Assembly (NCBI RefSeq): GCF_965221235.1
Contig: NZ_CBDCRS010000005.1
Span: forward strand, 48,076-112,075
Length of the DNA stretch: 64,000 nucleotides
Direction: 5' to 3'
Source: Ruegeria sp.
GTDB taxonomy: Bacteria > Pseudomonadota > Alphaproteobacteria > Rhodobacterales > Rhodobacteraceae
In this document: one piece after another, positions 1 to 64,000 of the stretch
Numbering within the stretch: position 1 is the stretch's first letter
Layout: every line of letters begins with the position of its first letter
Notes under the pieces: model-generated
Database searches by the model: none
What the model saw: only the letters and a program-made list of their open reading frames with translations
What the model was told of the DNA's origin: nothing
Translations under genes and position numbers: made by a program

Positions 1-134
1 CAGGCCCCCATGACGTATTTGACGCCTGCCTCTTCCAGCCGTTTCTTCACCTCGGGGATCTTCGGCCGGTTGCGTTCCACCGCGTCGTGAAAGCTCTCGT
101 AGTAGATTTTGCTGTTCGCGTTGTCCTTGGGCAT
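1..134 (-). CDS. 5' end of a glutamine-synthetase-family protein, runs off the window; not in ORF track
   Basis: Manual translation from ATG at 134: MPKDNANSKIYYESFHDAVERNRPKIPEVKKRLEEAGVKYVMGA; AGGAGG RBS 7 nt upstream; GVKYVM segment parallels GVKYFM at the N-terminus of the GS-family protein at 3508-4836. Only 44 codons visible. Confidence 0.6.
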   Translation of the reverse strand, partial: MPKDNANSKIYYESFHDAVERNRPKIPEVKKRLEEAGVKYVMGA

Positions 135-282
135 GAGGTGTCCTCCTGTCAGGGTGCCACCCGTCGTTTCATCGTGGCCGGGCAGTCTGGAATGTGGGCG
201 TTTGTTTGCCGTTAAGGGAAAGCAGGCACCCCGATTGTTGGGAGAGCATATAGGGTGCCTGCCTTCAGGTCGCAGCGGTGCA

Positions 283-687
283 TCAGCCCGCTACAAAATC
301 ATCCGGATCGATGCCGGGCACCTTGGTGATACCGGCCAGTTGCTTCCAGTTGTGGGGATAGGCGGCGTAGAAGATCACGCAGCGATCATCCGCCTCGTAT
401 GAGATGTGGTTGTCCTTGGGGATATAGAGAACATCGCCGCGGTCGCAGATGTAGGTTTCACCATCGCAGACCAGCCGAAAGGTGCCTTCCAGAACATAGA
501 TGATCTCGTCACAGGTCAGGTCCCACGGCACCTTGATGTTCTTCAGAACATTGATGCCGCCGCACATGGTCTTGGAAAACTCGCTGGTGACCATCGGTTT
601 GATGTAGGTGTCACTATCCTTGTCGCCGATCTGGTTGTAGCGATCATCGACAAGGTCCCATTTCATCAGTCTCGGTTTTTCGCCCAT
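283..687 (-). CDS. EutQ-like cupin (DUF861 type)
   Basis: 134 aa; WDLTCDEIIYVLEG...RGDVLYIPK cupin motifs; 3 bp downstream of gloA. Confidence 0.75.
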   Translation of the reverse strand: MGEKPRLMKWDLVDDRYNQIGDKDSDTYIKPMVTSEFSKTMCGGINVLKNIKVPWDLTCDEIIYVLEGTFRLVCDGETYICDRGDVLYIPKDNHISYEADDRCVIFYAAYPHNWKQLAGITKVPGIDPDDFVAG

Positions 688-690
688 GGA

Positions 691-1128
691 TCAGGACCCT
701 TCCTTGGCCAGATGTTTCAGAATGCTTTCGTTCAGCTCGACCTTGTAGCCGTCCGGGTCTTCGCAGAACGCGATCACGCGGGTGCCGTTCTTCATTGGCC
801 CCGGCGGGCGGGTGATGTTCACACCAGCGGCGGCCAGATCTTCGCAGGCTTTGTAGACATCGGGGGTCTCGATACAGATGTGCCCCCAGCCGTTGCCCTT
901 GTCATAGGGTTCTTCCTGATCCCAGTTCGCGGTCAGCTCCAGCGTCGGCGACTCCGCCTCGGGGCCGTAGCCGATGAAGGTGTTGGTGAATTTTCCTTCG
1001 GGATAATCCGTGCGGCGAAGGACCTGCATTCCCAGAATCCCGCAGTAGAATTCCAGCGATTTTTCCATGTCCGTCACGCGCATCATCGTATGGGCAAGGC
1101 GGAAGCCGCTGCTTAAGCTGTCCGTCAC
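691..1128 (-). CDS. gloA: Lactoylglutathione lyase (glyoxalase I)
   Basis: HTMMRV, LELTANW, YDKGNGWGHI, FCEDPDGYKVE match the Ni/Co glyoxalase I pattern. Confidence 0.85.
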   Translation of the reverse strand: MTDSLSSGFRLAHTMMRVTDMEKSLEFYCGILGMQVLRRTDYPEGKFTNTFIGYGPEAESPTLELTANWDQEEPYDKGNGWGHICIETPDVYKACEDLAAAGVNITRPPGPMKNGTRVIAFCEDPDGYKVELNESILKHLAKEGS

Positions 1129-1143
1129 ATCAGTCTCCTTAAC

Positions 1144-2253
1144 TCAGTGTGTTTCGGTCGCGGTCACATCCCGCGCCACCATTTCCTGAAACGCGCGCAC
1201 GCTGTCTTCCCACGCGGGGGACAGTACGCCGCCTGCCTCTGCGACGGTCGAGGCCCGTCCCAGTTGCAACCTTTCGGTCATTTCATGATCTTCTTTATGG
1301 ACGTCCCACCACAATTTCTTCAGGCCTTCGACCTCGTCCGCTGTCAGGTTCTGGCCTTCGGTGGTGTAAAGCGCGCGTTTCTGCATCATCGTGCCGGGGC
1401 CTGTGGGGATGTTCAGGTAAACTCCCAGCTGATCTGGGAAATACCGGCCCAGAATAAAGTTCGGGTACAGCGTCAGATACCGCGAGCTGACTGCCAGACT
1501 GCCGGATGTTCCGACCTCTTCGTCAAGATCGACCGCGCTGCCCAGACAGTTGCCGTCGATAATGGTATAGTGATCTTCAAGCGGCTGATCGGTGGTCGAG
1601 GAATGCACAAACTGCACATGATAGGGCTCGATGAAGTTCTCCATGATGAACTTCCAGTTGCAGGCCACCTCGCCGAAATCGAGCGTTCCGATACATTCCA
1701 ACTTGTCCCAATCCATACCATCAAGGCGGCCTTGAATCGTGGCTGAGTATTCGTCGAATTCTGGCGCTTGCCCGTCGAGGTTGACAAAAATCCAATCATT
1801 CCAGACATGGCTGCGCACCGGCACCAGACTGTTTTCCGCCTTGTCAAACCCGTCCGCCTTGTGATCGTTCGCGCCGCCGAAATGGGGTGCCGCCCGTAAC
1901 TGCCCGTCCAGATCATAGGCCCAGGCGTGATAGGGGCAGCGGATCAGCTTGCCCACATTCTTTGGTGCATCCACCAGAGTCAGGCAGCGATGGCGGCATA
2001 TATTGTGGAACGCTTTGATCTCACCTGCGGTATTGCGCACCAGCAGCAAGGGGTGTTCGGCCAGCGTGACCGGCACTGCATCTCCGGCGGCCTGCAGCTC
2101 ATGTGCAAATCCCACGCAAACCCAGTTGCGTGTAAAGACCGAGGCGCATTCGGCCCGCCAGAATTCAGCGTCTTTATAGGCCGCTGCCGGCAAGCCGCGT
2201 TTCAGGGTGGATTCTTCGTAGAAAGACTCAAGCAACGAATGGAGTGGCTTCAT
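1144..2253 (-). CDS. Rieske non-heme iron oxygenase alpha subunit (choline monooxygenase/CntA/GbcA-like group)
   Basis: Rieske motif CRH...CPYH; mononuclear Fe motif NWKFIMENFIEPYHVQFVH and EDHEM; 369 aa. Confidence 0.88.
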   Translation of the reverse strand: MKPLHSLLESFYEESTLKRGLPAAAYKDAEFWRAECASVFTRNWVCVGFAHELQAAGDAVPVTLAEHPLLLVRNTAGEIKAFHNICRHRCLTLVDAPKNVGKLIRCPYHAWAYDLDGQLRAAPHFGGANDHKADGFDKAENSLVPVRSHVWNDWIFVNLDGQAPEFDEYSATIQGRLDGMDWDKLECIGTLDFGEVACNWKFIMENFIEPYHVQFVHSSTTDQPLEDHYTIIDGNCLGSAVDLDEEVGTSGSLAVSSRYLTLYPNFILGRYFPDQLGVYLNIPTGPGTMMQKRALYTTEGQNLTADEVEGLKKLWWDVHKEDHEMTERLQLGRASTVAEAGGVLSPAWEDSVRAFQEMVARDVTATETH

Positions 2254-2555
2254 CGTTCAAGTTCCTGACTTAGGGTTTCAAGGTCGATGTCGCGACATGG
2301 TTCGGGTTTCCGTGACTCAGCGCTTGATCGTCAGTGAACTGCGAAAAACGCACCGTGTCTACATAAATTTACGAAATCAACACCAAAATGTTAAAGAATC
2401 TGCAATCAACTGATGCTGGTGCTGAGTTTACTTGATGGTTTCGCAGTCAGTGAGCGTCTCCTGAGGGCTGTCGTCTTCTCAGCAACCCGATTCAGTTCAT
2501 GTATCCGACCTCAGTACACCAGTCGGTTCGTATCTGGTGTTGGACCGCACGCAGA

Positions 2556-3413
2556 TCACCGGATGACTTTGCGCTGTGCATGGACCATCAGGCGGCTGGC
2601 CTTTTGGTCCATCTGGGCAAGTATCTCGTCGACCGATGGAACATCTCGGATCACGCCGATTCCTTCGCTGGCGGGACTCTCGGGCGATCCGTTGTGCAGT
2701 GTGCGTATAGCCGCGTGATCGGGCCAATCCGCATCCGCAGTCAATTTTGTGTCGTCGCCGGATGCGCGCAGGACATGGCGGGCGTGATGATCCGCGCCCA
2801 ACCCTTCGCGGCTGGCCCACAGCCGGGTACCCATGACGACACCGTCCGCGCCCATCACCAGACTGGCGGCCAGCCCGCGAGAGTCGGTGATACCCCCCGC
2901 AGCCAGCAGCAGTGTATCGTGGGCTTCGCGGTGCAGAAAATCAGCCACTTCCGGCAGCAACGTAAATGTTGAGCGCGCGCCAGAGTGTCCCGCCGCCGCA
3001 TTACCCTGCGCAACGATCACGTCAGCACCCGCTTCGACGGCAAGGGCCGCGCCGTGCAGGTCCTGTACCTGACAGATCAGCCGGGTTTTGGCCTGTGCGA
3101 TGCGCGGCGCAAAGGGGCGGGGATCGCCATGGGTCAAAAAGATCGCGCGCGGACGCCGGGCCAACACACGGTCCAGCAGTTCTGGTGTCTGTGCCAAGCG
3201 CCAGGTGACAAAGCCGCAGCCGACCGCCTCGCGCCCGGCTTCACGAAACTGTGTCTCGATCCAGTTCGCGTCGCAGCCCCCACCGCCAATTATGCCGAGC
3301 CCTCCGGCCTGTGCCACTGCTGAGGCGAGGCGGCCATCGGCCAGCCCCGGCATCGGGCTCAGGACCACGGGGCAAGTCAATCCGAACAGGCGGGTTAGTC
3401 GGGTGTCAATCAC
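2556..3413 (-). CDS. Nitronate monooxygenase family flavoprotein
   Basis: LAAAV-type SAVAQAGGLG, VAQG..AGH, LAAGGI.D.RG, GVVMGTR; 285 aa, C-terminal part looks short. Confidence 0.8.
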   Translation of the reverse strand: MIDTRLTRLFGLTCPVVLSPMPGLADGRLASAVAQAGGLGIIGGGGCDANWIETQFREAGREAVGCGFVTWRLAQTPELLDRVLARRPRAIFLTHGDPRPFAPRIAQAKTRLICQVQDLHGAALAVEAGADVIVAQGNAAAGHSGARSTFTLLPEVADFLHREAHDTLLLAAGGITDSRGLAASLVMGADGVVMGTRLWASREGLGADHHARHVLRASGDDTKLTADADWPDHAAIRTLHNGSPESPASEGIGVIRDVPSVDEILAQMDQKASRLMVHAQRKVIR

Positions 3414-3450
3414 GTATCACCTCAGGCCAGTTGCTGTATTGAAACATGGG

Positions 3451-3477
3451 CGCCCGGGCGCGACGAACGCCCGGGCG
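3451..3477. repeat. GC-rich hairpin between gmaS and the nitronate monooxygenase gene
   Basis: CGCCCGGGCG-cgacgaa-CGCCCGGGCG; each arm is self-palindromic; no clear U tract. Confidence 0.4.
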
Positions 3478-3507
3478 ACACGAAAGGTTGGAACACGACA
3501 GTCGGGA

Positions 3508-4836
3508 TCAGATATCCAGCGTGTGCTGTTGCTCCCACCGCGAGAAATGGCTGACGAACGAGTTCCATTCCTGATGTTTCAGCTTCAGATAGGCGGCCGA
3601 GAACTCTGCGCCCATTGCCGCTTTCAATTCCGTGTCCCTGTCGTATTCGCGCAGCGCGTCCAGCATGTTGAGCGGCAGTTTCGGTGCATCTTTGACAGTG
3701 TGGCCATCGGCGTACATGTCAATGTCATGGCGTTGTCCCGGATCAGCCTTGGAACGGATGCCCGACAGGCCCGCCGCGATAATCACAGCTTGCAGCAGGT
3801 ACGGGTTGGCCGCGCCATCCGGCAGACGCAGCTCGAACCGGCCGGGGCCGGGGACCCGCACCATATGGGTACGGTTGTTGCCGGTCCATGTCACCGTGTT
3901 CGGAGCCCATGTCGCGCCCGACATGGTGCGCGGCGCGTTGATGCGTTTGTAGGAGTTCACCGTCGGGTTGGTGATTGCGGCCAGCGCGCTGGCGTGTTTC
4001 ATGATCCCGCCCAAGAAGTGCTTACCCTGTTCGGCCAGGCCCAATTCGCCGGTTGGGCCGTCGCCTTCGCCCGCAAAGACGTTGGTTTTTGCATCCGCCC
4101 CCGGCGCATCCCAAACCGAGATATGGGCATGGCATCCATTGCCCGTCAGCCCTTCGACCGGTTTGGGCATGAAGGTGGCGCGGAAGCCGTGCTTTTCGGC
4201 CACCGATTTGGTCATAAATTTGAAGAAGGAATGCTTGTCGGCGGTGCGGAGGGCATCGTCGAACTCCCAGTTCATCTCGAACTGGCCGTTGGCATCCTCG
4301 TGGTCGTTCTGGTACGGACCCCAGCCCAGTTCCAGCATGTAATCGCAAATCTCGCGCACCACATCATAGCGGCGCATCACCGCCTGCTGGTCGTAACACG
4401 GCTTTTCGGCGGTATCGAACGGGTCGCTGATCTGCTCGCCATCCGGGGTCAGAAGGAAGAACTCGGCCTCGATGCCGGTTTTCACATGCATGCCTTCGGC
4501 GGCGGCCTCGTCAATCAGGCGACGCAGCACGTTGCGCGGGGCCTGGGCGACATCCTCGCCCTCCATCACGCAATTGCCCGCAACCCAGGCGACCTCGGGC
4601 TTCCATGGCAGTTGGATTACCGAAGACGGGTCCGGCACGGCCAGCATGTCCGGGTGCGCGGGCGTCATATCGAGATAGGTGGCAAAACCCGCGAAACCCG
4701 CGCCGTCCTCCTGCATGTCGGCAATCGCTTGCGCGGGGACCAGTTTGGCCCGTTGTCCACCGAACAGGTCGGTGAACGAAATCATGAAGTATTTGACGCC
4801 TTTTTCTTTGGCGAAAGCTGCCAGATCTGTCGTCAT
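3508..4836 (-). CDS. gmaS: Type III glutamine synthetase family, gamma-glutamylmethylamide synthetase
   Basis: GAGFAGFA, EAEFFLL, DHEDANGQFEMN, TFMPKP, GNGCHAH, NRTHMVR, ELRLPDG; directly downstream of mgsABC. Confidence 0.85.
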   Translation of the reverse strand: MTTDLAAFAKEKGVKYFMISFTDLFGGQRAKLVPAQAIADMQEDGAGFAGFATYLDMTPAHPDMLAVPDPSSVIQLPWKPEVAWVAGNCVMEGEDVAQAPRNVLRRLIDEAAAEGMHVKTGIEAEFFLLTPDGEQISDPFDTAEKPCYDQQAVMRRYDVVREICDYMLELGWGPYQNDHEDANGQFEMNWEFDDALRTADKHSFFKFMTKSVAEKHGFRATFMPKPVEGLTGNGCHAHISVWDAPGADAKTNVFAGEGDGPTGELGLAEQGKHFLGGIMKHASALAAITNPTVNSYKRINAPRTMSGATWAPNTVTWTGNNRTHMVRVPGPGRFELRLPDGAANPYLLQAVIIAAGLSGIRSKADPGQRHDIDMYADGHTVKDAPKLPLNMLDALREYDRDTELKAAMGAEFSAAYLKLKHQEWNSFVSHFSRWEQQHTLDI

Positions 4837-4865
4837 GGTCGGCTTTCCTTTCCCTGTTGGTTCAA

Positions 4866-4901
4866 AAGAAGAAAAGCGCCGCCCTTTCGGGGCCGCGCCT
4901 T
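4866..4901 (-). terminator. Possible intrinsic terminator between mgsC and gmaS
   Basis: Minus strand GGCGCGGCCCC-GAAA-GGGCGGCGC followed by TTTTCTTCTTTT; imperfect stem. Confidence 0.4.
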
Positions 4902-4916
4902 GGTGTCATGTGTCGA

Positions 4917-6263
4917 TCAGAACCCGGCTTTGCCCGGATACCAGTCGGTGCCTGCCAGCGGCACTTTGGCCATTGCGGCGGCCTCCATGGTCAGGGCGCA
5001 GAGGTCCTCGGGTTCCAGATTGTGCAGGTGGTTGTGGCCACAAGCGCGCGCGATGGTCTGCGCCTCAAGCGTCATCACCTTCAGGTAGTTGCGCAACCGG
5101 CGGCCCGCTTCGATCGGGTCAAGGCGTGCGGCCAGTTCCGGGTCCTGCGTGGTGATGCCTGCCGGGTCCTGACCTTCGTGCCAGTCGTCATAGGCCCCGG
5201 TGGTGGTGCCCAGCTTCTGATACTCGGATTCCCATTTGGGGTCGTTGTCACCCAAAGCGATCAGAGCCGCCGTGCCAATGGCCACCGCATCCGCGCCCAG
5301 GGCCATTGCCTTGGCTACATCAGCCCCGGTGCGGATACCGCCCGAGATCACCAGTTGCACTTCGCGATGCACGCCCAGATCCTGCAGGGCCTGAACGGCG
5401 GGGCGAATGCACGCGAGTGTCGGAATGCCGACATGTTCGATGAACACGTCCTGCGTCGCGGCGGTGCCGCCCTGCATCCCGTCCATCACCACAACATCGG
5501 CCCCGGCTTTCACTGCAAGCGCGGTGTCATAGTAAGGCCGGGTTGCGCCAACTTTGACGTAGATCGGCACCTGCCAGTCGGTGATCTCGCGCAATTCGAG
5601 GATTTTGATCTCCAGATCATCCGGCCCGGTCCAGTCCGGGTGGCGACAAGCCGAGCGCTGGTCGATGCCCTTGGGCAGTGTGCGCATCTCGGCCACGCGG
5701 TCGCTGATCTTTTGACCCAGCAGCATGCCGCCGCCACCGGGCTTCGCGCCTTGCCCTACCACAATCTCAATCGCGTCGGCCTTGCGAAGATCGTTAGGGT
5801 TCATGCCATAGCGAGACGGCAGGTACTGATAGACCAGCTTCGACGAATGGCCGCGTTCTTCGGGCGTCATACCGCCGTCACCGGTGGTGGTGGAGGTGCC
5901 CGCCGCCGATGCGCCACGGCCCAGAGCCTCTTTCGCCGGACCGGACAGAGCGCCAAAGCTCATGCCCGCGATGGTCACCGGAATGTCCAACTCGATAGGC
6001 TTCTTGGCAAAACGCGTACCCAGCGTCACCGAGGTATCGCAGCGCTCACGGTACCCTTCCAGCGGATAGCGCGAGACCGAGGCGCCCAGAAACAGCAGGT
6101 CGTCGAAATGCGGCACCTTGCGTTTGGCACCGCCACCGCGAATGTCATAGATGCCGGTCGCCGCAGCGCGCCGAATTTCGGCGTTGATCGGGTTTGTAAA
6201 CGTCGCCGACTGAATCGGCATGGTGCGGGGGATGGTCTGATCCATATCTTTCATACCCTTCAT
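4917..6263 (-). CDS. mgsC: FMN-binding glutamate synthase family, N-methylglutamate synthase subunit C (GlxD)
   Basis: GMSFGALS, QGAKPGGGGMLLG, DGMQGGTAA, GGIRTGADVAKAMALGA. Confidence 0.88.
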   Translation of the reverse strand: MKGMKDMDQTIPRTMPIQSATFTNPINAEIRRAAATGIYDIRGGGAKRKVPHFDDLLFLGASVSRYPLEGYRERCDTSVTLGTRFAKKPIELDIPVTIAGMSFGALSGPAKEALGRGASAAGTSTTTGDGGMTPEERGHSSKLVYQYLPSRYGMNPNDLRKADAIEIVVGQGAKPGGGGMLLGQKISDRVAEMRTLPKGIDQRSACRHPDWTGPDDLEIKILELREITDWQVPIYVKVGATRPYYDTALAVKAGADVVVMDGMQGGTAATQDVFIEHVGIPTLACIRPAVQALQDLGVHREVQLVISGGIRTGADVAKAMALGADAVAIGTAALIALGDNDPKWESEYQKLGTTTGAYDDWHEGQDPAGITTQDPELAARLDPIEAGRRLRNYLKVMTLEAQTIARACGHNHLHNLEPEDLCALTMEAAAMAKVPLAGTDWYPGKAGF

Positions 6264-6265
6264 CC

Positions 6266-6949
6266 TCAGTAAGCGGCTGCGTTGTCGACGTCGAAATTGT
6301 AAAGCTGACGGGCCGAGCCGTAGCGCTTGAACTCTTCCGGCTTGGCGTCCGAGCCCGCGCGTTCCAGCAGGTCGGTCAGAATTTCGATATGCTCAGGCCG
6401 CATCTCTTTCTCGATGCAATCCGCGCCCAGGCTTTTAACCGAGCCGCGCACAAACAGCCGCGCCTCATAAAGCGAGTCGCCAAGCGCATCACCCGCATCG
6501 CCGCAAACAACCAGATTGCCCGCCTGCGCCATGAACGCCGACATGTGGCCGATATTGCCATGCACGACAATGTCGATGCCCTTCATCGAAATCCCGCAGC
6601 GCGAGCTGGCATTTCCCTTAATCACCAGCAACCCACCATGGCCGGTCGCACCGGCATATTGGCTGGCATCGCCGTCGACGACCACGGTACCCGACATCAT
6701 GTTCTCGGCCACGCCCGGACCCACCGAGCCTTCGACCTTGATGGTCGCCTGCTGGTTCATCCCCGCGCAGTAATAGCCGGTCGAACCTTTGACGGTGACC
6801 TCAATCGGTGCGTCCAGACCCACGGCGATGGCATGGCTGCCCTTGGGGTTCTGAACTTCCCAATTGGTCTGGTTGGTCTCGGCACTTTGCGCCTGCAGGG
6901 TCGAGTTCAAACCGCGCAGGCCGTTTTCTGCAACATCATACGTCTGCAT
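6266..6949 (-). CDS. mgsB: GXGXG/GltB-FmdC C-terminal-like protein, N-methylglutamate synthase subunit B (GlxC)
   Basis: Repeated GxxGxxxA motifs; start moved to MQTYD (6949), 1 bp after the mgsA stop. Confidence 0.85.
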   Translation of the reverse strand: MQTYDVAENGLRGLNSTLQAQSAETNQTNWEVQNPKGSHAIAVGLDAPIEVTVKGSTGYYCAGMNQQATIKVEGSVGPGVAENMMSGTVVVDGDASQYAGATGHGGLLVIKGNASSRCGISMKGIDIVVHGNIGHMSAFMAQAGNLVVCGDAGDALGDSLYEARLFVRGSVKSLGADCIEKEMRPEHIEILTDLLERAGSDAKPEEFKRYGSARQLYNFDVDNAAAY

Positions 6950-6950
6950 C

Positions 6951-7847
6951 TTAATGGCTCCAGAAATAAACGGTCGAGGGTTCGGGTTCCCAGACCTTGG
7001 CATCTTCGATGCCCGGAAGGTTCACCAGCGCACGGTATTCGCTGCCGAACGCTACGTATTGATCGGTCTCGGCCATCACTGCCGGTTTGCAGGCGATCGG
7101 GTCGCGGACCACGCCGAACCCATCCTTGGTGCCGACCACGAACGTAAAGAACCCGTCCAGATCCTCCAGGCTGCTTTCCAGTGCCTCGCCCAGCGTGGCT
7201 CCGTTTTGCATCTTCCAGGTCAGGTAAGCCGCGCCTACTTCGGTGTCGTTCATCGATTCAACCCGCACACCTTCGCGCTTAAGCTTGCGGCGTAGCGAGT
7301 TGTGGTTCGATAGCGACCCGTTATGAACCAGACACTGGTCCGAACCGGTGTTGAACGGGTGTGCGCCCTCAGTCGTCACCGCGGATTCCGTTGCCATTCG
7401 TGTATGACCGATCCCGTGGCTGCCGCCCATGGTCGACAGCTTGAAGCGATCTGCCACGTCTTTGGGCAGGCCAACCTCTTTGTATATCTCAATCGTCTCG
7501 CCGTCCGACATCACGCGCAATTCGGGGCGCAACTCTCGCACGGCTTGACGTGCCTGGTCGACTTTCGAGGCGTCCAGTTCCAGCACGGCGTGCGTATCGT
7601 TTGACCGCAAGGAAACCTCAGTTCCTATCGCTGCCCCTAGATCAGCCGCCAGTGTCGCAAAGTCCTGATCCGGAGAATCCGACTGCACCGTTAGCTTGGC
7701 GGCACCATCCGACTCTGCGCCGTAAATTGCGATACCTGCGCTGTCCGGGCCGCGGTCGGTCATTGTGACCAGCATGTCCGTCAGCATTGAGCCTAATTCA
7801 GGCTCCAAAGTCTTGTCCTTAAGAAACAGACCGACAATTCCACACAT
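6951..7847 (-). CDS. mgsA: Class II (Ntn) glutamine amidotransferase, N-methylglutamate synthase subunit A (GlxB)
   Basis: MCGIVG start, RGPDSAG, GHTRMAT, HNGSLSN, NDTE. Confidence 0.88.
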   Translation of the reverse strand: MCGIVGLFLKDKTLEPELGSMLTDMLVTMTDRGPDSAGIAIYGAESDGAAKLTVQSDSPDQDFATLAADLGAAIGTEVSLRSNDTHAVLELDASKVDQARQAVRELRPELRVMSDGETIEIYKEVGLPKDVADRFKLSTMGGSHGIGHTRMATESAVTTEGAHPFNTGSDQCLVHNGSLSNHNSLRRKLKREGVRVESMNDTEVGAAYLTWKMQNGATLGEALESSLEDLDGFFTFVVGTKDGFGVVRDPIACKPAVMAETDQYVAFGSEYRALVNLPGIEDAKVWEPEPSTVYFWSH

Positions 7848-8021
7848 CAGCTTTTGCCCTCTGAAATTTCGTCATCGGGACGCTAGCAGCCCTAATTCGG
7901 AAAAACAACAAAAAGAAAAAAATATTCCTAGAGGGAAACACGCTTCACAACAATCAGACGCAATTCGAATGCCCGTCAGGCGTGTTTGCCTGCGGGCTGA
8001 AAGAAATCAGAGGGTTAGACG

Positions 8022-8672
8022 CTAGTTGCTTTGCGGATACGAGATCACAGACAGGTAGCGCGCAGGAAGTTTCACCAGGTCTTCTGGGCCGTGGGGCGCG
8101 TCTGCATCAAAGAAAAGTGTATCCCCGGGTTCAAGCGAATAGACCGAGTCGCCGTGGCGGTATTCGACTTTACCCTCAAGCATGTACAGCATTTCTATCC
8201 CGCCATGCTGAAAGGTGGGAAACCGGTCGGATTCTTCGGTCAGAGTGATCAGGTAAGGTTCGACCACCACGCCGCTGGCATTTGCCCCCAGATGGCCCAG
8301 AAGGTTGTACTGATGCCCGGCGCGCGTTCCGGCGCGTTCCGTTTCAACCCCTTTACCCGCTTTGGTATGCACCGCGTTCCGGGTTTCCTCATAACCCCGA
8401 AAGAACGAGGTAATGGGCGCGCTTAAGGCGTTGGCCAGCAGTTGCAGCGTAGTCAATGACGCCGAGGTCGCGCCGTTTTCGATCTTGGACAACATGCTGA
8501 TCGAAAGGCCGGTTGACGCCGACAATTCCGCAATCGTAACAGATTGCTGAAGGCGCAGGGCTTTGATTTCGCGACCAATAGCGACCTCAAGGTTCTTCTC
8601 GCCGATGTCCCGAACCTTGTGAGGATCCTGCGACAGGGCTGTTGGCTTTTTGTTTTTCGTTGTCCGCGCCAT
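8022..8672 (-). CDS. XRE-family HTH plus cupin transcriptional regulator
   Basis: HTH ELSASTGLSISMLSKIENG; cupin HGGIEMLYMLEG...FFDADAPHG; likely start MARTTK at 8672. Confidence 0.85.
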   Translation of the reverse strand: MARTTKNKKPTALSQDPHKVRDIGEKNLEVAIGREIKALRLQQSVTIAELSASTGLSISMLSKIENGATSASLTTLQLLANALSAPITSFFRGYEETRNAVHTKAGKGVETERAGTRAGHQYNLLGHLGANASGVVVEPYLITLTEESDRFPTFQHGGIEMLYMLEGKVEYRHGDSVYSLEPGDTLFFDADAPHGPEDLVKLPARYLSVISYPQSN

Positions 8673-9347
8673 CAGGGTCCTCTGTCGTGTATTAGGTGGT
8701 CCTGTCTGACCTTGACACAGGTTGGGCCGTTTTGGGTAGTGGTCCTGCAAGGAAATATTCTTTCCCGACAGGGAAGCTCTTGTTGGGCGACGGGAGAGCA
8801 GACTCTCAGGACTCAGAATCGTCCTGTCGGCGTTCTGCGTCACAACTGCGCCCTGTCAGGGTCATTTCAAACTGCTCTGGCAAGTATATTGCGTGGACAT
8901 ATTCCCCTGATGTGGCATGTAATACGACAATACCTAACGTGGATGTGACCGAAGAGCCACGGCTGTTGTCAGCTTAAAATTGTGATCTGCAAAGCACTTC
9001 TCTGCCTTAGGCAGGTGTGATTTAACTTTGCTGGTGGGGGCGAAGCATTGGAAAATGGTCTATGACCTGATGTGGAGCGGTAGTTGATTGAGTATAATAC
9101 CTTTAAAACTATTTCGGAGGACTCAAGATCGCAGCCCGGACAAGGGTAGGGTACGCGCAGGAGAGTTGTTCATGTTTCCATTCTCACCACAAATCGTGTG
9201 CCATTTGGACCGTTTACCAAGCGCCGAATAGTTCAAAACTCAAAGTTACGCAGAGGCTGCTCTCTTTTTTAGGCCGATGCATCTAAAATTGGCTAGAATA
9301 CCGATCGCGACAGCGGACATCGCGACCCAAGCATTCAGGACGAAAAT

Positions 9348-11960
9348 ATGATCTCCTACTCACCTCAACCGCCATCATCGTCGCCCGTTAGCGCAATCCA
9401 GGGTGCCTGGGCTTATGGTGACGGTGACCCTGCAACGACCACAACCATCACCTACAGTTTCGCACAACAGCCCGGCACGCAGGCTTGGACAGAAGCCTAC
9501 AGGAGTGATTTTCGCGCCGCTTTGGCTGCCATCGAGTCCGTTGCAAATATCCGCTTTGTCGAGGTGGCAAATCCGTCATCGGCTGATCTGGTGGAATACA
9601 TCGCGCCCAGCTCGTACTTCGGTTCCAACACCACGCTGGGTTATCATTATACCCCTTCCAGCCGCCCGTCCGAGGGGGCGTTCAACACCGACTTCTGGAA
9701 TGCCGGGGCCAATGGTGATCCGGGCGGGTTCTTCTTCACCACGATTCTGCACGAACTGGGACACGCTCTCGGGCTGGGGCATCCGCATGATGACGGTCTG
9801 AATACAACTGTCATGCAGGGCGTGACCAGTCCGTTTAACTCCTTTGGCGTCGGCAATCTGAATCAGGGCGTTTACACCGTGATGTCATATAATGACGGCT
9901 GGACGTCGCGCGATGGCTTCCTTCCGTCGTCGGCGACATTTGGTGGCTCGACCGGCTTGGGCGCTTTGGACATTGCCGCGCTTCAGGCTATGTATGGTGC
10001 AAACACGACGACCAATGGCGGCAACAACACCTATAGTCTCGCGTCTTCAAACGCGCCCGGGGTCGGGTATCAGGCGATCTGGGATACAGGTGGCATCGAC
10101 ACGCTGCGCCATACCGGCAGCCAGAATGCTGTACTTGATTTGCGGCCCGCCACACTGGATTACTCGGTGCGCGGCGGTGGCGGCGTTTCTTATGCCGCAG
10201 GTGTAAAAGGTGGCTATACCATCGCAGCTGGCGTCGTAATCGAGAACGCATCCGGCGGGTCCGGTAACGACACCATCTTTGGAAACGAGGCGGTCAACAC
10301 CCTTCGAGGCAATGATGGCAACGACACAATTAATTCACGTTCAGACGGGTCCAACAATAATACAATCTACGGCGGAAACGGGCATGACACAATCCGGCTG
10401 GCTGGTGGATTCGGCGCAGATACGGTTTATGGTGGCGAGGGCGATGATACTGCCATTATAAGAAATAATTCAGGGTCTTTCTTTGGTGGCAGCGGGTTTG
10501 ACACGGCTTCCTTTATAGGCGCAACAAGCGGCTTCCTGTTTTCAGTTGTTGGCGGAAACTACACTTTCTTCAACGTAGTGGCGCGAATAACCTTTACGGT
10601 AGGTGCAGATGTTGAACGCTTTATGTTTGGGGATGGCGAGGAGCAGTTTGACGCCAACCAGCTTATCGCGGCGACGCGCATCAGAGATATCGAGGTGACA
10701 GGAACTGCGCTGCAACATGCCGCGCAGGGGATTTACTTGCTGGATGGGGCTACATCCAACATTGCTATTGTTCGAAATGGAGCCGCGGTTGGCGAGTCAA
10801 CATATGCGAACTGGAGCGCAATTCAGGCCGAAGCGTCGGGAAGCGACTATCGCATCCTGTGGCTGAATACCAACGGTCAGTATTCCGAGTGGACCGTCAA
10901 CGGCCTAGGAAGGTTTCAAAGCGCCGCCGATATCAACAACGTCGTGGATGTAGAGACGTTCTACAACGCCGATCTCAACAATGATGGCGCGATCGGGCAT
11001 ACGACAACGGCTGTGGAGTCGGATGGTACGACGACGCTTGAAGATTCGACGCACGGTTACTACTTGCTTGGCGGCAGTGTATCACTGTCGCGGAATGGTG
11101 ATGACATCGGGTCCAGCAGCTATACAAATTGGAAGGCCGTTCAAGCTGAGGCTGATGGCGCTGGATACCGGATGCTTTGGGTTAGCACCAACGGCCAGTA
11201 TTCGGAATGGAGTGTCAACAGTCTGGGACAGTTCCAAAGCGCCGCTGTCATTGACAACGTCGTAGATGTCGAGGTGTTTTATGATGCCGACCTCAACAAT
11301 GACGGAACGATCGGGCATACGACAACGACTTTGGAAACGGAAGGCACGACGACTCTGGGATCGTCCACGCACGGCTATTACCTGCTTGGCGGCAGTGTAT
11401 CACTGTCGCGGAATGGCGATGACATCGGGTCCGAAACCTATGCGAATTGGCAGGCCATTCAGGCCGAGGCCGATGGTGGCGGCTACCGGCTGCTGTGGGT
11501 CAACACCAACGGCCAGTATTCGGAATGGACCACCAACGGTCAGGGCCAGTTCCTGAGCAGCACCAATATCGGCAGTGTTGTGGATGTTGAGGCGTTCTAT
11601 AACACCGATCTCAACAATGACGGCGCGATCGGGCATACGACAACGACCATTGAATCCGATGGCACGTCAACTCTGGAGGCGTCCACGCAGGGTCATTACC
11701 TGCTGGGTGGCAGCGTCGTGCTATCGCTGAACGGCAACGATGTCGGGCCGGATAGCTATGCGAACTGGCAGGCCGTTCAGGCCGAAGCTGATGGCGCTAC
11801 CGGCGGCTACCGGGTGCTGTGGGTCAACACCAACGGCAAATACTCGGAATGGACCGTCAACAGTCAGGGCCAGTTTCAGAGCGCGGCCAACATCGACAAT
11901 GTCGTGGATGTTGAGGTGTTTTATGACGCCGATCTCAATAATGACGGCACAACCGGGCAT
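9348..11960 (+). pseudogene. Serralysin-like (M10) RTX metalloprotease with Trp-rich repeats, 5' part truncated by IS21
   Basis: HELGHALGLGHPH zinc motif, TVMSY Met-turn, GGxGxD repeats; frame reads 17 codons into the IS and stops at 12014. Confidence 0.85.
11001..11960 (+). repeat. Three tandem ~106-aa Trp-rich units (318, 318 and 324 bp), plus a degenerate unit upstream and a partial unit at 14667-14900
   Basis: Units start at 11001, 11319, 11637 (ACGACAACG after GGGCAT); consensus NWxAxQAEA..GYRxLWxNTNGxYSEW..DLNNDGxxGH. Confidence 0.9.
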
Positions 11961-12055
11961 TGTACGCCGTCAACCATTTTGTCCGGTAGCGACAACCTCG
12001 TTGTCCGGTTTTAGCCGCAGTTCATGACGTGTTTATGGTCTGGTTTGCTTCTCCT

Positions 12056-12859
12056 TCAGGTTTTGGCTTTTCCGGTGGATTTTTGTTTTGGCCGACGTTG
12101 ATTTTCAGCTGAGCGTCGCCTGTAGCTTTCGAAGTTCATCTCGAGGATCGTGGCGTGATGAACCAACCTGTCGATGGCTGCGACGGTAACAGCTTGGTCG
12201 GGGAAGATTTTGCCCCATGCACTGAATGGCTGGTTGGCAGCGATCGCAAGGCTTCGGTTTTCATAGCGCCGTGCGATAAGTTCGAAGAGAACAGAGCTTT
12301 CGGCGTGGTCTTTCTGGGCATATGTGATGTCGTCCAGAATGACGAGATCGAATTTGTCGAGTTTGGCCAGTGCAGTTTCCAACACGAGATCTCGCCGGGC
12401 AGCCTGAAGTTTCTGTACCAGATCGGTTGTTCGCGTGTAGAGGACGCGATTCCCGGCTTCGATCAGAGCATGTCCTATGGCGCAAAGAATATGCGTCTTG
12501 CCCGCGCCGGAGTTTCCGATGGCGATCAGATTGGCGCCGGTTTCAACCCAGTCGCCTGCTGCGAGCGCCTCGATCCGGGCTTGTGACAGCTCAGGTACGG
12601 CTTTGAACTCGAATGTGGCCAGGGTTTTTCCGCCGGGCAGGCCCGATTGGCCCAGGTGGCGTCGAATGCGGCGTTCCTCGCGCTCAGCCAATTCGATCTC
12701 GGCTAGAGTGGCCAGCAACCTGGCTGCAGGCCAGTTCTCGGTATCGGCCTGTTGCGCGAAGCGCTCCCAGTGGTGCTGGAAGCTGGGCAGACGCAAAGCG
12801 GTGAACAGGGCGGGCAAGGCGTGCACATCGACAGTTTGTGGTTTGGACACCTGTGTCAT
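12056..12859 (-). CDS. istB: IS21 helper ATPase
   Basis: GNSGAGKTH Walker A, LVILDD, IDRLVHHA. Confidence 0.93.
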   Translation of the reverse strand: MTQVSKPQTVDVHALPALFTALRLPSFQHHWERFAQQADTENWPAARLLATLAEIELAEREERRIRRHLGQSGLPGGKTLATFEFKAVPELSQARIEALAAGDWVETGANLIAIGNSGAGKTHILCAIGHALIEAGNRVLYTRTTDLVQKLQAARRDLVLETALAKLDKFDLVILDDITYAQKDHAESSVLFELIARRYENRSLAIAANQPFSAWGKIFPDQAVTVAAIDRLVHHATILEMNFESYRRRSAENQRRPKQKSTGKAKT

Positions 12860-14364
12860 GTGCGCACCTCCAGCAAGCGATCGAAGCTGGACAGATCCGT
12901 CAGTCTGACCTTTCGGTCTTCCGGCAATTCCGTGCGTGACCCAAGGAGTTGTTTCCGCAGGGTTTTGGCATCTGGCAATGCGCCATTTGCAAAGTCCCCG
13001 GCGATCAGCGCGGCCAGGTCTGCCTCGCAGTTCTCGCTATGGGCCAGCCAGAGCAGATCGACCATGCGTTTGCAAGCCTCTTTGCGGGGCAAAACCTCGG
13101 AGAGGCGGTTCCAGGCCTCAGCGTATTCGGACCTGGGGAAGAGATTGTCGCGATAGACGGAATTTGCCAAAGCCTGAGGCTTGCGACGCAGGGCATGGAT
13201 GACATGCCGGTAATTGATGCTATGGATACGTTTACCGTCCTTGCGCCCGCGCATGCGGGGATGGGAGACCACATGCGTGGCCCCGAGATAGGCTTCGATC
13301 CGGTCGTCATAGACGTGAACGCGCAAGCGCTGGCCGATGAACTGCGAGGGCACGGAATAGAACACGCTGTGGACCAGGAAACCTCCGGTCCTGACAACAC
13401 GCACGACAAGTTCGGTGAAGTCGGTGGTGCGCTGCGTGGGCAGCGGCTTGAGGTGTTGCAACTCGACTTTTATCTTGTCCTCACGGCGGCGGTTGCGGCG
13501 GGCGACAACTTCGTCGACAAACCGGCGCCAGGCATCGATGTCGGGAAAGTCCCGCGATCCCCGCAGGATCAGAGCCTGATCCAAAGCCACCTTGAGATGA
13601 TTGTTGTGTGCTTCGATCGCGCCATTCTCATGGGCTTCGCCGGGATTATTGCGGCTCGCGACCATCCCATAGTGCCGACAGAACGCCTCATAACGTTCGG
13701 TGACATCCCTGGTCGCATCCTTGTCGAGATTGCGATACGCGGCCGACAGGCTGTCGGTTCTGCTCTCCTGCGGCACGCCCCCAAGTGTCCAGAGCGCATT
13801 CTGAAGGTTTTCAGCCAGTGCCGTGAAACTCTCCCCGCCCAGAACCGGCGCGGCATGCTCCCAGCCGCTGTAGGCGAGAACAAAGTGGAAAAGCCGATGA
13901 AGCAGCAAATGACCGGCGATTGTCACGCCGAGTTCAGTCGCATCGGTGAAGTCCGACAGTCCCATACGCCCTGGCTCCGGGGACTGGCGAAAGATCACGT
14001 CGCGCTCGGGGCCATGCAGGGCGCGCCACTCCCGAACCCGTCGTTCCAGCGTCCGCCGGACCCGATCATCGGGGAAGCCGTCAGGATCCAGCATCTGCAA
14101 ATGACGGAGCAACGTCACAGCTTGCACGGAAGAATCCCGTTCGAGGAGCGGGATCAGGATAGGCTGCCACACAGCCTCCAAAGGATCAGGGACGGTGCGA
14201 CCACGGACTGGTTTGCGCTGCGAAGGCAGTACCGGGTTTGCTTCAATCCTGCGCCCGGTGCGTTCGCTGAAACCGGCACGGGCTGCGGCAACACGTTGGT
14301 TATGAAAGGGTCGGTCGGACATGTACAATCTCATTTGCTGGTCGGTGACGGGTTTCCCCGGCAT
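12856..14364 (-). CDS. istA: IS21 DDE transposase
   Basis: SDFT, RTDSLSAA, HENGAIE; 4-bp overlap with istB. Confidence 0.93.
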   Translation of the reverse strand: MPGKPVTDQQMRLYMSDRPFHNQRVAAARAGFSERTGRRIEANPVLPSQRKPVRGRTVPDPLEAVWQPILIPLLERDSSVQAVTLLRHLQMLDPDGFPDDRVRRTLERRVREWRALHGPERDVIFRQSPEPGRMGLSDFTDATELGVTIAGHLLLHRLFHFVLAYSGWEHAAPVLGGESFTALAENLQNALWTLGGVPQESRTDSLSAAYRNLDKDATRDVTERYEAFCRHYGMVASRNNPGEAHENGAIEAHNNHLKVALDQALILRGSRDFPDIDAWRRFVDEVVARRNRRREDKIKVELQHLKPLPTQRTTDFTELVVRVVRTGGFLVHSVFYSVPSQFIGQRLRVHVYDDRIEAYLGATHVVSHPRMRGRKDGKRIHSINYRHVIHALRRKPQALANSVYRDNLFPRSEYAEAWNRLSEVLPRKEACKRMVDLLWLAHSENCEADLAALIAGDFANGALPDAKTLRKQLLGSRTELPEDRKVRLTDLSSFDRLLEVRT

Positions 14365-14553
14365 TCGGAACCTCCGTATTCACGTTCAGAGGTCTCCAAC
14401 CTACCGGGCCACAGCGGCCAGCACCTACCCCGTACCCCTCCCAAAAGGGCCGATCCGGTGGCTCAAACCTCCAATCGGGCTCCGCCCTCATTCCGGTTCA
14501 AGCCACCGGCCAACTTGGCTGTCGGTGCCGGTCAACTTGGTTGTCGCTCATCA

Positions 14554-14664
14554 CGGACCAATGCCGTCGCGAGTCCAGTAGTTAAGGAAAACCGACACAG
14601 GGGTGGTCATGGAGTTCATTCTGGCGGCATTGAGAGCTGAAATCAATTACAGATGATAACTCCA
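14554..14664. mobile_element. 111-bp non-protease segment ending in CA, possible end of another IS
   Basis: Lies between the IS21 end and the resumption of the protease repeat; no similarity to the repeat units. Confidence 0.3.
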
Positions 14665-14666
14665 TT

Positions 14667-15176
14667 TCGCTGTCGCTGAACGGCAACGATATCGGACCGG
14701 ACAGCTATTCAAACTGGCAGGCCATCCATGCCGAAGCCGACGGCGGCGGCTACCGGGTGCTGTGGGTCAACACCAACGGCAAATACTCCGAATGGACCGT
14801 CAACAGCCAGGGCGAATACGTCAGCAGCGTACCGGTTCCAGATGTCATAGACGTCGAGAGCTTCTATGGCTACGACATCGACGGCAGCGGGACAGTTGGC
14901 TATGCACAGCCTAAACAGCTCAAGTCTACGGCGCCCGAGGTGGCCGCGCAGGACGTATTGCCTGACCAGTTCGAGTTTAACGCACCGGACCACGATCACG
15001 CCGAAACCGATGCGTATGAAGACTTGGGGCAACTGGCTGAACAGCTTGATGACGCATCGGGGCATTTCTACGCCGCTGTGCAGGACGCGCTGGACGAAAT
15101 TCAGGATGACGACGGTCAAGAGCATGACCGGCTGGACATTGCCAGCTATCTGGAAGACGACGTCTTTTCGCACTGA
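14667..15176 (+). pseudogene. 3' remnant of the metalloprotease gene
   Basis: Reads SLSLNGNDIGPDSYSNWQAIHAEADGGGYRVLWVNTNGKYSEW in frame with ORF 14757-15176; acidic tail. Confidence 0.85.
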
Positions 15177-15198
15177 TCCGCTGGAAACATTGATCAGG

Positions 15199-15238
15199 AG
15201 GCCCCGAACCCGCACGGCTTTGGGGCTTCTTTTGTTTT
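15199..15238 (+). terminator. Intrinsic terminator after the protease gene
   Basis: AGGCCCCGAA...TTTGGGGCTT then CTTTTGTTTT. Confidence 0.65.
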
Positions 15239-15500
15239 GGGTCGCACTGCGTTTCACAGTGTTGATCAGAGTCCGGGCGCGGTGGCGGCAATCCGGATGA
15301 GGTTTGAGCGGGTATTATTCCCCTTGAGTCCTTTTGGATGCCAAGTTACCGACGCTCTGAGCAGGGCATTGCTGAGGTCGGCAAGGCGTCTCTTGAATTC
15401 AGGGCTGGATACCAGCAGTTTTAGGCAAGTTTTGAGGGTCTGAGGCCGAAAGGTGAGATGGATCCGGGAAAATAGTAGTAGAATTGAGGCCGATGAAATC

Positions 15501-16409
15501 ATGAAAAATCGCAAAGGCATTATTCTGGCCGGTGGGTCGGGAACGCGGCTTTATCCCATAACGATTGGCGTCTCGAAACAGCTACTGCCGATCTATGACA
15601 AGCCGATGATCTACTATCCGATCAGCGTGTTGATGCTGGCCGGCATTCGGGAAATCGCGATCATTACAACGCCGCACGATCAGGCGCAGTTCAAACGGGT
15701 TCTGGGCGACGGTGCCGACTGGGGCCTGTCTTTCACCTATATCGAACAACCCAGTCCCGATGGGCTGGCGCAGGCCTATCTGCTGGCTGAGGAGTTTCTA
15801 GACGGCGCGCCTTCGGCATTGGTACTGGGTGACAACCTGTTTTTCGGGCACGGCCTGCCGGACCTGCTGGTTGCGGCCGACGCACAAGAACAGGGCGGCA
15901 CGGTGTTTGGTTACAGGGTCGGCGACCCGCAGCGATATGGCGTTGTGGGATACGATGCCAACGGTCGCGTGACCGAAATCATCGAAAAGCCCGAGGTTCC
16001 GCCGTCTAACTATGCCGTCACGGGGCTGTATTTCATGGACGGCACTGCGCCCGACCGGGCGCGCAAGGTTCAGCCCTCTGCCCGGGGCGAGCTGGAAATC
16101 GCCGATGTCCTGCAAAGTTATCTTGACGACGGCACGCTGGACGTTCAGCAGATGGGCCGCGGGTTCGCATGGCTGGATACCGGCACCCATGGCAGTTTGC
16201 TGGATGCGGGAAACTTTGTACGCACCCTGTCCGAACGGCAGGGCCAGCAGGTTGGCAGCCCCGAAGAGATTGCATTCAGCAAGGGCTGGATCACCGCATC
16301 ACAGCTCAAAGAGCTTGCTACAAAGCTGAAGGGAAATTCTTATGCGAAATATCTTTTTGAGATCTCTGGGGTTGCGATACAGATTGACCCCACTGACGGA
16401 GCAAGGTGA
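15501..16409 (+). CDS. rfbA: Glucose-1-phosphate thymidylyltransferase
   Basis: GIILAGGSGTRL, KQLLPIYDKPMIYYP, LGDN, AWLDTGT; likely start MKNRKG at 15501. Confidence 0.93.
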   Translation: MKNRKGIILAGGSGTRLYPITIGVSKQLLPIYDKPMIYYPISVLMLAGIREIAIITTPHDQAQFKRVLGDGADWGLSFTYIEQPSPDGLAQAYLLAEEFLDGAPSALVLGDNLFFGHGLPDLLVAADAQEQGGTVFGYRVGDPQRYGVVGYDANGRVTEIIEKPEVPPSNYAVTGLYFMDGTAPDRARKVQPSARGELEIADVLQSYLDDGTLDVQQMGRGFAWLDTGTHGSLLDAGNFVRTLSERQGQQVGSPEEIAFSKGWITASQLKELATKLKGNSYAKYLFEISGVAIQIDPTDGAR

Positions 16410-16515
16410 ACGCGCTGTTTTGCACATGATCAAGTGGGGCTGTCTCTGTACTAGGCAAATTGGCTAAACCACCAGAGAATCTGTTTTATTGATACATGAA
16501 ATGGCTTTCAGAGTA

Positions 16516-17342
16516 TCAAGATTCCAACCGTTCAATTGAGTCACTATTTCCGGGGTAGTTGGCAGAATACTGTTTCCGCAACGCATCAGCTGCCTCATTA
16601 CCGATATAGAAAGAAAGCGCATCTACTTTCGGTAGATTTTTACTCATCGCTATGAGTTGTCTTTTGCGGCTTGACCTTCGGGCGTGTCAGGCAGGCCGCG
16701 ATAGCTATTCGATAGCCAGGGGTGGACACCGGCTCCAACGCGTTTTGCGACGGTCGGCGCGTTGCTTTCGTATCCCAGGGCATAGCAAAAATCGGCAGCA
16801 GCATTCGTCGAGTATTGGCGAACACGAATCTTCTCGGGTCCGACAATTGATGCCCAAAGGTCCAAAATTCGAGAGAATTCGCCAAAACTTGGAATGGCAT
16901 TCTCCAAGAAATCTTTGAACGCTTCTTTGGTTCGACCATTGAGAACGCCGTGATGATAGCGTGAGACGGCTTGATCTAAAGGATCTCGAACATAGGCGAT
17001 CACACGCAGATCGTATCCTTTGAACCACTCACACAACTCTTCGACTTGCGGGCGCGGCATCAGCGAGAAATCTTCGCTGGAAACCACGAAGTCTCTGCCG
17101 TTCGAATTCGTCAATTTTTTGCGGAAATAGTCGCGGACGAGTATTGGGTCGTAATCCTTGTTTCTCCATCCAGCGCGTTCTCCGAGGAAGCACCAAGCTG
17201 CTTCACCGTGAGAGTCATACCCACACAACGGCATCGGGTAATCCAGACCTTCTTCGAGTAGTTCGCTACGCGAGTTTAGCAAAAAGGACTGAATTGCCGA
17301 ACTTCCGGTCTTATGAAACCCGATGTGTAACCAAACGCGCAT
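16516..17342 (-). CDS. Sulfotransferase-like P-loop protein, probably frameshifted near the 3' end
   Basis: HIGFHKTGSSAIQ and YVRDP motifs; annotated frame stops at 16650 while the adjacent frame stays open to 16516. Confidence 0.55.
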
Positions 17343-17492
17343 TAGTGAACCTCCGCATTGCACTGGGCTTCCGGAAAACTCAGATTGGCCAAACTGGTTA
17401 GAGAAAACCGGGTTGTTGTTTTTATTTCTTGAGCCATTGCTTTGATTTACCTGTTCGTTTGGCTTGTTTGAAACACACAGCCGTTCTGAAGC

Positions 17493-18359
17493 CTACGTTT
17501 TTTGTGCTAACGCAGAAAGACCTTTTGAGAGAGTAAAGTAGAGACTACCCACTGCAGCTTCAGGGTTGGTAAGAAAAACCGTCTCTTTCTCGGGTGCGGG
17601 ATGATCTGGTTTGGCCAATGCAAAAGAAATATACCTTTGCGGCGAAAGGCCATTCATAAAGACGACTTTAAGGCCGAGCTCACGTGCAAGCCAAGTGATG
17701 TTTGACTCGCTGTGAAAAAATCGATGAGCAGGGAAGACATACTCTGGGTTGAGCATAGGGCCCTGGCATATCAATATACCATCCGGAGCGAGGTGTTGAG
17801 TGATCTCCCAGAGGATATCCATTGGCCTCTCAAAATGCTCGATGACGTGCCAAAGAAAAACGGTATCCACGGATCCTTGCTGGTCTTTGCGCTGCGCAAG
17901 GAAATTGCTAGCTGAAGTGGTCATCAGGCGATTGCCAGGGAGGTTATAGGCGGTCCGGGCTTTTGTGCTCAATTCTGTCGATGGCTCGCACCCGAACGCA
18001 TCATAACCTTTTCGGAGCAGCGCGGCCAATAAGTTGCCCCGACCTGAGCCTATGTCGTAGACTGTCCCTCCCGCTGTTGGATCCTTAAGGACGTCTTTGT
18101 AAAAATCGATGACTGCTTCCATCCCCTCTACGAGTTCAAATAGAGAGCCCTGAGTTTCTTCTTTCCAGAGGCATTCATGGAATTCCGTTTGACGAACAAC
18201 TTCGTCTTCCACGTACTCATCATATTCTGGGCATAGTGCTGCGCAGTTTCTACAGTGAAAAATCCGAACGGGAGCGCCTGCTGCGTCAGGAGCTCTTAGT
18301 ATTGGGACAATGTCTTTGGAGGAGCAACAGTTGCATACCTGCAGTTTACTTTCGAACAT
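17493..18359 (-). CDS. Class I SAM-dependent methyltransferase
   Basis: YDIGSGRG motif I, N-terminal CxxC/HCxxC, LWHVIEH. Confidence 0.8.
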   Translation of the reverse strand: MFESKLQVCNCCSSKDIVPILRAPDAAGAPVRIFHCRNCAALCPEYDEYVEDEVVRQTEFHECLWKEETQGSLFELVEGMEAVIDFYKDVLKDPTAGGTVYDIGSGRGNLLAALLRKGYDAFGCEPSTELSTKARTAYNLPGNRLMTTSASNFLAQRKDQQGSVDTVFLWHVIEHFERPMDILWEITQHLAPDGILICQGPMLNPEYVFPAHRFFHSESNITWLARELGLKVVFMNGLSPQRYISFALAKPDHPAPEKETVFLTNPEAAVGSLYFTLSKGLSALAQKT

Positions 18360-18487
18360 TCTTGATTTCTTTCGGTCAGGTACTCAGCTTAGAGTGAAGG
18401 GATTTCTTTGAGTTACCAGGACAGTGGGCCCTTTTACCCCGGTGAGGCACAATCGCATATCAACTGTGAAGCCCCGGAAGCAAATAT

Positions 18488-19744
18488 TCATTTATTTTGC
18501 TCAATCAGTTTTTGGTAGAGGCTGATGTAAGATTTGCAAACGTCATTGTAATCATGCCCGTTTACGGCTGCTTTGCGACAAGCGACCCGCGTGGTTGACA
18601 ACTTTTCTGGTGACAGGTTGCGTAGGTAGCGCGCAACAGGCTCGATGTCGCCGTTGGACAGCACACCGGTAACGCCGTTCTCTACCAGCTCTGGAATGCC
18701 GCCACTTGCGAAGCCAGCAATTGGTGTACCCGACGCGAGACATTCGAGAACAATCAGCGGACAGTTTTCTTCCTTTGAAAAGACGAAAGTAGCATCGCAC
18801 AAGCTGTACAACTCCGCGCGGGTTTCATCATCTTTGACGAAACCAGCATGCACAATGTTCAAACCCTCAAATAGATCTGCCGCGAGAGAAGAATAGCGCC
18901 CGACCAACACAATCGTTGGGTTCTTGTCTTTCAGCTGGTTGGCAATTTCGGCGACGGTTTTTGGCCCTTTGCGGCTATCTCCGAGATGGCTCGCGGAGAA
19001 CAAATAAACAGGGCGTCCATCATCGGGAATGCCATGTTTGGCACGTAATTCCGTTACTGCACGTGGGCGAAATATTTCCAGATCGACACCGTTCGTGATG
19101 AAATGTGCCTTTTCTTCGGGCCAGCCTGCGGACTTATACTGCTCAAGCATCCAATGGCTCGGCGCAGAAAAATGAACGTTGGAGTTTTGTAGTTTCTTAC
19201 GCCTGGTATGCAGCGTCTTCACCCTGTTTTTTCGAGTTTGTAGCGGCCAGTCACCCAAGCGCGGGCAGTATTGGCAGGTAGAATGAAATTGTGTGCAATC
19301 CCCGGGGTATAGGCACCCCGCAGTGAAAGGAGAACAATCATGGAGTGTCCACAAAACCGGAGTTTTCCGAGCGATCCAGCTGACTGTTTCGTGTGACAGA
19401 GTGGTGGACAGATCGTGCATATGGACGATATCAAAATCTTGCCTCAACTTCCGCACCGTTGAAGACAACAACTCGAAAGCATTGTGGTCGCGATAGCCGC
19501 GTTTTCCTTCGATTTTCTTCAATCTACGGATGAGGCTTCCGGCATTGCCGTAGAGCGGATGCTCAGCACCGTCTTCAGCATTAAAGTGACTAGCCGAGTA
19601 CCCCCGCTTGGCAAGATGCCTCGTTATCTCAGCTGCAACGGCGCTTGCTCCTCCCCCGCGAACGTCGCTTTTACTGACTAAAGCTACCTTCAATTTTTGA
19701 CCTCCGGTATCAAATTTTGGGGAGTTTCTTTTTTTTCCTGACAA
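18488..19744 (-). CDS. Glycosyltransferase family 4
   Basis: GGASAV, WTLHD, RKG, EENCPLIVLECLASGTP. Confidence 0.85.
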   Translation of the reverse strand: MSGKKRNSPKFDTGGQKLKVALVSKSDVRGGGASAVAAEITRHLAKRGYSASHFNAEDGAEHPLYGNAGSLIRRLKKIEGKRGYRDHNAFELLSSTVRKLRQDFDIVHMHDLSTTLSHETVSWIARKTPVLWTLHDCSPFTAGCLYPGDCTQFHSTCQYCPRLGDWPLQTRKNRVKTLHTRRKKLQNSNVHFSAPSHWMLEQYKSAGWPEEKAHFITNGVDLEIFRPRAVTELRAKHGIPDDGRPVYLFSASHLGDSRKGPKTVAEIANQLKDKNPTIVLVGRYSSLAADLFEGLNIVHAGFVKDDETRAELYSLCDATFVFSKEENCPLIVLECLASGTPIAGFASGGIPELVENGVTGVLSNGDIEPVARYLRNLSPEKLSTTRVACRKAAVNGHDYNDVCKSYISLYQKLIEQNK

Positions 19745-21659
19745 AATTTACACGCATACGGGTAAACCTTCCAAGACTGGCGGAATAAGCCTCTGGCCAT
19801 CTGCTACTTTTGACATTCCTATGATGAGAGTTTTTTTCACCAATCATAGTCAGGCTTTCACCGATGTCATCACCGATGCCTGAGAAGACACGAACCTTGG
19901 CAAAACGCGCAGCGTCCTGCTTAGATGGTTTTTTCAGAAATTCCCAGACATCTTCACCGTTATAAGCTCTGGCAAGGTTTTTGATGTCTTCGTAAGATAG
20001 TTTCTCCATTAAACTCTTGATGGCCTGGATCGCACCTTTTTGAATAAACTGCGCAGTTTCAATTGCGGAGCTTTCTGCGTCGGACAGATCAAAGCTTAAC
20101 CACTTGTAGTTATCCCCGCTCTTCGCCACTGAATAAACGCTGCCGTGATCCGCAGAGAAAAAGAACTCCAAAATGTCGCGAAATCGACCAATCATTTCGG
20201 CTTGGTGTGATTCCATCCCGTTCATACAAGTAAAGGCTTCGTGAGTGTGCCCTCTACGCTCAAGAATATCGATCGCGTCCCAACTCGTGCCCACGTAGAA
20301 ACCCACTAATTCGCTTCGGTCTCCTAGGCAATCCTTGATGGCAGCTTGAAGGCTTCCGCGCCAACCCAGATCTACCAAGCCGGTCTTCCGATCCGGTGGG
20401 AATGCACTCTCATAGTAATCGGCGATAATTTCGCGCTCTTGCTCAAACGAACGCAGGAGAGGGCCGGAGTTTTCGGAAAGGCTTTGAAGGAATTTGCGGC
20501 GGGATCGCCGGTCTAGTTTTTTATCCGGGTCAAAGCCCAAAGTGGACATGTGTTTTTCGATGTGAGCGGAAGTTCTAAGCTTCGCAAAAAAGCCTGAAAT
20601 TGTATCAGAGCTATCCAGAGTAGTGTGCAAGAAATTCTTGATGACCTCCGGCCGTAGTAAAGTGAATGGCAAGGTCGTCATGCGCCTAGAAGCCGCAACG
20701 TATGAAGTGTTCCACCCGTTGGGGTGTAATATGTCAAAGACCTTTTGAACAAACTGCCCATCCCGCGCTAAAAATGCGAGATCCCTGATCTCGTGTTTGC
20801 TAGCATTGTCGGCCAGCCAGAGGCAGAACGCGGTGGCGAATGGTGCCAGGACGGTTGCGCCAATCATTTCAAAATAGCGCTCGTCACTGAAATCACTGAT
20901 TTCTGCGCTTTCCCGGCTGTAGCACTCCGCTTCCAAATATTGTGCCGAAAATGCCTGCGAAAGAGGGTGACTGCCAAAAAAGGCAAACGTGTTGTTCCTT
21001 GGTTTTTTTACCTTTGACATCAATGAGTTGCTGGGCGTGACGCGGTAGGTTGTAAGGCCCCGCATTTCAGCCATGCGGATGTCTGGATACCAGTTATCCC
21101 CAATATGCATAATCTCCGATGGGTCAGTCTGGAAGTGATCGATTACAAGATCATAAGCACTGCCGTGATGTTTTGACTTTTGCGTTGCGCTTGACAGGAA
21201 CAGTTTTTCATATCCAGTTACGCCTACATTCTTGAGAATGTCTTCGATTACGCTCTGTGGTAAGTACATGTCCGAAGTCACTACAAAGCGTCCCCCGGTC
21301 GTTTTCATATGCTCGAGGAATTCCTGCCCAAAAACTGAGAGTTTGATAGCTCGCATTTCAGCAGCAATTTCTTTCTGAATCAAAATGTTTGTTTCTTCTG
21401 CAGAGCATCGACAAAGCAAGCGAAAACACTCGTAAATCTCACTCAAGGAGGTTTCTTCTCGCCCATCTGAAGACGCACCATGTCGAGCAAGTGCTTCTGC
21501 TTGCACTCTGTAGTCTCGGAACGCTTTGGTGGTTTTCTTTACGTCGGGATCATATTCCATCCCTTCAAATACATCGATTGGTGTTTTGGCGAGGCGGAAG
21601 ACAAGCGTATCAAATACGTCAACTGAATAGAGCTTGATATTGGAGTTTGCCGAAAACAC
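19710..21659 (-). CDS. HAD-phosphatase plus PRTase-like protein, candidate ribofuranosyltransferase
   Basis: SVDVFDTL, TSDMYL, HIGDN (HAD); FLARDG and LVDLGWRGSLQ in the C-terminal half. Confidence 0.65.
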   Translation of the reverse strand: MFSANSNIKLYSVDVFDTLVFRLAKTPIDVFEGMEYDPDVKKTTKAFRDYRVQAEALARHGASSDGREETSLSEIYECFRLLCRCSAEETNILIQKEIAAEMRAIKLSVFGQEFLEHMKTTGGRFVVTSDMYLPQSVIEDILKNVGVTGYEKLFLSSATQKSKHHGSAYDLVIDHFQTDPSEIMHIGDNWYPDIRMAEMRGLTTYRVTPSNSLMSKVKKPRNNTFAFFGSHPLSQAFSAQYLEAECYSRESAEISDFSDERYFEMIGATVLAPFATAFCLWLADNASKHEIRDLAFLARDGQFVQKVFDILHPNGWNTSYVAASRRMTTLPFTLLRPEVIKNFLHTTLDSSDTISGFFAKLRTSAHIEKHMSTLGFDPDKKLDRRSRRKFLQSLSENSGPLLRSFEQEREIIADYYESAFPPDRKTGLVDLGWRGSLQAAIKDCLGDRSELVGFYVGTSWDAIDILERRGHTHEAFTCMNGMESHQAEMIGRFRDILEFFFSADHGSVYSVAKSGDNYKWLSFDLSDAESSAIETAQFIQKGAIQAIKSLMEKLSYEDIKNLARAYNGEDVWEFLKKPSKQDAARFAKVRVFSGIGDDIGESLTMIGEKNSHHRNVKSSRWPEAYSASLGRFTRMRVNFVRKKKKLPKI

Positions 21660-22583
21660 AGATGCGAGCCTATTTTATAAGTGCTTGGTTTACGGTTGCA
21701 TATCGCATGAAAGATGAAGGGAGCCAACTCGAATCTGTTGGTTTGCGTCGCAACGTGTCGTCTGTCGTTTTTGGAGTTTATACATTTCGACATAGGCGCC
21801 TAAAGTACGCCTTTGGCTGTCCTGTCTGAATACTTCGCCGCAAGCCCAAAAAAAAGAAACAGCCGCGCATATCTCGAAATGAAAAATAGCAGGGCAATTC
21901 GGATGTCTCGTTGGTTTGCTGCGAGCAGATGGGCGGATACTTGCTCATCTTTTAGGCAAAGACCGTAACGCGCGCAATTGGCAATGACCTGCCCCGGTGC
22001 CTCCCTGAATCATGGAAACGACCCACGGGTTTAGGATTTACTCTATTAATCATCAGTTTGTTTAAGCGCGCAGCGCATTTATCCTTCAATGCGCCAAAGC
22101 GTCCGATGGTTCTCCACGGTCGGATGTGTAGAATCTCTCAGGTAGAGGTACGGAGCCAGTGTTTGTGACATGGGCTCACCTGTTTAAGGCGCTTCAGATG
22201 CGCAACCTTTTGCGACCTCTTGTGGCTCCATTGGCTTCCAGCTCGGCATTCACTCGAAGATTGTTGCGAACATCCTTGTTCGCCTAGAATGTCTGTCCGA
22301 TGGCGTGAGAGTTCTCTTAATTTAGCGGTTTCGTTACCGCCATATTGGCCACGTCACAGTTAGGAGCTCTGCTCGACCGTTTGGTCCTTTCGGACCGTTT
22401 CGCAATCCGCTGAAACTTAGCGAAATTGTATTGGATATTTTGCTTGCACCCCACTGTGAAGTTCCTATCTTTCTAAGCTAAACGACGCGTCTATACCATG
22501 AAGCATTTGGCAACAACGCGGTGTGCGTCTGCGCAAGATGCCAATGGGACTCGCGTTTCAGATACCGCTTTCAAACCCAAAGC

Positions 22584-23741
<1,158 letters not shown>

Positions 23742-24632
23742 TCAGAGCCCATCCTGCCTGAGGGCAATCGTCGTCATATCCAGCGGTTTGATCAATTGAC
23801 GTCGGGCGATCTTGAATATCCCGGACCGGGCTTCGCTGGCACTGCGGAAATTAGCCAGAACCGACAGCCAGGCGCGGCACATCCGCCAACCGACAGGAAT
23901 ACGGCCCGATATCGGTTGCCCGCCCTGCACGACGGCAGCAAAAACAATGGGCACGGTGCGACGGGACAGATCGAACATCTGTTTCAGAACCGCTTCTTCC
24001 TCTTCGGAACTGAGGTTGTCGGACTCCGCCATGGCAACTTTCAGGTTCTTTCCGATCGGCCGTGTATGGTGCATCGCGATCTGGTCCAGAATGGCGGTTC
24101 TAAAGGCTCCGGCCTCGGCCCAGCGACACCAGATATAGTCCAGCCCATAGCCGCTCATCGTGCCTTGGAACAGTGGCAGCGCTTTTTTCAGGACATCCAG
24201 ATGCAGACACGGAGCCATGATTTCGATGTAATTCGTATACCGGAGTTCAAATCCCGGGCATTGGCTGAACACGAAATGTGAAAAATAGCTTTCGGGGCTG
24301 AGCGAAGGTTGGGCAATGCGCAACCCGTAGAATTCCATGCTGTCAAACAGGGAATTCACATCTTCCGCACTGATATCCAGATCATCGTCGGGCAGCCAAT
24401 AATAGTCATATTGATCCAGATCCCGGTCCATAAGTGTTTTGTAAAGACCATCCCACTTGCCACCTTTGACCAGTACGGCCTCGACCCCCGGTTCCGGCAC
24501 AAACTGCTCGAAAGCCTCGTCCGAAAAGAAGCTGATCAGCAGATCGTATCTGCGCTGTTCATAGGGAATGTCCTGCCACCGATGGTGCAATGACTTGCTG
24601 CCCGCTCGGACAACCACAAGATTTCTCTTCAT
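23742..24632 (-). CDS. DUF707-like putative glycosyltransferase
   Basis: VVRAG..SLH, LPDDDL, QPSL, FVE-type YIEIMAP; likely start MKRNL overlapping the GT25 stop. Confidence 0.55.
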   Translation of the reverse strand: MKRNLVVVRAGSKSLHHRWQDIPYEQRRYDLLISFFSDEAFEQFVPEPGVEAVLVKGGKWDGLYKTLMDRDLDQYDYYWLPDDDLDISAEDVNSLFDSMEFYGLRIAQPSLSPESYFSHFVFSQCPGFELRYTNYIEIMAPCLHLDVLKKALPLFQGTMSGYGLDYIWCRWAEAGAFRTAILDQIAMHHTRPIGKNLKVAMAESDNLSSEEEEAVLKQMFDLSRRTVPIVFAAVVQGGQPISGRIPVGWRMCRAWLSVLANFRSASEARSGIFKIARRQLIKPLDMTTIALRQDGL

Positions 24633-25429
24633 ATACGGTTCCTGGCCTGACCATCGGCCCGCAACAAGGGCCCCAGCCCTTCGATCATGTTTGGGTTCAG
24701 AGGATGGCTGAGCCGTCCATGCGTATATTTGGCCTGATAAACCAGGTTGCGCGCAAACCGGGTCAGGGGCGATCCCCGCTTGGCCCGATTTCGGCAAGGC
24801 TCGATTGTGCTGTCGACCTCATCGCGTTCGGCAACCATCTTCGCGCCCAAGGTCAGGATGGGTACGTTGTGTTCCCAGTAGAATTTCAGGTCGATATCAA
24901 TCGGACGCGCAATCGGTTTGGTCGCCTCCAGCAGGCGCGCGGCAGCGCGGCGGCCGATGATATAACCGGTTGTTCTGGGCGGCAGATGATCGGACAGAAT
25001 AAGGTCCTGATCGGCCATGGATGCGATGACCTGACCTGTGTTTCTTGAAACACCGTCCAGCTTGATCATGACGTCTTCAAAACACTCACCACATTGAAAG
25101 AGTTCGTCAAAAAACGGTCTGGGATCCTGAACGAATGTGGCATCATCTTCCAAAACAAGGCTGATGGGGTCCGGAGAATTCGCGATTTCCTGCCACATCT
25201 GCCGATGCCCCAATGTGCAGGCAACTTCGTTGCGGCTGAGGGGGCGTTTGAACTTTGACCGGTTCATATCCGCGTCGTAGAGATCGCCCAACCCGGACTT
25301 GTCCAGCTGGTCGCCCGGGATTGCATCGAAAAACCTGTGGTGCAGGCCGAGACGCTCAAGCTCTTTCTCGCAGAAACGGCGCCGCTCTACGTCTTTTGGC
25401 AAACTCAGAATGACCGTCTTTATCGACAC
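24629..25429 (-). CDS. Glycosyltransferase family 25
   Basis: SLPKDVERR, FFDAI.G, EVACTLGH..W, LEDD. Confidence 0.85.
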   Translation of the reverse strand: MSIKTVILSLPKDVERRRFCEKELERLGLHHRFFDAIPGDQLDKSGLGDLYDADMNRSKFKRPLSRNEVACTLGHRQMWQEIANSPDPISLVLEDDATFVQDPRPFFDELFQCGECFEDVMIKLDGVSRNTGQVIASMADQDLILSDHLPPRTTGYIIGRRAAARLLEATKPIARPIDIDLKFYWEHNVPILTLGAKMVAERDEVDSTIEPCRNRAKRGSPLTRFARNLVYQAKYTHGRLSHPLNPNMIEGLGPLLRADGQARNRI

Positions 25430-25968
25430 TTATCTATGACCAACAGTTAATTTACGCGTTACTATTCACCGCGATTACCAACCACAAGGGTAAAAGGCCG
25501 CCTCGCGAAACCATGCAGCAGCAGGGTGTTCTATTGGCGAAGAACCGCTCACAATCCACTTATAGTGTCACAATAAGACGATCCGCTCACAGGGGAAACA
25601 GTTTTTACCCCGGTATCAATGCCCCTTTCTGAAAACACGGGGAGAGTTTTTCGGGATTTCCCCCAGTTATCCGATAACGCTGATTCCATTTACCCGAATG
25701 GGTCACTTTCACACCAAGCCATTGAAATTGATACATTTCAATCATGCCACACCTTGCGCTGAGACCTGTTGCTACCTTCAGTCCCCGTCGCCTAGAACAT
25801 ATTCACATTTTATATTTCATATTCCTATACTTGCACAGCCCGGCGTCAGAACTTATCTGGCTGAGGCCCTGAACAGATGTTGAAATGGGCAACACTGTCG
25901 CGTCGCTTGATCTGCCCTTTAGACAGGAACGATAATAGGCTATCTGAGCGAGCGCATGGTTTCACGAT

Positions 25969-27759
25969 TTGGAGAATGCAATGATTAAGCGCGCCTGGAC
26001 TGAATGGCGATCCGGCTATATGGGCCGCCTTCTCAGCGAGAGCTTTTTTTCTCTGGGCCATCTCTATGCTATTGCCATCGTTGCCATGATCGCTGTTGCG
26101 GCGACCACCGCTGGCTCTGCCTTTATGATGGAATACATCGTCGATGCCATGACCAGCCCTGACATGAGGGACTGGGCCGTCTTCATCGCTTTGGGCGTGA
26201 TACTCCTGTTTTTGACCAAGGCCCTCGCCTCTTACGTGCAGGCCATCTACCTGGCCCGTGCGGGTAACCGCATCGTCGCTACACAACAGGACCGTGTTTA
26301 CCGCAAGCTGCTGCGTCACGGTGTGTCATTCTTTTCCCAGAATGAATCCTCGGACCTGCTGATGCGCACCACAAATGGTGCGCAGGCAGCGCGCAGGCTG
26401 ATTGATGTCATTGTGACTGGGTTTGTCCGCGATGCTCTGACGCTGGTGGGCCTTGTGATTGTCATGGTCTATCAGCAACCCGTGCTGTCAGTAATGTTCT
26501 TTGTTGTCGGGCCAGTGGCTCTGCTGGGCGTGCGGTATCTGCTGAAAAGCGTTCGCGCTATCATGCAGGCAGAGTTCAAGTCGCTGGCCGAAATCATCCG
26601 AGTCCTGCAAGAAACATCCGCGGGTATCAAGGTGATCAAAGTGTTCTCGCTTGAAGACCGGATGATCAACCGAATGGAAACCGCGATCCACAAGGTTGAA
26701 GAGCGGGCGAACGAAATTGCCCGTCTGCAATCCATCGCCAGCCCGTTGATGGAATTTTTGGCTGGTCTTGCTGTGGCCGGTGTTTTGATTGTCAGCACTC
26801 TTGGGATCGCAGGAACCGAGCAACCCACTGCCGGTCAGTTGATGTCCTTTATCACCGCGCTGCTGATGGCGTATGAGCCCGCCAAACGCCTGTCGAAAAT
26901 GCGCGTTCAGATCGAGGCTGCAATGGTCGGCGTGGGCTTGCTGTTTGGCCTGCTGGACCAAAAGGACACGATGCAGGAAGACCCCGAGGCCCGCGACTTG
27001 CTTGACGGCCCAGGCGAGATTGCACTGCGCAATGTCACCTTTGGCTACAACGGTTCTGTGTCGGTCATTGAGGACATGAATGTGACCTTTGAAGCCGGGA
27101 AAACAACCGCTCTGGTTGGCCAGTCCGGAGGCGGCAAGTCGACGATCTTTGGCCTGATCATGCGGTTCTATGACCCCGACTCAGGTAGTGTGGAAATAGA
27201 TGGTCAAAACCTTCAAGAGGCCAGCTTTTCGTCGCTCCGGCGCAAAATCTCTTATGTGGGTCAGGACACATTCCTATTTTCGGCCAGTGTGAAAGAGAAC
27301 CTACGCTGTTCGGCACCGGACGCAACGGATGAAGAAATCATCGCCGCCGCCAAGGCAGCGCATGCACATGAATTCATCTGCGATCTGCCCAATGGCTATA
27401 ACACTAATGTCGGCGAAAACGGCGCGTTCCTGTCCGGCGGCCAAAAGCAACGTATCGCCATCGCCCGCGCAATTCTGCGCAATGCCGAGATTTTGCTGTT
27501 GGACGAAGCAACCAGCGCTCTGGATGCGGAATCCGAGGCTCTGGTGAAATCGGCTTTGGATGCGCTGACCAAGGATATGACAACAATCGTGATCGCGCAC
27601 CGTCTGTCCACGATCCTTGAGGCCGACAAGATCATGGTCGTGCAGGATGGCAGCGTTGTCGAACAGGGCAATCTGGATGAGCTGATGGAGATGAACGGCC
27701 AATTCCGCCACCTGTTCGACCAGCAGTTCAAAAAACGCGAAACTGAAACCGCCGAGTAA
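25969..27759 (+). CDS. MsbA-like ABC exporter (permease plus ATPase)
   Basis: TM domain then GQSGGGKST, LSGGQKQRIA, LLDEATSALD, IAHRLST; start may be ATG 25981. Confidence 0.88.
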   Translation: MENAMIKRAWTEWRSGYMGRLLSESFFSLGHLYAIAIVAMIAVAATTAGSAFMMEYIVDAMTSPDMRDWAVFIALGVILLFLTKALASYVQAIYLARAGNRIVATQQDRVYRKLLRHGVSFFSQNESSDLLMRTTNGAQAARRLIDVIVTGFVRDALTLVGLVIVMVYQQPVLSVMFFVVGPVALLGVRYLLKSVRAIMQAEFKSLAEIIRVLQETSAGIKVIKVFSLEDRMINRMETAIHKVEERANEIARLQSIASPLMEFLAGLAVAGVLIVSTLGIAGTEQPTAGQLMSFITALLMAYEPAKRLSKMRVQIEAAMVGVGLLFGLLDQKDTMQEDPEARDLLDGPGEIALRNVTFGYNGSVSVIEDMNVTFEAGKTTALVGQSGGGKSTIFGLIMRFYDPDSGSVEIDGQNLQEASFSSLRRKISYVGQDTFLFSASVKENLRCSAPDATDEEIIAAAKAAHAHEFICDLPNGYNTNVGENGAFLSGGQKQRIAIARAILRNAEILLLDEATSALDAESEALVKSALDALTKDMTTIVIAHRLSTILEADKIMVVQDGSVVEQGNLDELMEMNGQFRHLFDQQFKKRETETAE

Positions 27760-28285
27760 ATCGGCAGACACGGGGCGCGCGGACAGCGTCAAACAAGCCA
27801 AACCGGGGCAGCGTAGCAGCGTACATGGGCAAGCGGCAATATCAGGTTGTGTTGGACTATATCAAATCGCGCCTCACAGGGCCGGACCTGATCTCTCTGA
27901 GTGAGCCGATTTTGATTTGTCTGGCATTTAATTGAAATTTCGATCTCCACACCGATGTGATGCCGTTGTCTGCGACACATCCGGCTGAAATCCATGTGCT
28001 TTAAGTGGTCGTTATTAGTGTGAGAAGACCAGCCACAAAACCACTGAAAATTTCTGTGCTGAAAGTACTCTTGAGAAACGCGATTTTTGTCGCGTCTGAT
28101 GAGCGACAACCAAGTTGACCGGCACCGACAGCCAAGTTGGCCGGTGGCTTGAACCGGAATGAGGGCGGAGCCCGATTGGAGGTTTGAGCCACCGGATCGG
28201 CCCTTTTGGGAGGGGTACGGGGTAGGTGCTGGCCGCTGTGGCCCGGTAGGTTGGAGACCTCTGAACGTGAATACGGAGGTTCCGA

Positions 28286-29794
28286 ATGCCGGGGAAACCC
28301 GTCACCGACCAGCAAATGAGATTGTACATGTCCGACCGACCCTTTCATAACCAACGTGTTGCCGCAGCCCGTGCCGGTTTCAGCGAACGCACCGGGCGCA
28401 GGATTGAAGCAAACCCGGTACTGCCTTCGCAGCGCAAACCAGTCCGTGGTCGCACCGTCCCTGATCCTTTGGAGGCTGTGTGGCAGCCTATCCTGATCCC
28501 GCTCCTCGAACGGGATTCTTCCGTGCAAGCTGTGACGTTGCTCCGTCATTTGCAGATGCTGGATCCTGACGGCTTCCCCGATGATCGGGTCCGGCGGACG
28601 CTGGAACGACGGGTTCGGGAGTGGCGCGCCCTGCATGGCCCCGAGCGCGACGTGATCTTTCGCCAGTCCCCGGAGCCAGGGCGTATGGGACTGTCGGACT
28701 TCACCGATGCGACTGAACTCGGCGTGACAATCGCCGGTCATTTGCTGCTTCATCGGCTTTTCCACTTTGTTCTCGCCTACAGCGGCTGGGAGCATGCCGC
28801 GCCGGTTCTGGGCGGGGAGAGTTTCACGGCACTGGCTGAAAACCTTCAGAATGCGCTCTGGGCACTTGGGGGCGTGCCGCAGGAGAGCAGAACCGACAGC
28901 CTGTCGGCCGCGTATCGCAATCTCGACAAGGATGCGACCAGGGATGTCACCGAACGTTATGAGGCGTTCTGTCGGCACTATGGGATGGTCGCGAGCCGCA
29001 ATAATCCCGGCGAAGCCCATGAGAATGGCGCGATCGAAGCACACAACAATCATCTCAAGGTGGCTTTGGATCAGGCTCTGATCCTGCGGGGATCGCGGGA
29101 CTTTCCCGACATCGATGCCTGGCGCCGGTTTGTCGACGAAGTTGTCGCCCGCCGCAACCGCCGCCGTGAGGACAAGATAAAAGTCGAGTTGCAACACCTC
29201 AAGCCGCTGCCCACGCAGCGCACCACCGACTTCACCGAACTTGTCGTGCGTGTTGTCAGGACCGGAGGTTTCCTGGTCCACAGCGTGTTCTATTCCGTGC
29301 CCTCGCAGTTCATCGGCCAGCGCTTGCGCGTTCACGTCTATGACGACCGGATCGAAGCCTATCTCGGGGCCACGCATGTGGTCTCCCATCCCCGCATGCG
29401 CGGGCGCAAGGACGGTAAACGTATCCATAGCATCAATTACCGGCATGTCATCCATGCCCTGCGTCGCAAGCCTCAGGCTTTGGCAAATTCCGTCTATCGC
29501 GACAATCTCTTCCCCAGGTCCGAATACGCTGAGGCCTGGAACCGCCTCTCCGAGGTTTTGCCCCGCAAAGAGGCTTGCAAACGCATGGTCGATCTGCTCT
29601 GGCTGGCCCATAGCGAGAACTGCGAGGCAGACCTGGCCGCGCTGATCGCCGGGGACTTTGCAAATGGCGCATTGCCAGATGCCAAAACCCTGCGGAAACA
29701 ACTCCTTGGGTCACGCACGGAATTGCCGGAAGACCGAAAGGTCAGACTGACGGATCTGTCCAGCTTCGATCGCTTGCTGGAGGTGCGCACATGA
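28286..29794 (+). CDS. istA: IS21 DDE transposase
   Basis: Same as copy 1 except one Thr/Ala residue. Confidence 0.93.
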   Translation: MPGKPVTDQQMRLYMSDRPFHNQRVAAARAGFSERTGRRIEANPVLPSQRKPVRGRTVPDPLEAVWQPILIPLLERDSSVQAVTLLRHLQMLDPDGFPDDRVRRTLERRVREWRALHGPERDVIFRQSPEPGRMGLSDFTDATELGVTIAGHLLLHRLFHFVLAYSGWEHAAPVLGGESFTALAENLQNALWALGGVPQESRTDSLSAAYRNLDKDATRDVTERYEAFCRHYGMVASRNNPGEAHENGAIEAHNNHLKVALDQALILRGSRDFPDIDAWRRFVDEVVARRNRRREDKIKVELQHLKPLPTQRTTDFTELVVRVVRTGGFLVHSVFYSVPSQFIGQRLRVHVYDDRIEAYLGATHVVSHPRMRGRKDGKRIHSINYRHVIHALRRKPQALANSVYRDNLFPRSEYAEAWNRLSEVLPRKEACKRMVDLLWLAHSENCEADLAALIAGDFANGALPDAKTLRKQLLGSRTELPEDRKVRLTDLSSFDRLLEVRT

Positions 29795-30594
29795 CACAGG
29801 TGTCCAAACCACAAACTGTCGATGTGCACGCCTTGCCCGCCCTGTTCACCGCTTTGCGTCTGCCCAGCTTCCAGCACCACTGGGAGCGCTTCGCGCAACA
29901 GGCCGATACCGAGAACTGGCCTGCAGCCAGGTTGCTGGCCACTCTAGCCGAGATCGAATTGGCTGAGCGCGAGGAACGCCGCATTCGACGCCACCTGGGC
30001 CAATCGGGCCTGCCCGGCGGAAAAACCCTGGCCACATTCGAGTTCAAAGCCGTACCTGAGCTGTCACAAGCCCGGATCGAGGCGCTCGCAGCAGGCGACT
30101 GGGTTGAAACCGGCGCCAATCTGATCGCCATCGGAAACTCCGGCGCGGGCAAGACGCATATTCTTTGCGCCATAGGACATGCTCTGATCGAAGCCGGGAA
30201 TCGCGTCCTCTACACGCGAACAACCGATCTGGTACAGAAACTTCAGGCTGCCCGGCGAGATCTCGTGTTGGAAACTGCACTGGCCAAACTCGACAAATTC
30301 GATCTCGTCATTCTGGACGACATCACATATGCCCAGAAAGACCACGCCGAAAGCTCTGTTCTCTTCGAACTTATCGCACGGCGCTATGAAAACCGAAGCC
30401 TTGCGATCGCTGCCAACCAGCCATTCAGTGCATGGGGCAAAATCTTCCCCGACCAAGCTGTTACCGTCGCAGCCATCGACAGGTTGGTTCATCACGCCAC
30501 GATCCTCGAGATGAACTTCGAAAGCTACAGGCGACGCTCAGCTGAAAATCAACGTCGGCCAAAACAAAAATCCACCGGAAAAGCCAAAACCTGA
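29791..30594 (+). CDS. istB: IS21 helper ATPase
   Basis: Protein identical to copy 1. Confidence 0.93.
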   Translation: MTQVSKPQTVDVHALPALFTALRLPSFQHHWERFAQQADTENWPAARLLATLAEIELAEREERRIRRHLGQSGLPGGKTLATFEFKAVPELSQARIEALAAGDWVETGANLIAIGNSGAGKTHILCAIGHALIEAGNRVLYTRTTDLVQKLQAARRDLVLETALAKLDKFDLVILDDITYAQKDHAESSVLFELIARRYENRSLAIAANQPFSAWGKIFPDQAVTVAAIDRLVHHATILEMNFESYRRRSAENQRRPKQKSTGKAKT

Positions 30595-30744
30595 AGGAGA
30601 AGCAAACCAGACCATAAACACGTCATGAACTGCGGCTAAAACCGGACAACGAGGTTGTCGCTACCGGACAAAATGGTTGACGGCGTACACGCGTCTTTGG
30701 CTGAACTTCGCAAAGTAGAAGTTGATGCGCACTGCAACCTAAAG

Positions 30745-31172
30745 TGTAAAGCACACGAATTGATCTGACATTTCTGCTCTCTTTGGAGCGCAACAAGGTG
30801 TGTCGATCAGTGACAAGCATTCATGAACAGATCATCAAACCGAAACTCGGACTGTTGGAACTGGCCAAGCCGCTCGACAGCGTGAGTCAGGCGCGCAAGG
30901 TCATGGGCTATTCTCGGGACAGCTTTTACCGGTTCAGGGAATTGTACGAACAGGGCGGTGCGGGGGCGCTGATGGACTTAAGCGGCAAGAAATCGGTCCC
31001 GAAGAACCGCGTGCCAGAGCACGTGGAAAAGGCCGTGATCGAATTGGCTATTGAGAACCCGGCTCTTGGGCAGAAACGCGCCTCCTGGGAGCTTCAACAG
31101 CAGGGCATCCTAGTTTAGTCGTCGGGGTGCGGTCGAATTGGTTGGGCAATGACCGGGAGTGTGAACGATAAT
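30745..31172 (+). mobile_element. IS481-family left-end remnant with truncated transposase N-terminus
   Basis: TGT start and TTGATCTGACA motif; IIKPKLGLLELA...VSQARKVMGYSRDSFYRF...KNRV; stop at 31118 then degraded. Confidence 0.7.
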
Positions 31173-32084
31173 TGAAGCGCGATTCCTATTGACGAGCAGG
31201 GTAGGGTTGTCGACCCATTTCCTCCATCATCTTTTCCCTGAACACCTCGGCGGGTGTCGTCGATCCCAGACATTTTCAGGGCGTTGCGTTGAGGCGGTCA
31301 CAGATCATTTTCAATTCATGATCTGAGATCGCCGTGATGTCGCGCTTACGGGGAAGCCAGCGTCCGACCCTGCGATTGGTGTTTTCGATAGTTCCTTTTT
31401 GCCATGGAGAAGATGGGTCGCAGAACCACGTTTGCGTTCCGATCTCGGCTTGAAGGTGCGGCCAACTGACAAATTCGGTTCCGCGGTCGAAGGTGATCGA
31501 TTTGCGCGCCAGGTGGGGCAAGTCGCGGACGGCTTTCATGATCTTGCCCATCACGGGTTTGGTGCGCTTGTTTGGCTTCTTCTGAAGCACCATGAACCGG
31601 CTGACGCGCTCGACAAGCGACGTGACATTTGATTGTCCAAAGCGTTGTTTGAACAGAACAAGATCAGCCTCCCAGTGGCCGAACTGACGGCGATGAGCAA
31701 CGTCGTCGGGGCGAAACAGGATGCTGACGTCGCGGTCAAACTTGGGCGCTTGGCGCTTTCTTGCCCGCCGGGGGCGACGAGACTTGCGATGCTCGGGCAG
31801 ATACCACCAGAGCTCCTGGGCCATGCCTTCCTTAGAATAGATGTATTGGTAGATCCTTTCCTGACAAACGCGCAGCTTTGCACCTTCGTAGATCATCCGG
31901 TTGCCGATCTGCTCAGGTGTCCAACCTTGCTTTATCCGTGCCACGACGTTCTAACAGAGATCAGGATGACGGATCAGTTTGCGTTGTACAGATCGGCGTT
32001 TCTGCGTCTGTTGATGTTCCGCATGACGAAGTAGCCCGCGTACATTTTGGCAAACGCATCATCATCCCAGAAATTGCGTTTTAA

Positions 32085-33537
32085 TACTACAGTTGCGCAT
32101 TGAGGCGGGACTTTCGATGGGCTCTGGCAGCAGCGGCCTGATGTGTTCTTCGCCAGAGGGACCATCCGAGAATGAAGGCGTCAGAAGGGGGCGTTGGGAG
32201 AATGAGGCGCGCGATCAATCTGAGGATTTCAACGGTCGAAAGAAAGCTTGGCGTAGTATATATCTCGGTTCGCAGAAAGCCTATGCGCTGCGGCCCGTTG
32301 CCGGACTCGTTTTGTTCACTTTCCCGAATGCATTGCGGCGCTGGTCCGCGCTGAGCTTTGCCAGAAATGCGGCGGTGGCCATCACAAGGCTCATATGCCG
32401 GTGCCAGCCATGCCAGGACCGGGCCTCGCAATGGTCCAGGCCCAGATCATCCTTTGCCCTGAGAAAACACTCTTCAATAGTCCAGCGCAGCCCGGCCGCA
32501 GCGGCCAGTTCCGCCAAGGTGGTATTGGCGGGCGCATAAGCGAAGTAATAGGCTATGGAAGCGCGATCATGACGGCTCCTGCGCGCCAGAACCCATTTGA
32601 TAAACCCGTCTTTGGTCTGTTTACCGATGGGCAGACGCGCCCACTCGTAAAGGCGCGGTCCTTTCGCGCCCTCTCCGGCGGCAAGAGGTCGCCAGGCTTC
32701 GGGGCCCAGTTCTCCGGTCAGGGTGGCGGGATCGGTCTGGATGAGGTGATCGTCTTCGACAAGACGCAGTGTATGCGTGGACTTCACCGCCAATACATAG
32801 GACTGCCCGCGCTGCTCCAGCATGCGCCGGAACCCGCTGTCGGACCCGTAAACAGCATCGGCCAGCACAAAGGCGCAGGGGACACCTTCATCAAGGAGAC
32901 GGGAAACCATCGCGCGAGCCATCTGCGGCTTGGTGGCAAATCCCACCTCCTGCGGGACATGAGCTTTGGCACGGCGATCCGGATCCTCCGCCCACGCCTT
33001 CGGCAGATAGAGTTGCCGATCGATCAGCGCATGACCCCAGCGGCTCGCATAAGCGGCAAATACCCCGATCTGACAGTTCTCTACCCGCCCCGCTGTACCC
33101 GAATACTGTCGGGCAACCCCAACCGAATGCTCGCCCTTCTTCAAAAAACCGGTCTCGTCCACAACAAGAACACCTTCAGGATCGCCAAGAATGTCAACGG
33201 CATATTTGCGAACAAGGTCACACAGCGCATCGGCGGACCAGGAAGAGCGCCCCAGCAGCGACTGTATCCGATATGGCTTGTCAAAACCGGCTTCTTCCGA
33301 AAGCATCCAGCCCGTCTTGCGTTCAGCCCCCGACAGCAAGCCGTCTATGAAGGCACCCGCTGTCCGGCGCTGTTCAATACGCCGGAAGGCCGGGGCAACA
33401 AAAGACTTCAATTCTTCCAGAGACTTGCGCCAGTCAACAAGCGTTTCCCTCCAGACCGACCCCGCCATCTCCAAAACCTCCCAATTACCAGATCACCAGT
33501 AATGAATCAGAGATCAAGTCAATGCGCAACTGTAGTA
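32085..33537 (-). mobile_element. IS701-family element with TTAA target duplication
   Basis: Perfect 19-bp IR TACTACAGTTGCGCATTGA; TTAA at 32081-32084 and 33538-33541. Confidence 0.88.
32281..33474 (-). CDS. IS701 transposase
   Basis: VVDETGFLKKG, VARQYSGTAGRVENCQ, LADAVYG, RWTIEECF. Confidence 0.9.
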   Translation of the reverse strand: MEMAGSVWRETLVDWRKSLEELKSFVAPAFRRIEQRRTAGAFIDGLLSGAERKTGWMLSEEAGFDKPYRIQSLLGRSSWSADALCDLVRKYAVDILGDPEGVLVVDETGFLKKGEHSVGVARQYSGTAGRVENCQIGVFAAYASRWGHALIDRQLYLPKAWAEDPDRRAKAHVPQEVGFATKPQMARAMVSRLLDEGVPCAFVLADAVYGSDSGFRRMLEQRGQSYVLAVKSTHTLRLVEDDHLIQTDPATLTGELGPEAWRPLAAGEGAKGPRLYEWARLPIGKQTKDGFIKWVLARRSRHDRASIAYYFAYAPANTTLAELAAAAGLRWTIEECFLRAKDDLGLDHCEARSWHGWHRHMSLVMATAAFLAKLSADQRRNAFGKVNKTSPATGRSA

Positions 33538-33540
33538 TTA

Positions 33541-34594
33541 AAGCCTTTCGAGATTAGTTTGCAACATATCCTGCGGCCTTGAAGTAGTTCCAGCACTCTG
33601 TTGGATCGTAGAGATCGCAGATTGATCCGATAGCCTCGAAGACTTCGGTGAAGGTTCTCGCCCCGATCCGTCTCAAATGGGCTTTCAGTTTTGAGAAAGC
33701 TAGTTCGATGGGGTTCAGGTCGGGCGAGTATGGTGGCAGGTAGAGAAACCAACATCCATGGTCACGCAGGGCCTGTGCTGCCTCTTTGTTCCGGTGCGTG
33801 GCTAGGTTGTCGAGGATGACGACAGTGCCGGGCGCTATTTCCTTGACGAGGACTTCTCGGATGTAGGCGGCGAATGCCGGGCCATCCATTGCGCCCTTGA
33901 TGACCCACGGCGCGATCAACGCGTCCTGAGTCAGCCCCGCGATCAGCGTCTGTGTACCCCAACTGCCAAACGGCGCGTCCATGGTCAGCCGTTCTCCTTG
34001 AGGTGCCCAGCCACGGAGCCGGGTGAGGTTCGTCTTTACCGCCGTTTCGTCGATGAACACCACGCGGTCCGGCATTCGGGCGATGGCTGGCGAACGATAA
34101 GCAGACCAATCGTCGCGCTGTCGTCTTACCTTGGCGCGACGGCGTTCGGTGGCCACCAGCGACTTTTTTTGTGAGTGAAGCCAAGGCGCTTCAACAATCC
34201 GGCAATGGCCGAATGATGAACAGTGATCCCCACAGCATCGGCAAGCGCATCGCGCAACTCGAAAAGGGTAATGTCGGGGTCTTGAGCTAACAACTCGCGG
34301 AAGAACCCGACATGGGGTGCCAACTTTCCGCTGCCCGGTGGACGCCCCATCGGGGCAATTTGGGCCGCGCCAGACGCGTGTATCTGGCGTCTCCAACGCG
34401 CACCGGTCGCGGCGGACACCTGAAGACGGCGCGACGCCTCCCTCCCTGACAGCCCTTCTTCGATCAAGCGCGCAAAACGATCTCGTAGTTCCTTTGGCAA
34501 CGGTGCTGGCATATTCCTGATCCTCCCAAAAAGGGTGAATCACAAATCAAACCTCAGGGGAACCCTGCCGATTCAAACTTTGCTCGAAAAGCTT
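33541..34594 (-). mobile_element. IS630-family element, two-ORF transposase joined by -1 frameshift
   Basis: TA flanks, IRs AAGCCTTTCGAG / AAGCTTTTCGAG; ORFs 34126-34512 and 33554-~34170; slippery A7G at 34163-34170; FIDET, ILDN, YSPDLNPIE. Confidence 0.88.
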
Positions 34595-34929
34595 TAGCTC
34601 GCAAAAGATCGTTGATTTGTGACGCTTCAGAACCCGCGCCATCTCGGCGACAGAGACTTTGGCGTGGCACCAGCCCTCTATTTGGCGATGTTTCTGGAGG
34701 GATAGTTGCGTGTAACGACGCACATGGCATGATCTCTCACTAGATAACATTTTGTTTTCTAACAAGAGTCGCACTTCAGAGTGGCGCGTTCCAAGCATTT
34801 GCAAGTGTTGCAACCAAGTAGAAATGTCACTGGTTTTGCAAAGCAGGAATGTCACCATAATGCGCGACGGTAGCAAGGCTTAGCAGCTCGGAGACCTCAA
34901 ATACCGCAGGGCTGAAAAGCCTTGCGGGA

Positions 34930-35346
34930 TTAGTCGTCGGAACTGTCGTAGATATCGAAGTCTATTGTCAGGCAGCGCGCGGCCAGTTCCTCCAGGGTCT
35001 CGCTTGACAGGCTGATACCTTCATTGCCTTCCGCCATGAACAAGCCGCAAAAAATGTCTGCGCGGAATCGTGTGGTAAGCTTTTTCCATATTTCTGTGTC
35101 GTCAGTGAGCTGGTCCAGAATTTCGGATATCTGGGCATCCAAGTCACCAGGTTCCAGACGCTCTGCGCGCAATCGCCAAACACCTGTTCGCGCTATTCTC
35201 TTTCATCCTGTGACCTTACCAATAATCTCTTCGCCCATCCTCTCCGAATTGGACGGCTTGCAACCAAGAAGTTTTGTAATCTCATCCGATTCCAGATCGG
35301 CGCCGAAGATACGCAAATATGCCGCCGAAGCGCTCAATACAGCCAT
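34930..35346 (-). pseudogene. DUF4279-like protein, one in-frame TGA
   Basis: 138-codon frame MAVLSASAAYLRIFGADLESDEITKLLGCKPS...G*KRIARTGVWRL...LTIDFDIY; stop at 35203-35205. Confidence 0.55.
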
Positions 35347-35414
35347 GGACTATTTCTCTCGCAGGAAATATCGCAACACAAATTAGCTATTCCGCTGCCC
35401 GCACAATTGCCTTT

Positions 35415-36501
35415 TTAGGGCGCGTTCTCGGTGGCCGACCGGGGCTCCGACCATTGGGCTTGTAACCCATCTTCTCTGAATTGGTCCTCACCCTGGGCTT
35501 TGGTGGAGCTTGTTCCTGCATCCCCTTGATATGCGCCAGCACAGCCCCCAGCGTTTGTTCTCCGTGACCGCGGCGTGGGTAACGCGCTGGTCCATATCGA
35601 AGATCCGATAGGGCAGGGACTGGCCTTTCCAGCGCACCTCGAACGGGCCATCGACAAAGGCATAGGTTTCCACGAATTTACCAACCAGGCCGAGTGACGT
35701 CTCAATTCCTTGATGAGTTGATCCTGAAGCGTGCGGTTGGCACGTTCGATACGACCTTTGGCCTGCGAGCTGTTCGCGCACAGAATCTCAATGTTTAGCT
35801 CGTTCAGGGCACGGCCGAATTGGGTCATGCCAGCGCCGCCTTTGGCATCTTCCTTGGCCACACGAAACACCGTGTGTTTGTCGCTGTAGAACGCTACCGG
35901 CCGACCATGTTTATGAAGATAGCTCTCAAGCGCTTCGAAGTAGCTTAAGGTGCTTTCCGCCTTCACAAAGCGAAGCTCCATCAAGGTGCTGGTGGCGTCA
36001 TCGACGAAGATGAGCAGGGTGCAGGGATCGCCTCGATCCTCAAACCAGCGGTGGTCGGAGCCGTCAATCTGGATCAATTCCCCGTAGCATTCCCGCCGCA
36101 GGCGCGGCTGATGGAATGTTCGGCGCTGCTTGCGAGATAGCCAGGTTCGATCTTCCACCATCCATTTGCGCAAAGTCTCACGCGAAACCTTGAAGCCGTG
36201 ATGCTCAGCTAACTTCTCTGCGGCCAATGTCGGCCCGAAATCGGAATAACTCTCTTTGACCAACGCCAAGACGTAATCGCGCTTCGCTCTGTGAATCGGA
36301 TTGTTAGGAGGTTTGCCGCGGGCCTTGTGCTGGATCGCAGTTGCGCCGACCAAAACGTTAGCGCTTCAGTAGCCGAAACACCTGGCGCCGCGTCAAGTCC
36401 AGCAGGTTCGCAGCATTATCTACCATCAAGCGGCCATCATCGACCTGTGCCATTACTTCCACACGATTCAATTCGAGCTCGCTCATCATCACCCAACCCA
36501 T
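35415..36501 (-). pseudogene. IS1202/ISNCY transposase, degraded
   Basis: MGWVMMSERE...LLKR* N-terminus, FGPTLAAEKL, QIDGSDH, VDDATS, YSDKH, KGRIER; stop near 36358 and an apparent internal deletion near 35700. Confidence 0.8.
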
Positions 36502-36588
36502 GCTCGATCTTCCTAGTTTTGTTATAAGAGGAGAGTGACATTCCTGAATTGCTCATGGGTGACACTTTAGCTTTGCGGTCACAGCAAG

Positions 36589-36616
36589 ATATCTTATAAT
36601 CTTAATTATGTTAAAT
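36589..36616. other. dif-like XerC/XerD recombination site
   Basis: ATATCTTATAA-TCTTAA-TTATGTTAAAT: 11-6-11 layout; right arm identical to the E. coli dif XerD arm. Confidence 0.75.
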
Positions 36617-36635
36617 ATATATCGCTAAGACCAGT

Positions 36636-37526
36636 TCAGATACTTCCGCCCAAAGCCTGCCTTAACATCCAGATCATGCGGAGGAATCTTAGGCGAAACA
36701 GGGTTTTGACCGCTCTTAGCGTTTCACCAGTTGAGTTCAATTTCTGACTGGCCAGAACTTTTGGCGTATGCACCACAGCGCTTGCGGGCATAGCCAGAGC
36801 ACGCAGCGCCCAACGCATGCGGTCCGTAAGGCCGGTCCCGTTAAGTTGATATGCCTCTTGCGTGGTGCGACGCCACTTCGCCTTCAGCGCCGGCCAGTCC
36901 TGACGAGATGGATGGCTGACCCGAAGGCGATCTTCGTAGATCAGGCTATAGCCCTTTGCTACGGCACGCATGGTCCATTCCCTGTCTTCCGACACGCCGT
37001 TGATAAAGCCGCCGATCGCGTCGAAAATGTCCCGTCTGGTCAGAAGATTACCAGCGCCTGAAAAGCCCTGAACTTCGATGTACTTCTTGAAATTGAACGC
37101 AAAAACGGTCTCAAAAGCTTCGGCGCCGCTGCGGGGTGGCGGGGTTTCGTCGAAAACATCGACACGCCCGCCGATCAAGTCTGCCTGCGCGGATATCTCT
37201 CGGCCCACAGCCAACCAGTCAGGACCGGGAACGCAATCGGCATCAATGAAGAACAGTCGTTGCGCGCCGGTTTCGGACACGCCGCGATTGCGCGCATGCG
37301 CTGCCCCCTTTTGGTGTTCGACAATGAAACGCACTGTTGGGAAAGCGCAGCGCACATGCTCCAACGACACCGGAGACGCATTGTCGACCACAACAACCTC
37401 TGTACCGGACAGATCATTCTCCATTAGCGCTTGCAAGCAGCGCTTTAGCCTCGGAATGTCGTTGTAGTGCGGAATGATGACCGCGTCGGTCACGGGCCTG
37501 TCAGTAATAGCCTTGTTCATTACCAA
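36636..37526 (-). CDS. Glycosyltransferase family 2
   Basis: VIIPHYN, VVVDNAS, ARNRG, FIDAD, SEDREW. Confidence 0.88.
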   Translation of the reverse strand: MVMNKAITDRPVTDAVIIPHYNDIPRLKRCLQALMENDLSGTEVVVVDNASPVSLEHVRCAFPTVRFIVEHQKGAAHARNRGVSETGAQRLFFIDADCVPGPDWLAVGREISAQADLIGGRVDVFDETPPPRSGAEAFETVFAFNFKKYIEVQGFSGAGNLLTRRDIFDAIGGFINGVSEDREWTMRAVAKGYSLIYEDRLRVSHPSRQDWPALKAKWRRTTQEAYQLNGTGLTDRMRWALRALAMPASAVVHTPKVLASQKLNSTGETLRAVKTLFRLRFLRMIWMLRQALGGSI

Positions 37527-38337
37527 AGGCTCCGCTGATATAGCGGCATTTGTTCAGGACAATGCCCATGACCTGCGTAAGCTCGGACAATTGCCGCTCG
37601 GCCACGTCTATGTCGTCAAGGCTGGTCTCTTCGGCTGCGGCCATCAGCAAAGCGCAATCCACATTCTTGAGGAACCCGTGGCTGTCGTCGCTTACCAAAA
37701 GCGGTGCCGTGTCGAACAGAACGATATCGGGTTTGAATTCCTCTTCGATTTGCTCAAGCATTTCGATCGCCAACCGGCTTTGCAGAGTTTCCGCGGGATT
37801 GCTTGTCGGGGTATAGTTCAGCCCGAAAATCACGTTCTCGCCATAGCGCCGTGCGTGATCCCGAAATGGCACCGATCCCTGCAGAACATCGGCCATATTG
37901 TGGTTGCCCGTCTGCTTGAGTATCTCGGCCAGCCCCCTGCGGCGCATGTCCAGATCAATGACGATCGTGCGCAGTTCCGCCTGACGTCCAAGGCTGAAGG
38001 CCAGATTGGCGGCCGCTGTGCTTTTGCCACATCCGCTATGCGGAGATGTCAGCGCCACACGCCGCCAGCCGTTCGACAGAACCTGCTGCATCATCTTTGT
38101 GCGCAGCATGTCATAAGGCGTCGCGTCAGGTCCGCTGGTGTAGGAACTCAGGCGTTTGCTTGCGACCAATGAGGGATCGATGCTGATCTGAGGAAGCGCG
38201 CTCCAGGCTTCGTCTGGCTCGACCGAGGGGCTTGGCGCATTGGGCTGCTGGGTATGGGACAGCACGACCGCGGGGTCGCTCTGACGGGTCGCGCGTTCCT
38301 CACGGGCTTTCTGGATGGCGGCCTGAAGACGGTCCAT
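37501..38337 (-). CDS. CpsD/CapB-type BY-kinase domain
   Basis: SPHSGCGKST, VIDLDMRR, LFDTAP, C-terminal GYY. Confidence 0.85.
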   Translation of the reverse strand: MDRLQAAIQKAREERATRQSDPAVVLSHTQQPNAPSPSVEPDEAWSALPQISIDPSLVASKRLSSYTSGPDATPYDMLRTKMMQQVLSNGWRRVALTSPHSGCGKSTAAANLAFSLGRQAELRTIVIDLDMRRRGLAEILKQTGNHNMADVLQGSVPFRDHARRYGENVIFGLNYTPTSNPAETLQSRLAIEMLEQIEEEFKPDIVLFDTAPLLVSDDSHGFLKNVDCALLMAAAEETSLDDIDVAERQLSELTQVMGIVLNKCRYISGAFGNEQGYY

Positions 38338-38368
38338 TACACCTTCCTCAAATTGTAAGGAGTATAAA

Positions 38369-39910
38369 TCACCAGTAGACCTCCAACTTTTCGATGACCT
38401 GATCGGCGATCAAGTCCAGCGGCAAATAGTACATGTGAACGGCCCAGATGGCGGCAGGTATAGAAATCACTATTGCCAGAATCGCTACGGACCACGCCAT
38501 CCGTGCCCGGATCACTTCACTGCGTGAGCGTACATAGGGAATCGCGGCGATAGGCCAGACTTCCAGCTTGTTGATCAAATCCTCGGGGCGGCGCACGGAC
38601 CGGTTCAGAAGTTCCAGCAGGATGATCAGACCAATCCCCAATGCCATGCCAAAGAACGTTCCGCCACCGGCAACCGCCATCCGGTTTGGCTTGGTCGGAG
38701 AGCTGGGGACCGACGGATATTCGATCACCGAAATACGCTGACCCTGCGAAGTCACTTCGATCCGTTCCCCGGTCGATGCGGCGGCCAGGCGACCCACTGC
38801 ATTGTTATACTGCGATTGAATATTGTCATGGTCCCGCTGCAATTCGTCCAGCGCGATTGCGTTTGCGGGTGTCTGGTCGATCGTCAGTGTCAGCTTTGTC
38901 AGCCGATCCTGCAGCAAGGCCCGCTGATCCTCGACCGACTCAATCTGACTGTCGAGCTGGGCCAGTTGCAAATCAAGCGCGGAATTCCCCGTCTGCTGGT
39001 TGGTCGCATCCACATTGGCGGCCTGCTCGGCGGCGACCGTTTCCTCCAGCTTGGAAATTCTGGCGCGCAGGATTTTGATCTGCGGGTTACTCTCGGAATA
39101 AATCGCCCGCTGTGCATCAAGCTGGTTTCGCAACTGGTCGAGTTGCTGCTGAGCCTGAGATTTGTTCTGCTGAGGAACGCCTACGATCTGACCCGTCGTT
39201 CCGTAGATCTCAAGCAGCTTCTCGCGCTGGCTCTTGAGCGAGAAGATTTGCTGATCCATCTGTTGCAGATTGGCCTGCTGCGCCCCTTGCTGCGCCAGCC
39301 GGAACTGAAGGCTGCTGGGCAGAGCGCCCGAGTTCTCTCGTTTGAACTCAAGGATTCGGGCGCTGCGCGTATCAAGCTCTTTGCCCAGGCGTTCGACTTC
39401 GTTTTCAAAGAAGCTCAGCGTGTCGGATGCGCGGTTTTTGCGGTAGGACACGTCCAGTTTCTGAATCTCAGTCAGATATTCATTCAGCACCCCGGCAGCG
39501 ATCTGACCGCTTCGGGCGTCAAAGGTTATTGTCATCAGGCTCGCCTGGTTTTGCCCTGCACTGATCCGCACCTTTGTATTGACCCGCATGGCATCGACGA
39601 TCTGATCCGGGCTTGCGGCTTCCAGATCAGGTAGGACCGCGTGCTTTCGCGCGATATCCAGCAGCACAGGGCGTGTCAGCAGCCGTTGTTCGATGATCTG
39701 AAGCTGTTCTCCGGCAGTGGTGTTGACCGTGCTGGACGCCAGATTGCCCGGGATCTGCGGTGATTCAACGATCAGCCGCATCTGTGACACGTAGGTTGGC
39801 GGCAAATTCAGGGCGATCGTGACGGAGGCGGCCGACACTATAACGGCCACGATCAGGAAATAAGGCAGACGCCGCAGAAAAATGGAAATGTAATAGCGAA
39901 CCAGGCCCAT
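38369..39910 (-). CDS. Polysaccharide co-polymerase (Wzc N-terminal/GumC-like)
   Basis: Two TM segments flanking long coiled coil; VIEYPSVPSSPTKPNR. Confidence 0.85.
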   Translation of the reverse strand: MGLVRYYISIFLRRLPYFLIVAVIVSAASVTIALNLPPTYVSQMRLIVESPQIPGNLASSTVNTTAGEQLQIIEQRLLTRPVLLDIARKHAVLPDLEAASPDQIVDAMRVNTKVRISAGQNQASLMTITFDARSGQIAAGVLNEYLTEIQKLDVSYRKNRASDTLSFFENEVERLGKELDTRSARILEFKRENSGALPSSLQFRLAQQGAQQANLQQMDQQIFSLKSQREKLLEIYGTTGQIVGVPQQNKSQAQQQLDQLRNQLDAQRAIYSESNPQIKILRARISKLEETVAAEQAANVDATNQQTGNSALDLQLAQLDSQIESVEDQRALLQDRLTKLTLTIDQTPANAIALDELQRDHDNIQSQYNNAVGRLAAASTGERIEVTSQGQRISVIEYPSVPSSPTKPNRMAVAGGGTFFGMALGIGLIILLELLNRSVRRPEDLINKLEVWPIAAIPYVRSRSEVIRARMAWSVAILAIVISIPAAIWAVHMYYLPLDLIADQVIEKLEVYW

Positions 39911-39911
39911 C

Positions 39912-40769
39912 TCAGATCGTCACCTCCTGTTCAAGTGAGTTGCCGCCAAAAAAGACACCATCCTCAATCACCTGATTTACAATGTTTGCGTCGACCTTGT
40001 CTGTTTCGTTGGTCCAGGCATAGAGCAATGCGAAATCGCAGAACTGGTTTACCAGACGGGGTACGCCGCGGGTCTGCCGGAAGATCATCGCACAGGCTTC
40101 GTCGGTGAATTCATCGCCCGAGCCACCGGCTATCTGCATTCTGTGTCTGACATAGGCCGCGACCGATGCTTCGTCCATCCGTTCCAGATGGAAGCTTGCG
40201 GCTACCCTTTGCGTCAGCTGCCGCATCTTGGGGTCCATGACCAGATCGCGCAGCTCGGGCTGGCCGACCAGAACAAGCTGTATCAGCTCATCTGTGTTCG
40301 CGTTGATATTGGTCAGCATACGGATCTCTTCCAACCCTTCGACCGTCAGGTTCTGTGCCTCGTCGAATATCAGAACCACCCTCCGGCCTGCGGCGTATTC
40401 CGAGACCAGAAAGTCCTGAAGCGCCCGGAACAGCTGCACATAGGTGGCATCTTTGTCGATCGGCAAACCCAATGCATGCAGCACCCATTGCAGCAGCTCG
40501 CCGCGTCCACCTTGTGCGTTTGAGACCAGCCCAACGGTGATCTGCTGCTCCATCTCGCTCAGAAGGTGTTGAACAAGGGTGGTCTTCCCTGCCCCGATTT
40601 CGCCCGTCAGCAGCGTGATGGGCGCGCAACTCATGACCCCGAATTGCAGCACCGAGTAGCCGCGCTTGTGCAACGGCGACCAATACATGAACCCCGGGTC
40701 CGGAAGCAACGTGAAGGGTCGGCGATCCAGCCCGAAGAACTCCAGATAAAACCCGTCACTGGACGCCAT
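39912..40769 (-). CDS. ExeA-like AAA ATPase of exosortase/EPS loci
   Basis: FGLDRRPF...PDP, GEIGAGKTT, IFDEAQ, LVGQPEL, GVPRLVN; likely start MASSDG. Confidence 0.85.
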   Translation of the reverse strand: MASSDGFYLEFFGLDRRPFTLLPDPGFMYWSPLHKRGYSVLQFGVMSCAPITLLTGEIGAGKTTLVQHLLSEMEQQITVGLVSNAQGGRGELLQWVLHALGLPIDKDATYVQLFRALQDFLVSEYAAGRRVVLIFDEAQNLTVEGLEEIRMLTNINANTDELIQLVLVGQPELRDLVMDPKMRQLTQRVAASFHLERMDEASVAAYVRHRMQIAGGSGDEFTDEACAMIFRQTRGVPRLVNQFCDFALLYAWTNETDKVDANIVNQVIEDGVFFGGNSLEQEVTI

Positions 40770-41382
40770 TGCACCCCGATTGCCCTCGGCCTTGTCAAAG
40801 TTCGTCTCGGATTCTCGGAAACTATTCAAACGTGCACCCTGAACCACCAGAAAACCCTTGTACAATACAAATACTTTACATCAGCCAAAACATGCTTGGC
40901 CTCTACTGTGCCATAAAATCAAGGTAGGGCGTATCACTAAATTTTTCAGGCGCTCAATTGATCAAAAAATGCCGCCAATCACGGAGCAACTTGATGATTG
41001 TTTCCCCTTTTGTCGCCGATAGATGGTCTGAAAAACTAGCGTCGCAGAAGGGAAAGGCCGCTGGGCATTGGAGGCCGATACGGGCCAAAATTGGGTAAAA
41101 ACCAGCGCTTTAAAGCCATAAACAAGAGGATAACGACGCGTTATGAGGAACCTGCGGGTGATGAAAACTTAGGCAACTTGTTCCTGCACCTTGTGATTTC
41201 GCTTGGATGAGGCTGCGCAGAAAGGGAATATTGTTTTGCAAATATGGCAGGAATTTGTTAACACTCTTCCGGTGGTGGCAGATGTAAAGTGTATGAGGCC
41301 AGCACGGGCAAAGACATAATAATATAATATTTTTACTACACAATATTGAGGTTGAGCGTAGTTCGGTTCCTGAGTTGGGTAA

Positions 41383-42111
41383 GTGGTTGCTAGGTTTTGG
41401 TGTGTGTTGGGGGTTTGTATTGTGACAAGTCATTCGGAAGAGGTGGCCAACGCTGGCGCGGGCTACCCTAATATGTCTGTTGTTTCAACCTCGACGCCGA
41501 GTCGAGGGCTTTACAGAACGACCGGAAAGCGCGTCCTTGATGTCGCCTTCGTCCTGTTGACGGCGCCCTTTGTTGTGCCTCTGATCATTGGTCTGGCCGT
41601 GCTGCTGGTATGTCAGGGCGTTACCCCGTTTTACCGTCAGGAGCGGGTGGGCAAGAACGGCAAGGTTTTTAAGCTGTTGAAATTGCGCACAATGGTCAAT
41701 GATGCCGAAATGGTTCTGAAAGAGCACCTGGCAAGCAATCCCGAGGCCCGCGAAGAATGGAACCGCAACCAAAAGCTGCGCAATGATCCGCGCATCATCA
41801 GGTTTGGCTCGATCCTGCGTAAAACTTCGATGGATGAGCTGCCGCAGTTCTGGAATGTGCTGGTGGGTGAAATGTCTGTGATCGGCCCGCGTCCGATGAT
41901 GGTAAATCAGCAGGATCTGTATCCCAGCAAGACCTATTATTCGATGTTGCCCGGCATTACCGGGCAGTGGCAGGTGTCCAGACGCAACAATTCTTCCTTT
42001 GCCGAGCGGGCTCAGCACGATACCGAGTATTGGGAGAACATGTCTTTCAGCTCGGATGTTTCCATTCTGATGCGGACCGTGTCCGTTGTTTTGCGCTGCA
42101 CCGGTTGCTGA
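41383..42111 (+). CDS. Priming sugar transferase (WcaJ/ExoY C-terminal type)
   Basis: KRVLD, KLRTM, DELPQFWNVL.GEMS.IGPRP, PGITGQWQV; start may be ATG 41473. Confidence 0.88.
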   Translation: MVARFWCVLGVCIVTSHSEEVANAGAGYPNMSVVSTSTPSRGLYRTTGKRVLDVAFVLLTAPFVVPLIIGLAVLLVCQGVTPFYRQERVGKNGKVFKLLKLRTMVNDAEMVLKEHLASNPEAREEWNRNQKLRNDPRIIRFGSILRKTSMDELPQFWNVLVGEMSVIGPRPMMVNQQDLYPSKTYYSMLPGITGQWQVSRRNNSSFAERAQHDTEYWENMSFSSDVSILMRTVSVVLRCTGC

Positions 42112-44647
42112 CCCCGGGCCACGCAAGCAGGCGTGGCCGTGTCAAACAGCCCGTTTATCGTTGCTGGTCTCATCGAACATGGCAGGAATGGTCGCACTAG
42201 GAAAAACTCTTTTTTCGACGGGCAATCGCCTGAGGATTGTCCTGTTTTCTCTGTGCTTGTTGCTGGCCGCATGTGACTCGGCCGAAGAACGGGCCGAGGC
42301 GCATTTCCAGGCCGGTATGGCGCATCTCGAGGAAGGTGACGTCGAACGGGCGCTGATCGAATTCAAGAACGTGTTCAAACTGAACGGCAAACACAAGGAA
42401 GCGCGCCTGACATTTGCCCGGCTAGAACGTGAGCGTGGAAACATCAGCACTGCCTACAGCCAGTATCTGCTGCTGATCGAACAATATCCTGACAATCTGG
42501 AAGGACATCGCGCGCTGGCGGAAATGGCTTTGCAGCTGAACAACATGGACGATGTGCGCCGTTTCGTCACCGTGGCTTCGTCACTGGCGCCAGAGGATGT
42601 AGAGGTTTGGGCTATCAACAACACGCTTGCCTATTCGGACGCACTTGAAGCCGATAGCCCGCAGGTCGCGGAAAAGGCCGTAGCCACCGCGCGAGACATC
42701 CTAAACGGCCGTCCCGAATTGCTTACCGCAAGGCGGATCATCATTGATAATCAATTGCGGAACCAGAACTGGGACGCGCTGTTGGATGAGGTCGACACCG
42801 CCCTGACGTTTGCGCCGGAACAGAGCAGCCTTTATGCCATCCGGCTTCAGGCGTTGGCCGAGCTGGATCGGGTTGCTGACATTGAAGCGCAGCTCAGGAA
42901 TATGAGAGAAGTGTTTCCCGAAGATTCGGGCGTGGTTCAGATGTTGTTTGAACATTACGTGACACAGCAAAACTTGGACGCAGCCGAACAGATTTTGCGC
43001 GAAGAAACCGACCTCAGTGTTGAAGACTCGGCTACTCTGGAGCGGCTGGTGGCGTTTCTGAACGCATATCGCGGGCGTGAGGTCGCGATTTCAGAGTTGG
43101 ATTCGATCATCGCATCGGACGGCCCGAATGCGCCGCGCGCTAAAGCAATGCGGGCTTCGATGAAATTCCTGACGGGGGATACACAAGGTGCCCTGTCCGA
43201 GATGCAAGCGCTGCTTGAGAATGCGCCGCGCACTACGCAAACACGCGAAAATGAGGTCGAATATGCCCGCATGCTGTTTGCGACGGAACAGCCGGACGAA
43301 GCGCGCAGTCTGATCGAGACTGTGTTGGCGGAAGACCCGACACAGACGGATGCCGTTAAGCTCACGGCGGCGTGGCAGATCGAAGAGGACCGCATCGGTG
43401 ATGCTATCCTGCTATTGCGTGAAGCGCTCAGCGCGGCCCCCCGAGATTCGGGACTGATGCTGCTGATGGCGCAGGCGCATGAGCGCAATGGAGACAGGCA
43501 ACTGGCGGGCGAAATGCTGGCGCTTGCGGTTGAAGTGTCGCAAAGCGCTCCGGGTGAGGTTTTGCGATATGTGAGTTTCCTGGCGCAGACGGATGATCTG
43601 GAGATCGCTGAAAGCATTCTGGTCGAAGCCGTGCGTCAGAACCCAGGCAACCCGGTCCTGTTGCTTCAACTGGGTCAGATCTATCTGAACATGCAGAATT
43701 GGGTGCGATTGGAAACAGTGTTGACCGCGGTTCAAGATATTGGGGATGATAGCGCAGCGTTGCAGGCAAATGAATTGCGGGCGCAAATGCTGGCGACTCA
43801 GAAAAGAACGCAAGACCTGTCGGATTTCCTGAACGAGTTGGCCAGTGATCCCGAATTCGGTTTGCCAGCTGATATTGCGCTGATCCGGTTGATGCTGACA
43901 CAAGGCGATATTGCCGGGGCTAACGCGCATTTGGAACAGCTCCTGTCCGAAGACCCCGACTCCCTGATCCTGCGATTTGTCAAAGCCCGCGCGCTGACCA
44001 GCGAAGGGCAGCTGGACGAGGCGGAACGGGTCTATCGGGACATCTTGCGCAGCCATCCGGACTCAGCTCGGGGTTGGCTGGCGCTGTATCTGCTGCTGAT
44101 GCAACACGATCAGCCTGATGAGGCCCGAGTCGTTCTAAAAGATGCCCTGATCGAACATCCCGATAACCCGGATTTCCTGATGCTGGAAGCTGGCGAGTAT
44201 GAACGTGCGGGGGATCTGGATCAGGCGATTGCGGCCTATGAAAAACTGTACCCCCTCAGCAACCGATCCGAGATTGTCGCCAATAACCTTGCCAGCCTGC
44301 TGACAACGCATCGTAATGACGATGAAAGCCTTCAAACCGCACAAAGGTTGGTGCGGCGGTTGCGCGGTACACGGGTTCCGGCCTTTCAGGACACATACGG
44401 TTGGGTCGCATTTCGGCTTGGCAACATAGAAGAGGCGATTTCTTACCTCGAACCGGCAGCTCAGGCTTTGCCTGATCACCCGCAGGTTCTTTTCCATCTG
44501 GGTAAAGCTTATGCGGCAGCAGGCCGCGCAGAAGAGGCCCTGCTGACGTTCAGGGCAGCTCAGGCAACGGGGGCCGGTTCTGAAATGGCCCCGAAATTGG
44601 AGGCAGAGATAAAACGGTTGAGTGCAACAGACACCTCCGGGCAGTGA
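42086..44647 (+). CDS. TPR lipoprotein (PrsT-like)
   Basis: LLLAAC lipobox, many TPR-type helices, NNLA..L and DTYGW near the C-terminus; true start probably ~42179. Confidence 0.75.
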   Translation: MFCAAPVADPGPRKQAWPCQTARLSLLVSSNMAGMVALGKTLFSTGNRLRIVLFSLCLLLAACDSAEERAEAHFQAGMAHLEEGDVERALIEFKNVFKLNGKHKEARLTFARLERERGNISTAYSQYLLLIEQYPDNLEGHRALAEMALQLNNMDDVRRFVTVASSLAPEDVEVWAINNTLAYSDALEADSPQVAEKAVATARDILNGRPELLTARRIIIDNQLRNQNWDALLDEVDTALTFAPEQSSLYAIRLQALAELDRVADIEAQLRNMREVFPEDSGVVQMLFEHYVTQQNLDAAEQILREETDLSVEDSATLERLVAFLNAYRGREVAISELDSIIASDGPNAPRAKAMRASMKFLTGDTQGALSEMQALLENAPRTTQTRENEVEYARMLFATEQPDEARSLIETVLAEDPTQTDAVKLTAAWQIEEDRIGDAILLLREALSAAPRDSGLMLLMAQAHERNGDRQLAGEMLALAVEVSQSAPGEVLRYVSFLAQTDDLEIAESILVEAVRQNPGNPVLLLQLGQIYLNMQNWVRLETVLTAVQDIGDDSAALQANELRAQMLATQKRTQDLSDFLNELASDPEFGLPADIALIRLMLTQGDIAGANAHLEQLLSEDPDSLILRFVKARALTSEGQLDEAERVYRDILRSHPDSARGWLALYLLLMQHDQPDEARVVLKDALIEHPDNPDFLMLEAGEYERAGDLDQAIAAYEKLYPLSNRSEIVANNLASLLTTHRNDDESLQTAQRLVRRLRGTRVPAFQDTYGWVAFRLGNIEEAISYLEPAAQALPDHPQVLFHLGKAYAAAGRAEEALLTFRAAQATGAGSEMAPKLEAEIKRLSATDTSGQ

Positions 44648-44737
44648 AGTCACCCGCGGCATTTCTGCCGCATCTCGTTTCCACCGCAGCAGCGGTGGCT
44701 TGTTTGAAAAGCTAAAAAAAGGCATAAGGGGGAAAAT

Positions 44738-45361
44738 ATGAGAGATTTGAATATGCGGATAGTAATCGGATCTTTAGCCGCTTTCGTGATGTCCCTGATT
44801 ATGGGAACTGTCGCATTGGCGCAGTCTTATCAAATCCAACCGGGCGATGCGCTACGGGTTGAAGTGCTTGAAGATCCGACGCTTAACCGAACCATTCTGG
44901 TTCTGCCGGATGGCTCAGTTACCTTCCCGTTGGTCGGATCGTTGCGTGCATCGGGCCAGTCGACGGATGCGTTGGGCAGATCGCTGTCCTCCGCGTTGTC
45001 TTCCAACTTCAATGCACCTCCGACGGTTTTCGTTTCGATCGCTTCGCTGGCACCGCAATTGCAGGCCGGTACCCTGCAAACCGGTCCGACGATCGAGGTG
45101 TTTGTCATGGGAGAGGTTGGTGTTCCCGGAAAGCATATTGCGACCGAGGGGACAACGATCCTTCAGGTTCTGGCTCAGGTCGGTGGCCTGACCAACTTCG
45201 CGGCCCGCAAGCGCATCGAATTGCGCAGGGCTGATACTAAAACAGGCGTGATGAACAAATACACATATAACTACAACGGCACGGGCGCGGGCATTAAAGG
45301 CAATACTGTTCTCAAAGCCGGAGATGTTGTGGTCGTTCCACCACGCCGCTTGTTCGAATAG
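44738..45361 (+). CDS. Polysaccharide export protein (Wza-like)
   Basis: Signal peptide, YQIQPGDAL, PDGSVTFPLVG, VMGEV..PG, LKAGDVVVVP. Confidence 0.85.
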   Translation: MRDLNMRIVIGSLAAFVMSLIMGTVALAQSYQIQPGDALRVEVLEDPTLNRTILVLPDGSVTFPLVGSLRASGQSTDALGRSLSSALSSNFNAPPTVFVSIASLAPQLQAGTLQTGPTIEVFVMGEVGVPGKHIATEGTTILQVLAQVGGLTNFAARKRIELRRADTKTGVMNKYTYNYNGTGAGIKGNTVLKAGDVVVVPPRRLFE

Positions 45362-45373
45362 GGGCAAATACAG

Positions 45374-46942
45374 GTGGGAAAATCCGGATTAAGGCGGGTC
45401 TCGGCAATTGGGGGCGGGGTAGCTTTTCTTGTTTCTCTTTCGCCAGCGATGGGGCAACAAACTGCGACAACGCAACAGACGCTCAGTTCAACTCAGCAAA
45501 CGACGGTGCAGCAAACGACTGCGCCGTCGTCTCAAATTCAGCAAGCACCCAGCCTGCAACTTATTACCCAGCAGGGGCAGCGTAACCCTGCCCGCCGGGT
45601 TGGGTTGCCGAATTCAACGCTGCCAGCCGGCACCGGATCCGGTCTGACCGTTACCCTGGATTACCTGTCATCGCTTAGGCATGACGACAACCTGCGTCTG
45701 ACCGATCCGTCGCTGGGCTCGACCACCTGGTGGGAGAACACGCTGGCGCTGAACGTACAGAGACAGACACCGGATTCCCTTCTGGATTTCGATTTGTCTG
45801 GGCTTTATCGGATCGCCAACGAGCCGATCATTGGCACTGAGTCCAGCTTCTCCGACCCGCTTTCGCGATTGTCGTACCAGCGGACCCGCGCCAACAGCCA
45901 GCTAAGCCTGCTGGCCGAATATCGGGAACGCGATCTGGCCTTCAACCGCAGCCTAACCGATATCAACCTAGACGGCGTCATTGATGCCTCGGATGTGATT
46001 GGAACGGTTGGTGACCAGGTTAACACGCGTGGAAACCTGGATTGGGAAACCGGTCTGAATGACCCCATCGGGTTCCGGTTCAACTATAACCGCCGTGAAC
46101 GGAGATATTCCAACACCATCGACCCGAACCTTTTTGAAAACAGTTCCGATGACTACGCCGCAACCACGTTGTTTCGGTTCTCCCCGGTTCTGCAAGGCAA
46201 CCTGCGCCTCAGCTATCGGGACTTTCAGGCCGAGGACAGCTCGCGCACGGATCGGCAGACAACGGTAGCCTCGACAGGCGTGACCTATGATGTTTCCTCC
46301 ATCACTTCCGTCTCGGCGAATGTCGGCTACAGCCGTGTGGACGACACACAGCGCACCAACAACATTAACAACGTGACCGAGGATTTTGTCTGGAGCTTTG
46401 GCTGGGACAAAATTCTGCCGGATGGCTCAGCAAACGCACAGATTGACCAAACCTTCGGCGTAAACGGCTCACGGATCAACGCAACAGTTGGTCGGGATTA
46501 CCAGCGCTCGGGCGGTTTCTTTGGGTTCAACGTCGGGTTTACACGCGGACCTTTCGATGAAGTCACTCCGATCGGTCAGATCAACTATCGCTATCAGCTG
46601 GCCAGCTCGCAGATTGGCGCGACAATCCAGCGCCGGGTCGGCACCAGTACGCAAAGCGTCGAGACCCGGCAGACGCTGGCGTTCCTGACCTATGACTATT
46701 TCATCAATCAGGTGTCCGCCCTGTCGTTCAGCGCCAGCTTCATCGACCAAGAGGATGAAGGGACAGGCACTGCAAATCCGCGCCAGCGTGGTACCTTCAA
46801 CGCGGCATATTCCCGTGCGATCACAAAAGACTGGGCCATGACCTTTGGTTATCAGTATGAGATGGATGACCAGAACGGGTTTGACGCCAGTTCAAATGCA
46901 TTCTCGTTGACACTCGGGCGGCGTTTCACACTTAAACCCTGA
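45374..46942 (+). CDS. Outer-membrane beta-barrel protein of the EPS locus
   Basis: Signal peptide, Q/T-rich N-terminus, alternating amphipathic beta strands; position between wza and exosortase. Confidence 0.65.
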   Translation: MGKSGLRRVSAIGGGVAFLVSLSPAMGQQTATTQQTLSSTQQTTVQQTTAPSSQIQQAPSLQLITQQGQRNPARRVGLPNSTLPAGTGSGLTVTLDYLSSLRHDDNLRLTDPSLGSTTWWENTLALNVQRQTPDSLLDFDLSGLYRIANEPIIGTESSFSDPLSRLSYQRTRANSQLSLLAEYRERDLAFNRSLTDINLDGVIDASDVIGTVGDQVNTRGNLDWETGLNDPIGFRFNYNRRERRYSNTIDPNLFENSSDDYAATTLFRFSPVLQGNLRLSYRDFQAEDSSRTDRQTTVASTGVTYDVSSITSVSANVGYSRVDDTQRTNNINNVTEDFVWSFGWDKILPDGSANAQIDQTFGVNGSRINATVGRDYQRSGGFFGFNVGFTRGPFDEVTPIGQINYRYQLASSQIGATIQRRVGTSTQSVETRQTLAFLTYDYFINQVSALSFSASFIDQEDEGTGTANPRQRGTFNAAYSRAITKDWAMTFGYQYEMDDQNGFDASSNAFSLTLGRRFTLKP

Positions 46943-47006
46943 TCTGGCAAAGGGATAGCTGTTTGCGTTTCTGTTCAAGAACGATGCCAAATGTGCATTA
47001 TGAACA

Positions 47007-48629
47007 GTGATGCAACGTCTCGAATCGAAAGACAGCCGCGGCCTGACGCTTGACGCGGCACGAACTGCCCTGCCGAGGATTAACGCGACGGGGCTGTTCT
47101 GGTTCGGGCTTTTGTTGCTGGGTTCGATCCCCGTCTTCTGGATCGGGATCGTTTCTCTGGGCGCGGCCTGGGGAACACCGGAATACAGCCATGGCCCCCT
47201 GATCCCCGTCATCTCACTGTATCTGTTCCTGCGCGAGCTTCGGAATTATCCCCCGCCCAATCCGGTTGTCCACGATCGCTGGCCCGGCGTGGCGGTGGTC
47301 GCGGTCGCATTGGCCGTCGCGATCCTGGGCAACCTGGCCCGCATCCCCGACATCGTCACCTATGCCATGATAATCTGGACCGGCGGCGTGGTGCTGACCG
47401 TGTTCGGCTGGCAGCGCGGGATTTATCACCAACTGCCCGTGATCCATCTGGTGTTCATGCTGCCGCTGCCCCAGTTCATTTACTGGAAGCTGACGATCTT
47501 CCTGCAATGGGTCTCGTCCGAACTTGGGGTCTGGTTCGTGCAGCTGGCCGGAGTTTCGGTCTTTATCGAAGGCAACATCATTGATCTGGGCGTCTACAAG
47601 TTGCAGGTGGCCGAGGCGTGCGCCGGTCTGCGCTATTTGTTCCCGATCCTGAGCTTCTCTTACCTCTTTGCCCTGCTGTATCGCGGCCCGATCTGGCACA
47701 AGGTGGTTCTGATGCTGTCCGCCGCGCCCCTGACGGTGCTGATGAATTCGGTCCGAATTGGCGTGATCGGTGTTCTGGTCGATCATCACGGCATCGAACA
47801 GGCCGAAGGGTTCATGCATTTCTTCGAAGGCTGGGTCGTCTTCCTGATCTGCGTAGGGCTCCTGTTTCTGATGGCGATTGGATTGCAGCGCCTGACCCGT
47901 GACCCGAAACCCTTTGCCGAGACCATAGATCTGGATACCGAAGGCTTTGTCCCCGTGGCGCTGCGCATCTTTGGGATCAAAGCGTCGGTGGCACTGGCTG
48001 CTGCAGCACTTCTGACGCTTGCTGTTTCAACAGCATGGGTTCTGCGCCCGGCCTCCGAGGTCAAACCGGTGGAGCGTGACCCCTTTGTCCTGTATCCCCG
48101 GCAACTTGGTCATTGGTCCGGCTCCACCACCAGTCTGGACCCGCAGGTCGAAGAGGTGCTGGGCGCAAGTGACTACCTGAACACCACATATATCGACTCG
48201 GGTTCCGGTGAATACGTGAACATGTTCGTCGCCTTCTACGCCAAGCAGACCGAGGGCGACGGCATCCATTCTCCCGAAGTTTGTTTGCCGGTCGGCGGCT
48301 GGGAAATTTTCAGCCTTGAACCTTATGAGGTCAATCCGGGCAACACCCCCTACGGCAGTTTTACCGTGAACCGCGCGGTCATCCAGAAAGAGCTGTCAAA
48401 ACAACTGGTCTATTATTGGCTTGAACAGCGCGGCAAGCGTATGGTCAACGATTTTCGCGCCAAGCTGAGCGTGATTCAGGACGGGTTCACCATGGGCCGC
48501 ACCGATGGTGCGCTGGTCCGGTTTGTGACGCCCATCCGACCCGGCGAAACCGAATCGGATGCGGATGCCCGGCTGCAACGGTTCATGGAGCCCAGCCTGA
48601 ACCGGCTGCCTCAGTTTGTGCCGTTTTAG
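47007..48629 (+). CDS. Exosortase with C-terminal EpsI domain (XrtD-like)
   Basis: YSHGPLIP; Cys-Arg-His triad in [23 protein letters not shown]; Eps[12 protein letters not shown]. Confidence 0.88.
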
Positions 48630-48899
48630 ATCGTGGACTCTCTGACACGTGAGAATGAAATTTCCCCTTGCGTGTTGAAGGGAATGGAACGAACTGACAG
48701 GGTAAGCAGAGTTCCGAAATACAGTAGACAACGTGCCAGTTCCCGATCTTGAAAATGCAGCACAGCGCAGTCGCCGAAATTCGGTTCTGGCCTCGGTCCT
48801 GTTTCTCAGCCTAATTCCGCTTTTGCTGACACCCGTCCTGCCTCTGACGGATTTTTATGCGCATGTCGGCAGGTACTATATTCTGACGCATTTGTCTGA

Positions 48900-49824
48900 G
48901 AGCCTGAATCTAAAGTTTTACGTTGCATAGCAGTGCCTTGCCAGTCTGCGTGTCAGGAGGCGGATATTGGCAACGAGCGCCCAGGCTGTTGAGCTTTCGA
49001 TTGTGCGTTCCCAGTCTTTGGCCAACCGTCGACACCTTCCCAGCCATGCAAAAGTGCGCTCAACGACCCATCGCTTGGGCAGAAGAACGAAGCCTTTTGC
49101 CTTGTTAGGTCGCTTGACTATTTCCAGTGTCCACTCATCACCCATGGCTTGTCGGAGCTTATCCCCCGCATACCCACCATCGGCGAAAATATGGCGCAAA
49201 CAAGGGAATTTTTTGCCGACCGCTTTGAGCAGATCGGGAGCGCCGTCACGGTCCTGGATGTTGGCGGCATGAACGATGATAATCAGCAGAAGCCCAAGGA
49301 CGTCCGTCACAATATGACGCTTGCGCCCCTTGGTCTTTTTGCCGGCGTCATATCCGCAAATGCCTCCACTTTCTGTAGTTTTCACACTTTGGCTATCAAT
49401 CACACCCGCCGTAGGCTCGGCAGCGCGGCCCTCCAATTCACGAGCGGCAGCAACCAGCAAATCACTCATTGCCGCCAGCAAGCCCGCGTTCCGCCAATTA
49501 TAGAAATATCCCTGTACAGTCGTCATGGGAGGAAAGTCTGTCGGCAAAGCGCGCCACTGGCAGCCTGTCGATCCGATGTAGAAAATCGCATTCATCACTT
49601 CCCGCATATCCGTCGTTCGAGGACGACCGCCAGACCGTGCCGGTGGAATCATTGGCTCGACCAGCGACCATTCATCGTCTGACATGTCACTTGGATAGCG
49701 GTCCGTTTTGCGTGTATGTTGAGCGCGAGCGATATCATTCCAGGGCATCTGATCCTCCGTTTGCCAGCAAAATTCAGAGAATCATAACCCGATGATATCC
49801 TTCAACTACTTTTCGGTCAGGCTC
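48900..49824 (-). mobile_element. IS5 family (IS1031-like) element, 925 bp, TGA target duplication
   Basis: IRs GAGCCTGAATCTAAAGT / GAGCCTGACCGAAAAGT; TGA at 48897-48899 and 49825-49827. Confidence 0.9.
48918..49748 (-). CDS. IS5 transposase
   Basis: YPSDMSDDEW, IDSQSVKT, YDAGKKTKGRKRH, RWVVERTFAW. Confidence 0.92.
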   Translation of the reverse strand: MPWNDIARAQHTRKTDRYPSDMSDDEWSLVEPMIPPARSGGRPRTTDMREVMNAIFYIGSTGCQWRALPTDFPPMTTVQGYFYNWRNAGLLAAMSDLLVAAARELEGRAAEPTAGVIDSQSVKTTESGGICGYDAGKKTKGRKRHIVTDVLGLLLIIIVHAANIQDRDGAPDLLKAVGKKFPCLRHIFADGGYAGDKLRQAMGDEWTLEIVKRPNKAKGFVLLPKRWVVERTFAWLGRCRRLAKDWERTIESSTAWALVANIRLLTRRLARHCYAT

Positions 49825-51227
49825 TGAATGGCCCGCATTGCAACAGAATTATGAGGTTGCATGGCAGTTGTTGCCCAATCTGGGCCTTGATATTCTGGGC
49901 GTCGGGATCATGCAGGTTGTTGAGCCGTTGCTTGGTGCCAAGCTCATCGGTGGGCTGGTCGTTTTTGCCCCGTTTGCCGGTGTCCTTTACCTGGCACATG
50001 CTCTGCATGGCCGGATAACAGTTCTGAACGTGCTGATGGCCGGATTTGTGGCCTATAGCCATATTCTGATCTGGGGGTTTTCCAATTTTCTGCTTGGGCT
50101 TGGTGTCCTGCTGGCGGCTACCGGGTACTGGATCGCGTCACAGGACAGGCCTGCGCGGCAATTGCTGGTCACAGTCGGATTGGGGCTTGTGCTGTTTCTG
50201 ATCCACGGGCTGGCCTTTGCGCTGTGGGGTCTATTGCTGGGCCTGATCGAACTGTCACTCGCGTTTCAATCGGGGAAAACTAGCGTCGCAAATATCGCGC
50301 GCCGCATGGGCAGGTTGTTGCTAATTGCCGTTGTGCCGGTTCTGCTGTTCTTGCAGACCAACACTGCGGGTGGCGGCGCTATGACGTCGATTTCGAACCT
50401 TTTTGCTCATGCCGAAAGCGGAACTCTGGCCGCGCGCCTCAATACCGAGGTTTCCCTGCGGCTCGATAGTATTCTGCGGGTCGCGGAATCCACCTGGCGC
50501 CTGGCGGATTACGGCATTGGGTTCCTGTTGTGGGGCGGGCTGATCGCCGGGTTTATGGCCGGGATTTGGCAGATCGACAGGCGCTTGAGACTTGCCGTCA
50601 TGGTCTGTGTCGTTCTGGTCTTTATCTTTCCGCCAAACTTGTTTGGAGTAGGACATCTCAGAGAGCGCATACCGCTGCTGTTGCTGGCCCTGTTGGCGGC
50701 TAGCCTTTCATTTAAGCCGGGCATAAACCCAAAGTATCAGACGGCCGCGCTTGCAGCGGTCGCGATCCTGCTGCTGGTTCGGAATCTGGTGCTTAGCGTG
50801 AGTTGGTATCAAGACGGCCAGGTCTATTCCTCTTATCTGGAGGCGTTGAGCCGACACGAGACAGGCTTCTTGGGCGCGGCGTTTTTTACTGAGGGCACCG
50901 AAAACCCGGGTGTTGTTGCCACAAGCTGCATGCCCCTGCCCTTTCTTATGACTTTTGATGGCACGGCTGTGCCGACCTTTGCCAACGCCACCCAACAGCC
51001 AATCCGCATCATCGGCGCGCTGAGCGGTGTTCAGACCGCAGCGCAACAGATTGTGGTTGAGGGTGATCATACCGTTCCATCCGCTTTGGCCAAATTGGCC
51101 GAGGTGCAGACGGACACGGTGATTGTCTGTTCAGTTGACTCGTTCCGAATGCCGGTTCCGGGGTTCAACATCCTTGCGGCTGACGCGCCATGGACTTTGT
51201 ATCAGCGCATCGGCTCACAATAGACGC

Positions 51228-52484
51228 CTACCCTTTCCAGATCCGTTGGTACGCCGCGATCAGGGCAGGCACCTGATGAGGCCAGGCCATTTCCGCCTCG
51301 ACCCGCGCGCGACCTGAGCTACCCATGGTGGCGCGGCGCTCTTCGTCCGCCAGTAACTCGGTGATCTTGGCCGCCATATCGACGGGATCATTGGCCTTGG
51401 CGTACAGCGAGGCTTCTTGCGCTGAGAACCGTCCCTCGGTTACGTCAAACTGAACGATCGGTTTCTCGAACGCCATGTATTCGAGGATCTTGTTCATGGT
51501 GGATTTGTCGTTCATTTCGTTCACCCGGTCCGGGTTCACGCAGACATCTGCGGTCGACAGGATCTCGAACAGATCCCGATCGGGGGCGCGGCCGGTGAAG
51601 GTGACGTAATCCGACAGGCCCATCTCTGCCGATTGTGCCTGTAGCTTGTCCAGACTGGGGCCGCCGCCCACAAGGCAGAACTGGATATCCTCGCGGCCCT
51701 GAACTTGCACCAGATGCGCCACGGATTCCAGCAACAGGTCGATGCCTTCCTGATCGCCCATCACGCCGACATAACCCACCATATACTTGCGCCCGTTGCG
51801 CCATTCCGGGTTCGGTGGCAGGTGTTGCAGGCGGCTGAGGTCGGGGCCGGAGCGGACGACAAAGACATCCTCGGGCGCCATGCCGCCGCGTTCGATGGCG
51901 ATCTTGCGATAGCTTTCATTGGTCGCAATCGACACTCGCGCCGAGGCGAAGGTCAGCCGCTCGAACGTCTTCATCAGCTTCCAGAAGAAGCCGCGCTTGT
52001 CGAACTTGGCCTCGTAAAGTTCGGGATTGATGTCGTGGTGATCAAACAGATAGCGCACGCCGAACAGCTTGAAGGGCAGCGCCACCAGAAAGATCAGATC
52101 GGGCGGGTTGCAGCCATGGATGACGTGAAAGCCGCGCGTCAGTTTGATCTTCAGCGCCAGCCAGCTTTCCCAGAATAGCGCCGCGCCATATTCCAGCAGA
52201 TACCCCAGCGCCCCGCTAGCATCCAACGGCAGAGGGTGGCGATAGACCTTGATCCCCTCATCCTCCCACACGCGTTCCTCGTGACCCTTGCCGGAGGGGC
52301 AGATGACCGAGACCAGCGCGCCTGCGGCGGCCAACGTGCGGGCCTCCATCCAGACGCGGCGGTCGAAAGGCACGGGCAGGTTTTCGACCACGATCAGAAC
52401 CTTTAGCCCTTTCAGGGGCTGGCTTTGGCGCAGTTCCTCGAACGAAATTGGCTGAACGGCGGGCGGTGGGCTAGTCATATTCAT
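51228..52484 (-). CDS. Glycosyltransferase family 4
   Basis: VENLPVPFDRRV, HGCNPPD, STMNKILEYMA. Confidence 0.88.
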   Translation of the reverse strand: MNMTSPPPAVQPISFEELRQSQPLKGLKVLIVVENLPVPFDRRVWMEARTLAAAGALVSVICPSGKGHEERVWEDEGIKVYRHPLPLDASGALGYLLEYGAALFWESWLALKIKLTRGFHVIHGCNPPDLIFLVALPFKLFGVRYLFDHHDINPELYEAKFDKRGFFWKLMKTFERLTFASARVSIATNESYRKIAIERGGMAPEDVFVVRSGPDLSRLQHLPPNPEWRNGRKYMVGYVGVMGDQEGIDLLLESVAHLVQVQGREDIQFCLVGGGPSLDKLQAQSAEMGLSDYVTFTGRAPDRDLFEILSTADVCVNPDRVNEMNDKSTMNKILEYMAFEKPIVQFDVTEGRFSAQEASLYAKANDPVDMAAKITELLADEERRATMGSSGRARVEAEMAWPHQVPALIAAYQRIWKG

Positions 52485-53733
52485 AGGTTCTTAGCACCTC
52501 TGCATCGCCAAGGTTCAGATCATTCACGATCCGGTTCGATCCGATCACCAGATCCCACGGCCCAGTTTCGGCCGTGGTGCGATCCACAAGCAGGCTGCCC
52601 ACATTGGGCAGGTGGGCAAATGCATAGCCCAGATTCTGCCCCCGCAGATCAGCCGGTTCAATCGCCGGATCATAGACCGACAGCTGATAGCCTCCGTCCA
52701 GCAGCCGCCGGGCGATATCGACATTGGGGCTTTCACGCAGGTCGTCTGTTCCGGCCTTGAAGGCCAGCCCCGCCATCAGCACCCTGCCGCCCTCGGGCAG
52801 ACGGGCCGTAATGTCCTGCACCTGATAGGTCTTATGCGCATCATTGGTGCGCAGCAGGCTGTCAATCAGATGGGTATGCGCGCCCACCTCTCCGGCAATG
52901 TGTTGCAACGCACGGACATCCTTGGGCAGGCAGGACCCACCAAACGCGCCCCCCGGACGGGTATAATAAGGCGAGATGTTCAGCTTGGTGTCCGAGACGA
53001 AAATCTCATGCATGGTTTTGGCTGAGACACCCATCCGGTGACAGATCCGGCCGACCTCATTGGCAAAGGCCACCTTGGTCGCGTGCCATGTGTTGTCGAC
53101 GAATTTGGTGATCTCGGCCTCTTCAAAGGCTGTGTAGAAAACGGGCGCGTCCAGACCCTCGTGCAAGGCGTCCATGACGTCCGAGCCGTTTCCGTCCGCC
53201 GTGCCCACCACGATCTTGGGCGGGTTGAAATAGTCGTCCACCGCCGACACTTCGCGCAGAAATTCCGGGTTATAAACGATCTCGACCGCCTGCGCCGTGC
53301 GGTCGCCCAGATGGCTGCGGAAGATCGGCTCGATCAGCTGGCGCACCGTGCCGGGCCGAAAGGTCGAGCGATACGCCACCGTTAAAGGCCGCGCCCGGTC
53401 GGGCGATACGGTCTCGGCAATCTGGCGCGTCACCTCGGCCACAAACCCCATGTTATGCGAGCCATCGGTGGAACTGGGCGTGCCGACACAAACAATGGCC
53501 AGATCGACATCGGACAGGTCCGGCCTCTCGACCACGGCGCGCATCAGCTTTCGGCTCAGCGCCTCGGTCAGCAGGTCTCCGACCTTGGGTTCCTTGATCG
53601 GGGGCTGGCCTGCGTTGATCTCAGCAACTTTATCGGCGCTTACGTCAACACCGATCACCTCATGCCCCTGATGGGTCAGACAGCACGCAGCGGTGAAGCC
53701 CACATATCCCAGCCCGAAAATCGCGATCTTCAT
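52471..53733 (-). CDS. UDP-glucose/GDP-mannose 6-dehydrogenase, AlgD-like
   Basis: IFGLGYVG, CVGTPS, NTWHATKVAFANE, FGGSCLPKD, AFKAGTDDLRESP; likely start MKIAI. Confidence 0.85.
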   Translation of the reverse strand: MKIAIFGLGYVGFTAACCLTHQGHEVIGVDVSADKVAEINAGQPPIKEPKVGDLLTEALSRKLMRAVVERPDLSDVDLAIVCVGTPSSTDGSHNMGFVAEVTRQIAETVSPDRARPLTVAYRSTFRPGTVRQLIEPIFRSHLGDRTAQAVEIVYNPEFLREVSAVDDYFNPPKIVVGTADGNGSDVMDALHEGLDAPVFYTAFEEAEITKFVDNTWHATKVAFANEVGRICHRMGVSAKTMHEIFVSDTKLNISPYYTRPGGAFGGSCLPKDVRALQHIAGEVGAHTHLIDSLLRTNDAHKTYQVQDITARLPEGGRVLMAGLAFKAGTDDLRESPNVDIARRLLDGGYQLSVYDPAIEPADLRGQNLGYAFAHLPNVGSLLVDRTTAETGPWDLVIGSNRIVNDLNLGDAEVLRTYEYD

Positions 53734-54088
53734 ACCATTACACCATTCTGAAACCTGATACCCAAAAACCGGGTCGAGATCGAATAACCTGAAAACGTCC
53801 ACATGCTTGGCATTATCGCGCAATTAGTGTCCAATTCATGATACCGATTGAAATTACACTTTGGCGCAAAATTCAACGTGTAGAGTTCGGATAATGGTAG
53901 CCTTTGACAAAAGGAGCAAAACTGTAGCGAACCAGTTGTAAAATAGCCCTGTTCGGGGGGCAAATGGCGTCCCGGATTGGCCTTTGGGCTCTTATTTGTC
54001 GGCTTATTCAAGCGGTGTTGTTGGGTGCGATTTGGAAACACTGTTGTAGAAAAGCGTTGTTTGTTGTGAGTATGGAAAGTTAAAAATC

Positions 54089-55627
54089 TTGAAACAGCCA
54101 ACTGATCCTGCGCGGAACGGCGGCGCCTCCTCCCGCAGCGCGGCTCTTGCCGTTGGGGCCACGACTTTGCTGGCCTCCAGCCTGTTTCGTCAGGTGCTTG
54201 GACTGGTCACACTGGTGATCACTGCGCGTCTGCTGACGCCCACGGATTTCGGTATCGCTGCATATTTCCTGGTGGCCACAGCCTTTCTTGAAATGATGCA
54301 GCGGCAAATTGCGAATGTGCTGATCCGGCTTGAAGACGCCACGCATCAGCATCTTGAGACGGTGTTTACCTTTCAGGTGATCCTTGGCGTTGCGGCGGGG
54401 CTGCTGTTCCTCGCCTCTCGACCATTCGTTGAATTCATCGGCCTGCCCGAACTGGCACCGCTGACCCCGCTGCTCTTTGTCCTGTCGCTGATCATTGCCC
54501 TGAAAAGCCCCCGGTTCGTGTTGTATGAGCGCAATCTGCGCTTTGGTTTCGCCGCCGGAGAAGAAACCCTGAGCCGGATCATCTATTCGATCATTGCCAT
54601 AAGCCTGGCATGGTACTGGAGAGACTTCTGGGCCATTGTCTTGGCCAATTTCTTCGCTCTGACGACCCGGTCGATCTGGACTTTCAGTTTCGCTCCGATG
54701 GCGCCGCGGTTATCGCTGTCACGCTGGCAGGATTGTTTTTCCTTCTCGCTCTGGTCTACCGGAGCGCTGGTCGCACAGTTCTTTTCCAGAAACATGCCGC
54801 AGCTTATCGTCGGCGCGACACTGGGGCTTGCGGATGCAGGGGTGTTCCGTCTGGGCAGCCGCCTGAGCACGCTTGTCACGACTCAGCTGTTCGCACCGCT
54901 ACAGCGCGTGTTGTATCCCGGACTTGCGGACATCTCGCGCAACACCGACCGGCAGGATGAAACGTTCAACCGGCTCAACGAATTGCTGCTGGCCATCGTG
55001 CTTCCTGTTTCGGTTGGCATGGCGCTTGTAGCCAATCACGTGGTGATCGTGGTGCTGGGGCCGCAATGGTTGGGGGCGGCCCAGGTTATATGGGTTCTGG
55101 CCCCGCTCAAGGCGCTGGAAACGTTGCAGGAGAATGTTCAGTCGGCCTCGTACGTCGAAGGATCGACCAGAATTCTACTGATCCGCAACACGTTCCTGCT
55201 GATCCTTGTGTGCCTGTTGATGTGGGTTGGGGTGCAATATGGATTCACCGGCGCATTGGCAGGCGCGGGCGCAGGCAGTGCCGCAGCGATTGTCACCACG
55301 CTGTGGCTGGCGAAACGCTATGGCAAGCGTACGTTAATCGGTCCTCTGACCGTGGCGTGGCGATCCTTTGCTTCGACATTGGTCATGATTGCCGCCGTCC
55401 TGTTTGTTGGTAGCGCCTATGGCAGCACCGAAGTGATCGGCTGGGCTTATGAGTCATTCGATGACCTGCCCCTTTTGCGGGTTCGCTTCATCGTCAAGGT
55501 GCTAGTGGGAGCGGCTGCGTATATCGGGACGCATTTGCTGTTGTGGCACCTGTCTAAGCGGCCCGAAGGGGTTGAAAGTGCGGTCTTCAGTCTTGCTGGG
55601 AAAGTGCGCAGGCATGTGTTTCACTGA
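54089..55627 (+). CDS. Wzx-type oligosaccharide flippase
   Basis: ARLLTPTDFG, ~12-14 hydrophobic segments. Confidence 0.85.
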   Translation: MKQPTDPARNGGASSRSAALAVGATTLLASSLFRQVLGLVTLVITARLLTPTDFGIAAYFLVATAFLEMMQRQIANVLIRLEDATHQHLETVFTFQVILGVAAGLLFLASRPFVEFIGLPELAPLTPLLFVLSLIIALKSPRFVLYERNLRFGFAAGEETLSRIIYSIIAISLAWYWRDFWAIVLANFFALTTRSIWTFSFAPMAPRLSLSRWQDCFSFSLWSTGALVAQFFSRNMPQLIVGATLGLADAGVFRLGSRLSTLVTTQLFAPLQRVLYPGLADISRNTDRQDETFNRLNELLLAIVLPVSVGMALVANHVVIVVLGPQWLGAAQVIWVLAPLKALETLQENVQSASYVEGSTRILLIRNTFLLILVCLLMWVGVQYGFTGALAGAGAGSAAAIVTTLWLAKRYGKRTLIGPLTVAWRSFASTLVMIAAVLFVGSAYGSTEVIGWAYESFDDLPLLRVRFIVKVLVGAAAYIGTHLLLWHLSKRPEGVESAVFSLAGKVRRHVFH

Positions 55628-55651
55628 CGGAAAAAGCGAAAGGCGCGGGCA

Positions 55652-56644
55652 ATGACACAGACCGCGACAGTCCAGTTGGACCTCAGCGTCATCATTGTGA
55701 ACTATAGGACCAGTGACGTGACATCAAAGGCGGTTCAGTCGGTTCTGGATCACGCAGGTTCCCTGTCGCTTGAGGTGATCGTGGTCGACAATGATTCTGG
55801 CGATGGCAGTGTCGAGGCGCTGCGCACGGCTTTTCCACAAATAACCGTGCTAGATGCGGGGCATAACGGCGGCTACGCATGGGGCAACAACCTGGGTATC
55901 CGGCAGGCCAAAGGGCGATATCTGCTGGTGCTTAACCCCGATGCGCTGGTCTACGATGGTACGCTCGAACGTGCAGTGTCATATATGCAGGACAATCCCG
56001 ATGTTGGCATTCTGGGCGGGCATGTATCGCTTGAAAACGGAAGCCAGCAGCCGACTCTGTTTCGCGAACTGTCGCTCAGTAAACTGTTCTGGGGCCTTGT
56101 GGTGCCAAACCGCATTCTGCGGCGTAGCCGGTTGTTTGGGGATCAGCGCTATGCCTCTCTGGCGCGCGACACCGAGCAGGATGTCGATGTCGTTGCGGGA
56201 TGCTTCATGATGATCGCGCGCGCGGTAGTAGAGCAGGTCGGTATGATGGATGATCGGTTCTTTATGTATAGCGAGGAATCCGAGTGGTGTTGGCGAGTGC
56301 GGCAGGCTGGTCTGAAGGTGCGGTACAATCCGGACGTGCGCCTTACGCATTATGGGGCTGTGTCCACCGGCCAGACCTCGCCATGGAAATCGGTCGAAAT
56401 CGCGAAGGGGCAAATCCTGTTCCTGCGGTTTACACGAGGGCCGGCAATCGCCTGGCTGGGAACGTGCCTCATGGCGCTGGCAGATCTTTTGCGCGCCGTT
56501 TGGTTCCTGCCCATCAGCCTGATCCGGCCAAGCCACAAAGGCGCTGAGGCCTGGCGCGCCCGGTTCACGTTCCTGCTGGGCGCGTTGGTACAACAGCCCA
56601 AGGGGCAGACCCCACCGCAGCCTGATACCGGGATGGTGGCATGA
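55652..56644 (+). CDS. Glycosyltransferase family 2
   Basis: VIIVNY, VDNDSGDGS, LNPDA, FFMYSEE. Confidence 0.88.
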   Translation: MTQTATVQLDLSVIIVNYRTSDVTSKAVQSVLDHAGSLSLEVIVVDNDSGDGSVEALRTAFPQITVLDAGHNGGYAWGNNLGIRQAKGRYLLVLNPDALVYDGTLERAVSYMQDNPDVGILGGHVSLENGSQQPTLFRELSLSKLFWGLVVPNRILRRSRLFGDQRYASLARDTEQDVDVVAGCFMMIARAVVEQVGMMDDRFFMYSEESEWCWRVRQAGLKVRYNPDVRLTHYGAVSTGQTSPWKSVEIAKGQILFLRFTRGPAIAWLGTCLMALADLLRAVWFLPISLIRPSHKGAEAWRARFTFLLGALVQQPKGQTPPQPDTGMVA

Positions 56645-57585
56645 AAACCGCAGCCAAATCCGCCATTCGCGCAACTGTCCACGCGGCGCTTGCCCCGGTC
56701 GAGGCGCGATTGCTTGCGCATCAGCCACAGGCGAAATGGCCACATATCTTCATTCTGGGTGCGCCGCGTTCCGGAACTTCGTTGTTTTATGAGCTGATGG
56801 TCACGCAATTTCGGCTGGCCTATTTCACCAATCTGGCGCACCGGTTCTACAAAACGCCATTGGCGGTCACAAAGCTGGGCACGCCATTCATGGCCCGCCA
56901 CAAACCGGCATACCACAGCGATTACGGCCATATTTCCGGCTGGGCCGCGCCAAACGAAGGCGGCTGGATATGGCAGCGCTGGCTGGAGGACGGACCTTGG
57001 GCGGATGAAAGCTCAGTTGAGAAGCTACCGGCGGATGAAATCAGATCGACATTGGCGGGGATGTCGCGGCTGTCTGCGGCCCCATTCATCAACAAGAATG
57101 TCATGCACTCGAACCGTGTGCGGCTTTTGAACGCCCTGTTTCCCGGCTGCCTGTTTCTTGAGGTCCGGCGCGATGCAGCTGATACCGCCAGGTCTATTAT
57201 TAGGGCGCAAAGGCGGAACAAAGGGCCGCAGCCGGATCAGCAGGAATGGTGGTCCGTACGTCCGTCAAACGCCGGGGGCAACACTGATATTGAGCGCGCC
57301 TGCCGTCAGGTTTCGGGCGTGGAACAGGATATCGAACGTGATTGCGCGCATATCGGCGCGGACCGGCATCTGAGGGTCGACTACGCCGATATATGCGCCG
57401 ACCCGAAAACTGCCTTGTCAAAGGTCGCCCGCTTTCTCGAAGGGCATATCGTGCCAATGCAGCACCTGAACCAGTTCCCTGTCCCACAGCGTTTTGAGCT
57501 GCATCCGTCCAAACCGCTTTCGCATGAGGATGAGGCAGCCTTGGGTGATCTGCTGGCCGATACCGCGGCCGAGGTATCCATCTGA
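56641..57585 (+). CDS. Sulfotransferase family protein
   Basis: 5'-PSB loop GAPRSGTSL; NKNVMH; EVRRD. Confidence 0.8.
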   Translation: MKTAAKSAIRATVHAALAPVEARLLAHQPQAKWPHIFILGAPRSGTSLFYELMVTQFRLAYFTNLAHRFYKTPLAVTKLGTPFMARHKPAYHSDYGHISGWAAPNEGGWIWQRWLEDGPWADESSVEKLPADEIRSTLAGMSRLSAAPFINKNVMHSNRVRLLNALFPGCLFLEVRRDAADTARSIIRAQRRNKGPQPDQQEWWSVRPSNAGGNTDIERACRQVSGVEQDIERDCAHIGADRHLRVDYADICADPKTALSKVARFLEGHIVPMQHLNQFPVPQRFELHPSKPLSHEDEAALGDLLADTAAEVSI

Positions 57586-58607
57586 TGTCGACCGGTGCGC
57601 TGTCCATCCGCCCTGTCGCGCCTGAGAACTGGCCGCTGATCAGTGGCCTGTTTTCCGATCTGACCTATGAACAAAGCCTTACCTACGCACAGGCGGCCGC
57701 CCGCCGGATTGGCGCTACGGCTGAGTTCGTCGCCGTTTATGACCCACAAGACAGGCCTATCGCTGCCGCTTGTATCAGGATCAAGAAAGTACCGTTGCTG
57801 AACCGGGGCATCGCTTGGATTGCAGCCGGGCCTTTGACAAAAATAATAGGGCAGTCTGAGCCTGAGCCAGCGTTACTCAGCTCTGTCCTCGTCGCGCTTC
57901 GGGATCACTTGAATGCGGCGGGTCATATCCTGCGTCTGAGGTTTCCGGTGCAGGTCACGGCGACCGAAGACGCCATCACGCATGCCGGGTTTTCGACGTG
58001 CCAGCGCTCTGCGCCGTACCGAACGGTTCTGATCGACCCCGGTCAGGACGACGATAGCCTGATGCGGGCGTTGCATGGCAAATGGCGCAATCCGCTGCGC
58101 AACGCGCTGAAAGCTGGGATCGAGCTTGAAACCGGCCCGATCCACGATCTCTCGGATCGGTTTTCCTTGCTGTACACACAGGTTCAGGATGCCAAAGGAT
58201 TTCAGCCCGACATCCCGCCCGAGTTTTACTATGGGTTGCATGGGCCGGATTTCGACCATGACGTGCTGATCGCGCACAAGGATGGCGAAGACATCGGAGC
58301 AATGACGATTGGCACATCCGGTCCGAACGCCACCTATCTGTTCGGCGCCACGTCCGAGGCCGGACGGCGGTTGAATGCGGGGCATTTTTTGATGTGGCAG
58401 GCGATGTTGTATTGCCGAAACCGGGGCGCAACATGCTTTGATCTTGGCGGGATAGACGCCGACGCCAACCCGAGTGTTACCCGGTTCAAACTGCGGACTG
58501 GTGGGTCGAACAAAGCCGCATCCGGCCCGTATCAGGCCACTCCGGACGGAATAGGTGCGCGCGTCGTTACGCTTGCTGAAAGCCTGCACAGAAGGTTGAA
58601 ATCCTGA
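57585..58607 (+). CDS. FemAB-like GNAT protein
   Basis: KWRN.LR.A, YLFGAT, LMWQAM, FDLGG, FK...GG. Confidence 0.78.
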   Translation: MSTGALSIRPVAPENWPLISGLFSDLTYEQSLTYAQAAARRIGATAEFVAVYDPQDRPIAAACIRIKKVPLLNRGIAWIAAGPLTKIIGQSEPEPALLSSVLVALRDHLNAAGHILRLRFPVQVTATEDAITHAGFSTCQRSAPYRTVLIDPGQDDDSLMRALHGKWRNPLRNALKAGIELETGPIHDLSDRFSLLYTQVQDAKGFQPDIPPEFYYGLHGPDFDHDVLIAHKDGEDIGAMTIGTSGPNATYLFGATSEAGRRLNAGHFLMWQAMLYCRNRGATCFDLGGIDADANPSVTRFKLRTGGSNKAASGPYQATPDGIGARVVTLAESLHRRLKS

Positions 58608-58608
58608 T

Positions 58609-59289
58609 ATGGTACGGCGGATCGGTCTCAACTTTCACGGAATTGGTACTCCGACCCGCACGCTGGAGGAAGGCGAAAGCCCCTATTGGCTGTCTGAGGC
58701 TCAGTTCAACGAGATCCTGGACCGGGTGGTGGCCAGCCCCGATCCAGCCGCCTTTGTTCTGACTTTTGATGACGGCAACCAGTCGGATTTTGATATTGCC
58801 CGGCCCGCCCTTATGGCGCGCGGGCTGACAGCGCGTTTTTTTGTTCTGACCGACAGGTTGGACGCGCCCGGATCTCTGACACGCGATCAAGTGACTGGCC
58901 TGCTGGCGGCTGGGATGCGGATCGGCAGCCACGGCGCGGCTCATGTCGCCTGGACCGAACAGGAGGCAGAAGGGCTGGAGCGTGAAATCTTCCGTTCGCG
59001 CGACATTTTGCAAACGTTGTGTGGTGAACCGTTGACCGAGGCCGGAATACCTTTTGGAATGTACAACGCCCGCGTTTTGCGCGCGTTAAAACGCGCCGGC
59101 TATCAGACGGTGTTCTCAAGCGACGCAGGATACATGGACGATAGCGCTTTTCTGCGCCCGCGCACGTCGTTGCGCGGGGACATGAGTCAGACTGAAATCG
59201 AAGCGGTTTTAGCCGGGCATATGCCCCCTGCCCGCCGTTTGCGCCGCGCTGTCGGAATGTTCAGAAAGCGTCTTTTTCCACTTAGGTGA
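58609..59289 (+). CDS. Polysaccharide deacetylase family protein
   Basis: LTFDDG, IGSHG..H, IPFG. Confidence 0.82.
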   Translation: MVRRIGLNFHGIGTPTRTLEEGESPYWLSEAQFNEILDRVVASPDPAAFVLTFDDGNQSDFDIARPALMARGLTARFFVLTDRLDAPGSLTRDQVTGLLAAGMRIGSHGAAHVAWTEQEAEGLEREIFRSRDILQTLCGEPLTEAGIPFGMYNARVLRALKRAGYQTVFSSDAGYMDDSAFLRPRTSLRGDMSQTEIEAVLAGHMPPARRLRRAVGMFRKRLFPLR

Positions 59290-59295
59290 CGCTGA

Positions 59296-60210
59296 TTATC
59301 CCTGCGCCGAGGATCGGTCATAGCCGAACTTGTCTAGGATATGTCCTAGCTCCTGCTCGATATACGCAATGTGCTGTGGCTCTAGCTCATTCTTCCATTG
59401 TCCGCTGCGCCCGCTGCGAATATGCGCACGTTCATTGGTCTTGGTGTCTGATATCCTGCTGCGCTTTCCGGCCTCAAACAGGCGCATCAGGCGGACGCTT
59501 AACTCATGCGCTTTGCCGCTGAGGCCCAGAAAGGCGAACATCTCGGCATAGAGCGCATCGCGCTGATCACCCATCAGGGCGTCATAGGATACCTCGAGGA
59601 TATCGGGGTCATCCAGATCCCAATTCTCCAGCGTTTCGCGACTGAAAAAGATGAAATGCCGGATGGCCATAAATAGCCCCTCGGTTTTATCCGCCGCCAG
59701 CAGCTTTTCCTGATAGGTTTGCCCGTTTTCATCCGGCACATGCGCCCAACGTTCGTTCGTCCACAGGTGGTAATGGTACGAAGAAACGATCATGTCACGC
59801 GGATCACGCATGATATGAATGCCTTTGTAGGGGCCGATTTCGGACAGCGGCGTCTGGCTGTGTATCGACAGAAAAACCTGCGTGTTCGGCTTTGGCACCT
59901 GCTGCGAGATATCCTCGAACTTTTCACCCAAACCAAAAGCCAGCAACTTGAGGACGGCTTTGAAATAGGTCGTCATCGCCTTGTGGTGGGTTCCCACGAA
60001 AATCCTGTGCCGCAGCTTTCCCGCGCCTTTGGCACTGCGCCTGCATGCCAGAAACAACGGGATCATCCGCCAAAGTTCGGGGTTCTTCAAAAGTCCGTAA
60101 TTCTTGCGAAACGAGATGGGAACCTGAGTGACAGCCTGCCGAATGCCCGACCGCTTTGGTTTGCGGCCGATACCCGCATCCGTCATGATCTTTTCTGGCT
60201 GTGCTGACAC
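59296..60210 (-). CDS. Sulfotransferase domain protein
   Basis: HHKAMTT PSB-like loop, RDPRDMIVSSY, VSYDAL, RSGRSGQWK. Confidence 0.75.
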   Translation of the reverse strand: MSAQPEKIMTDAGIGRKPKRSGIRQAVTQVPISFRKNYGLLKNPELWRMIPLFLACRRSAKGAGKLRHRIFVGTHHKAMTTYFKAVLKLLAFGLGEKFEDISQQVPKPNTQVFLSIHSQTPLSEIGPYKGIHIMRDPRDMIVSSYHYHLWTNERWAHVPDENGQTYQEKLLAADKTEGLFMAIRHFIFFSRETLENWDLDDPDILEVSYDALMGDQRDALYAEMFAFLGLSGKAHELSVRLMRLFEAGKRSRISDTKTNERAHIRSGRSGQWKNELEPQHIAYIEQELGHILDKFGYDRSSAQG

Positions 60211-61652
60211 GCGTCGATTTTCCCTAATACAGTTTTACGCGCACGGGGCGCGATTGATTGAGCCTTTTGATCTGGCTGAGTTTCCTGAGGTCCGAAGCGC
60301 GTATATCTAATTTTCCGAGGCCGCCCGCCGCGATCGCCTGCGGCAGGCTGATCTGCGTCATCCTCGGCATTCAGCATCCAAAGGCCGGCCCCCAGCATGA
60401 ACATCAAAAGGCAAAAAGTTGCCTCCCACAGATGCACCGAAATGGCTGCGATACTGAATCCGGTCAACGCAAAGAAATAGCCCAGCCGATAGCTTGCCAG
60501 CCGGCCGGAGAGCTGTACCCTGCCAACCTTGACGTAGATCACCACAAGTATCGCAACAAGCAAGATGAGCGCGGGTAAACCGTAACGCAGTGCTACAACC
60601 ATCCAGAAATTGTCCAGACTACCCACCATCCAGGCCGGGCGGCTGAACGGGTTAATGCCAATCCCGAAGATGGGGTTGTTCAGAACGTCATCCGAAGCAT
60701 TATTGAAAATGTGAATCCTATACCATGCCGACCTGCTGTTGAGGGTCATGTAAGCCGCAAACAGCTGCACGGGCGGACGGGTGGCTACGATATCAACCAA
60801 AAGGTAGAAACCGGCAAATAGATAGAGCAACAGGTTCCACTTTATCCGGATGGCGTTAAAGACGACCTTCCATAACATCAGAGCAATCTGCACAGCAACC
60901 GACAGCCACGCGCCCGATGACAAAGAGGTGAAGGTCGCGGCAAGTACAACACCGATCCGTGGGATTTTGTGTCCCAGGTTCTTATTATAGCCCAGCACGT
61001 ACCAGGTCAGCGAAAAACCGACGCTGCAGAAAATGCCAAACAGGATCGGATGGGGCATCGACCCTTGCGCCCGGTACAGGCCCAGACGCGGTTCATCATA
61101 TACAACCTTGGCGACCTTGCCGATCTTGGCAAAGAAATCAAGGATCAGGGATTTGTCCATCAGCGACTGGTAGATGCTGAAGGGCAGCATGAAGAGGATC
61201 AGAATGAACATCCAAACGGCAAAAGTGCGGAACGCATCCGCATCCCGGATCATCCAACGGGCGATGAAATAGGGGCCAAGTGTCTCTACTATGACAATGC
61301 CGATAAACTCCCACCGGGCGAAGCCGTGATTGTATAACAGCGCAAGACTGCCCCACAGCGCATAAATTAGCATCATGTAGTCGGGTGCGTAAAAACCGCC
61401 CGAGCCATCCAGCCACCGCACCATTGCAGGGATGATGAATATCAGCAGAACCAGCCGGTATGTTCCGATCTCAAGCCCGGCTACATCGAAATAAAACGGC
61501 AAGACGAACCCAAGAAACAGCAGCGGAATGACAAACGGCGTGCGCTTTACCCCGGCGCGGCGGCCGGGGGTAGGCACTGCTTTGGTTGTCTCCGCCGATG
61601 TTGCCACTGCGCTTGTCTGTCCTTTTGCACTCTTTCCTGACACGCGGGCCAT
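60183..61652 (-). CDS. Wzy polymerase / O-antigen ligase family membrane protein
   Basis: Many TM segments, RAQGSMPHPI, TSLSSG, PIFGIG, DNFW. Confidence 0.75.
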   Translation of the reverse strand: MARVSGKSAKGQTSAVATSAETTKAVPTPGRRAGVKRTPFVIPLLFLGFVLPFYFDVAGLEIGTYRLVLLIFIIPAMVRWLDGSGGFYAPDYMMLIYALWGSLALLYNHGFARWEFIGIVIVETLGPYFIARWMIRDADAFRTFAVWMFILILFMLPFSIYQSLMDKSLILDFFAKIGKVAKVVYDEPRLGLYRAQGSMPHPILFGIFCSVGFSLTWYVLGYNKNLGHKIPRIGVVLAATFTSLSSGAWLSVAVQIALMLWKVVFNAIRIKWNLLLYLFAGFYLLVDIVATRPPVQLFAAYMTLNSRSAWYRIHIFNNASDDVLNNPIFGIGINPFSRPAWMVGSLDNFWMVVALRYGLPALILLVAILVVIYVKVGRVQLSGRLASYRLGYFFALTGFSIAAISVHLWEATFCLLMFMLGAGLWMLNAEDDADQPAAGDRGGRPRKIRYTRFGPQETQPDQKAQSIAPRARKTVLGKIDACQHSQKRS

Positions 61653-61834
61653 GCGTCCTTGTTCGAATGGCCCGCGAAACTGGCCCCTACTTTAGCTGAC
61701 CTGCATAGGTTTTCACCCAATATCTCTGACTTTGAGAGCTGTTGTGAATGGTCGACGCCAGCCATACAGGGGATTGACCGCCCGACATGCACGTTTTTTG
61801 CCTCGACGGGCCCAAAGTGCCGCGCCTGCACATG

Positions 61835-61866
61835 AAAAAAGAAGGGGCGCCCGATTGTGCGCCCCT
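61835..61866 (-). terminator. Intrinsic terminator after the beta-helix gene
   Basis: Minus strand AGGGGCGC-acaatcgg-GCGCCCCT then TCTTTTTT. Confidence 0.75.
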
Positions 61867-61911
61867 GCTCAACATTTTGCCTGTAAGGCTGTTATTGCCG
61901 CGAATTCCGCA

Positions 61912-63981
61912 TCAGGCGATCATCGCATCATCGGGAACCCAAGTGTCGACAAACTGAACGTCGTCATCAATCGCGAAAGCGGTGATTTCACCGTCAACAT
62001 CACGACCCCATGCGGTTCCAAGCGTCCAAGCACGGTCGCGACCACCCGAGAAGTCAAAGTCGACGCTGGTTTCGTCAATGACAACCTCACCGTCCACAAG
62101 CACCTGAAGGCGATCTGCGTCTTCATCAACCAAAACGGTGATCGTGTGAGATTCGGTGTCGTTCAGCCCGATATCTCCGCTTGCAAAGCCCTTGTGGAAC
62201 TTGACGTCATCAGAGCCCACATGTGCGATCAACCCGTCTCCGGTAATCGTCAGGCCAACCTTCGTGTGGTTCCAGACCAGGCGCTGGCTGCTGCCATCGG
62301 CCTCGTCCCGGGAATACTCGACGGTAAAGGCAATCTGACCTGAATCACCGAATTCAGGAAGCTTGCCGATATTGACGTAGTCATCCTTACCATCGAACTG
62401 AAGCGCCGGACCCGATCCTGTATCCGCGACAAACGTGTCCCCTTTCAATGAGGCCTGATCGTTTCCGGGCAGGCCCGCGATATCCAGAACAAAGTCGTCA
62501 AAGACCATTGTTTCAGGCTGCTCGGCTGTTGTGCCGGACGTGTCGTCGCCGCTATCGGGATTTGTCGTGCTTGGGAGCGGGCTGACAGAGCCAGTATCCG
62601 TGTCCGGGCTGGTTGTCGTGGTATCCGTTCCACCGGTATCCGGACTAGAACTGGACGATCCGGTATCGGTTGTGTCCGTGCCCGAAGTATCTGTGTTCGT
62701 AGTATCGGTGCTCGGCGCGGTCCCACTGGTGTCGGGGTTGGTCGTTCCCGTGTCGGGGCTTGTGGTTGAGGTGTTTGAGCCCGTCGACCCGGTCGTGCTG
62801 GTGCCGACCCAGCTGTCGTAGGACAGTGGGAATTGGTAGGCCAGATCCGAACCCGCTCCGGTCGTGTCAATGATGCTGCCAGGCTGGACGCCAAACTGAT
62901 TATACCCGTCTTGTGCACCGGTGGCATGGAAAATGAACAGATCACCGTAGTAGTTCGGCCCGCTTGGGTTTGTGTTCTGGACATAGACATTGCCGGTGAG
63001 GTTCCAGCTGGACTGACCGCTATATCCGATAATGTCCGACGTGACGTTATGATCAATCGTGACGTTCTGCGACGTGCCGCCAACCCGGATTGCCGGGATC
63101 GAAACACCGCCGGTCAACAGGCCGGGTACGGCCAGCACCGTGTTGTTGCTGATGTTTACATCCTGCGCGCTGCCAAGGGAAATCCCGTGCGTATGCGCGT
63201 TGTAGATCATGTTATCTTCGATCAGAACGTTGGTATAGAACAGGTTCGGATCGTTGGGGTCTGTGCCTGCGTTGCCCAAAAAGATGGCCTGCGCATAGTC
63301 ACCCGAACCCATGTCGATAACGTTCTCGCGGATCGTGATGTCGCTGCTTGGGCCGTTGATCTTCGAGAACTGGATGAAGTCTGCATGATCACCCGAGTTG
63401 AGCGAGCGGTTAAAGTCGTGCAGATAGTTACCTTCGATCAAAATGCCCTTGTTGGCGTCGATGAAGATTCCGTCCGCCCGGATCGAATGGATATTGTTGC
63501 CTGTGATCGCAACATCCTGACTGATGCCGGATGCAATGCCGATGCGCCAGTTGTAGAACTCATTGTTGTCTACGGTCACGCTCGAGCTGCCGCGGATATA
63601 CAATCCGTAACCCGTCCCATAGCCATCGGCGGTCGACGACACACCCGAGGCCAGATCCCCATCAAAGGTCGAGTTCTTGATTGTGATGTTTGAGCTGTTC
63701 TGAATCTGGAACGGCCGGTAGCTCTGCGGCTCTCCGTTAAACGTGTAATCGAAGGTCACATCTTCAAATGTAACATTCGACGCACCATTCACCCTGAGTT
63801 CCGAAATTTCGGCGGGCGCGTTCGGGTCCGCTGATTTGATTGTGACGTTGGATGCGTATTGAGTGTTGATGTTCAGGCGGCCATAGTCCCCCGCCTGTAA
63901 CAGGATCGTTTCCCCACCTTGTGCCTGAGACAAAGCCTGGTCCAGCTCTGCCTTCGAGGTAACAATAATTGTCGTCGACAT
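61912..63981 (-). CDS. Right-handed beta-helix protein with Thr/Ser/Asp-rich linker and LamG-like C-terminal domain
   Basis: V...EL..AL..A.GGETILL..G.Y start, repeated N(I/V).I..N ladders, linker 62511-62809, FDGKDDYV beta-sandwich start; no signal peptide. Confidence 0.75.
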   Translation of the reverse strand: MSTTIIVTSKAELDQALSQAQGGETILLQAGDYGRLNINTQYASNVTIKSADPNAPAEISELRVNGASNVTFEDVTFDYTFNGEPQSYRPFQIQNSSNITIKNSTFDGDLASGVSSTADGYGTGYGLYIRGSSSVTVDNNEFYNWRIGIASGISQDVAITGNNIHSIRADGIFIDANKGILIEGNYLHDFNRSLNSGDHADFIQFSKINGPSSDITIRENVIDMGSGDYAQAIFLGNAGTDPNDPNLFYTNVLIEDNMIYNAHTHGISLGSAQDVNISNNTVLAVPGLLTGGVSIPAIRVGGTSQNVTIDHNVTSDIIGYSGQSSWNLTGNVYVQNTNPSGPNYYGDLFIFHATGAQDGYNQFGVQPGSIIDTTGAGSDLAYQFPLSYDSWVGTSTTGSTGSNTSTTSPDTGTTNPDTSGTAPSTDTTNTDTSGTDTTDTGSSSSSPDTGGTDTTTTSPDTDTGSVSPLPSTTNPDSGDDTSGTTAEQPETMVFDDFVLDIAGLPGNDQASLKGDTFVADTGSGPALQFDGKDDYVNIGKLPEFGDSGQIAFTVEYSRDEADGSSQRLVWNHTKVGLTITGDGLIAHVGSDDVKFHKGFASGDIGLNDTESHTITVLVDEDADRLQVLVDGEVVIDETSVDFDFSGGRDRAWTLGTAWGRDVDGEITAFAIDDDVQFVDTWVPDDAMIA

Positions 63982-64000
63982 ATTTCACCTTTGTTGCATA

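Follow-up and report, generated by a model that had tools for sequence, protein, structure and literature searches.

Much of the carbon and nitrogen exchanged in the sea takes the form of methylated amines and quaternary ammonium osmolytes, from which climate-active gases arise. We know of no oxygenase in the established aerobic routes (CntAB, GbcAB, Tmm-Tdm-Dmm, GmaS/NMG) that is obligatorily paired with a glyoxalase, and to our knowledge no CntA, GbcA or Stc2 locus needs glyoxalase I. Carriers of the BCCT family typically move quaternary or sulfonium solutes, and in true glutamine synthetase (GS) the residue Asp50' binds and deprotonates ammonium. The relatives of the Rieske oxygenase described here are carnitine monooxygenase CntA/CntB (YeaW/YeaX), choline monooxygenase and OxyBAC, all of clade Va. 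An aromatic cation-pi residue at the position of CntA Y203 defines this C-N-cleaving clade, and clade Vb has Asn at that position (PMC7948474); a Cys-X-X-Cys pair beside the iron site is common in group V, though not universal (PMC10952381). A GS-like ligase together with a Rieske oxygenase is the hallmark of aniline and naphthylamine degradation (PMC11335346).

The window analyzed here, i.e. the whole stretch of 64,000 nt of Ruegeria sp. (GCF_965221235.1, NZ_CBDCRS010000005.1, positions 48,076 to 112,075), begins with a Rieske oxygenase, a glyoxalase I (GloA), a cupin and a GS-family ligase gene, and with these four genes opens a larger operon that is shared by many marine bacteria. We tentatively read this module, with a confidence just short of even, as a pathway for degrading a small cationic nitrogen compound, which would yield an amine and a 2-oxoaldehyde by CntA-like C-N cleavage. 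The features are:

2253..1144, minus strand: Rieske non-haem iron oxygenase alpha subunit, 369 aa (PF00355, PF00848)
1128..691, minus strand: glyoxalase I (GloA; lactoylglutathione lyase), 145 aa (TIGR00068)
687..283, minus strand: EutQ-like single-domain cupin, 134 aa (PF06249)
218..266, minus strand: RNA hairpin with 15-bp stem in the cupin-ligase gap (RNA fold)
3..134, minus strand: GS-family amine ligase, first 44 codons (Gln-synt_C; the full ORF reaches beyond the window)
2254..2555, minus strand: predicted promoter/operator region of the module (promoter scan, upstream alignment)
2556..3413, minus strand: NMO-like FMN oxidoreductase, 285 aa (PF03060)
3508..4836, minus strand: gmaS (gamma-glutamylmethylamide synthetase), context (TIGR03105)
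4917..7847, minus strand: mgsC, mgsB and mgsA (N-methylglutamate synthase subunits), context (ORFs and the families of their Labrenzia counterparts)
8022..8843, minus strand: XRE-HTH and cupin regulator that heads the methylamine genes, context (PF01381, PF07883)

The ORFs and gaps are as described in the earlier note, which had claimed four co-oriented, tightly spaced genes: all four lie on the minus strand, with 15 bp between the Rieske gene and gloA (including an AAGGAG ribosome-binding site), 3 bp between gloA and the cupin gene, and 148 bp between the cupin and ligase genes. The ligase gene starts at 134 and is cut by the window edge; the full protein has 480 aa (genome locus L003, 18134..16692; G000:C5:46767-48209), and downstream of it, beyond the window, lie genes for a MetX-like alpha/beta hydrolase, Lrp/AsnC regulator(s) and an ABC importer. 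The four-gene unit was therefore drawn too small: the hydrolase as fifth enzyme had been overlooked, along with the regulators and the importer, and so had the NMO-like gene. Nor does the module directly follow gmaS, as had been stated, since the NMO-like gene and a 302-bp AT-rich intergenic region intervene.

This intergenic region is read as the module's own, predicted promoter and operator region. The promoter scan found a promoter-like -35/-10 site at 2394..2366. On its two sides stand the conserved inverted words TGCGAAA (2340-2346) and TTTCGCA (2439-2445), and when eight upstream regions are aligned, both words lie within conserved surroundings. The hairpin between cupin and ligase (MFE -53.9 kcal/mol) is retained in the centroid structure when positions 135-290 of the minus strand are folded; the terminator scan did not call it as a terminator, and it may serve as a partial terminator or as an mRNA stabilizer.

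Conservation of the gene neighbourhood had been proposed as a check, and the order indeed recurs across 80 loci from other genomes, which are not phylogenetically independent and include many of Ruegeria; because of this recurrence, the arrangement is not due to chance. GloA follows the Rieske gene in 76/78 loci, and the ligase, hydrolase and Lrp genes are present in 60/68, 47/61 and 47/58 loci, respectively. The cupin, an accessory member of the module that is often present, was found in 56 of 76 loci, its place elsewhere being occupied by non-coding DNA only. Most loci, from several taxonomic orders, retain Rieske-GloA-(cupin)-ligase-hydrolase in full, and the gene order is identical in Labrenzia, Ruegeria arenilitoris and Hoeflea. 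The distribution is patchy, with carriers in six of the 301 sampled genera of its own family (Rhodobacteraceae); carriers comprise Ruegeria, Leisingera, Roseibium, Hoeflea, Silicimonas and metagenome-assembled genomes. The module is a conserved accessory operon, apparently spread by horizontal transfer. Isolate names suggest a sponge and coral origin of some of the metagenome-assembled carriers, so the compound may be host- or alga-derived.

The glyoxalase gene of the module is genuine, in agreement with the earlier reading, and it is an extra copy. The protein scores 149 bits with TIGR00068 (cut-off 120) and 138 bits to E. coli glyoxalase I (1f9z), and all four metal-ligand contexts are present: H (AHTM), E (LELT), H (WGHI) and E (KVEL). 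A second, weaker GloA-like gene is located on the main chromosome, and the GloA of the module is predicted to be a dedicated extra copy. That a housekeeping gloA merely happens to adjoin unrelated genes is hardly credible: each of the families is common, and nothing further speaks for it, but GloA stands behind the Rieske gene almost without exception (76/78 loci), the second gene is on the main chromosome, and the first three genes are only 3 and 15 bp apart. A housekeeping role for this gloA was rejected in view of its conservation beside the Rieske gene and of the second copy on the main chromosome.

The cupin matches PF06249 (EutQ) with 71.9 bits, and its PDB matches, 4axo and 2pyt, are EutQ proteins. 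EutQ is the acetate kinase of ethanolamine utilization. With the full-length EutQ model NF012001 the cupin scores 60 bits against a cut-off of 193, and it represents the C-terminal cupin part only.

The Rieske oxygenase carries both expected domains (PF00355, 67.7 bits; PF00848, 82.6 bits), and its best NCBIfam match is GbcA, at 137.7 bits and under the cut-off of that family. A structure model of medium quality (pLDDT 71) has CntA chains as top fold matches (TMq 0.63-0.65), followed by Stc2; in fold as in sequence, the best neighbours are quaternary-ammonium oxygenases, CntA first. The residues of the [2Fe-2S] motif CXH...CXXH (C86, H88, C106, H109) are invariant in alignment A1, and E209, H212 and H217 align with CntA E205, H208 and H213, which provide the bridging Glu and the iron site; D322 is invariant in A1 as well, its equivalence to CntA D323 being taken from a weak alignment. 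The motif NFIEPYHVQFVH is identical in 80/80 loci. F207 (in NFIEPYH, unchanged in 80/80 loci) aligns with CntA Y203 (NYMECYH) and so supplies the aromatic residue of clade Va. The Cys-X-X-Cys pair is missing, with P210 and V213 in place of CntA C206 and C209. The CntA/GbcA type claimed earlier is borne out by the signature of the C-N-cleaving clade and by the CntA fold matches, and we predict the enzyme to be a group V, CntA-like oxygenase. No Rieske beta subunit gene is present in the module, and no reductase gene is among the recurrent neighbours in the 80 loci; a GbcB-type reductase candidate with an FNR motif and a C-terminal 2Fe-2S motif is encoded on the chromosome (C4:864658-865728), where it adjoins another Rieske paralogue.

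The pairing of a GS-like ligase with a Rieske oxygenase recalls aniline-type aromatic-amine dioxygenases. That the module is such a system, or belongs to another already characterized pathway, is very unlikely: it contains no beta subunit, GATase-like partner, reductase or ring-cleavage genes, the Rieske protein best matches group V quaternary-amine enzymes, and a full-text literature search found no paper that describes the module, its substrate or a characterized counterpart. Of the parts of an AtdA/TdnQTA1A2B-type system, only the ligase and the alpha subunit are present. Homarine catabolism (homABCDER), which yields N-methylglutamate, was rejected too, as its recently published operon lacks Rieske, GS, glyoxalase and cupin genes, and the paper mentions none of these families. 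The combination had not been recognized as a named pathway, and the literature and the different homABCDER genes agree with this.

The ligase (Gln-synt_C, 307 bits) has Ala in place of Asp50', as in GmaS; its FAVHS aligns with FDGSS of archaeal GS, and all ligase orthologues have GPQFAVHS or GPQFAAHS. Since Asp50' is absent, a true, ammonia-specific glutamine synthetase is ruled out and the enzyme would act on something else, so that the active-site comparison upholds the assignment as GS-like. It also keeps the GmaS Trp and all metal and ATP ligands, and its signature motifs are conserved in at least 62 orthologues. GmaS (type III GS) was rejected as an identity because the ligase falls below the family cut-off (TIGR03105, 363 bits vs 469.6) and does not keep Asp177 and Arg288 of RhGmaS, which are Val and Gly (NSYNGL) in 62 orthologues. 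With Asp177 and the glutamate-binding Arg288 replaced, the acid substrate of the ligase is uncertain, too.

The neighbouring gmaS is well above the same cut-off (656.9 bits vs 469.6), and the Labrenzia counterparts of the mgs genes carry the Glu_synthase, GXGXG and GATase families. The claimed proximity to methylamine genes holds beyond this genome, as mgsABC precedes the module in 15/63 loci, which represent at least two taxonomic orders. Five genomes have a 92%-identical mgsC beside the module with no close gmaS adjoining, and a second mgsC (54-56% identical) elsewhere; that the ligase simply replaces gmaS there is not established, as these genomes encode a gmaS-like gene (62-64% identical) elsewhere. 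In 13/71 loci the NMO-like gene (PF03060, 108.9 bits) adjoins the Rieske gene, and it can face either way.

The nearest solved relatives of the hydrolase are 5e4y and 5d6o (about 220 bits over the full length), which we take to be the esterases MekB of Pseudomonas veronii and CgHle. All orthologues (51/51) have the nucleophile motif GWSMAG, and the protein passes PRK07581 (454 bits, cut-off 332). An assignment as homoserine O-acetyltransferase MetX was rejected (TIGR01392, 154 bits vs 500). Homoserine O-acetyltransferase is the name given to 5e4y and 5d6o by their PDB depositors.

The importer genes always adjoin the ligase gene. The system encoded here is a NitT/TauT-type ABC importer, for whose binding protein no PDB match was found; nor does a nearby 127-aa ORF match any Pfam family. 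In Leisingera, an ABC importer occupies the position between ligase and hydrolase, and in L008, L014, L015, L021 and L060 a BCCT gene (PF02028, 496 bits) is found there. In addition, a D-2-hydroxyacid dehydrogenase is encoded near the module in about 10 loci.

Parts of the module also occur separately. Rieske-GloA pairs are found without the rest of the module in L023-L025 and L089, of which L023 and L025 are second copies in genomes with full modules (L047 and L046), and L088 comprises Rieske-GloA-cupin with a LysR regulator. Locus L090 is a free-standing Lrp-ligase-Lrp-ABC unit and L093 a ligase-hydrolase pair; in L091 and L092, the ligase lies beside an AstE-type deacylase, an MttB-type methyltransferase and a dehydrogenase. 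Six genomes in which ligase and Rieske gene are not linked were checked, and four of them still encode a ligase orthologue (63-77% identity). The separate occurrences (L023-L025, L089, L088, L090), and the strong hairpin that parts cupin from ligase in the window, would fit two or three independent units that act on different compounds and co-travel in methylated-amine islands, i.e. Rieske-GloA-cupin, ligase-hydrolase-importer-Lrp and gmaS-mgsABC. We regard such independence as improbable, considering that the full order is kept in most loci across several orders, that unlinked ligase orthologues co-occur in those four genomes, and that the pairs L023 and L025 share their genomes with full modules.

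The reading as one breakdown route by C-N cleavage starts from the observed gene content, conservation, family membership and active-site signatures; from these we infer what the substrate is, which reactions take place and in what order, and what cupin and hydrolase do. Under control of the Lrp/AsnC regulators, the compound would be imported by the NitT/TauT-type ABC system here, and by the BCCT carrier encoded inside the operon in close relatives. The Rieske oxygenase, with electrons from a reductase encoded elsewhere, would hydroxylate the carbon next to the nitrogen, and the resulting hemiaminal would break down, releasing an amine and a methylglyoxal- or glyoxal-type 2-oxoaldehyde. The aldehyde would be converted by GloA with glutathione to the S-(2-hydroxyacyl)glutathione, from which the esterase-type hydrolase could free the D-2-hydroxy acid; alternatively, the hydrolase might remove a gamma-glutamyl group. 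The GS-family ligase would gamma-glutamylate a pathway amine and so provide the tie to the N-methylglutamate genes gmaS-mgsABC. The substrate is most likely, by this reasoning, a quaternary or N-methylated ammonium compound with an N-CH2-C(=O)-R unit. That this substrate is a free cation, probably a quaternary one, and not an uncharged gamma-glutamyl amide is suggested by the invariant cation-pi residue and by the BCCT gene inside the operon. The ligase fits a trimethylammonium substrate poorly, because a tertiary amine such as TMA cannot be gamma-glutamylated.

For the ligase and importer genes, the reverse order fits better: an imported primary amine would be gamma-glutamylated first and the conjugate then oxidized by the Rieske enzyme, by analogy with the Puu, Ipu and aniline pathways. 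The substrate might be aminoacetone, 1-aminopropan-2-ol or ethanolamine after oxidation, or a primary amine that also contains a quaternary nitrogen; glutamine or a gamma-glutamyl product and a 2-oxoaldehyde would be formed, with GloA clearing the aldehyde and the alpha/beta hydrolase acting as gamma-glutamyl amidase. The importer genes directly after the ligase gene, the L090 unit with its Lrp and ABC genes and the L093 ligase-hydrolase pair are in line with this order, as are the missing Asp50', which suggests a substrate other than ammonia, and the deacylase, methyltransferase and dehydrogenase of L091 and L092, whose company resembles a logic of making, modifying and breaking an amide. We consider this order somewhat unlikely nonetheless: the nitrogen of a gamma-glutamyl amide bears no positive charge, yet the Rieske enzyme invariably has the clade Va cation-pi residue; the usual solutes of BCCT carriers are quaternary or sulfonium compounds; Rieske-GloA pairs are also found as second copies and in separate units that lack the ligase; and a GATase-type gamma-glutamyl hydrolase is absent. 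Of the earlier interpretation, the module, the Rieske type, GloA and the ligase class stand, and the sequence of glutamylation followed by oxidation is unsupported, since Rieske-GloA pairs occur apart from the ligase.

In its most specific form, the C-N cleavage reading describes an unrecognized aerobic marine route, in which a 2-oxoalkyl ammonium compound would be split by the CntA-like oxygenase into a volatile methylated amine and a 2-oxoaldehyde, a glyoxalase system of the pathway's own would have a MekB-type esterase in place of GloB, and a ligase of new specificity would feed the N-methylglutamate route; taken as a whole, this is doubtful. Candidate substrates are 3-dehydrocarnitine or trimethylaminoacetone (carnitine-derived), betaine aldehyde (choline-derived) and amines of the aminoacetone type. 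If true, the module would add a source of (tri)methylamine or methylamine to those known, it would be a rare pathway in that it generates a toxic 2-oxoaldehyde on purpose and supplies the means to detoxify it, and GS-family ligases would gain a new specificity.

Compared with known systems, the Rieske oxygenase resembles CntA in the CXH...CXXH centre, the EPYH...H iron motif with the bridging Glu, the aromatic residue at the Y203 position and the lack of a beta subunit gene; it differs in being only about 21% identical over the structural alignment, in lacking the Cys206/Cys209 pair and in having no adjacent reductase gene, and the pairing with glyoxalase I sets it apart from CntA, GbcA and Stc2 alike. 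With the GloA/GloB system the module shares a GloA that passes the equivalog cut-off with all four metal-ligand contexts in place, whereas a gloB gene (metallo-beta-lactamase type) is missing from it and an esterase-type alpha/beta hydrolase is present, which may or may not replace GloB; this hydrolase is like the HTA-like esterases MekB and CgHle in overall score (about 220 bits), in its GXSXG nucleophile and in passing the PRK07581 cut-off. The ligase resembles GmaS in its GS fold, in having Ala instead of Asp50' and in its flap Trp (VTWAP), but is about 31-33% identical to it, keeps the flap Glu (GFEGG) and has some 25 extra N-terminal residues; its link to the N-methylglutamate pathway (gmaS-mgsABC-mgdABCD) is one of physical proximity to gmaS-mgsABC, here and in 15/63 loci. 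Finally, a GS-family ligase, an oxygenase and a hydrolase in one operon are also the make-up of PuuA-D (putrescine), IpuC/D/F (isopropylamine) and AtdA/TdnQ (aniline), from which the present module differs by a MetX/MekB-type alpha/beta hydrolase instead of a GATase-type amidase, by its group V Rieske oxygenase and by an integral glyoxalase I.

ORF inspection of the window, G000:C5:48076-112075, placed all genes concerned on the minus strand of a 302,742-bp contig.

Genes and gaps of the region (window positions; L003 is the locus reaching 18 kb past the window edge, window position being L003 position minus 18000)
8843..8022, minus: XRE-HTH/cupin regulator
7847..6951, minus: mgsA
7003..6266, minus: mgsB
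6263..4917, minus: mgsC
4836..3508, minus: gmaS (TIGR03105, 657 bits; cut-off 469.6)
3413..2556, minus: NMO-like FMN oxidoreductase, 285 aa (PF03060, 108.9 bits), between gmaS and the Rieske gene
NMO-like gene to Rieske gene: AT-rich gap, 302 bp
2253..1144, minus: Rieske oxygenase, 369 aa
Rieske gene to glyoxalase I gene: gap of 15 bp with AAGGAG ribosome-binding site
1128..691, minus: glyoxalase I (GloA), 145 aa
glyoxalase I gene to cupin gene: gap of 3 bp
687..283, minus: EutQ-like cupin, 134 aa
cupin gene to ligase gene: gap of 148 bp
ATG at 134, minus: GS-family ligase, continuing past the window edge (complete: 480 aa, L003 18134..16692)
60 bp beyond the ligase, outside the window: alpha/beta hydrolase, 339 aa (PRK07581, 454 bits; cut-off 332)
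past the hydrolase, outside the window (L003): Lrp/AsnC regulator
L003, divergent: NitT/TauT-type ABC importer with NMT1/SsuA-like binding protein
L003, near the importer: 127-aa ORF (no match in family search)
L003: second Lrp/AsnC gene (84% identity between the two)

The gene set and arrangement described in the earlier note were correct, including the gaps of 15 and 3 bp, but the genes do not lie directly downstream of gmaS, since the NMO-like gene and the 302-bp gap intervene. Its four genes hold as a unit, which goes on beyond the ligase with the hydrolase, the Lrp/AsnC gene and the importer. The Lrp/AsnC paralogues bracket the importer and the 127-aa ORF (L003 10597-11181 and 14868-15401; G000:C5:40672-41256 and 44943-45476). 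An ORF pair near the methylamine genes (12056-14364, minus; 502 and 267 aa, the latter with an ATPase-like GNSGAGKTH motif) looks by eye like an IS21-type element (istA/istB). An 888-aa ORF (9348-12014, plus) shows, also by eye, a zinc-protease-like HELGHALGLGH motif and glycine-rich repeats of the GGxGxD type, as well as four long internal repeats.

A promoter scan found a promoter-like site (2394..2366) within the 302-bp gap, and in an alignment eight upstream regions share conserved blocks, inside which the inverted words TGCGAAA (2340-2346) and TTTCGCA (2439-2445) flank this site; thus, the module has a promoter of its own, together with a candidate operator for an Lrp/AsnC or XRE regulator. 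A strong hairpin (15-bp stem; 218-266, minus) directly follows the cupin stop, before the ligase gene, with no clear U tract after it.

Homologues of the Rieske protein number 2351 at E <= 1e-20, and three annotated contigs (Labrenzia, Ruegeria arenilitoris, Hoeflea) carry the five genes in the same order; in the latter two, an Lrp/AsnC gene lies immediately upstream, and methylamine genes are absent from the surroundings. When a single genome per species was scanned, at least 404 relatives emerged, the best 80 loci of which were analyzed. Among these, with loci of sufficient flanking sequence as denominators, GloA directly follows the Rieske gene in 76/78, a ligase lies downstream in 60/68, and a cupin (56/76), a hydrolase (47/61) and an Lrp/AsnC gene (47/58) are frequent; the loci are phylogenetically non-independent, and these fractions describe conservation, not statistics. 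The claim of a conserved module is borne out by the same gene order in most of these 80 loci, and the link to methylamine genes is recurrent (mgsC upstream in 15/63, gmaS in 8/63). An NMO-like gene adjoins the Rieske gene, in either orientation, in 13/71 of them and may therefore belong loosely to the module. Loci lacking the cupin have non-coding DNA alone in its place. Within its own family the module is patchy (six hits in 301 genera, one genome each, the window's genome included), and further copies come from Hyphomicrobiales, Rhodospirillales and gammaproteobacterial MAGs. Horizontal movement of the island as a whole is suggested by MgsC, of which the Ruegeria and Roseibium versions share 95-97% identity.

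The best PDB sequence matches of the Rieske oxygenase include CntA, Stc2 and 3n0q, and its AlphaFold model (pLDDT 71, pTM 0.78) gave its best structural matches to CntA (chains at ranks 1-13, TMq 0.63-0.65), followed by Stc2. The HMMER alignment sets NFIEPYHVQFVH of the oxygenase against NYMECYHCGPAH of CntA; it pairs E209 with the bridging E205 of CntA and F207 with Y203, and identifies H212 and H217 as iron histidines. In CntA, Y203 (or Phe) makes a cation-pi contact with the trimethylammonium group and marks clade Va, which cleaves C-N bonds of carnitine, choline and benzalkonium, whereas the demethylating clade Vb (GbcA, BmoA, Stc2) has Asn at this position (PMC7948474). With F207 in place, and this 12-residue motif identical in 80/80 of the best loci (of at least 404), the enzyme is predicted to be of the C-N-cleaving type, as the earlier note had proposed; unlike CntA, it lacks the Cys206/Cys209 pair (PMC10952381). 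No reductase gene recurs among the neighbors of the best 80 of at least 404 loci. A GbcB-type candidate (RxYS motif, C-terminal CX4CX2C ferredoxin motif) beside another Rieske paralogue on the chromosome (G000:C4:864658-867353) could serve as electron donor in trans. Also on the chromosome, an MttB-family gene, a BCCT carrier and a Rieske paralogue are clustered (G000:C4:988877-994802; carrier sharing 44% identity with the BCCT that relatives have inside the operon, paralogue 35-38% identical), in what looks like a separate quaternary-amine locus.

GloA is a genuine glyoxalase I (above the equivalog cut-off; 138 bits to the E. coli enzyme) and a dedicated copy, since the main chromosome holds a second, weaker-scoring GloA-like gene. 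For the cupin, the match to EutQ is confined to the cupin portion of that protein. For the hydrolase, the MetX profile gave only 154 bits against a cut-off of 500, and 51/51 orthologues share its nucleophile motif, GWSMAG. Its closest solved relatives, 5e4y and 5d6o (about 220 bits), are named homoserine O-acetyltransferases by their depositors; we take them to be the esterases MekB and CgHle. MekB has broad specificity (PMC2975365).

The ligase is only 31-33% identical to GmaS and falls below the TIGR03105 cut-off. In alignment with archaeal GS, its FAVHS corresponds to FDGSS, the ammonium-binding Asp50' being replaced by Ala, as in GmaS (PMC7948447). It retains the flap Trp of GmaS (VTWAP), all metal and ATP ligands and also a flap Glu (GFEGG), but Asp177 of GmaS, which deprotonates methylamine, is Val, and Gly (NSYNGL) stands in place of Arg288, the residue that holds the glutamate analogue; the motifs are conserved in at least 62 orthologues. 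By motifs and scores together, the enzyme is not a true GS and not an orthologue of GmaS either, and glutamate is not certain to be its acid substrate.

The tightest pair is Rieske-GloA. It stands alone in four loci (L023-L025, L089), where it is a second copy and the genome has a full module besides (L023 and L047 on one contig; L025 and L046 in one assembly). In a Hyphomicrobiales MAG (L088) the pair is accompanied by a LysR regulator, a cupin and, after the cupin, a homologue (53% identical) of the 127-aa ORF, and the same genome holds a separate Lrp-ligase-Lrp-ABC unit (L090). L093 pairs ligase and hydrolase alone, and four of six genomes with no ligase gene next to the Rieske gene carry a ligase orthologue (63-77% identity) elsewhere. 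In some of the best 80 of at least 404 loci, importer genes separate the ligase from the hydrolase: a BCCT carrier (PF02028, 496 bits) in L008, L014, L015, L021 and L060, and an ABC system in Leisingera-type loci (L060, L066, L074, L076). About ten loci have a D-2-hydroxyacid dehydrogenase upstream in divergent orientation, often with a second, LigXa_C-type Rieske protein (about eight loci), as at 6942-9307 of L094, upstream of an Lrp-Rieske unit whose module lacks GloA. In two distant genomes (L091 and L092, 9387-13358), the genes after the ligase orthologue encode an NAD-binding/DUF1932 protein, an MttB-family methyltransferase and an AstE/AspA-type deacylase, a different downstream toolkit that may serve a related substrate.

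The best explanation for the constant pairing of Rieske and GloA genes is that a 2-oxoaldehyde is the product of the oxygenase. A clade Va-type enzyme would hydroxylate the carbon adjoining a cationic nitrogen, and the product would split into amine and aldehyde; a 2-oxoaldehyde requires a carbonyl beside that carbon, and thus a substrate with an N-CH2-C(=O)-R unit, for which trimethylaminoacetone, 3-dehydrocarnitine, betaine aldehyde and aminoacetone-type amines are reasoned candidates. That the substrate is cationic, and probably quaternary, is indicated by the BCCT importer and the cation-pi residue. GloA with glutathione would then give an S-(2-hydroxyacyl)glutathione, from which the hydrolase, as an esterase, could free a D-2-hydroxy acid, consistent with the neighboring D-specific dehydrogenase. 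The ligase is the weak point of this route: as it cannot use a tertiary amine, either the released amine would be primary and able to feed mgsABC, or the substrate would carry a second, primary amine, or the ligase would act first. The last, glutamylation before oxidation, was the order proposed in the earlier note; importers adjoining the ligase and the ligase-hydrolase pairs speak for it, but the free-standing Rieske-GloA pairs and the retained cation-pi signature speak against it, and we consider it rather unlikely. For the same two reasons we tentatively favor oxidation by the Rieske enzyme first, at slightly less than an even chance.

Among known systems, the homarine operon (published in 2026) differs from the module, and an aniline-type system is excluded by missing subunits. 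Full-text literature searches found no description of the gene set, in agreement with the view that it is not a recognized named pathway; the module is real and conserved, and within the reach of these searches it is undescribed.

Follow-up and report, generated by a model that had tools for sequence, protein, structure and literature searches.

The window (the whole stretch of 64,000 nucleotides of Ruegeria sp. DNA analysed here) contains at positions 34806-36583 an element of 1778 bp that has directly readable TGT...ACA ends, carries its transposase gene on the minus strand and is flanked by two copies of the target-site duplication GCAAG. One copy (34801-34805) adjoins the right inverted repeat (IRR), whilst the other (36584-36588) forms the sole spacer between the left inverted repeat (IRL) and the XerC arm of a dif-like Xer site, the IRL lying exactly 5 bp from this arm. 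An earlier reading made without database searches (hereafter the sequence-only reading) had described this element, its matching TGT/TGTCAC ends and the duplication as the only spacer, and each of these features can be read directly from the DNA. It had also taken the dif-proximal end to be the left one, and we arrive at the same assignment because the transposase gene runs on the minus strand. The IRR (34806-34855, minus strand) has its outer TGT on the plus strand and TGTCAC at 34825-34830 and 34850-34855, and it matches the family right-end consensus ...GGTGACATTCCTGCTTTGCAAA..GTGACATTTCTACTTGGTTGCAACA with a score of 92. The IRL (36534-36583, minus strand) begins TGTGACCGCAAAG..., has C at position 9 and contains TGTCAC at 36559-36564 and 36535-36540. 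The two ends can be aligned over about 50 bp, with TGTCAC at positions 20-25 and 44-50 of each; they thus show the TGT...ACA tips, imperfect inverted repeats, second internal repeat at each end and IRL C9 of the subgroup discussed below, and the IRL features agree with the description of this end by Siguier et al. (bioRxiv 10.1101/2022.12.17.520857). The surrounding region is a pile of insertion sequences (IS21, IS481, IS30, IS701 and IS630). A neighbouring IS30-family element, not part of this one, has its 5' end at 34547-34790 (minus strand) and stops about 14 bp from the duplication, its remaining body being found at 31276-31944, interrupted by IS701 and IS630 insertions. The end sequence of the IS30 neighbour resembles IS30-type ends that adjoin some relatives of the element.

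The transposase pseudogene occupies 35387-36501 on the minus strand, as delimited by three-frame translations, tblastn, alignment to the intact relative L027 and the profile NF033594. Its stitched remnant matches this profile (ISNCY_2) with E = 1.3e-109, bearing out the IS1202-type assignment of the sequence-only reading. Compared with intact L027 the gene has an extra nucleotide near 36355, lacks one near 35551 and has lost 232 bp near 35696 (residues ~268-343), and in tblastn it falls into four pieces in differing frames. The DDE region and its Q signature remain legible, the motifs IQIDGSDH, FVDDATS, FYSDKH and GRIERANRTLQ being in frame 2; the Q stands seven residues past the E and two extra conserved D residues are present, in keeping with the DDE/Q family signature given by Siguier et al. 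(bioRxiv 10.1101/2022.12.17.520857). Intact relatives of this transposase are 448 aa long and about 80-90% identical to it, and transposase ORFs among the relatives span 441-470 aa; a single intact ORF of 400-500 aa is absent from the window copy, which is a member by descent, and dead. An intact relative aligns to the ISRel26 transposase with 71% identity and one 1-residue gap over 433 aa, and in this alignment with a subgroup member the indels foreign to the subgroup (~30 aa of IS1202 type, 5-10 aa of ISTde1 type within the DDE region) are absent. On these sequence features the element is a member of the IS1202 family and of its short-duplication, Xer-targeting subgroup (ISAba32/ISAjo2), with ISRel26 as the closest named relative; the subgroup placement, already suggested by the sequence-only reading, is upheld by the 71% identity to ISRel26, the 5-bp duplication and the spacing of 5 bp between the IRL and the XerC arm.

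Between the transposase gene and the IRR lies a passenger pseudogene of 138 codons (34930-35346, minus strand) of the DUF4279 (FdL-Imm5 immunity-type) family, whose match to PF14106 (E = 2.5e-21) spans the full length of the profile and which is broken by an in-frame TGA at 35203-35205 (codon 48). An intact DUF4279 gene of 138 aa, about 74% identical, occupies the same slot in two relatives, L027 (a 2002-bp IS of Ruegeria sp. A3M17) and L033, so that DUF4279 lies within the inverted repeats in all three elements; the transporter status proposed in the sequence-only reading, a transposase plus a passenger gene, is therefore sound. DUF4279 remnants with the same right end occur in three further genera, and in a survey of the family all homologues of at least 70% identity adjoin the hairpin or right end of the IS. 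DUF4279 corresponds to FdL-Imm5, of which a Salmonella member is paired with an Rhs-Ntox33 toxin (PMC9424270, PMC13304343), and a Rhizobium homologue is located in an Imm53/Imm8 gene array. No toxin gene was found in the element or adjacent to the passenger, and no structural likeness to CdiI-type immunity proteins was seen. A confident AlphaFold model (pLDDT 90.5) gave nothing at E <= 0.001 and only weak ferredoxin-like matches when compared with the PDB by Foldseek, and a sequence search of the PDB returned no match. From its family, the passenger may be assigned an immunity function, and since the element has no toxin gene it would then be an orphan immunity gene. We also considered whether a split DUF4279 ORF might be a recurrent, possibly programmed feature, as several database proteins consist of the same 80-aa C-terminal piece. 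In one such context (L243) the split is caused by a scaffold gap of Ns, the other pieces are from contigs no longer than about 1 kb and may be truncated, and the idea was rejected; we treat the TGA here as a plain nonsense mutation. Finally, a conserved hairpin (34873-34925, minus strand) with a 13-bp interrupted stem and a 19-nt loop, TGCGGTATTTGAGGTCTCC, separates the passenger from the IRR.

The dif-like site itself (36589-36616, plus strand) consists of a XerC arm, ATATCTTATAA (36589-36599), a central TCTTAA (36600-36605) and a XerD arm, TTATGTTAAAT (36606-36616). Whilst the XerD arm is perfect, the XerC arm is divergent, with 7 of its 11 bases shared with the chromosomal arm. A position weight matrix trained on the Xer sites adjoining relatives of the element found one strong match on this replicon (C5, 302,742 bp), namely the window site, which scored 33.0; the next independent site scored 10.8, a match at 14.2 being the window site on the opposite strand. 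One comparable strong site is present on each of C4 (the chromosome) and C3, and that on C4 coincides with the cumulative GC-skew maximum. The C5 site lies at 84.7 kb, some 70 kb from a weak GC-skew maximum near 154 kb. In a congener, G001, the syntenic site is present and unoccupied. Searches for a replication or partition marker with RepC and RepA-type ParA models gave matches on other replicons only. Two Xer-type recombinase genes, XerC-like and XerD-like, are encoded in the genome. With its 11-6-11 layout, consensus XerD arm, occurrence of about one per replicon and host XerC/XerD genes, the C5 site is predicted to be a replicon-level Xer (dimer-resolution) site.

To place the window copy among its relatives we drew on a survey that found 554 related stretches, of which 80 loci were fetched. 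Intact relatives are abundant in Roseobacter-group genomes, the closest belonging to Ruegeria, Leisingera, Phaeobacter, Sulfitobacter and similar genera, in agreement with the Roseobacter-type setting assumed in the sequence-only reading. That reading had named insertion of related copies at sites with no Xer-like sequence as the observation that would speak against it; instead, a dif-like core, counted by a fixed pattern with a background of 1e-4 per position, lies 5-8 bp from the IRL in 44 of the 50 loci whose IRL tip is intact, in every case on that side of the element. The remaining six have no recognisable dif-like site. Among 41 complete relatives the duplication is 5 bp in 16 and 6 bp in 5 (21 together), and an exact duplication is missing in 18; for relatives without a dif-like site or duplication, the literature blames recombination between copies. 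The intact relatives that the sequence-only reading had suggested seeking thus exist, with the same cargo (L027 and L033) or with others, and varied passengers are present in 56 of 70, close relatives differing in what they carry. Several of the passengers belong to polymorphic-toxin immunity families, a role documented for DUF4279 and assumed for DUF5071 and DMP19-like proteins; a MerR/MerT-like pair is among the others.

These results bear on two simpler accounts of the locus. One holds that the adjacency is fortuitous, an ordinary IS having come to rest beside an AT-rich dif lookalike with no targeting involved, and it would draw on the degenerate XerC arm, on the IS pile in which insertions accumulate anyway and on the distance of the site from the skew extreme of the plasmid. 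However, the same geometry and orientation in 44 of 50 relatives from different genera, set against that background frequency, is hard to reconcile with chance; moreover the XerD arm is perfect, no other site on C5 gives a strong matrix match, the congener has the site at the corresponding position, and Xer-site targeting is published for the subgroup. We consider this account highly improbable, and it already fails on the survey of relatives. The other account would make the element a composite artefact, with the 34806 end and DUF4279 derived from another element or from host DNA and the true IS shorter or truncated, a suspicion also raised, for the 34806 end, in the sequence-only reading. 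The internal deletion in the transposase gene, the debris of another IS on the left flank and the length of cargo-less relatives (only ~1535 bp) could be taken in its favour. Against it, the 34806 end fits the family IRR, is preceded by the family hairpin and has an L027-type DUF4279 gene beside it, for which reasons we regard this end as belonging to the element; in addition, L027 aligns to the window element from end to end (77.5% nucleotide identity, same gene order), the loss of 232 bp from the window copy accounting for the greater length of L027, and the 5-bp duplication flanks precisely these ends. A composite origin is accordingly the least probable of all the explanations considered here, and hardly credible.

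We therefore conclude that the window element is very probably a fossil transporter IS of the Xer-targeting IS1202 subgroup, which landed beside the C5 dif-like site and is now immobile. In the history that we envisage, an active ancestor of about 2.0 kb, with a 448-aa DDE transposase, a DUF4279 passenger, the hairpin and two ~50-bp inverted repeats, would have inserted beside the single dif-like site of the 303-kb plasmid, probably by a copy-out-paste-in route; a circular intermediate of this kind has been reported for ISKpn21 only. The insertion would have taken the orientation typical of the family, with the IRL toward the XerC arm and the 5-bp duplication as spacer, and would have left the 28-bp Xer core intact. 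Target choice would be explained if the transposase reads the XerC/XerD-bound site or its architecture and not a DNA sequence, an assumption about Xer recognition that goes beyond the letters themselves. Two frameshifts and the 232-bp deletion in the transposase gene and the nonsense codon in the passenger would then represent later decay. A search across the genome for other copies of the family found none, the window copy being single; with the transposase broken and no helper copy in the genome, the element can be regarded as immobile. Hence the dif-targeting transporter IS of the sequence-only reading holds in its anatomy, targeting and cargo, but this copy is a dead fossil in which both genes are broken.

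The hairpin deserves separate consideration. Across 61 aligned copies, pairing holds in 93% of cells and 7 of the 13 pairs change on both sides, none on one side only, this covariation occurring without G-T/G-U intermediates. The 19-nt loop (TGCGATATNTGAGGTCTCC) is invariant, whilst the stems, always Watson-Crick paired, are wholly different between divergent IS lineages. A covariance model scores the window hairpin at 82.5 bits and finds it to be the only copy in the genome. Rfam searches with the element and with hairpin-bearing loci gave nothing relevant, and no paper containing the loop sequence turned up in a literature search. A role as an intrinsic terminator is unsupported, there being no T-run after the hairpin on either strand, as is one as an Xer-like or attC-like site, the hairpin having no arm or R-box similarity. 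The same loop on unrelated stems occurs beside traD genes, at a sharp boundary between variable and conserved sequence, and within an IS3-like element present in 51 copies, at its left end. Truncation points near the hairpin are scattered in the IS3-like element of genome G494, where a sharp breakpoint is unsupported.

Passengers in the relatives invariably lie at the 5' foot of the hairpin. This regularity might reflect a cargo slot without any dedicated capture, in which random insertions are tolerated between the essential transposase sequence and the hairpin plus IRR and are then shuffled by homologous recombination. Such an account, which we judge to be evenly poised between right and wrong, sits well with the scatter of left cargo junctions over about 11-39 bp, within the dispensable C-terminal tail of the transposase, opposite right junctions that fall at the hairpin foot, and with the occurrence of passengers in both orientations; mosaicism is likewise evident, one hairpin type and the DUF4279 cargo recurring with transposases of two clades and with IRR tips of two types, and in one genome two copies (L045 and L046) have swapped duplications. 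It accommodates less readily the exact junction GCC/cargo/CCCGCAAGG, shared by five loci with four unrelated cargo families (L045 and L059 having the same one), or the invariance of the loop across lineages whose stems have changed completely; and the loop at the variable/conserved boundary near traD, in unrelated elements, hints at an active role of the hairpin. The bolder proposal, that the hairpin is a functional DNA-level element common to unrelated alphaproteobacterial mobile elements and marks or creates the point of foreign-gene uptake, we regard as possible and rather unlikely. Were it true, Roseobacter IS1202-type elements would be dif-directed shuttles with an exchangeable cargo slot, often filled by orphan immunity-type genes.

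As to significance, chromosomal and large-plasmid dif sites would serve as landing pads for small adaptive genes, and one replicon-resolution site can turn into a hotspot of IS pile-up, as on C5. The targeting of dif, the 5-bp geometry, alphaproteobacterial members (ISRel10, ISRel26 and ISMex6) and transporter forms (tISKpn21, tISKpn65, tISKpn63 and tISRel10) were all published in 2022-23 (bioRxiv 10.1101/2022.12.17.520857; PMC10132070). The novelty that the sequence-only reading attached to a dif-targeting transporter IS and to its cargo is thus restricted: geometry and passenger-carrying forms were already known, but the Roseobacter host and the DUF4279 cargo stand. A literature search combining IS1202 with Rhodobacteraceae found no paper, the IS1202 papers of Siguier et al. 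and Harmer et al. mention neither Roseobacter hosts nor a hairpin, and no description of DUF4279 as IS cargo was found in the literature searched. The finding adds Roseobacter-group plasmids to known Xer-site homing and DUF4279 to the list of passengers, and is otherwise of little novelty; the new part is the covariation-supported hairpin with its invariant 19-nt loop beside the right end, which, lying at the cargo junction and recurring in unrelated mobile elements, offers a testable handle on how genes are acquired by the slot.

Among named elements ISRel26 is the nearest to the window family, having 71% transposase identity with one gap, the left tip TGTAGCCGCAAAG and, both in the copy examined and in Table 8 of Harmer et al. 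(PMC10132070), a dif-like site beyond a 5-bp spacer at the IRL. Unlike the window element, it is cargo-less and its host is Rhizobium, outside the Roseobacter group; in the single copy examined, which ISRel9 interrupts, the TGCGATATNTGAGGTCTCC hairpin was not seen downstream of the transposase gene. The transporter forms tISKpn21, tISKpn65, tISKpn63 and tISRel10 resemble the window element in having an extra ORF between the transposase gene and the IRR, a 5-bp duplication and insertion 5 bp from the XerC arm, whereas the transposase of ISKpn21 is ~49% identical. Their passengers have no Pfam assignment according to Siguier et al. and Harmer et al. (bioRxiv 10.1101/2022.12.17.520857; PMC10132070), in contrast to the DUF4279 passenger of the window, and whilst passengers were present in only 5 of 166 elements of the published survey, in the Roseobacter clade they are the rule (the 56 of 70 noted above) and very diverse.

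ISAjo2 and ISAba32, the pdif/dif 'site hunters' of Acinetobacter, share with the window element their geometry, orientation, TGT...ACA ends, 5-bp duplication and, at each end, a further internal repeat for transposase binding. Their transposases, however, are ~46% identical, and their targets are the numerous pdif sites within dif modules, whereas the window target is a single site per replicon with no dif module. Tn7 at attTn7 and Xer-exploiting integrative elements (IMEX, such as CTX phage) likewise land safely at a chromosomal landmark that is conserved and essential, and in this respect the window family is similar to both. In contrast to Tn7, the window family lacks a targeting protein of the TnsD or TnsC kind. 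Harmer et al. based their model of the transposase on the Tn7 protein TnsB (PMC10132070). The difference from IMEX lies in the reaction, since these use XerCD recombination at dif, whereas in the window family a DDE transposase inserts next to it.

The element extends from 34806 (TGT) to 36583 (ACA), 1778 bp as read directly from the sequence, between copies of a GCAAG target-site duplication (34801-34805 and 36584-36588, likewise read directly). Its ends are imperfect inverted repeats of approximately 50 bp, both containing TGTCAC at positions 20-25 and about 44-50. The second GCAAG is directly followed by a dif-like site of 11-6-11 layout, ATATCTTATAA TCTTAA TTATGTTAAAT (36589-36616), in which TTATGTTAAAT is the canonical XerD arm. 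As the transposase gene is encoded by the minus strand, the end facing dif is the left inverted repeat (IRL) and GCAAG is the sole spacer to the XerC-side arm. Direct reading thus confirms both the element, with its matching ends, duplication and coordinates, and the 5-bp spacing proposed by the sequence-only reading. That reading had allowed that the 34806 end might be foreign; it proves to belong to the element, matching the family right inverted repeat (IRR) and adjoining both the family hairpin and a passenger of the type found in L027, the intact reference element from Ruegeria sp. A3M17.

The transposase and passenger genes that had been assigned to the element were both verified, by matches of the stitched transposase remnant to NCBIfam NF033594 (ISNCY family transposase, E = 1e-109) and of the passenger to Pfam DUF4279 along the entire profile (E = 2.5e-21), and both are decayed. 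When an intact relative is used as tblastn query, transposase residues 1-47, 52-267, 344-394 and 395-448 fall in different frames, and alignment to L027 locates the lesions as a one-nucleotide insertion near 36355, a 232-bp deletion near 35696 and a one-nucleotide loss near 35551; the catalytic motifs remain legible, including the Q seven residues after E. A genome search found no second copy or relative of this transposase, which leaves the element a fossil that can no longer move. The passenger gene (34930-35346, minus strand, 138 codons), with the transposase gene on one side and IRR on the other, is interrupted at codon 48 by an in-frame TGA (35203-35205).

Intact relatives, with transposases of 441-470 amino acids and approximately 75-90% identity, are abundant across Roseobacter-group genomes and metagenomes, their hosts including Ruegeria, Leisingera, Phaeobacter, Sulfitobacter, Roseovarius and many other genomes of this group. 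A genome scan yielded 554 related stretches, from which 80 loci were retrieved. These relatives also abut Xer-like sites, a point on which the sequence-only reading had hinged: a dif-like core (..CATAA-N6-TTA..) lies 5-8 bp outside IRL, invariably on the IRL side, in 44 of the 50 loci whose TGT left tip is intact and whose flank is long enough, against a background of 1e-4 per position for this pattern in the same loci. Exact duplications among 41 complete copies were of 5 bp in 16 and 6 bp in five. On one contig of Tateyamaria sp. 1078, two identical 1970-bp copies (L045 and L046) have their flanking duplications swapped, so that one copy has on its right the flank (TTACC) that the other has on its left, which indicates recombination or inversion between the copies at two dif-like sites; such inter-copy recombination is the explanation offered in the literature for missing duplications.

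The element resides on C5, a replicon of 302,742 bp in an assembly that otherwise comprises a 3.48-Mb chromosome (C4) and replicons of 592 (C3), 82 and 13 kb. In a scan with a weight matrix built from the dif-like sites adjoining relatives, the three largest replicons (chromosome, C3 and C5) each gave a single strong hit; those of 82 and 13 kb gave none. The chromosomal candidate, TAATCGTGTAA TTGGTA TTATGGTAAAA at C4:3,402,796, coincides with the cumulative GC-skew maximum (approximately 3,403,000); C3 has a single dif-like site, TATTCGTGTAA GCAAGA TTATGTTAAAA (C3:188920), and neither of these two sites carries an IS. On C5 the site scores 33.0, versus 10.8 for the next independent site. Full-length Xer-type recombinase genes number two, both on the chromosome. 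In a congener (G001) the dif-like site AAGCTTCATAA CAGATG TTATGTTAAAA lies at the syntenic position with no adjoining IS, beside the 3′ end of the glycosyltransferase gene that also borders the C5 site, and serves as the empty counterpart of the latter. By motif and synteny, the C5 site is the unique candidate Xer site at the level of its replicon, with an empty counterpart in the congener; C5 GC skew is weak, and a RepC or RepA-type marker, looked for on C5, was not found.

Insertion sequences have piled up to the left of the element (28286-34800): IS21 (istA/istB), a fragment of IS481, and an IS30-family member that has been interrupted by IS701 and IS630. The IS30-type end in the window (…GAGTCGCACTTCAGAGTGGCG) halts approximately 14 bp short of the duplication, and six relatives (L037, L057, L064, L067, L080 and L081) have an end of this kind in place of their IRL tip. 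At six further loci in different genera, i.e. L096 (1290-1330, 2380-2450), L007, L012, L014, L033 and L036, an IS30-family element with ends ...CGTCGCAACGACCCTTGA sits within the first ~6-17 bp of IRL, the order on a Leisingera plasmid being dif, 5 bp, TGTAGC, IS30 and remaining IRL, which suggests that this IS30-family element targets the tip of another IS.

In polymorphic toxin systems DUF4279 is known as the immunity family FdL-Imm5 (PMC9424270), and it is the predicted immunity partner of a Salmonella Rhs-Ntox33 effector (PMC13304343); a homologue on a Rhizobium plasmid is arrayed with Imm53 and Imm8 genes. Judged by family assignment, the passenger may have had an immunity function; no toxin gene lies beside it in the window, and it would therefore at best once have been an orphan immunity gene. 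Comparison of a confident DUF4279 model (pLDDT 90.5) with the PDB gave weak ferredoxin-like matches and no significant neighbour. This cargo is shared with intact relatives, an intact DUF4279 gene of 74% identity occupying the same slot in L027 (a 2002-bp IS) and L033, and all homologues of at least 70% identity in the 401 family genomes surveyed adjoin the hairpin or right end of this IS. One of these homologues belongs to a miniature derivative at L088 (G175:C13), where a dif-like site (TATTAACATAA TCTTAA TTAGCGGATCG), approximately 260 bp upstream of the intact DUF4279 gene, is followed by the IRL tip (TGT) fused directly to a transposase C-terminal remnant, then by that gene, the hairpin and an IRR that is shortened; it may be a non-autonomous cargo-only element.

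The main value of the analysis lies in the family-level cargo slot and hairpin rather than in the dead window copy. Cargo-less relatives (14 of 70) measure approximately 1535 bp and cargo-bearing ones (56 of 70) 1716-4150 bp, with passengers, in either orientation, that include a ~90-100-residue type (19 loci), a 241-residue type, DUF5071 and DMP19-like proteins, small membrane proteins and lipoproteins. Cargo is not restricted to single small genes, since the slot holds a MerR-family regulator with a MerT-like transporter in the 2807-bp elements L044, L060 and L061, and a 2.7-kb multi-gene block in L043 (4150 bp). Relative to the cargo-less element, left and right cargo junctions coincide at the 5′ foot of the hairpin, approximately 55 bp inside IRR, and the junction GCC|cargo|CCCGCAAGG is common to five loci with four unrelated cargo families. 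Where cargo is lacking, the transposase reading frame runs on through the hairpin to encode the C-terminus (..ASQGCDI*), and its stop codon falls in the loop. The stem type GCAAGGCTT...AAGCCTTGC is confined to cargo-bearing copies (43 of 56), where it occurs with both IRR tip types; both it and DUF4279 cargo are found behind both transposase clades, and parts have therefore been swapped between backbones.

The hairpin itself (34873-34925, minus strand) is present once in the window genome. Across 61 distinct IS copies, 93% of cells in its 13-bp stem are paired, with seven pairs changed on both sides and no one-sided (G-U type) changes, and pairing collapses in slid controls; the 19-nt loop TGCGATATNTGAGGTCTCC is almost invariant within the family. 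With wobble pairs absent, the covariation, which spans few lineages, is more suggestive of a structure formed at the DNA level, or of a process that maintains palindromes, than of a typical RNA. The loop, followed at loci L103-L106, L108-L122 and L123-L202, is not limited to this family, and outside it carries unrelated, perfectly paired stems: in metagenomes, 58 of 80 loop-bearing loci are IS1202-type, among them lineages (65-75% transposase identity) with wholly different yet perfectly paired stems, and the largest group among the other 22 has stem class GATGGCGGGCGGCGC. Conservation in this class extends 3′ of the hairpin, except in L127, L156 and L191; on the 5′ side the DNA varies by locus, and the break falls within a few bases of the foot, which is the polarity seen in IS1202-type elements. 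Two loci of this class were inspected, L103 and L105, and in both the hairpin directly follows tandem TraD-family genes on their 3′ side; on the variable side in L105 a 469-residue ORF (9-1418) that has a YVDD-type reverse-transcriptase motif and matches no Pfam family may encode a defence-type reverse transcriptase. The alphaproteobacterial genome G494 has 51 copies of the loop, located at the left end of an IS3-like element and in truncated forms of it, whose truncation points are scattered. Neither Rfam nor a literature search returned a match to the motif. Conservatively read, the hairpin would be an essential right-end element that restricts where insertions are tolerated; a bolder reading is that it promotes gene capture.

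By analogy with the literature, transposition would proceed by a DDE copy-out-paste-in route, the target being recognised as the XerC/D-bound site or its shape, and landing at dif would follow a 'safe haven' logic. The IS1202 family includes a short-duplication subgroup, ISAba32/ISAjo2, whose members insert at Xer sites on plasmids and chromosomes with IRL 5-6 bp away from the XerC arm, and which has alphaproteobacterial members (ISRel10, ISRel26, ISMex6); a passenger of unknown function occurs in 5 of 166 members, and ISKpn21 makes circles typical of copy-out-paste-in transposition (Siguier, Rousseau, Cornet, Chandler, bioRxiv 10.1101/2022.12.17.520857; Harmer, Pong, Hall, PMC10132070). Dif targeting, its geometry, alphaproteobacterial members and passenger forms are thus already published for this subgroup. 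The window element has all of its structural features save an intact transposase gene, and is therefore a dead member of a known subgroup; anatomy, family, geometry and the relatives' targeting support the earlier proposal of a dif-targeting transporter IS of this kind in a Roseobacter-type host. Compared with that of an intact element closely related to the one in the window, the transposase of ISKpn21 is approximately 49% identical and that of ISRel26 71% identical, with one gap in 433 residues, and in the one ISRel26 copy read the tip and 5-bp spacing match those of the window element.
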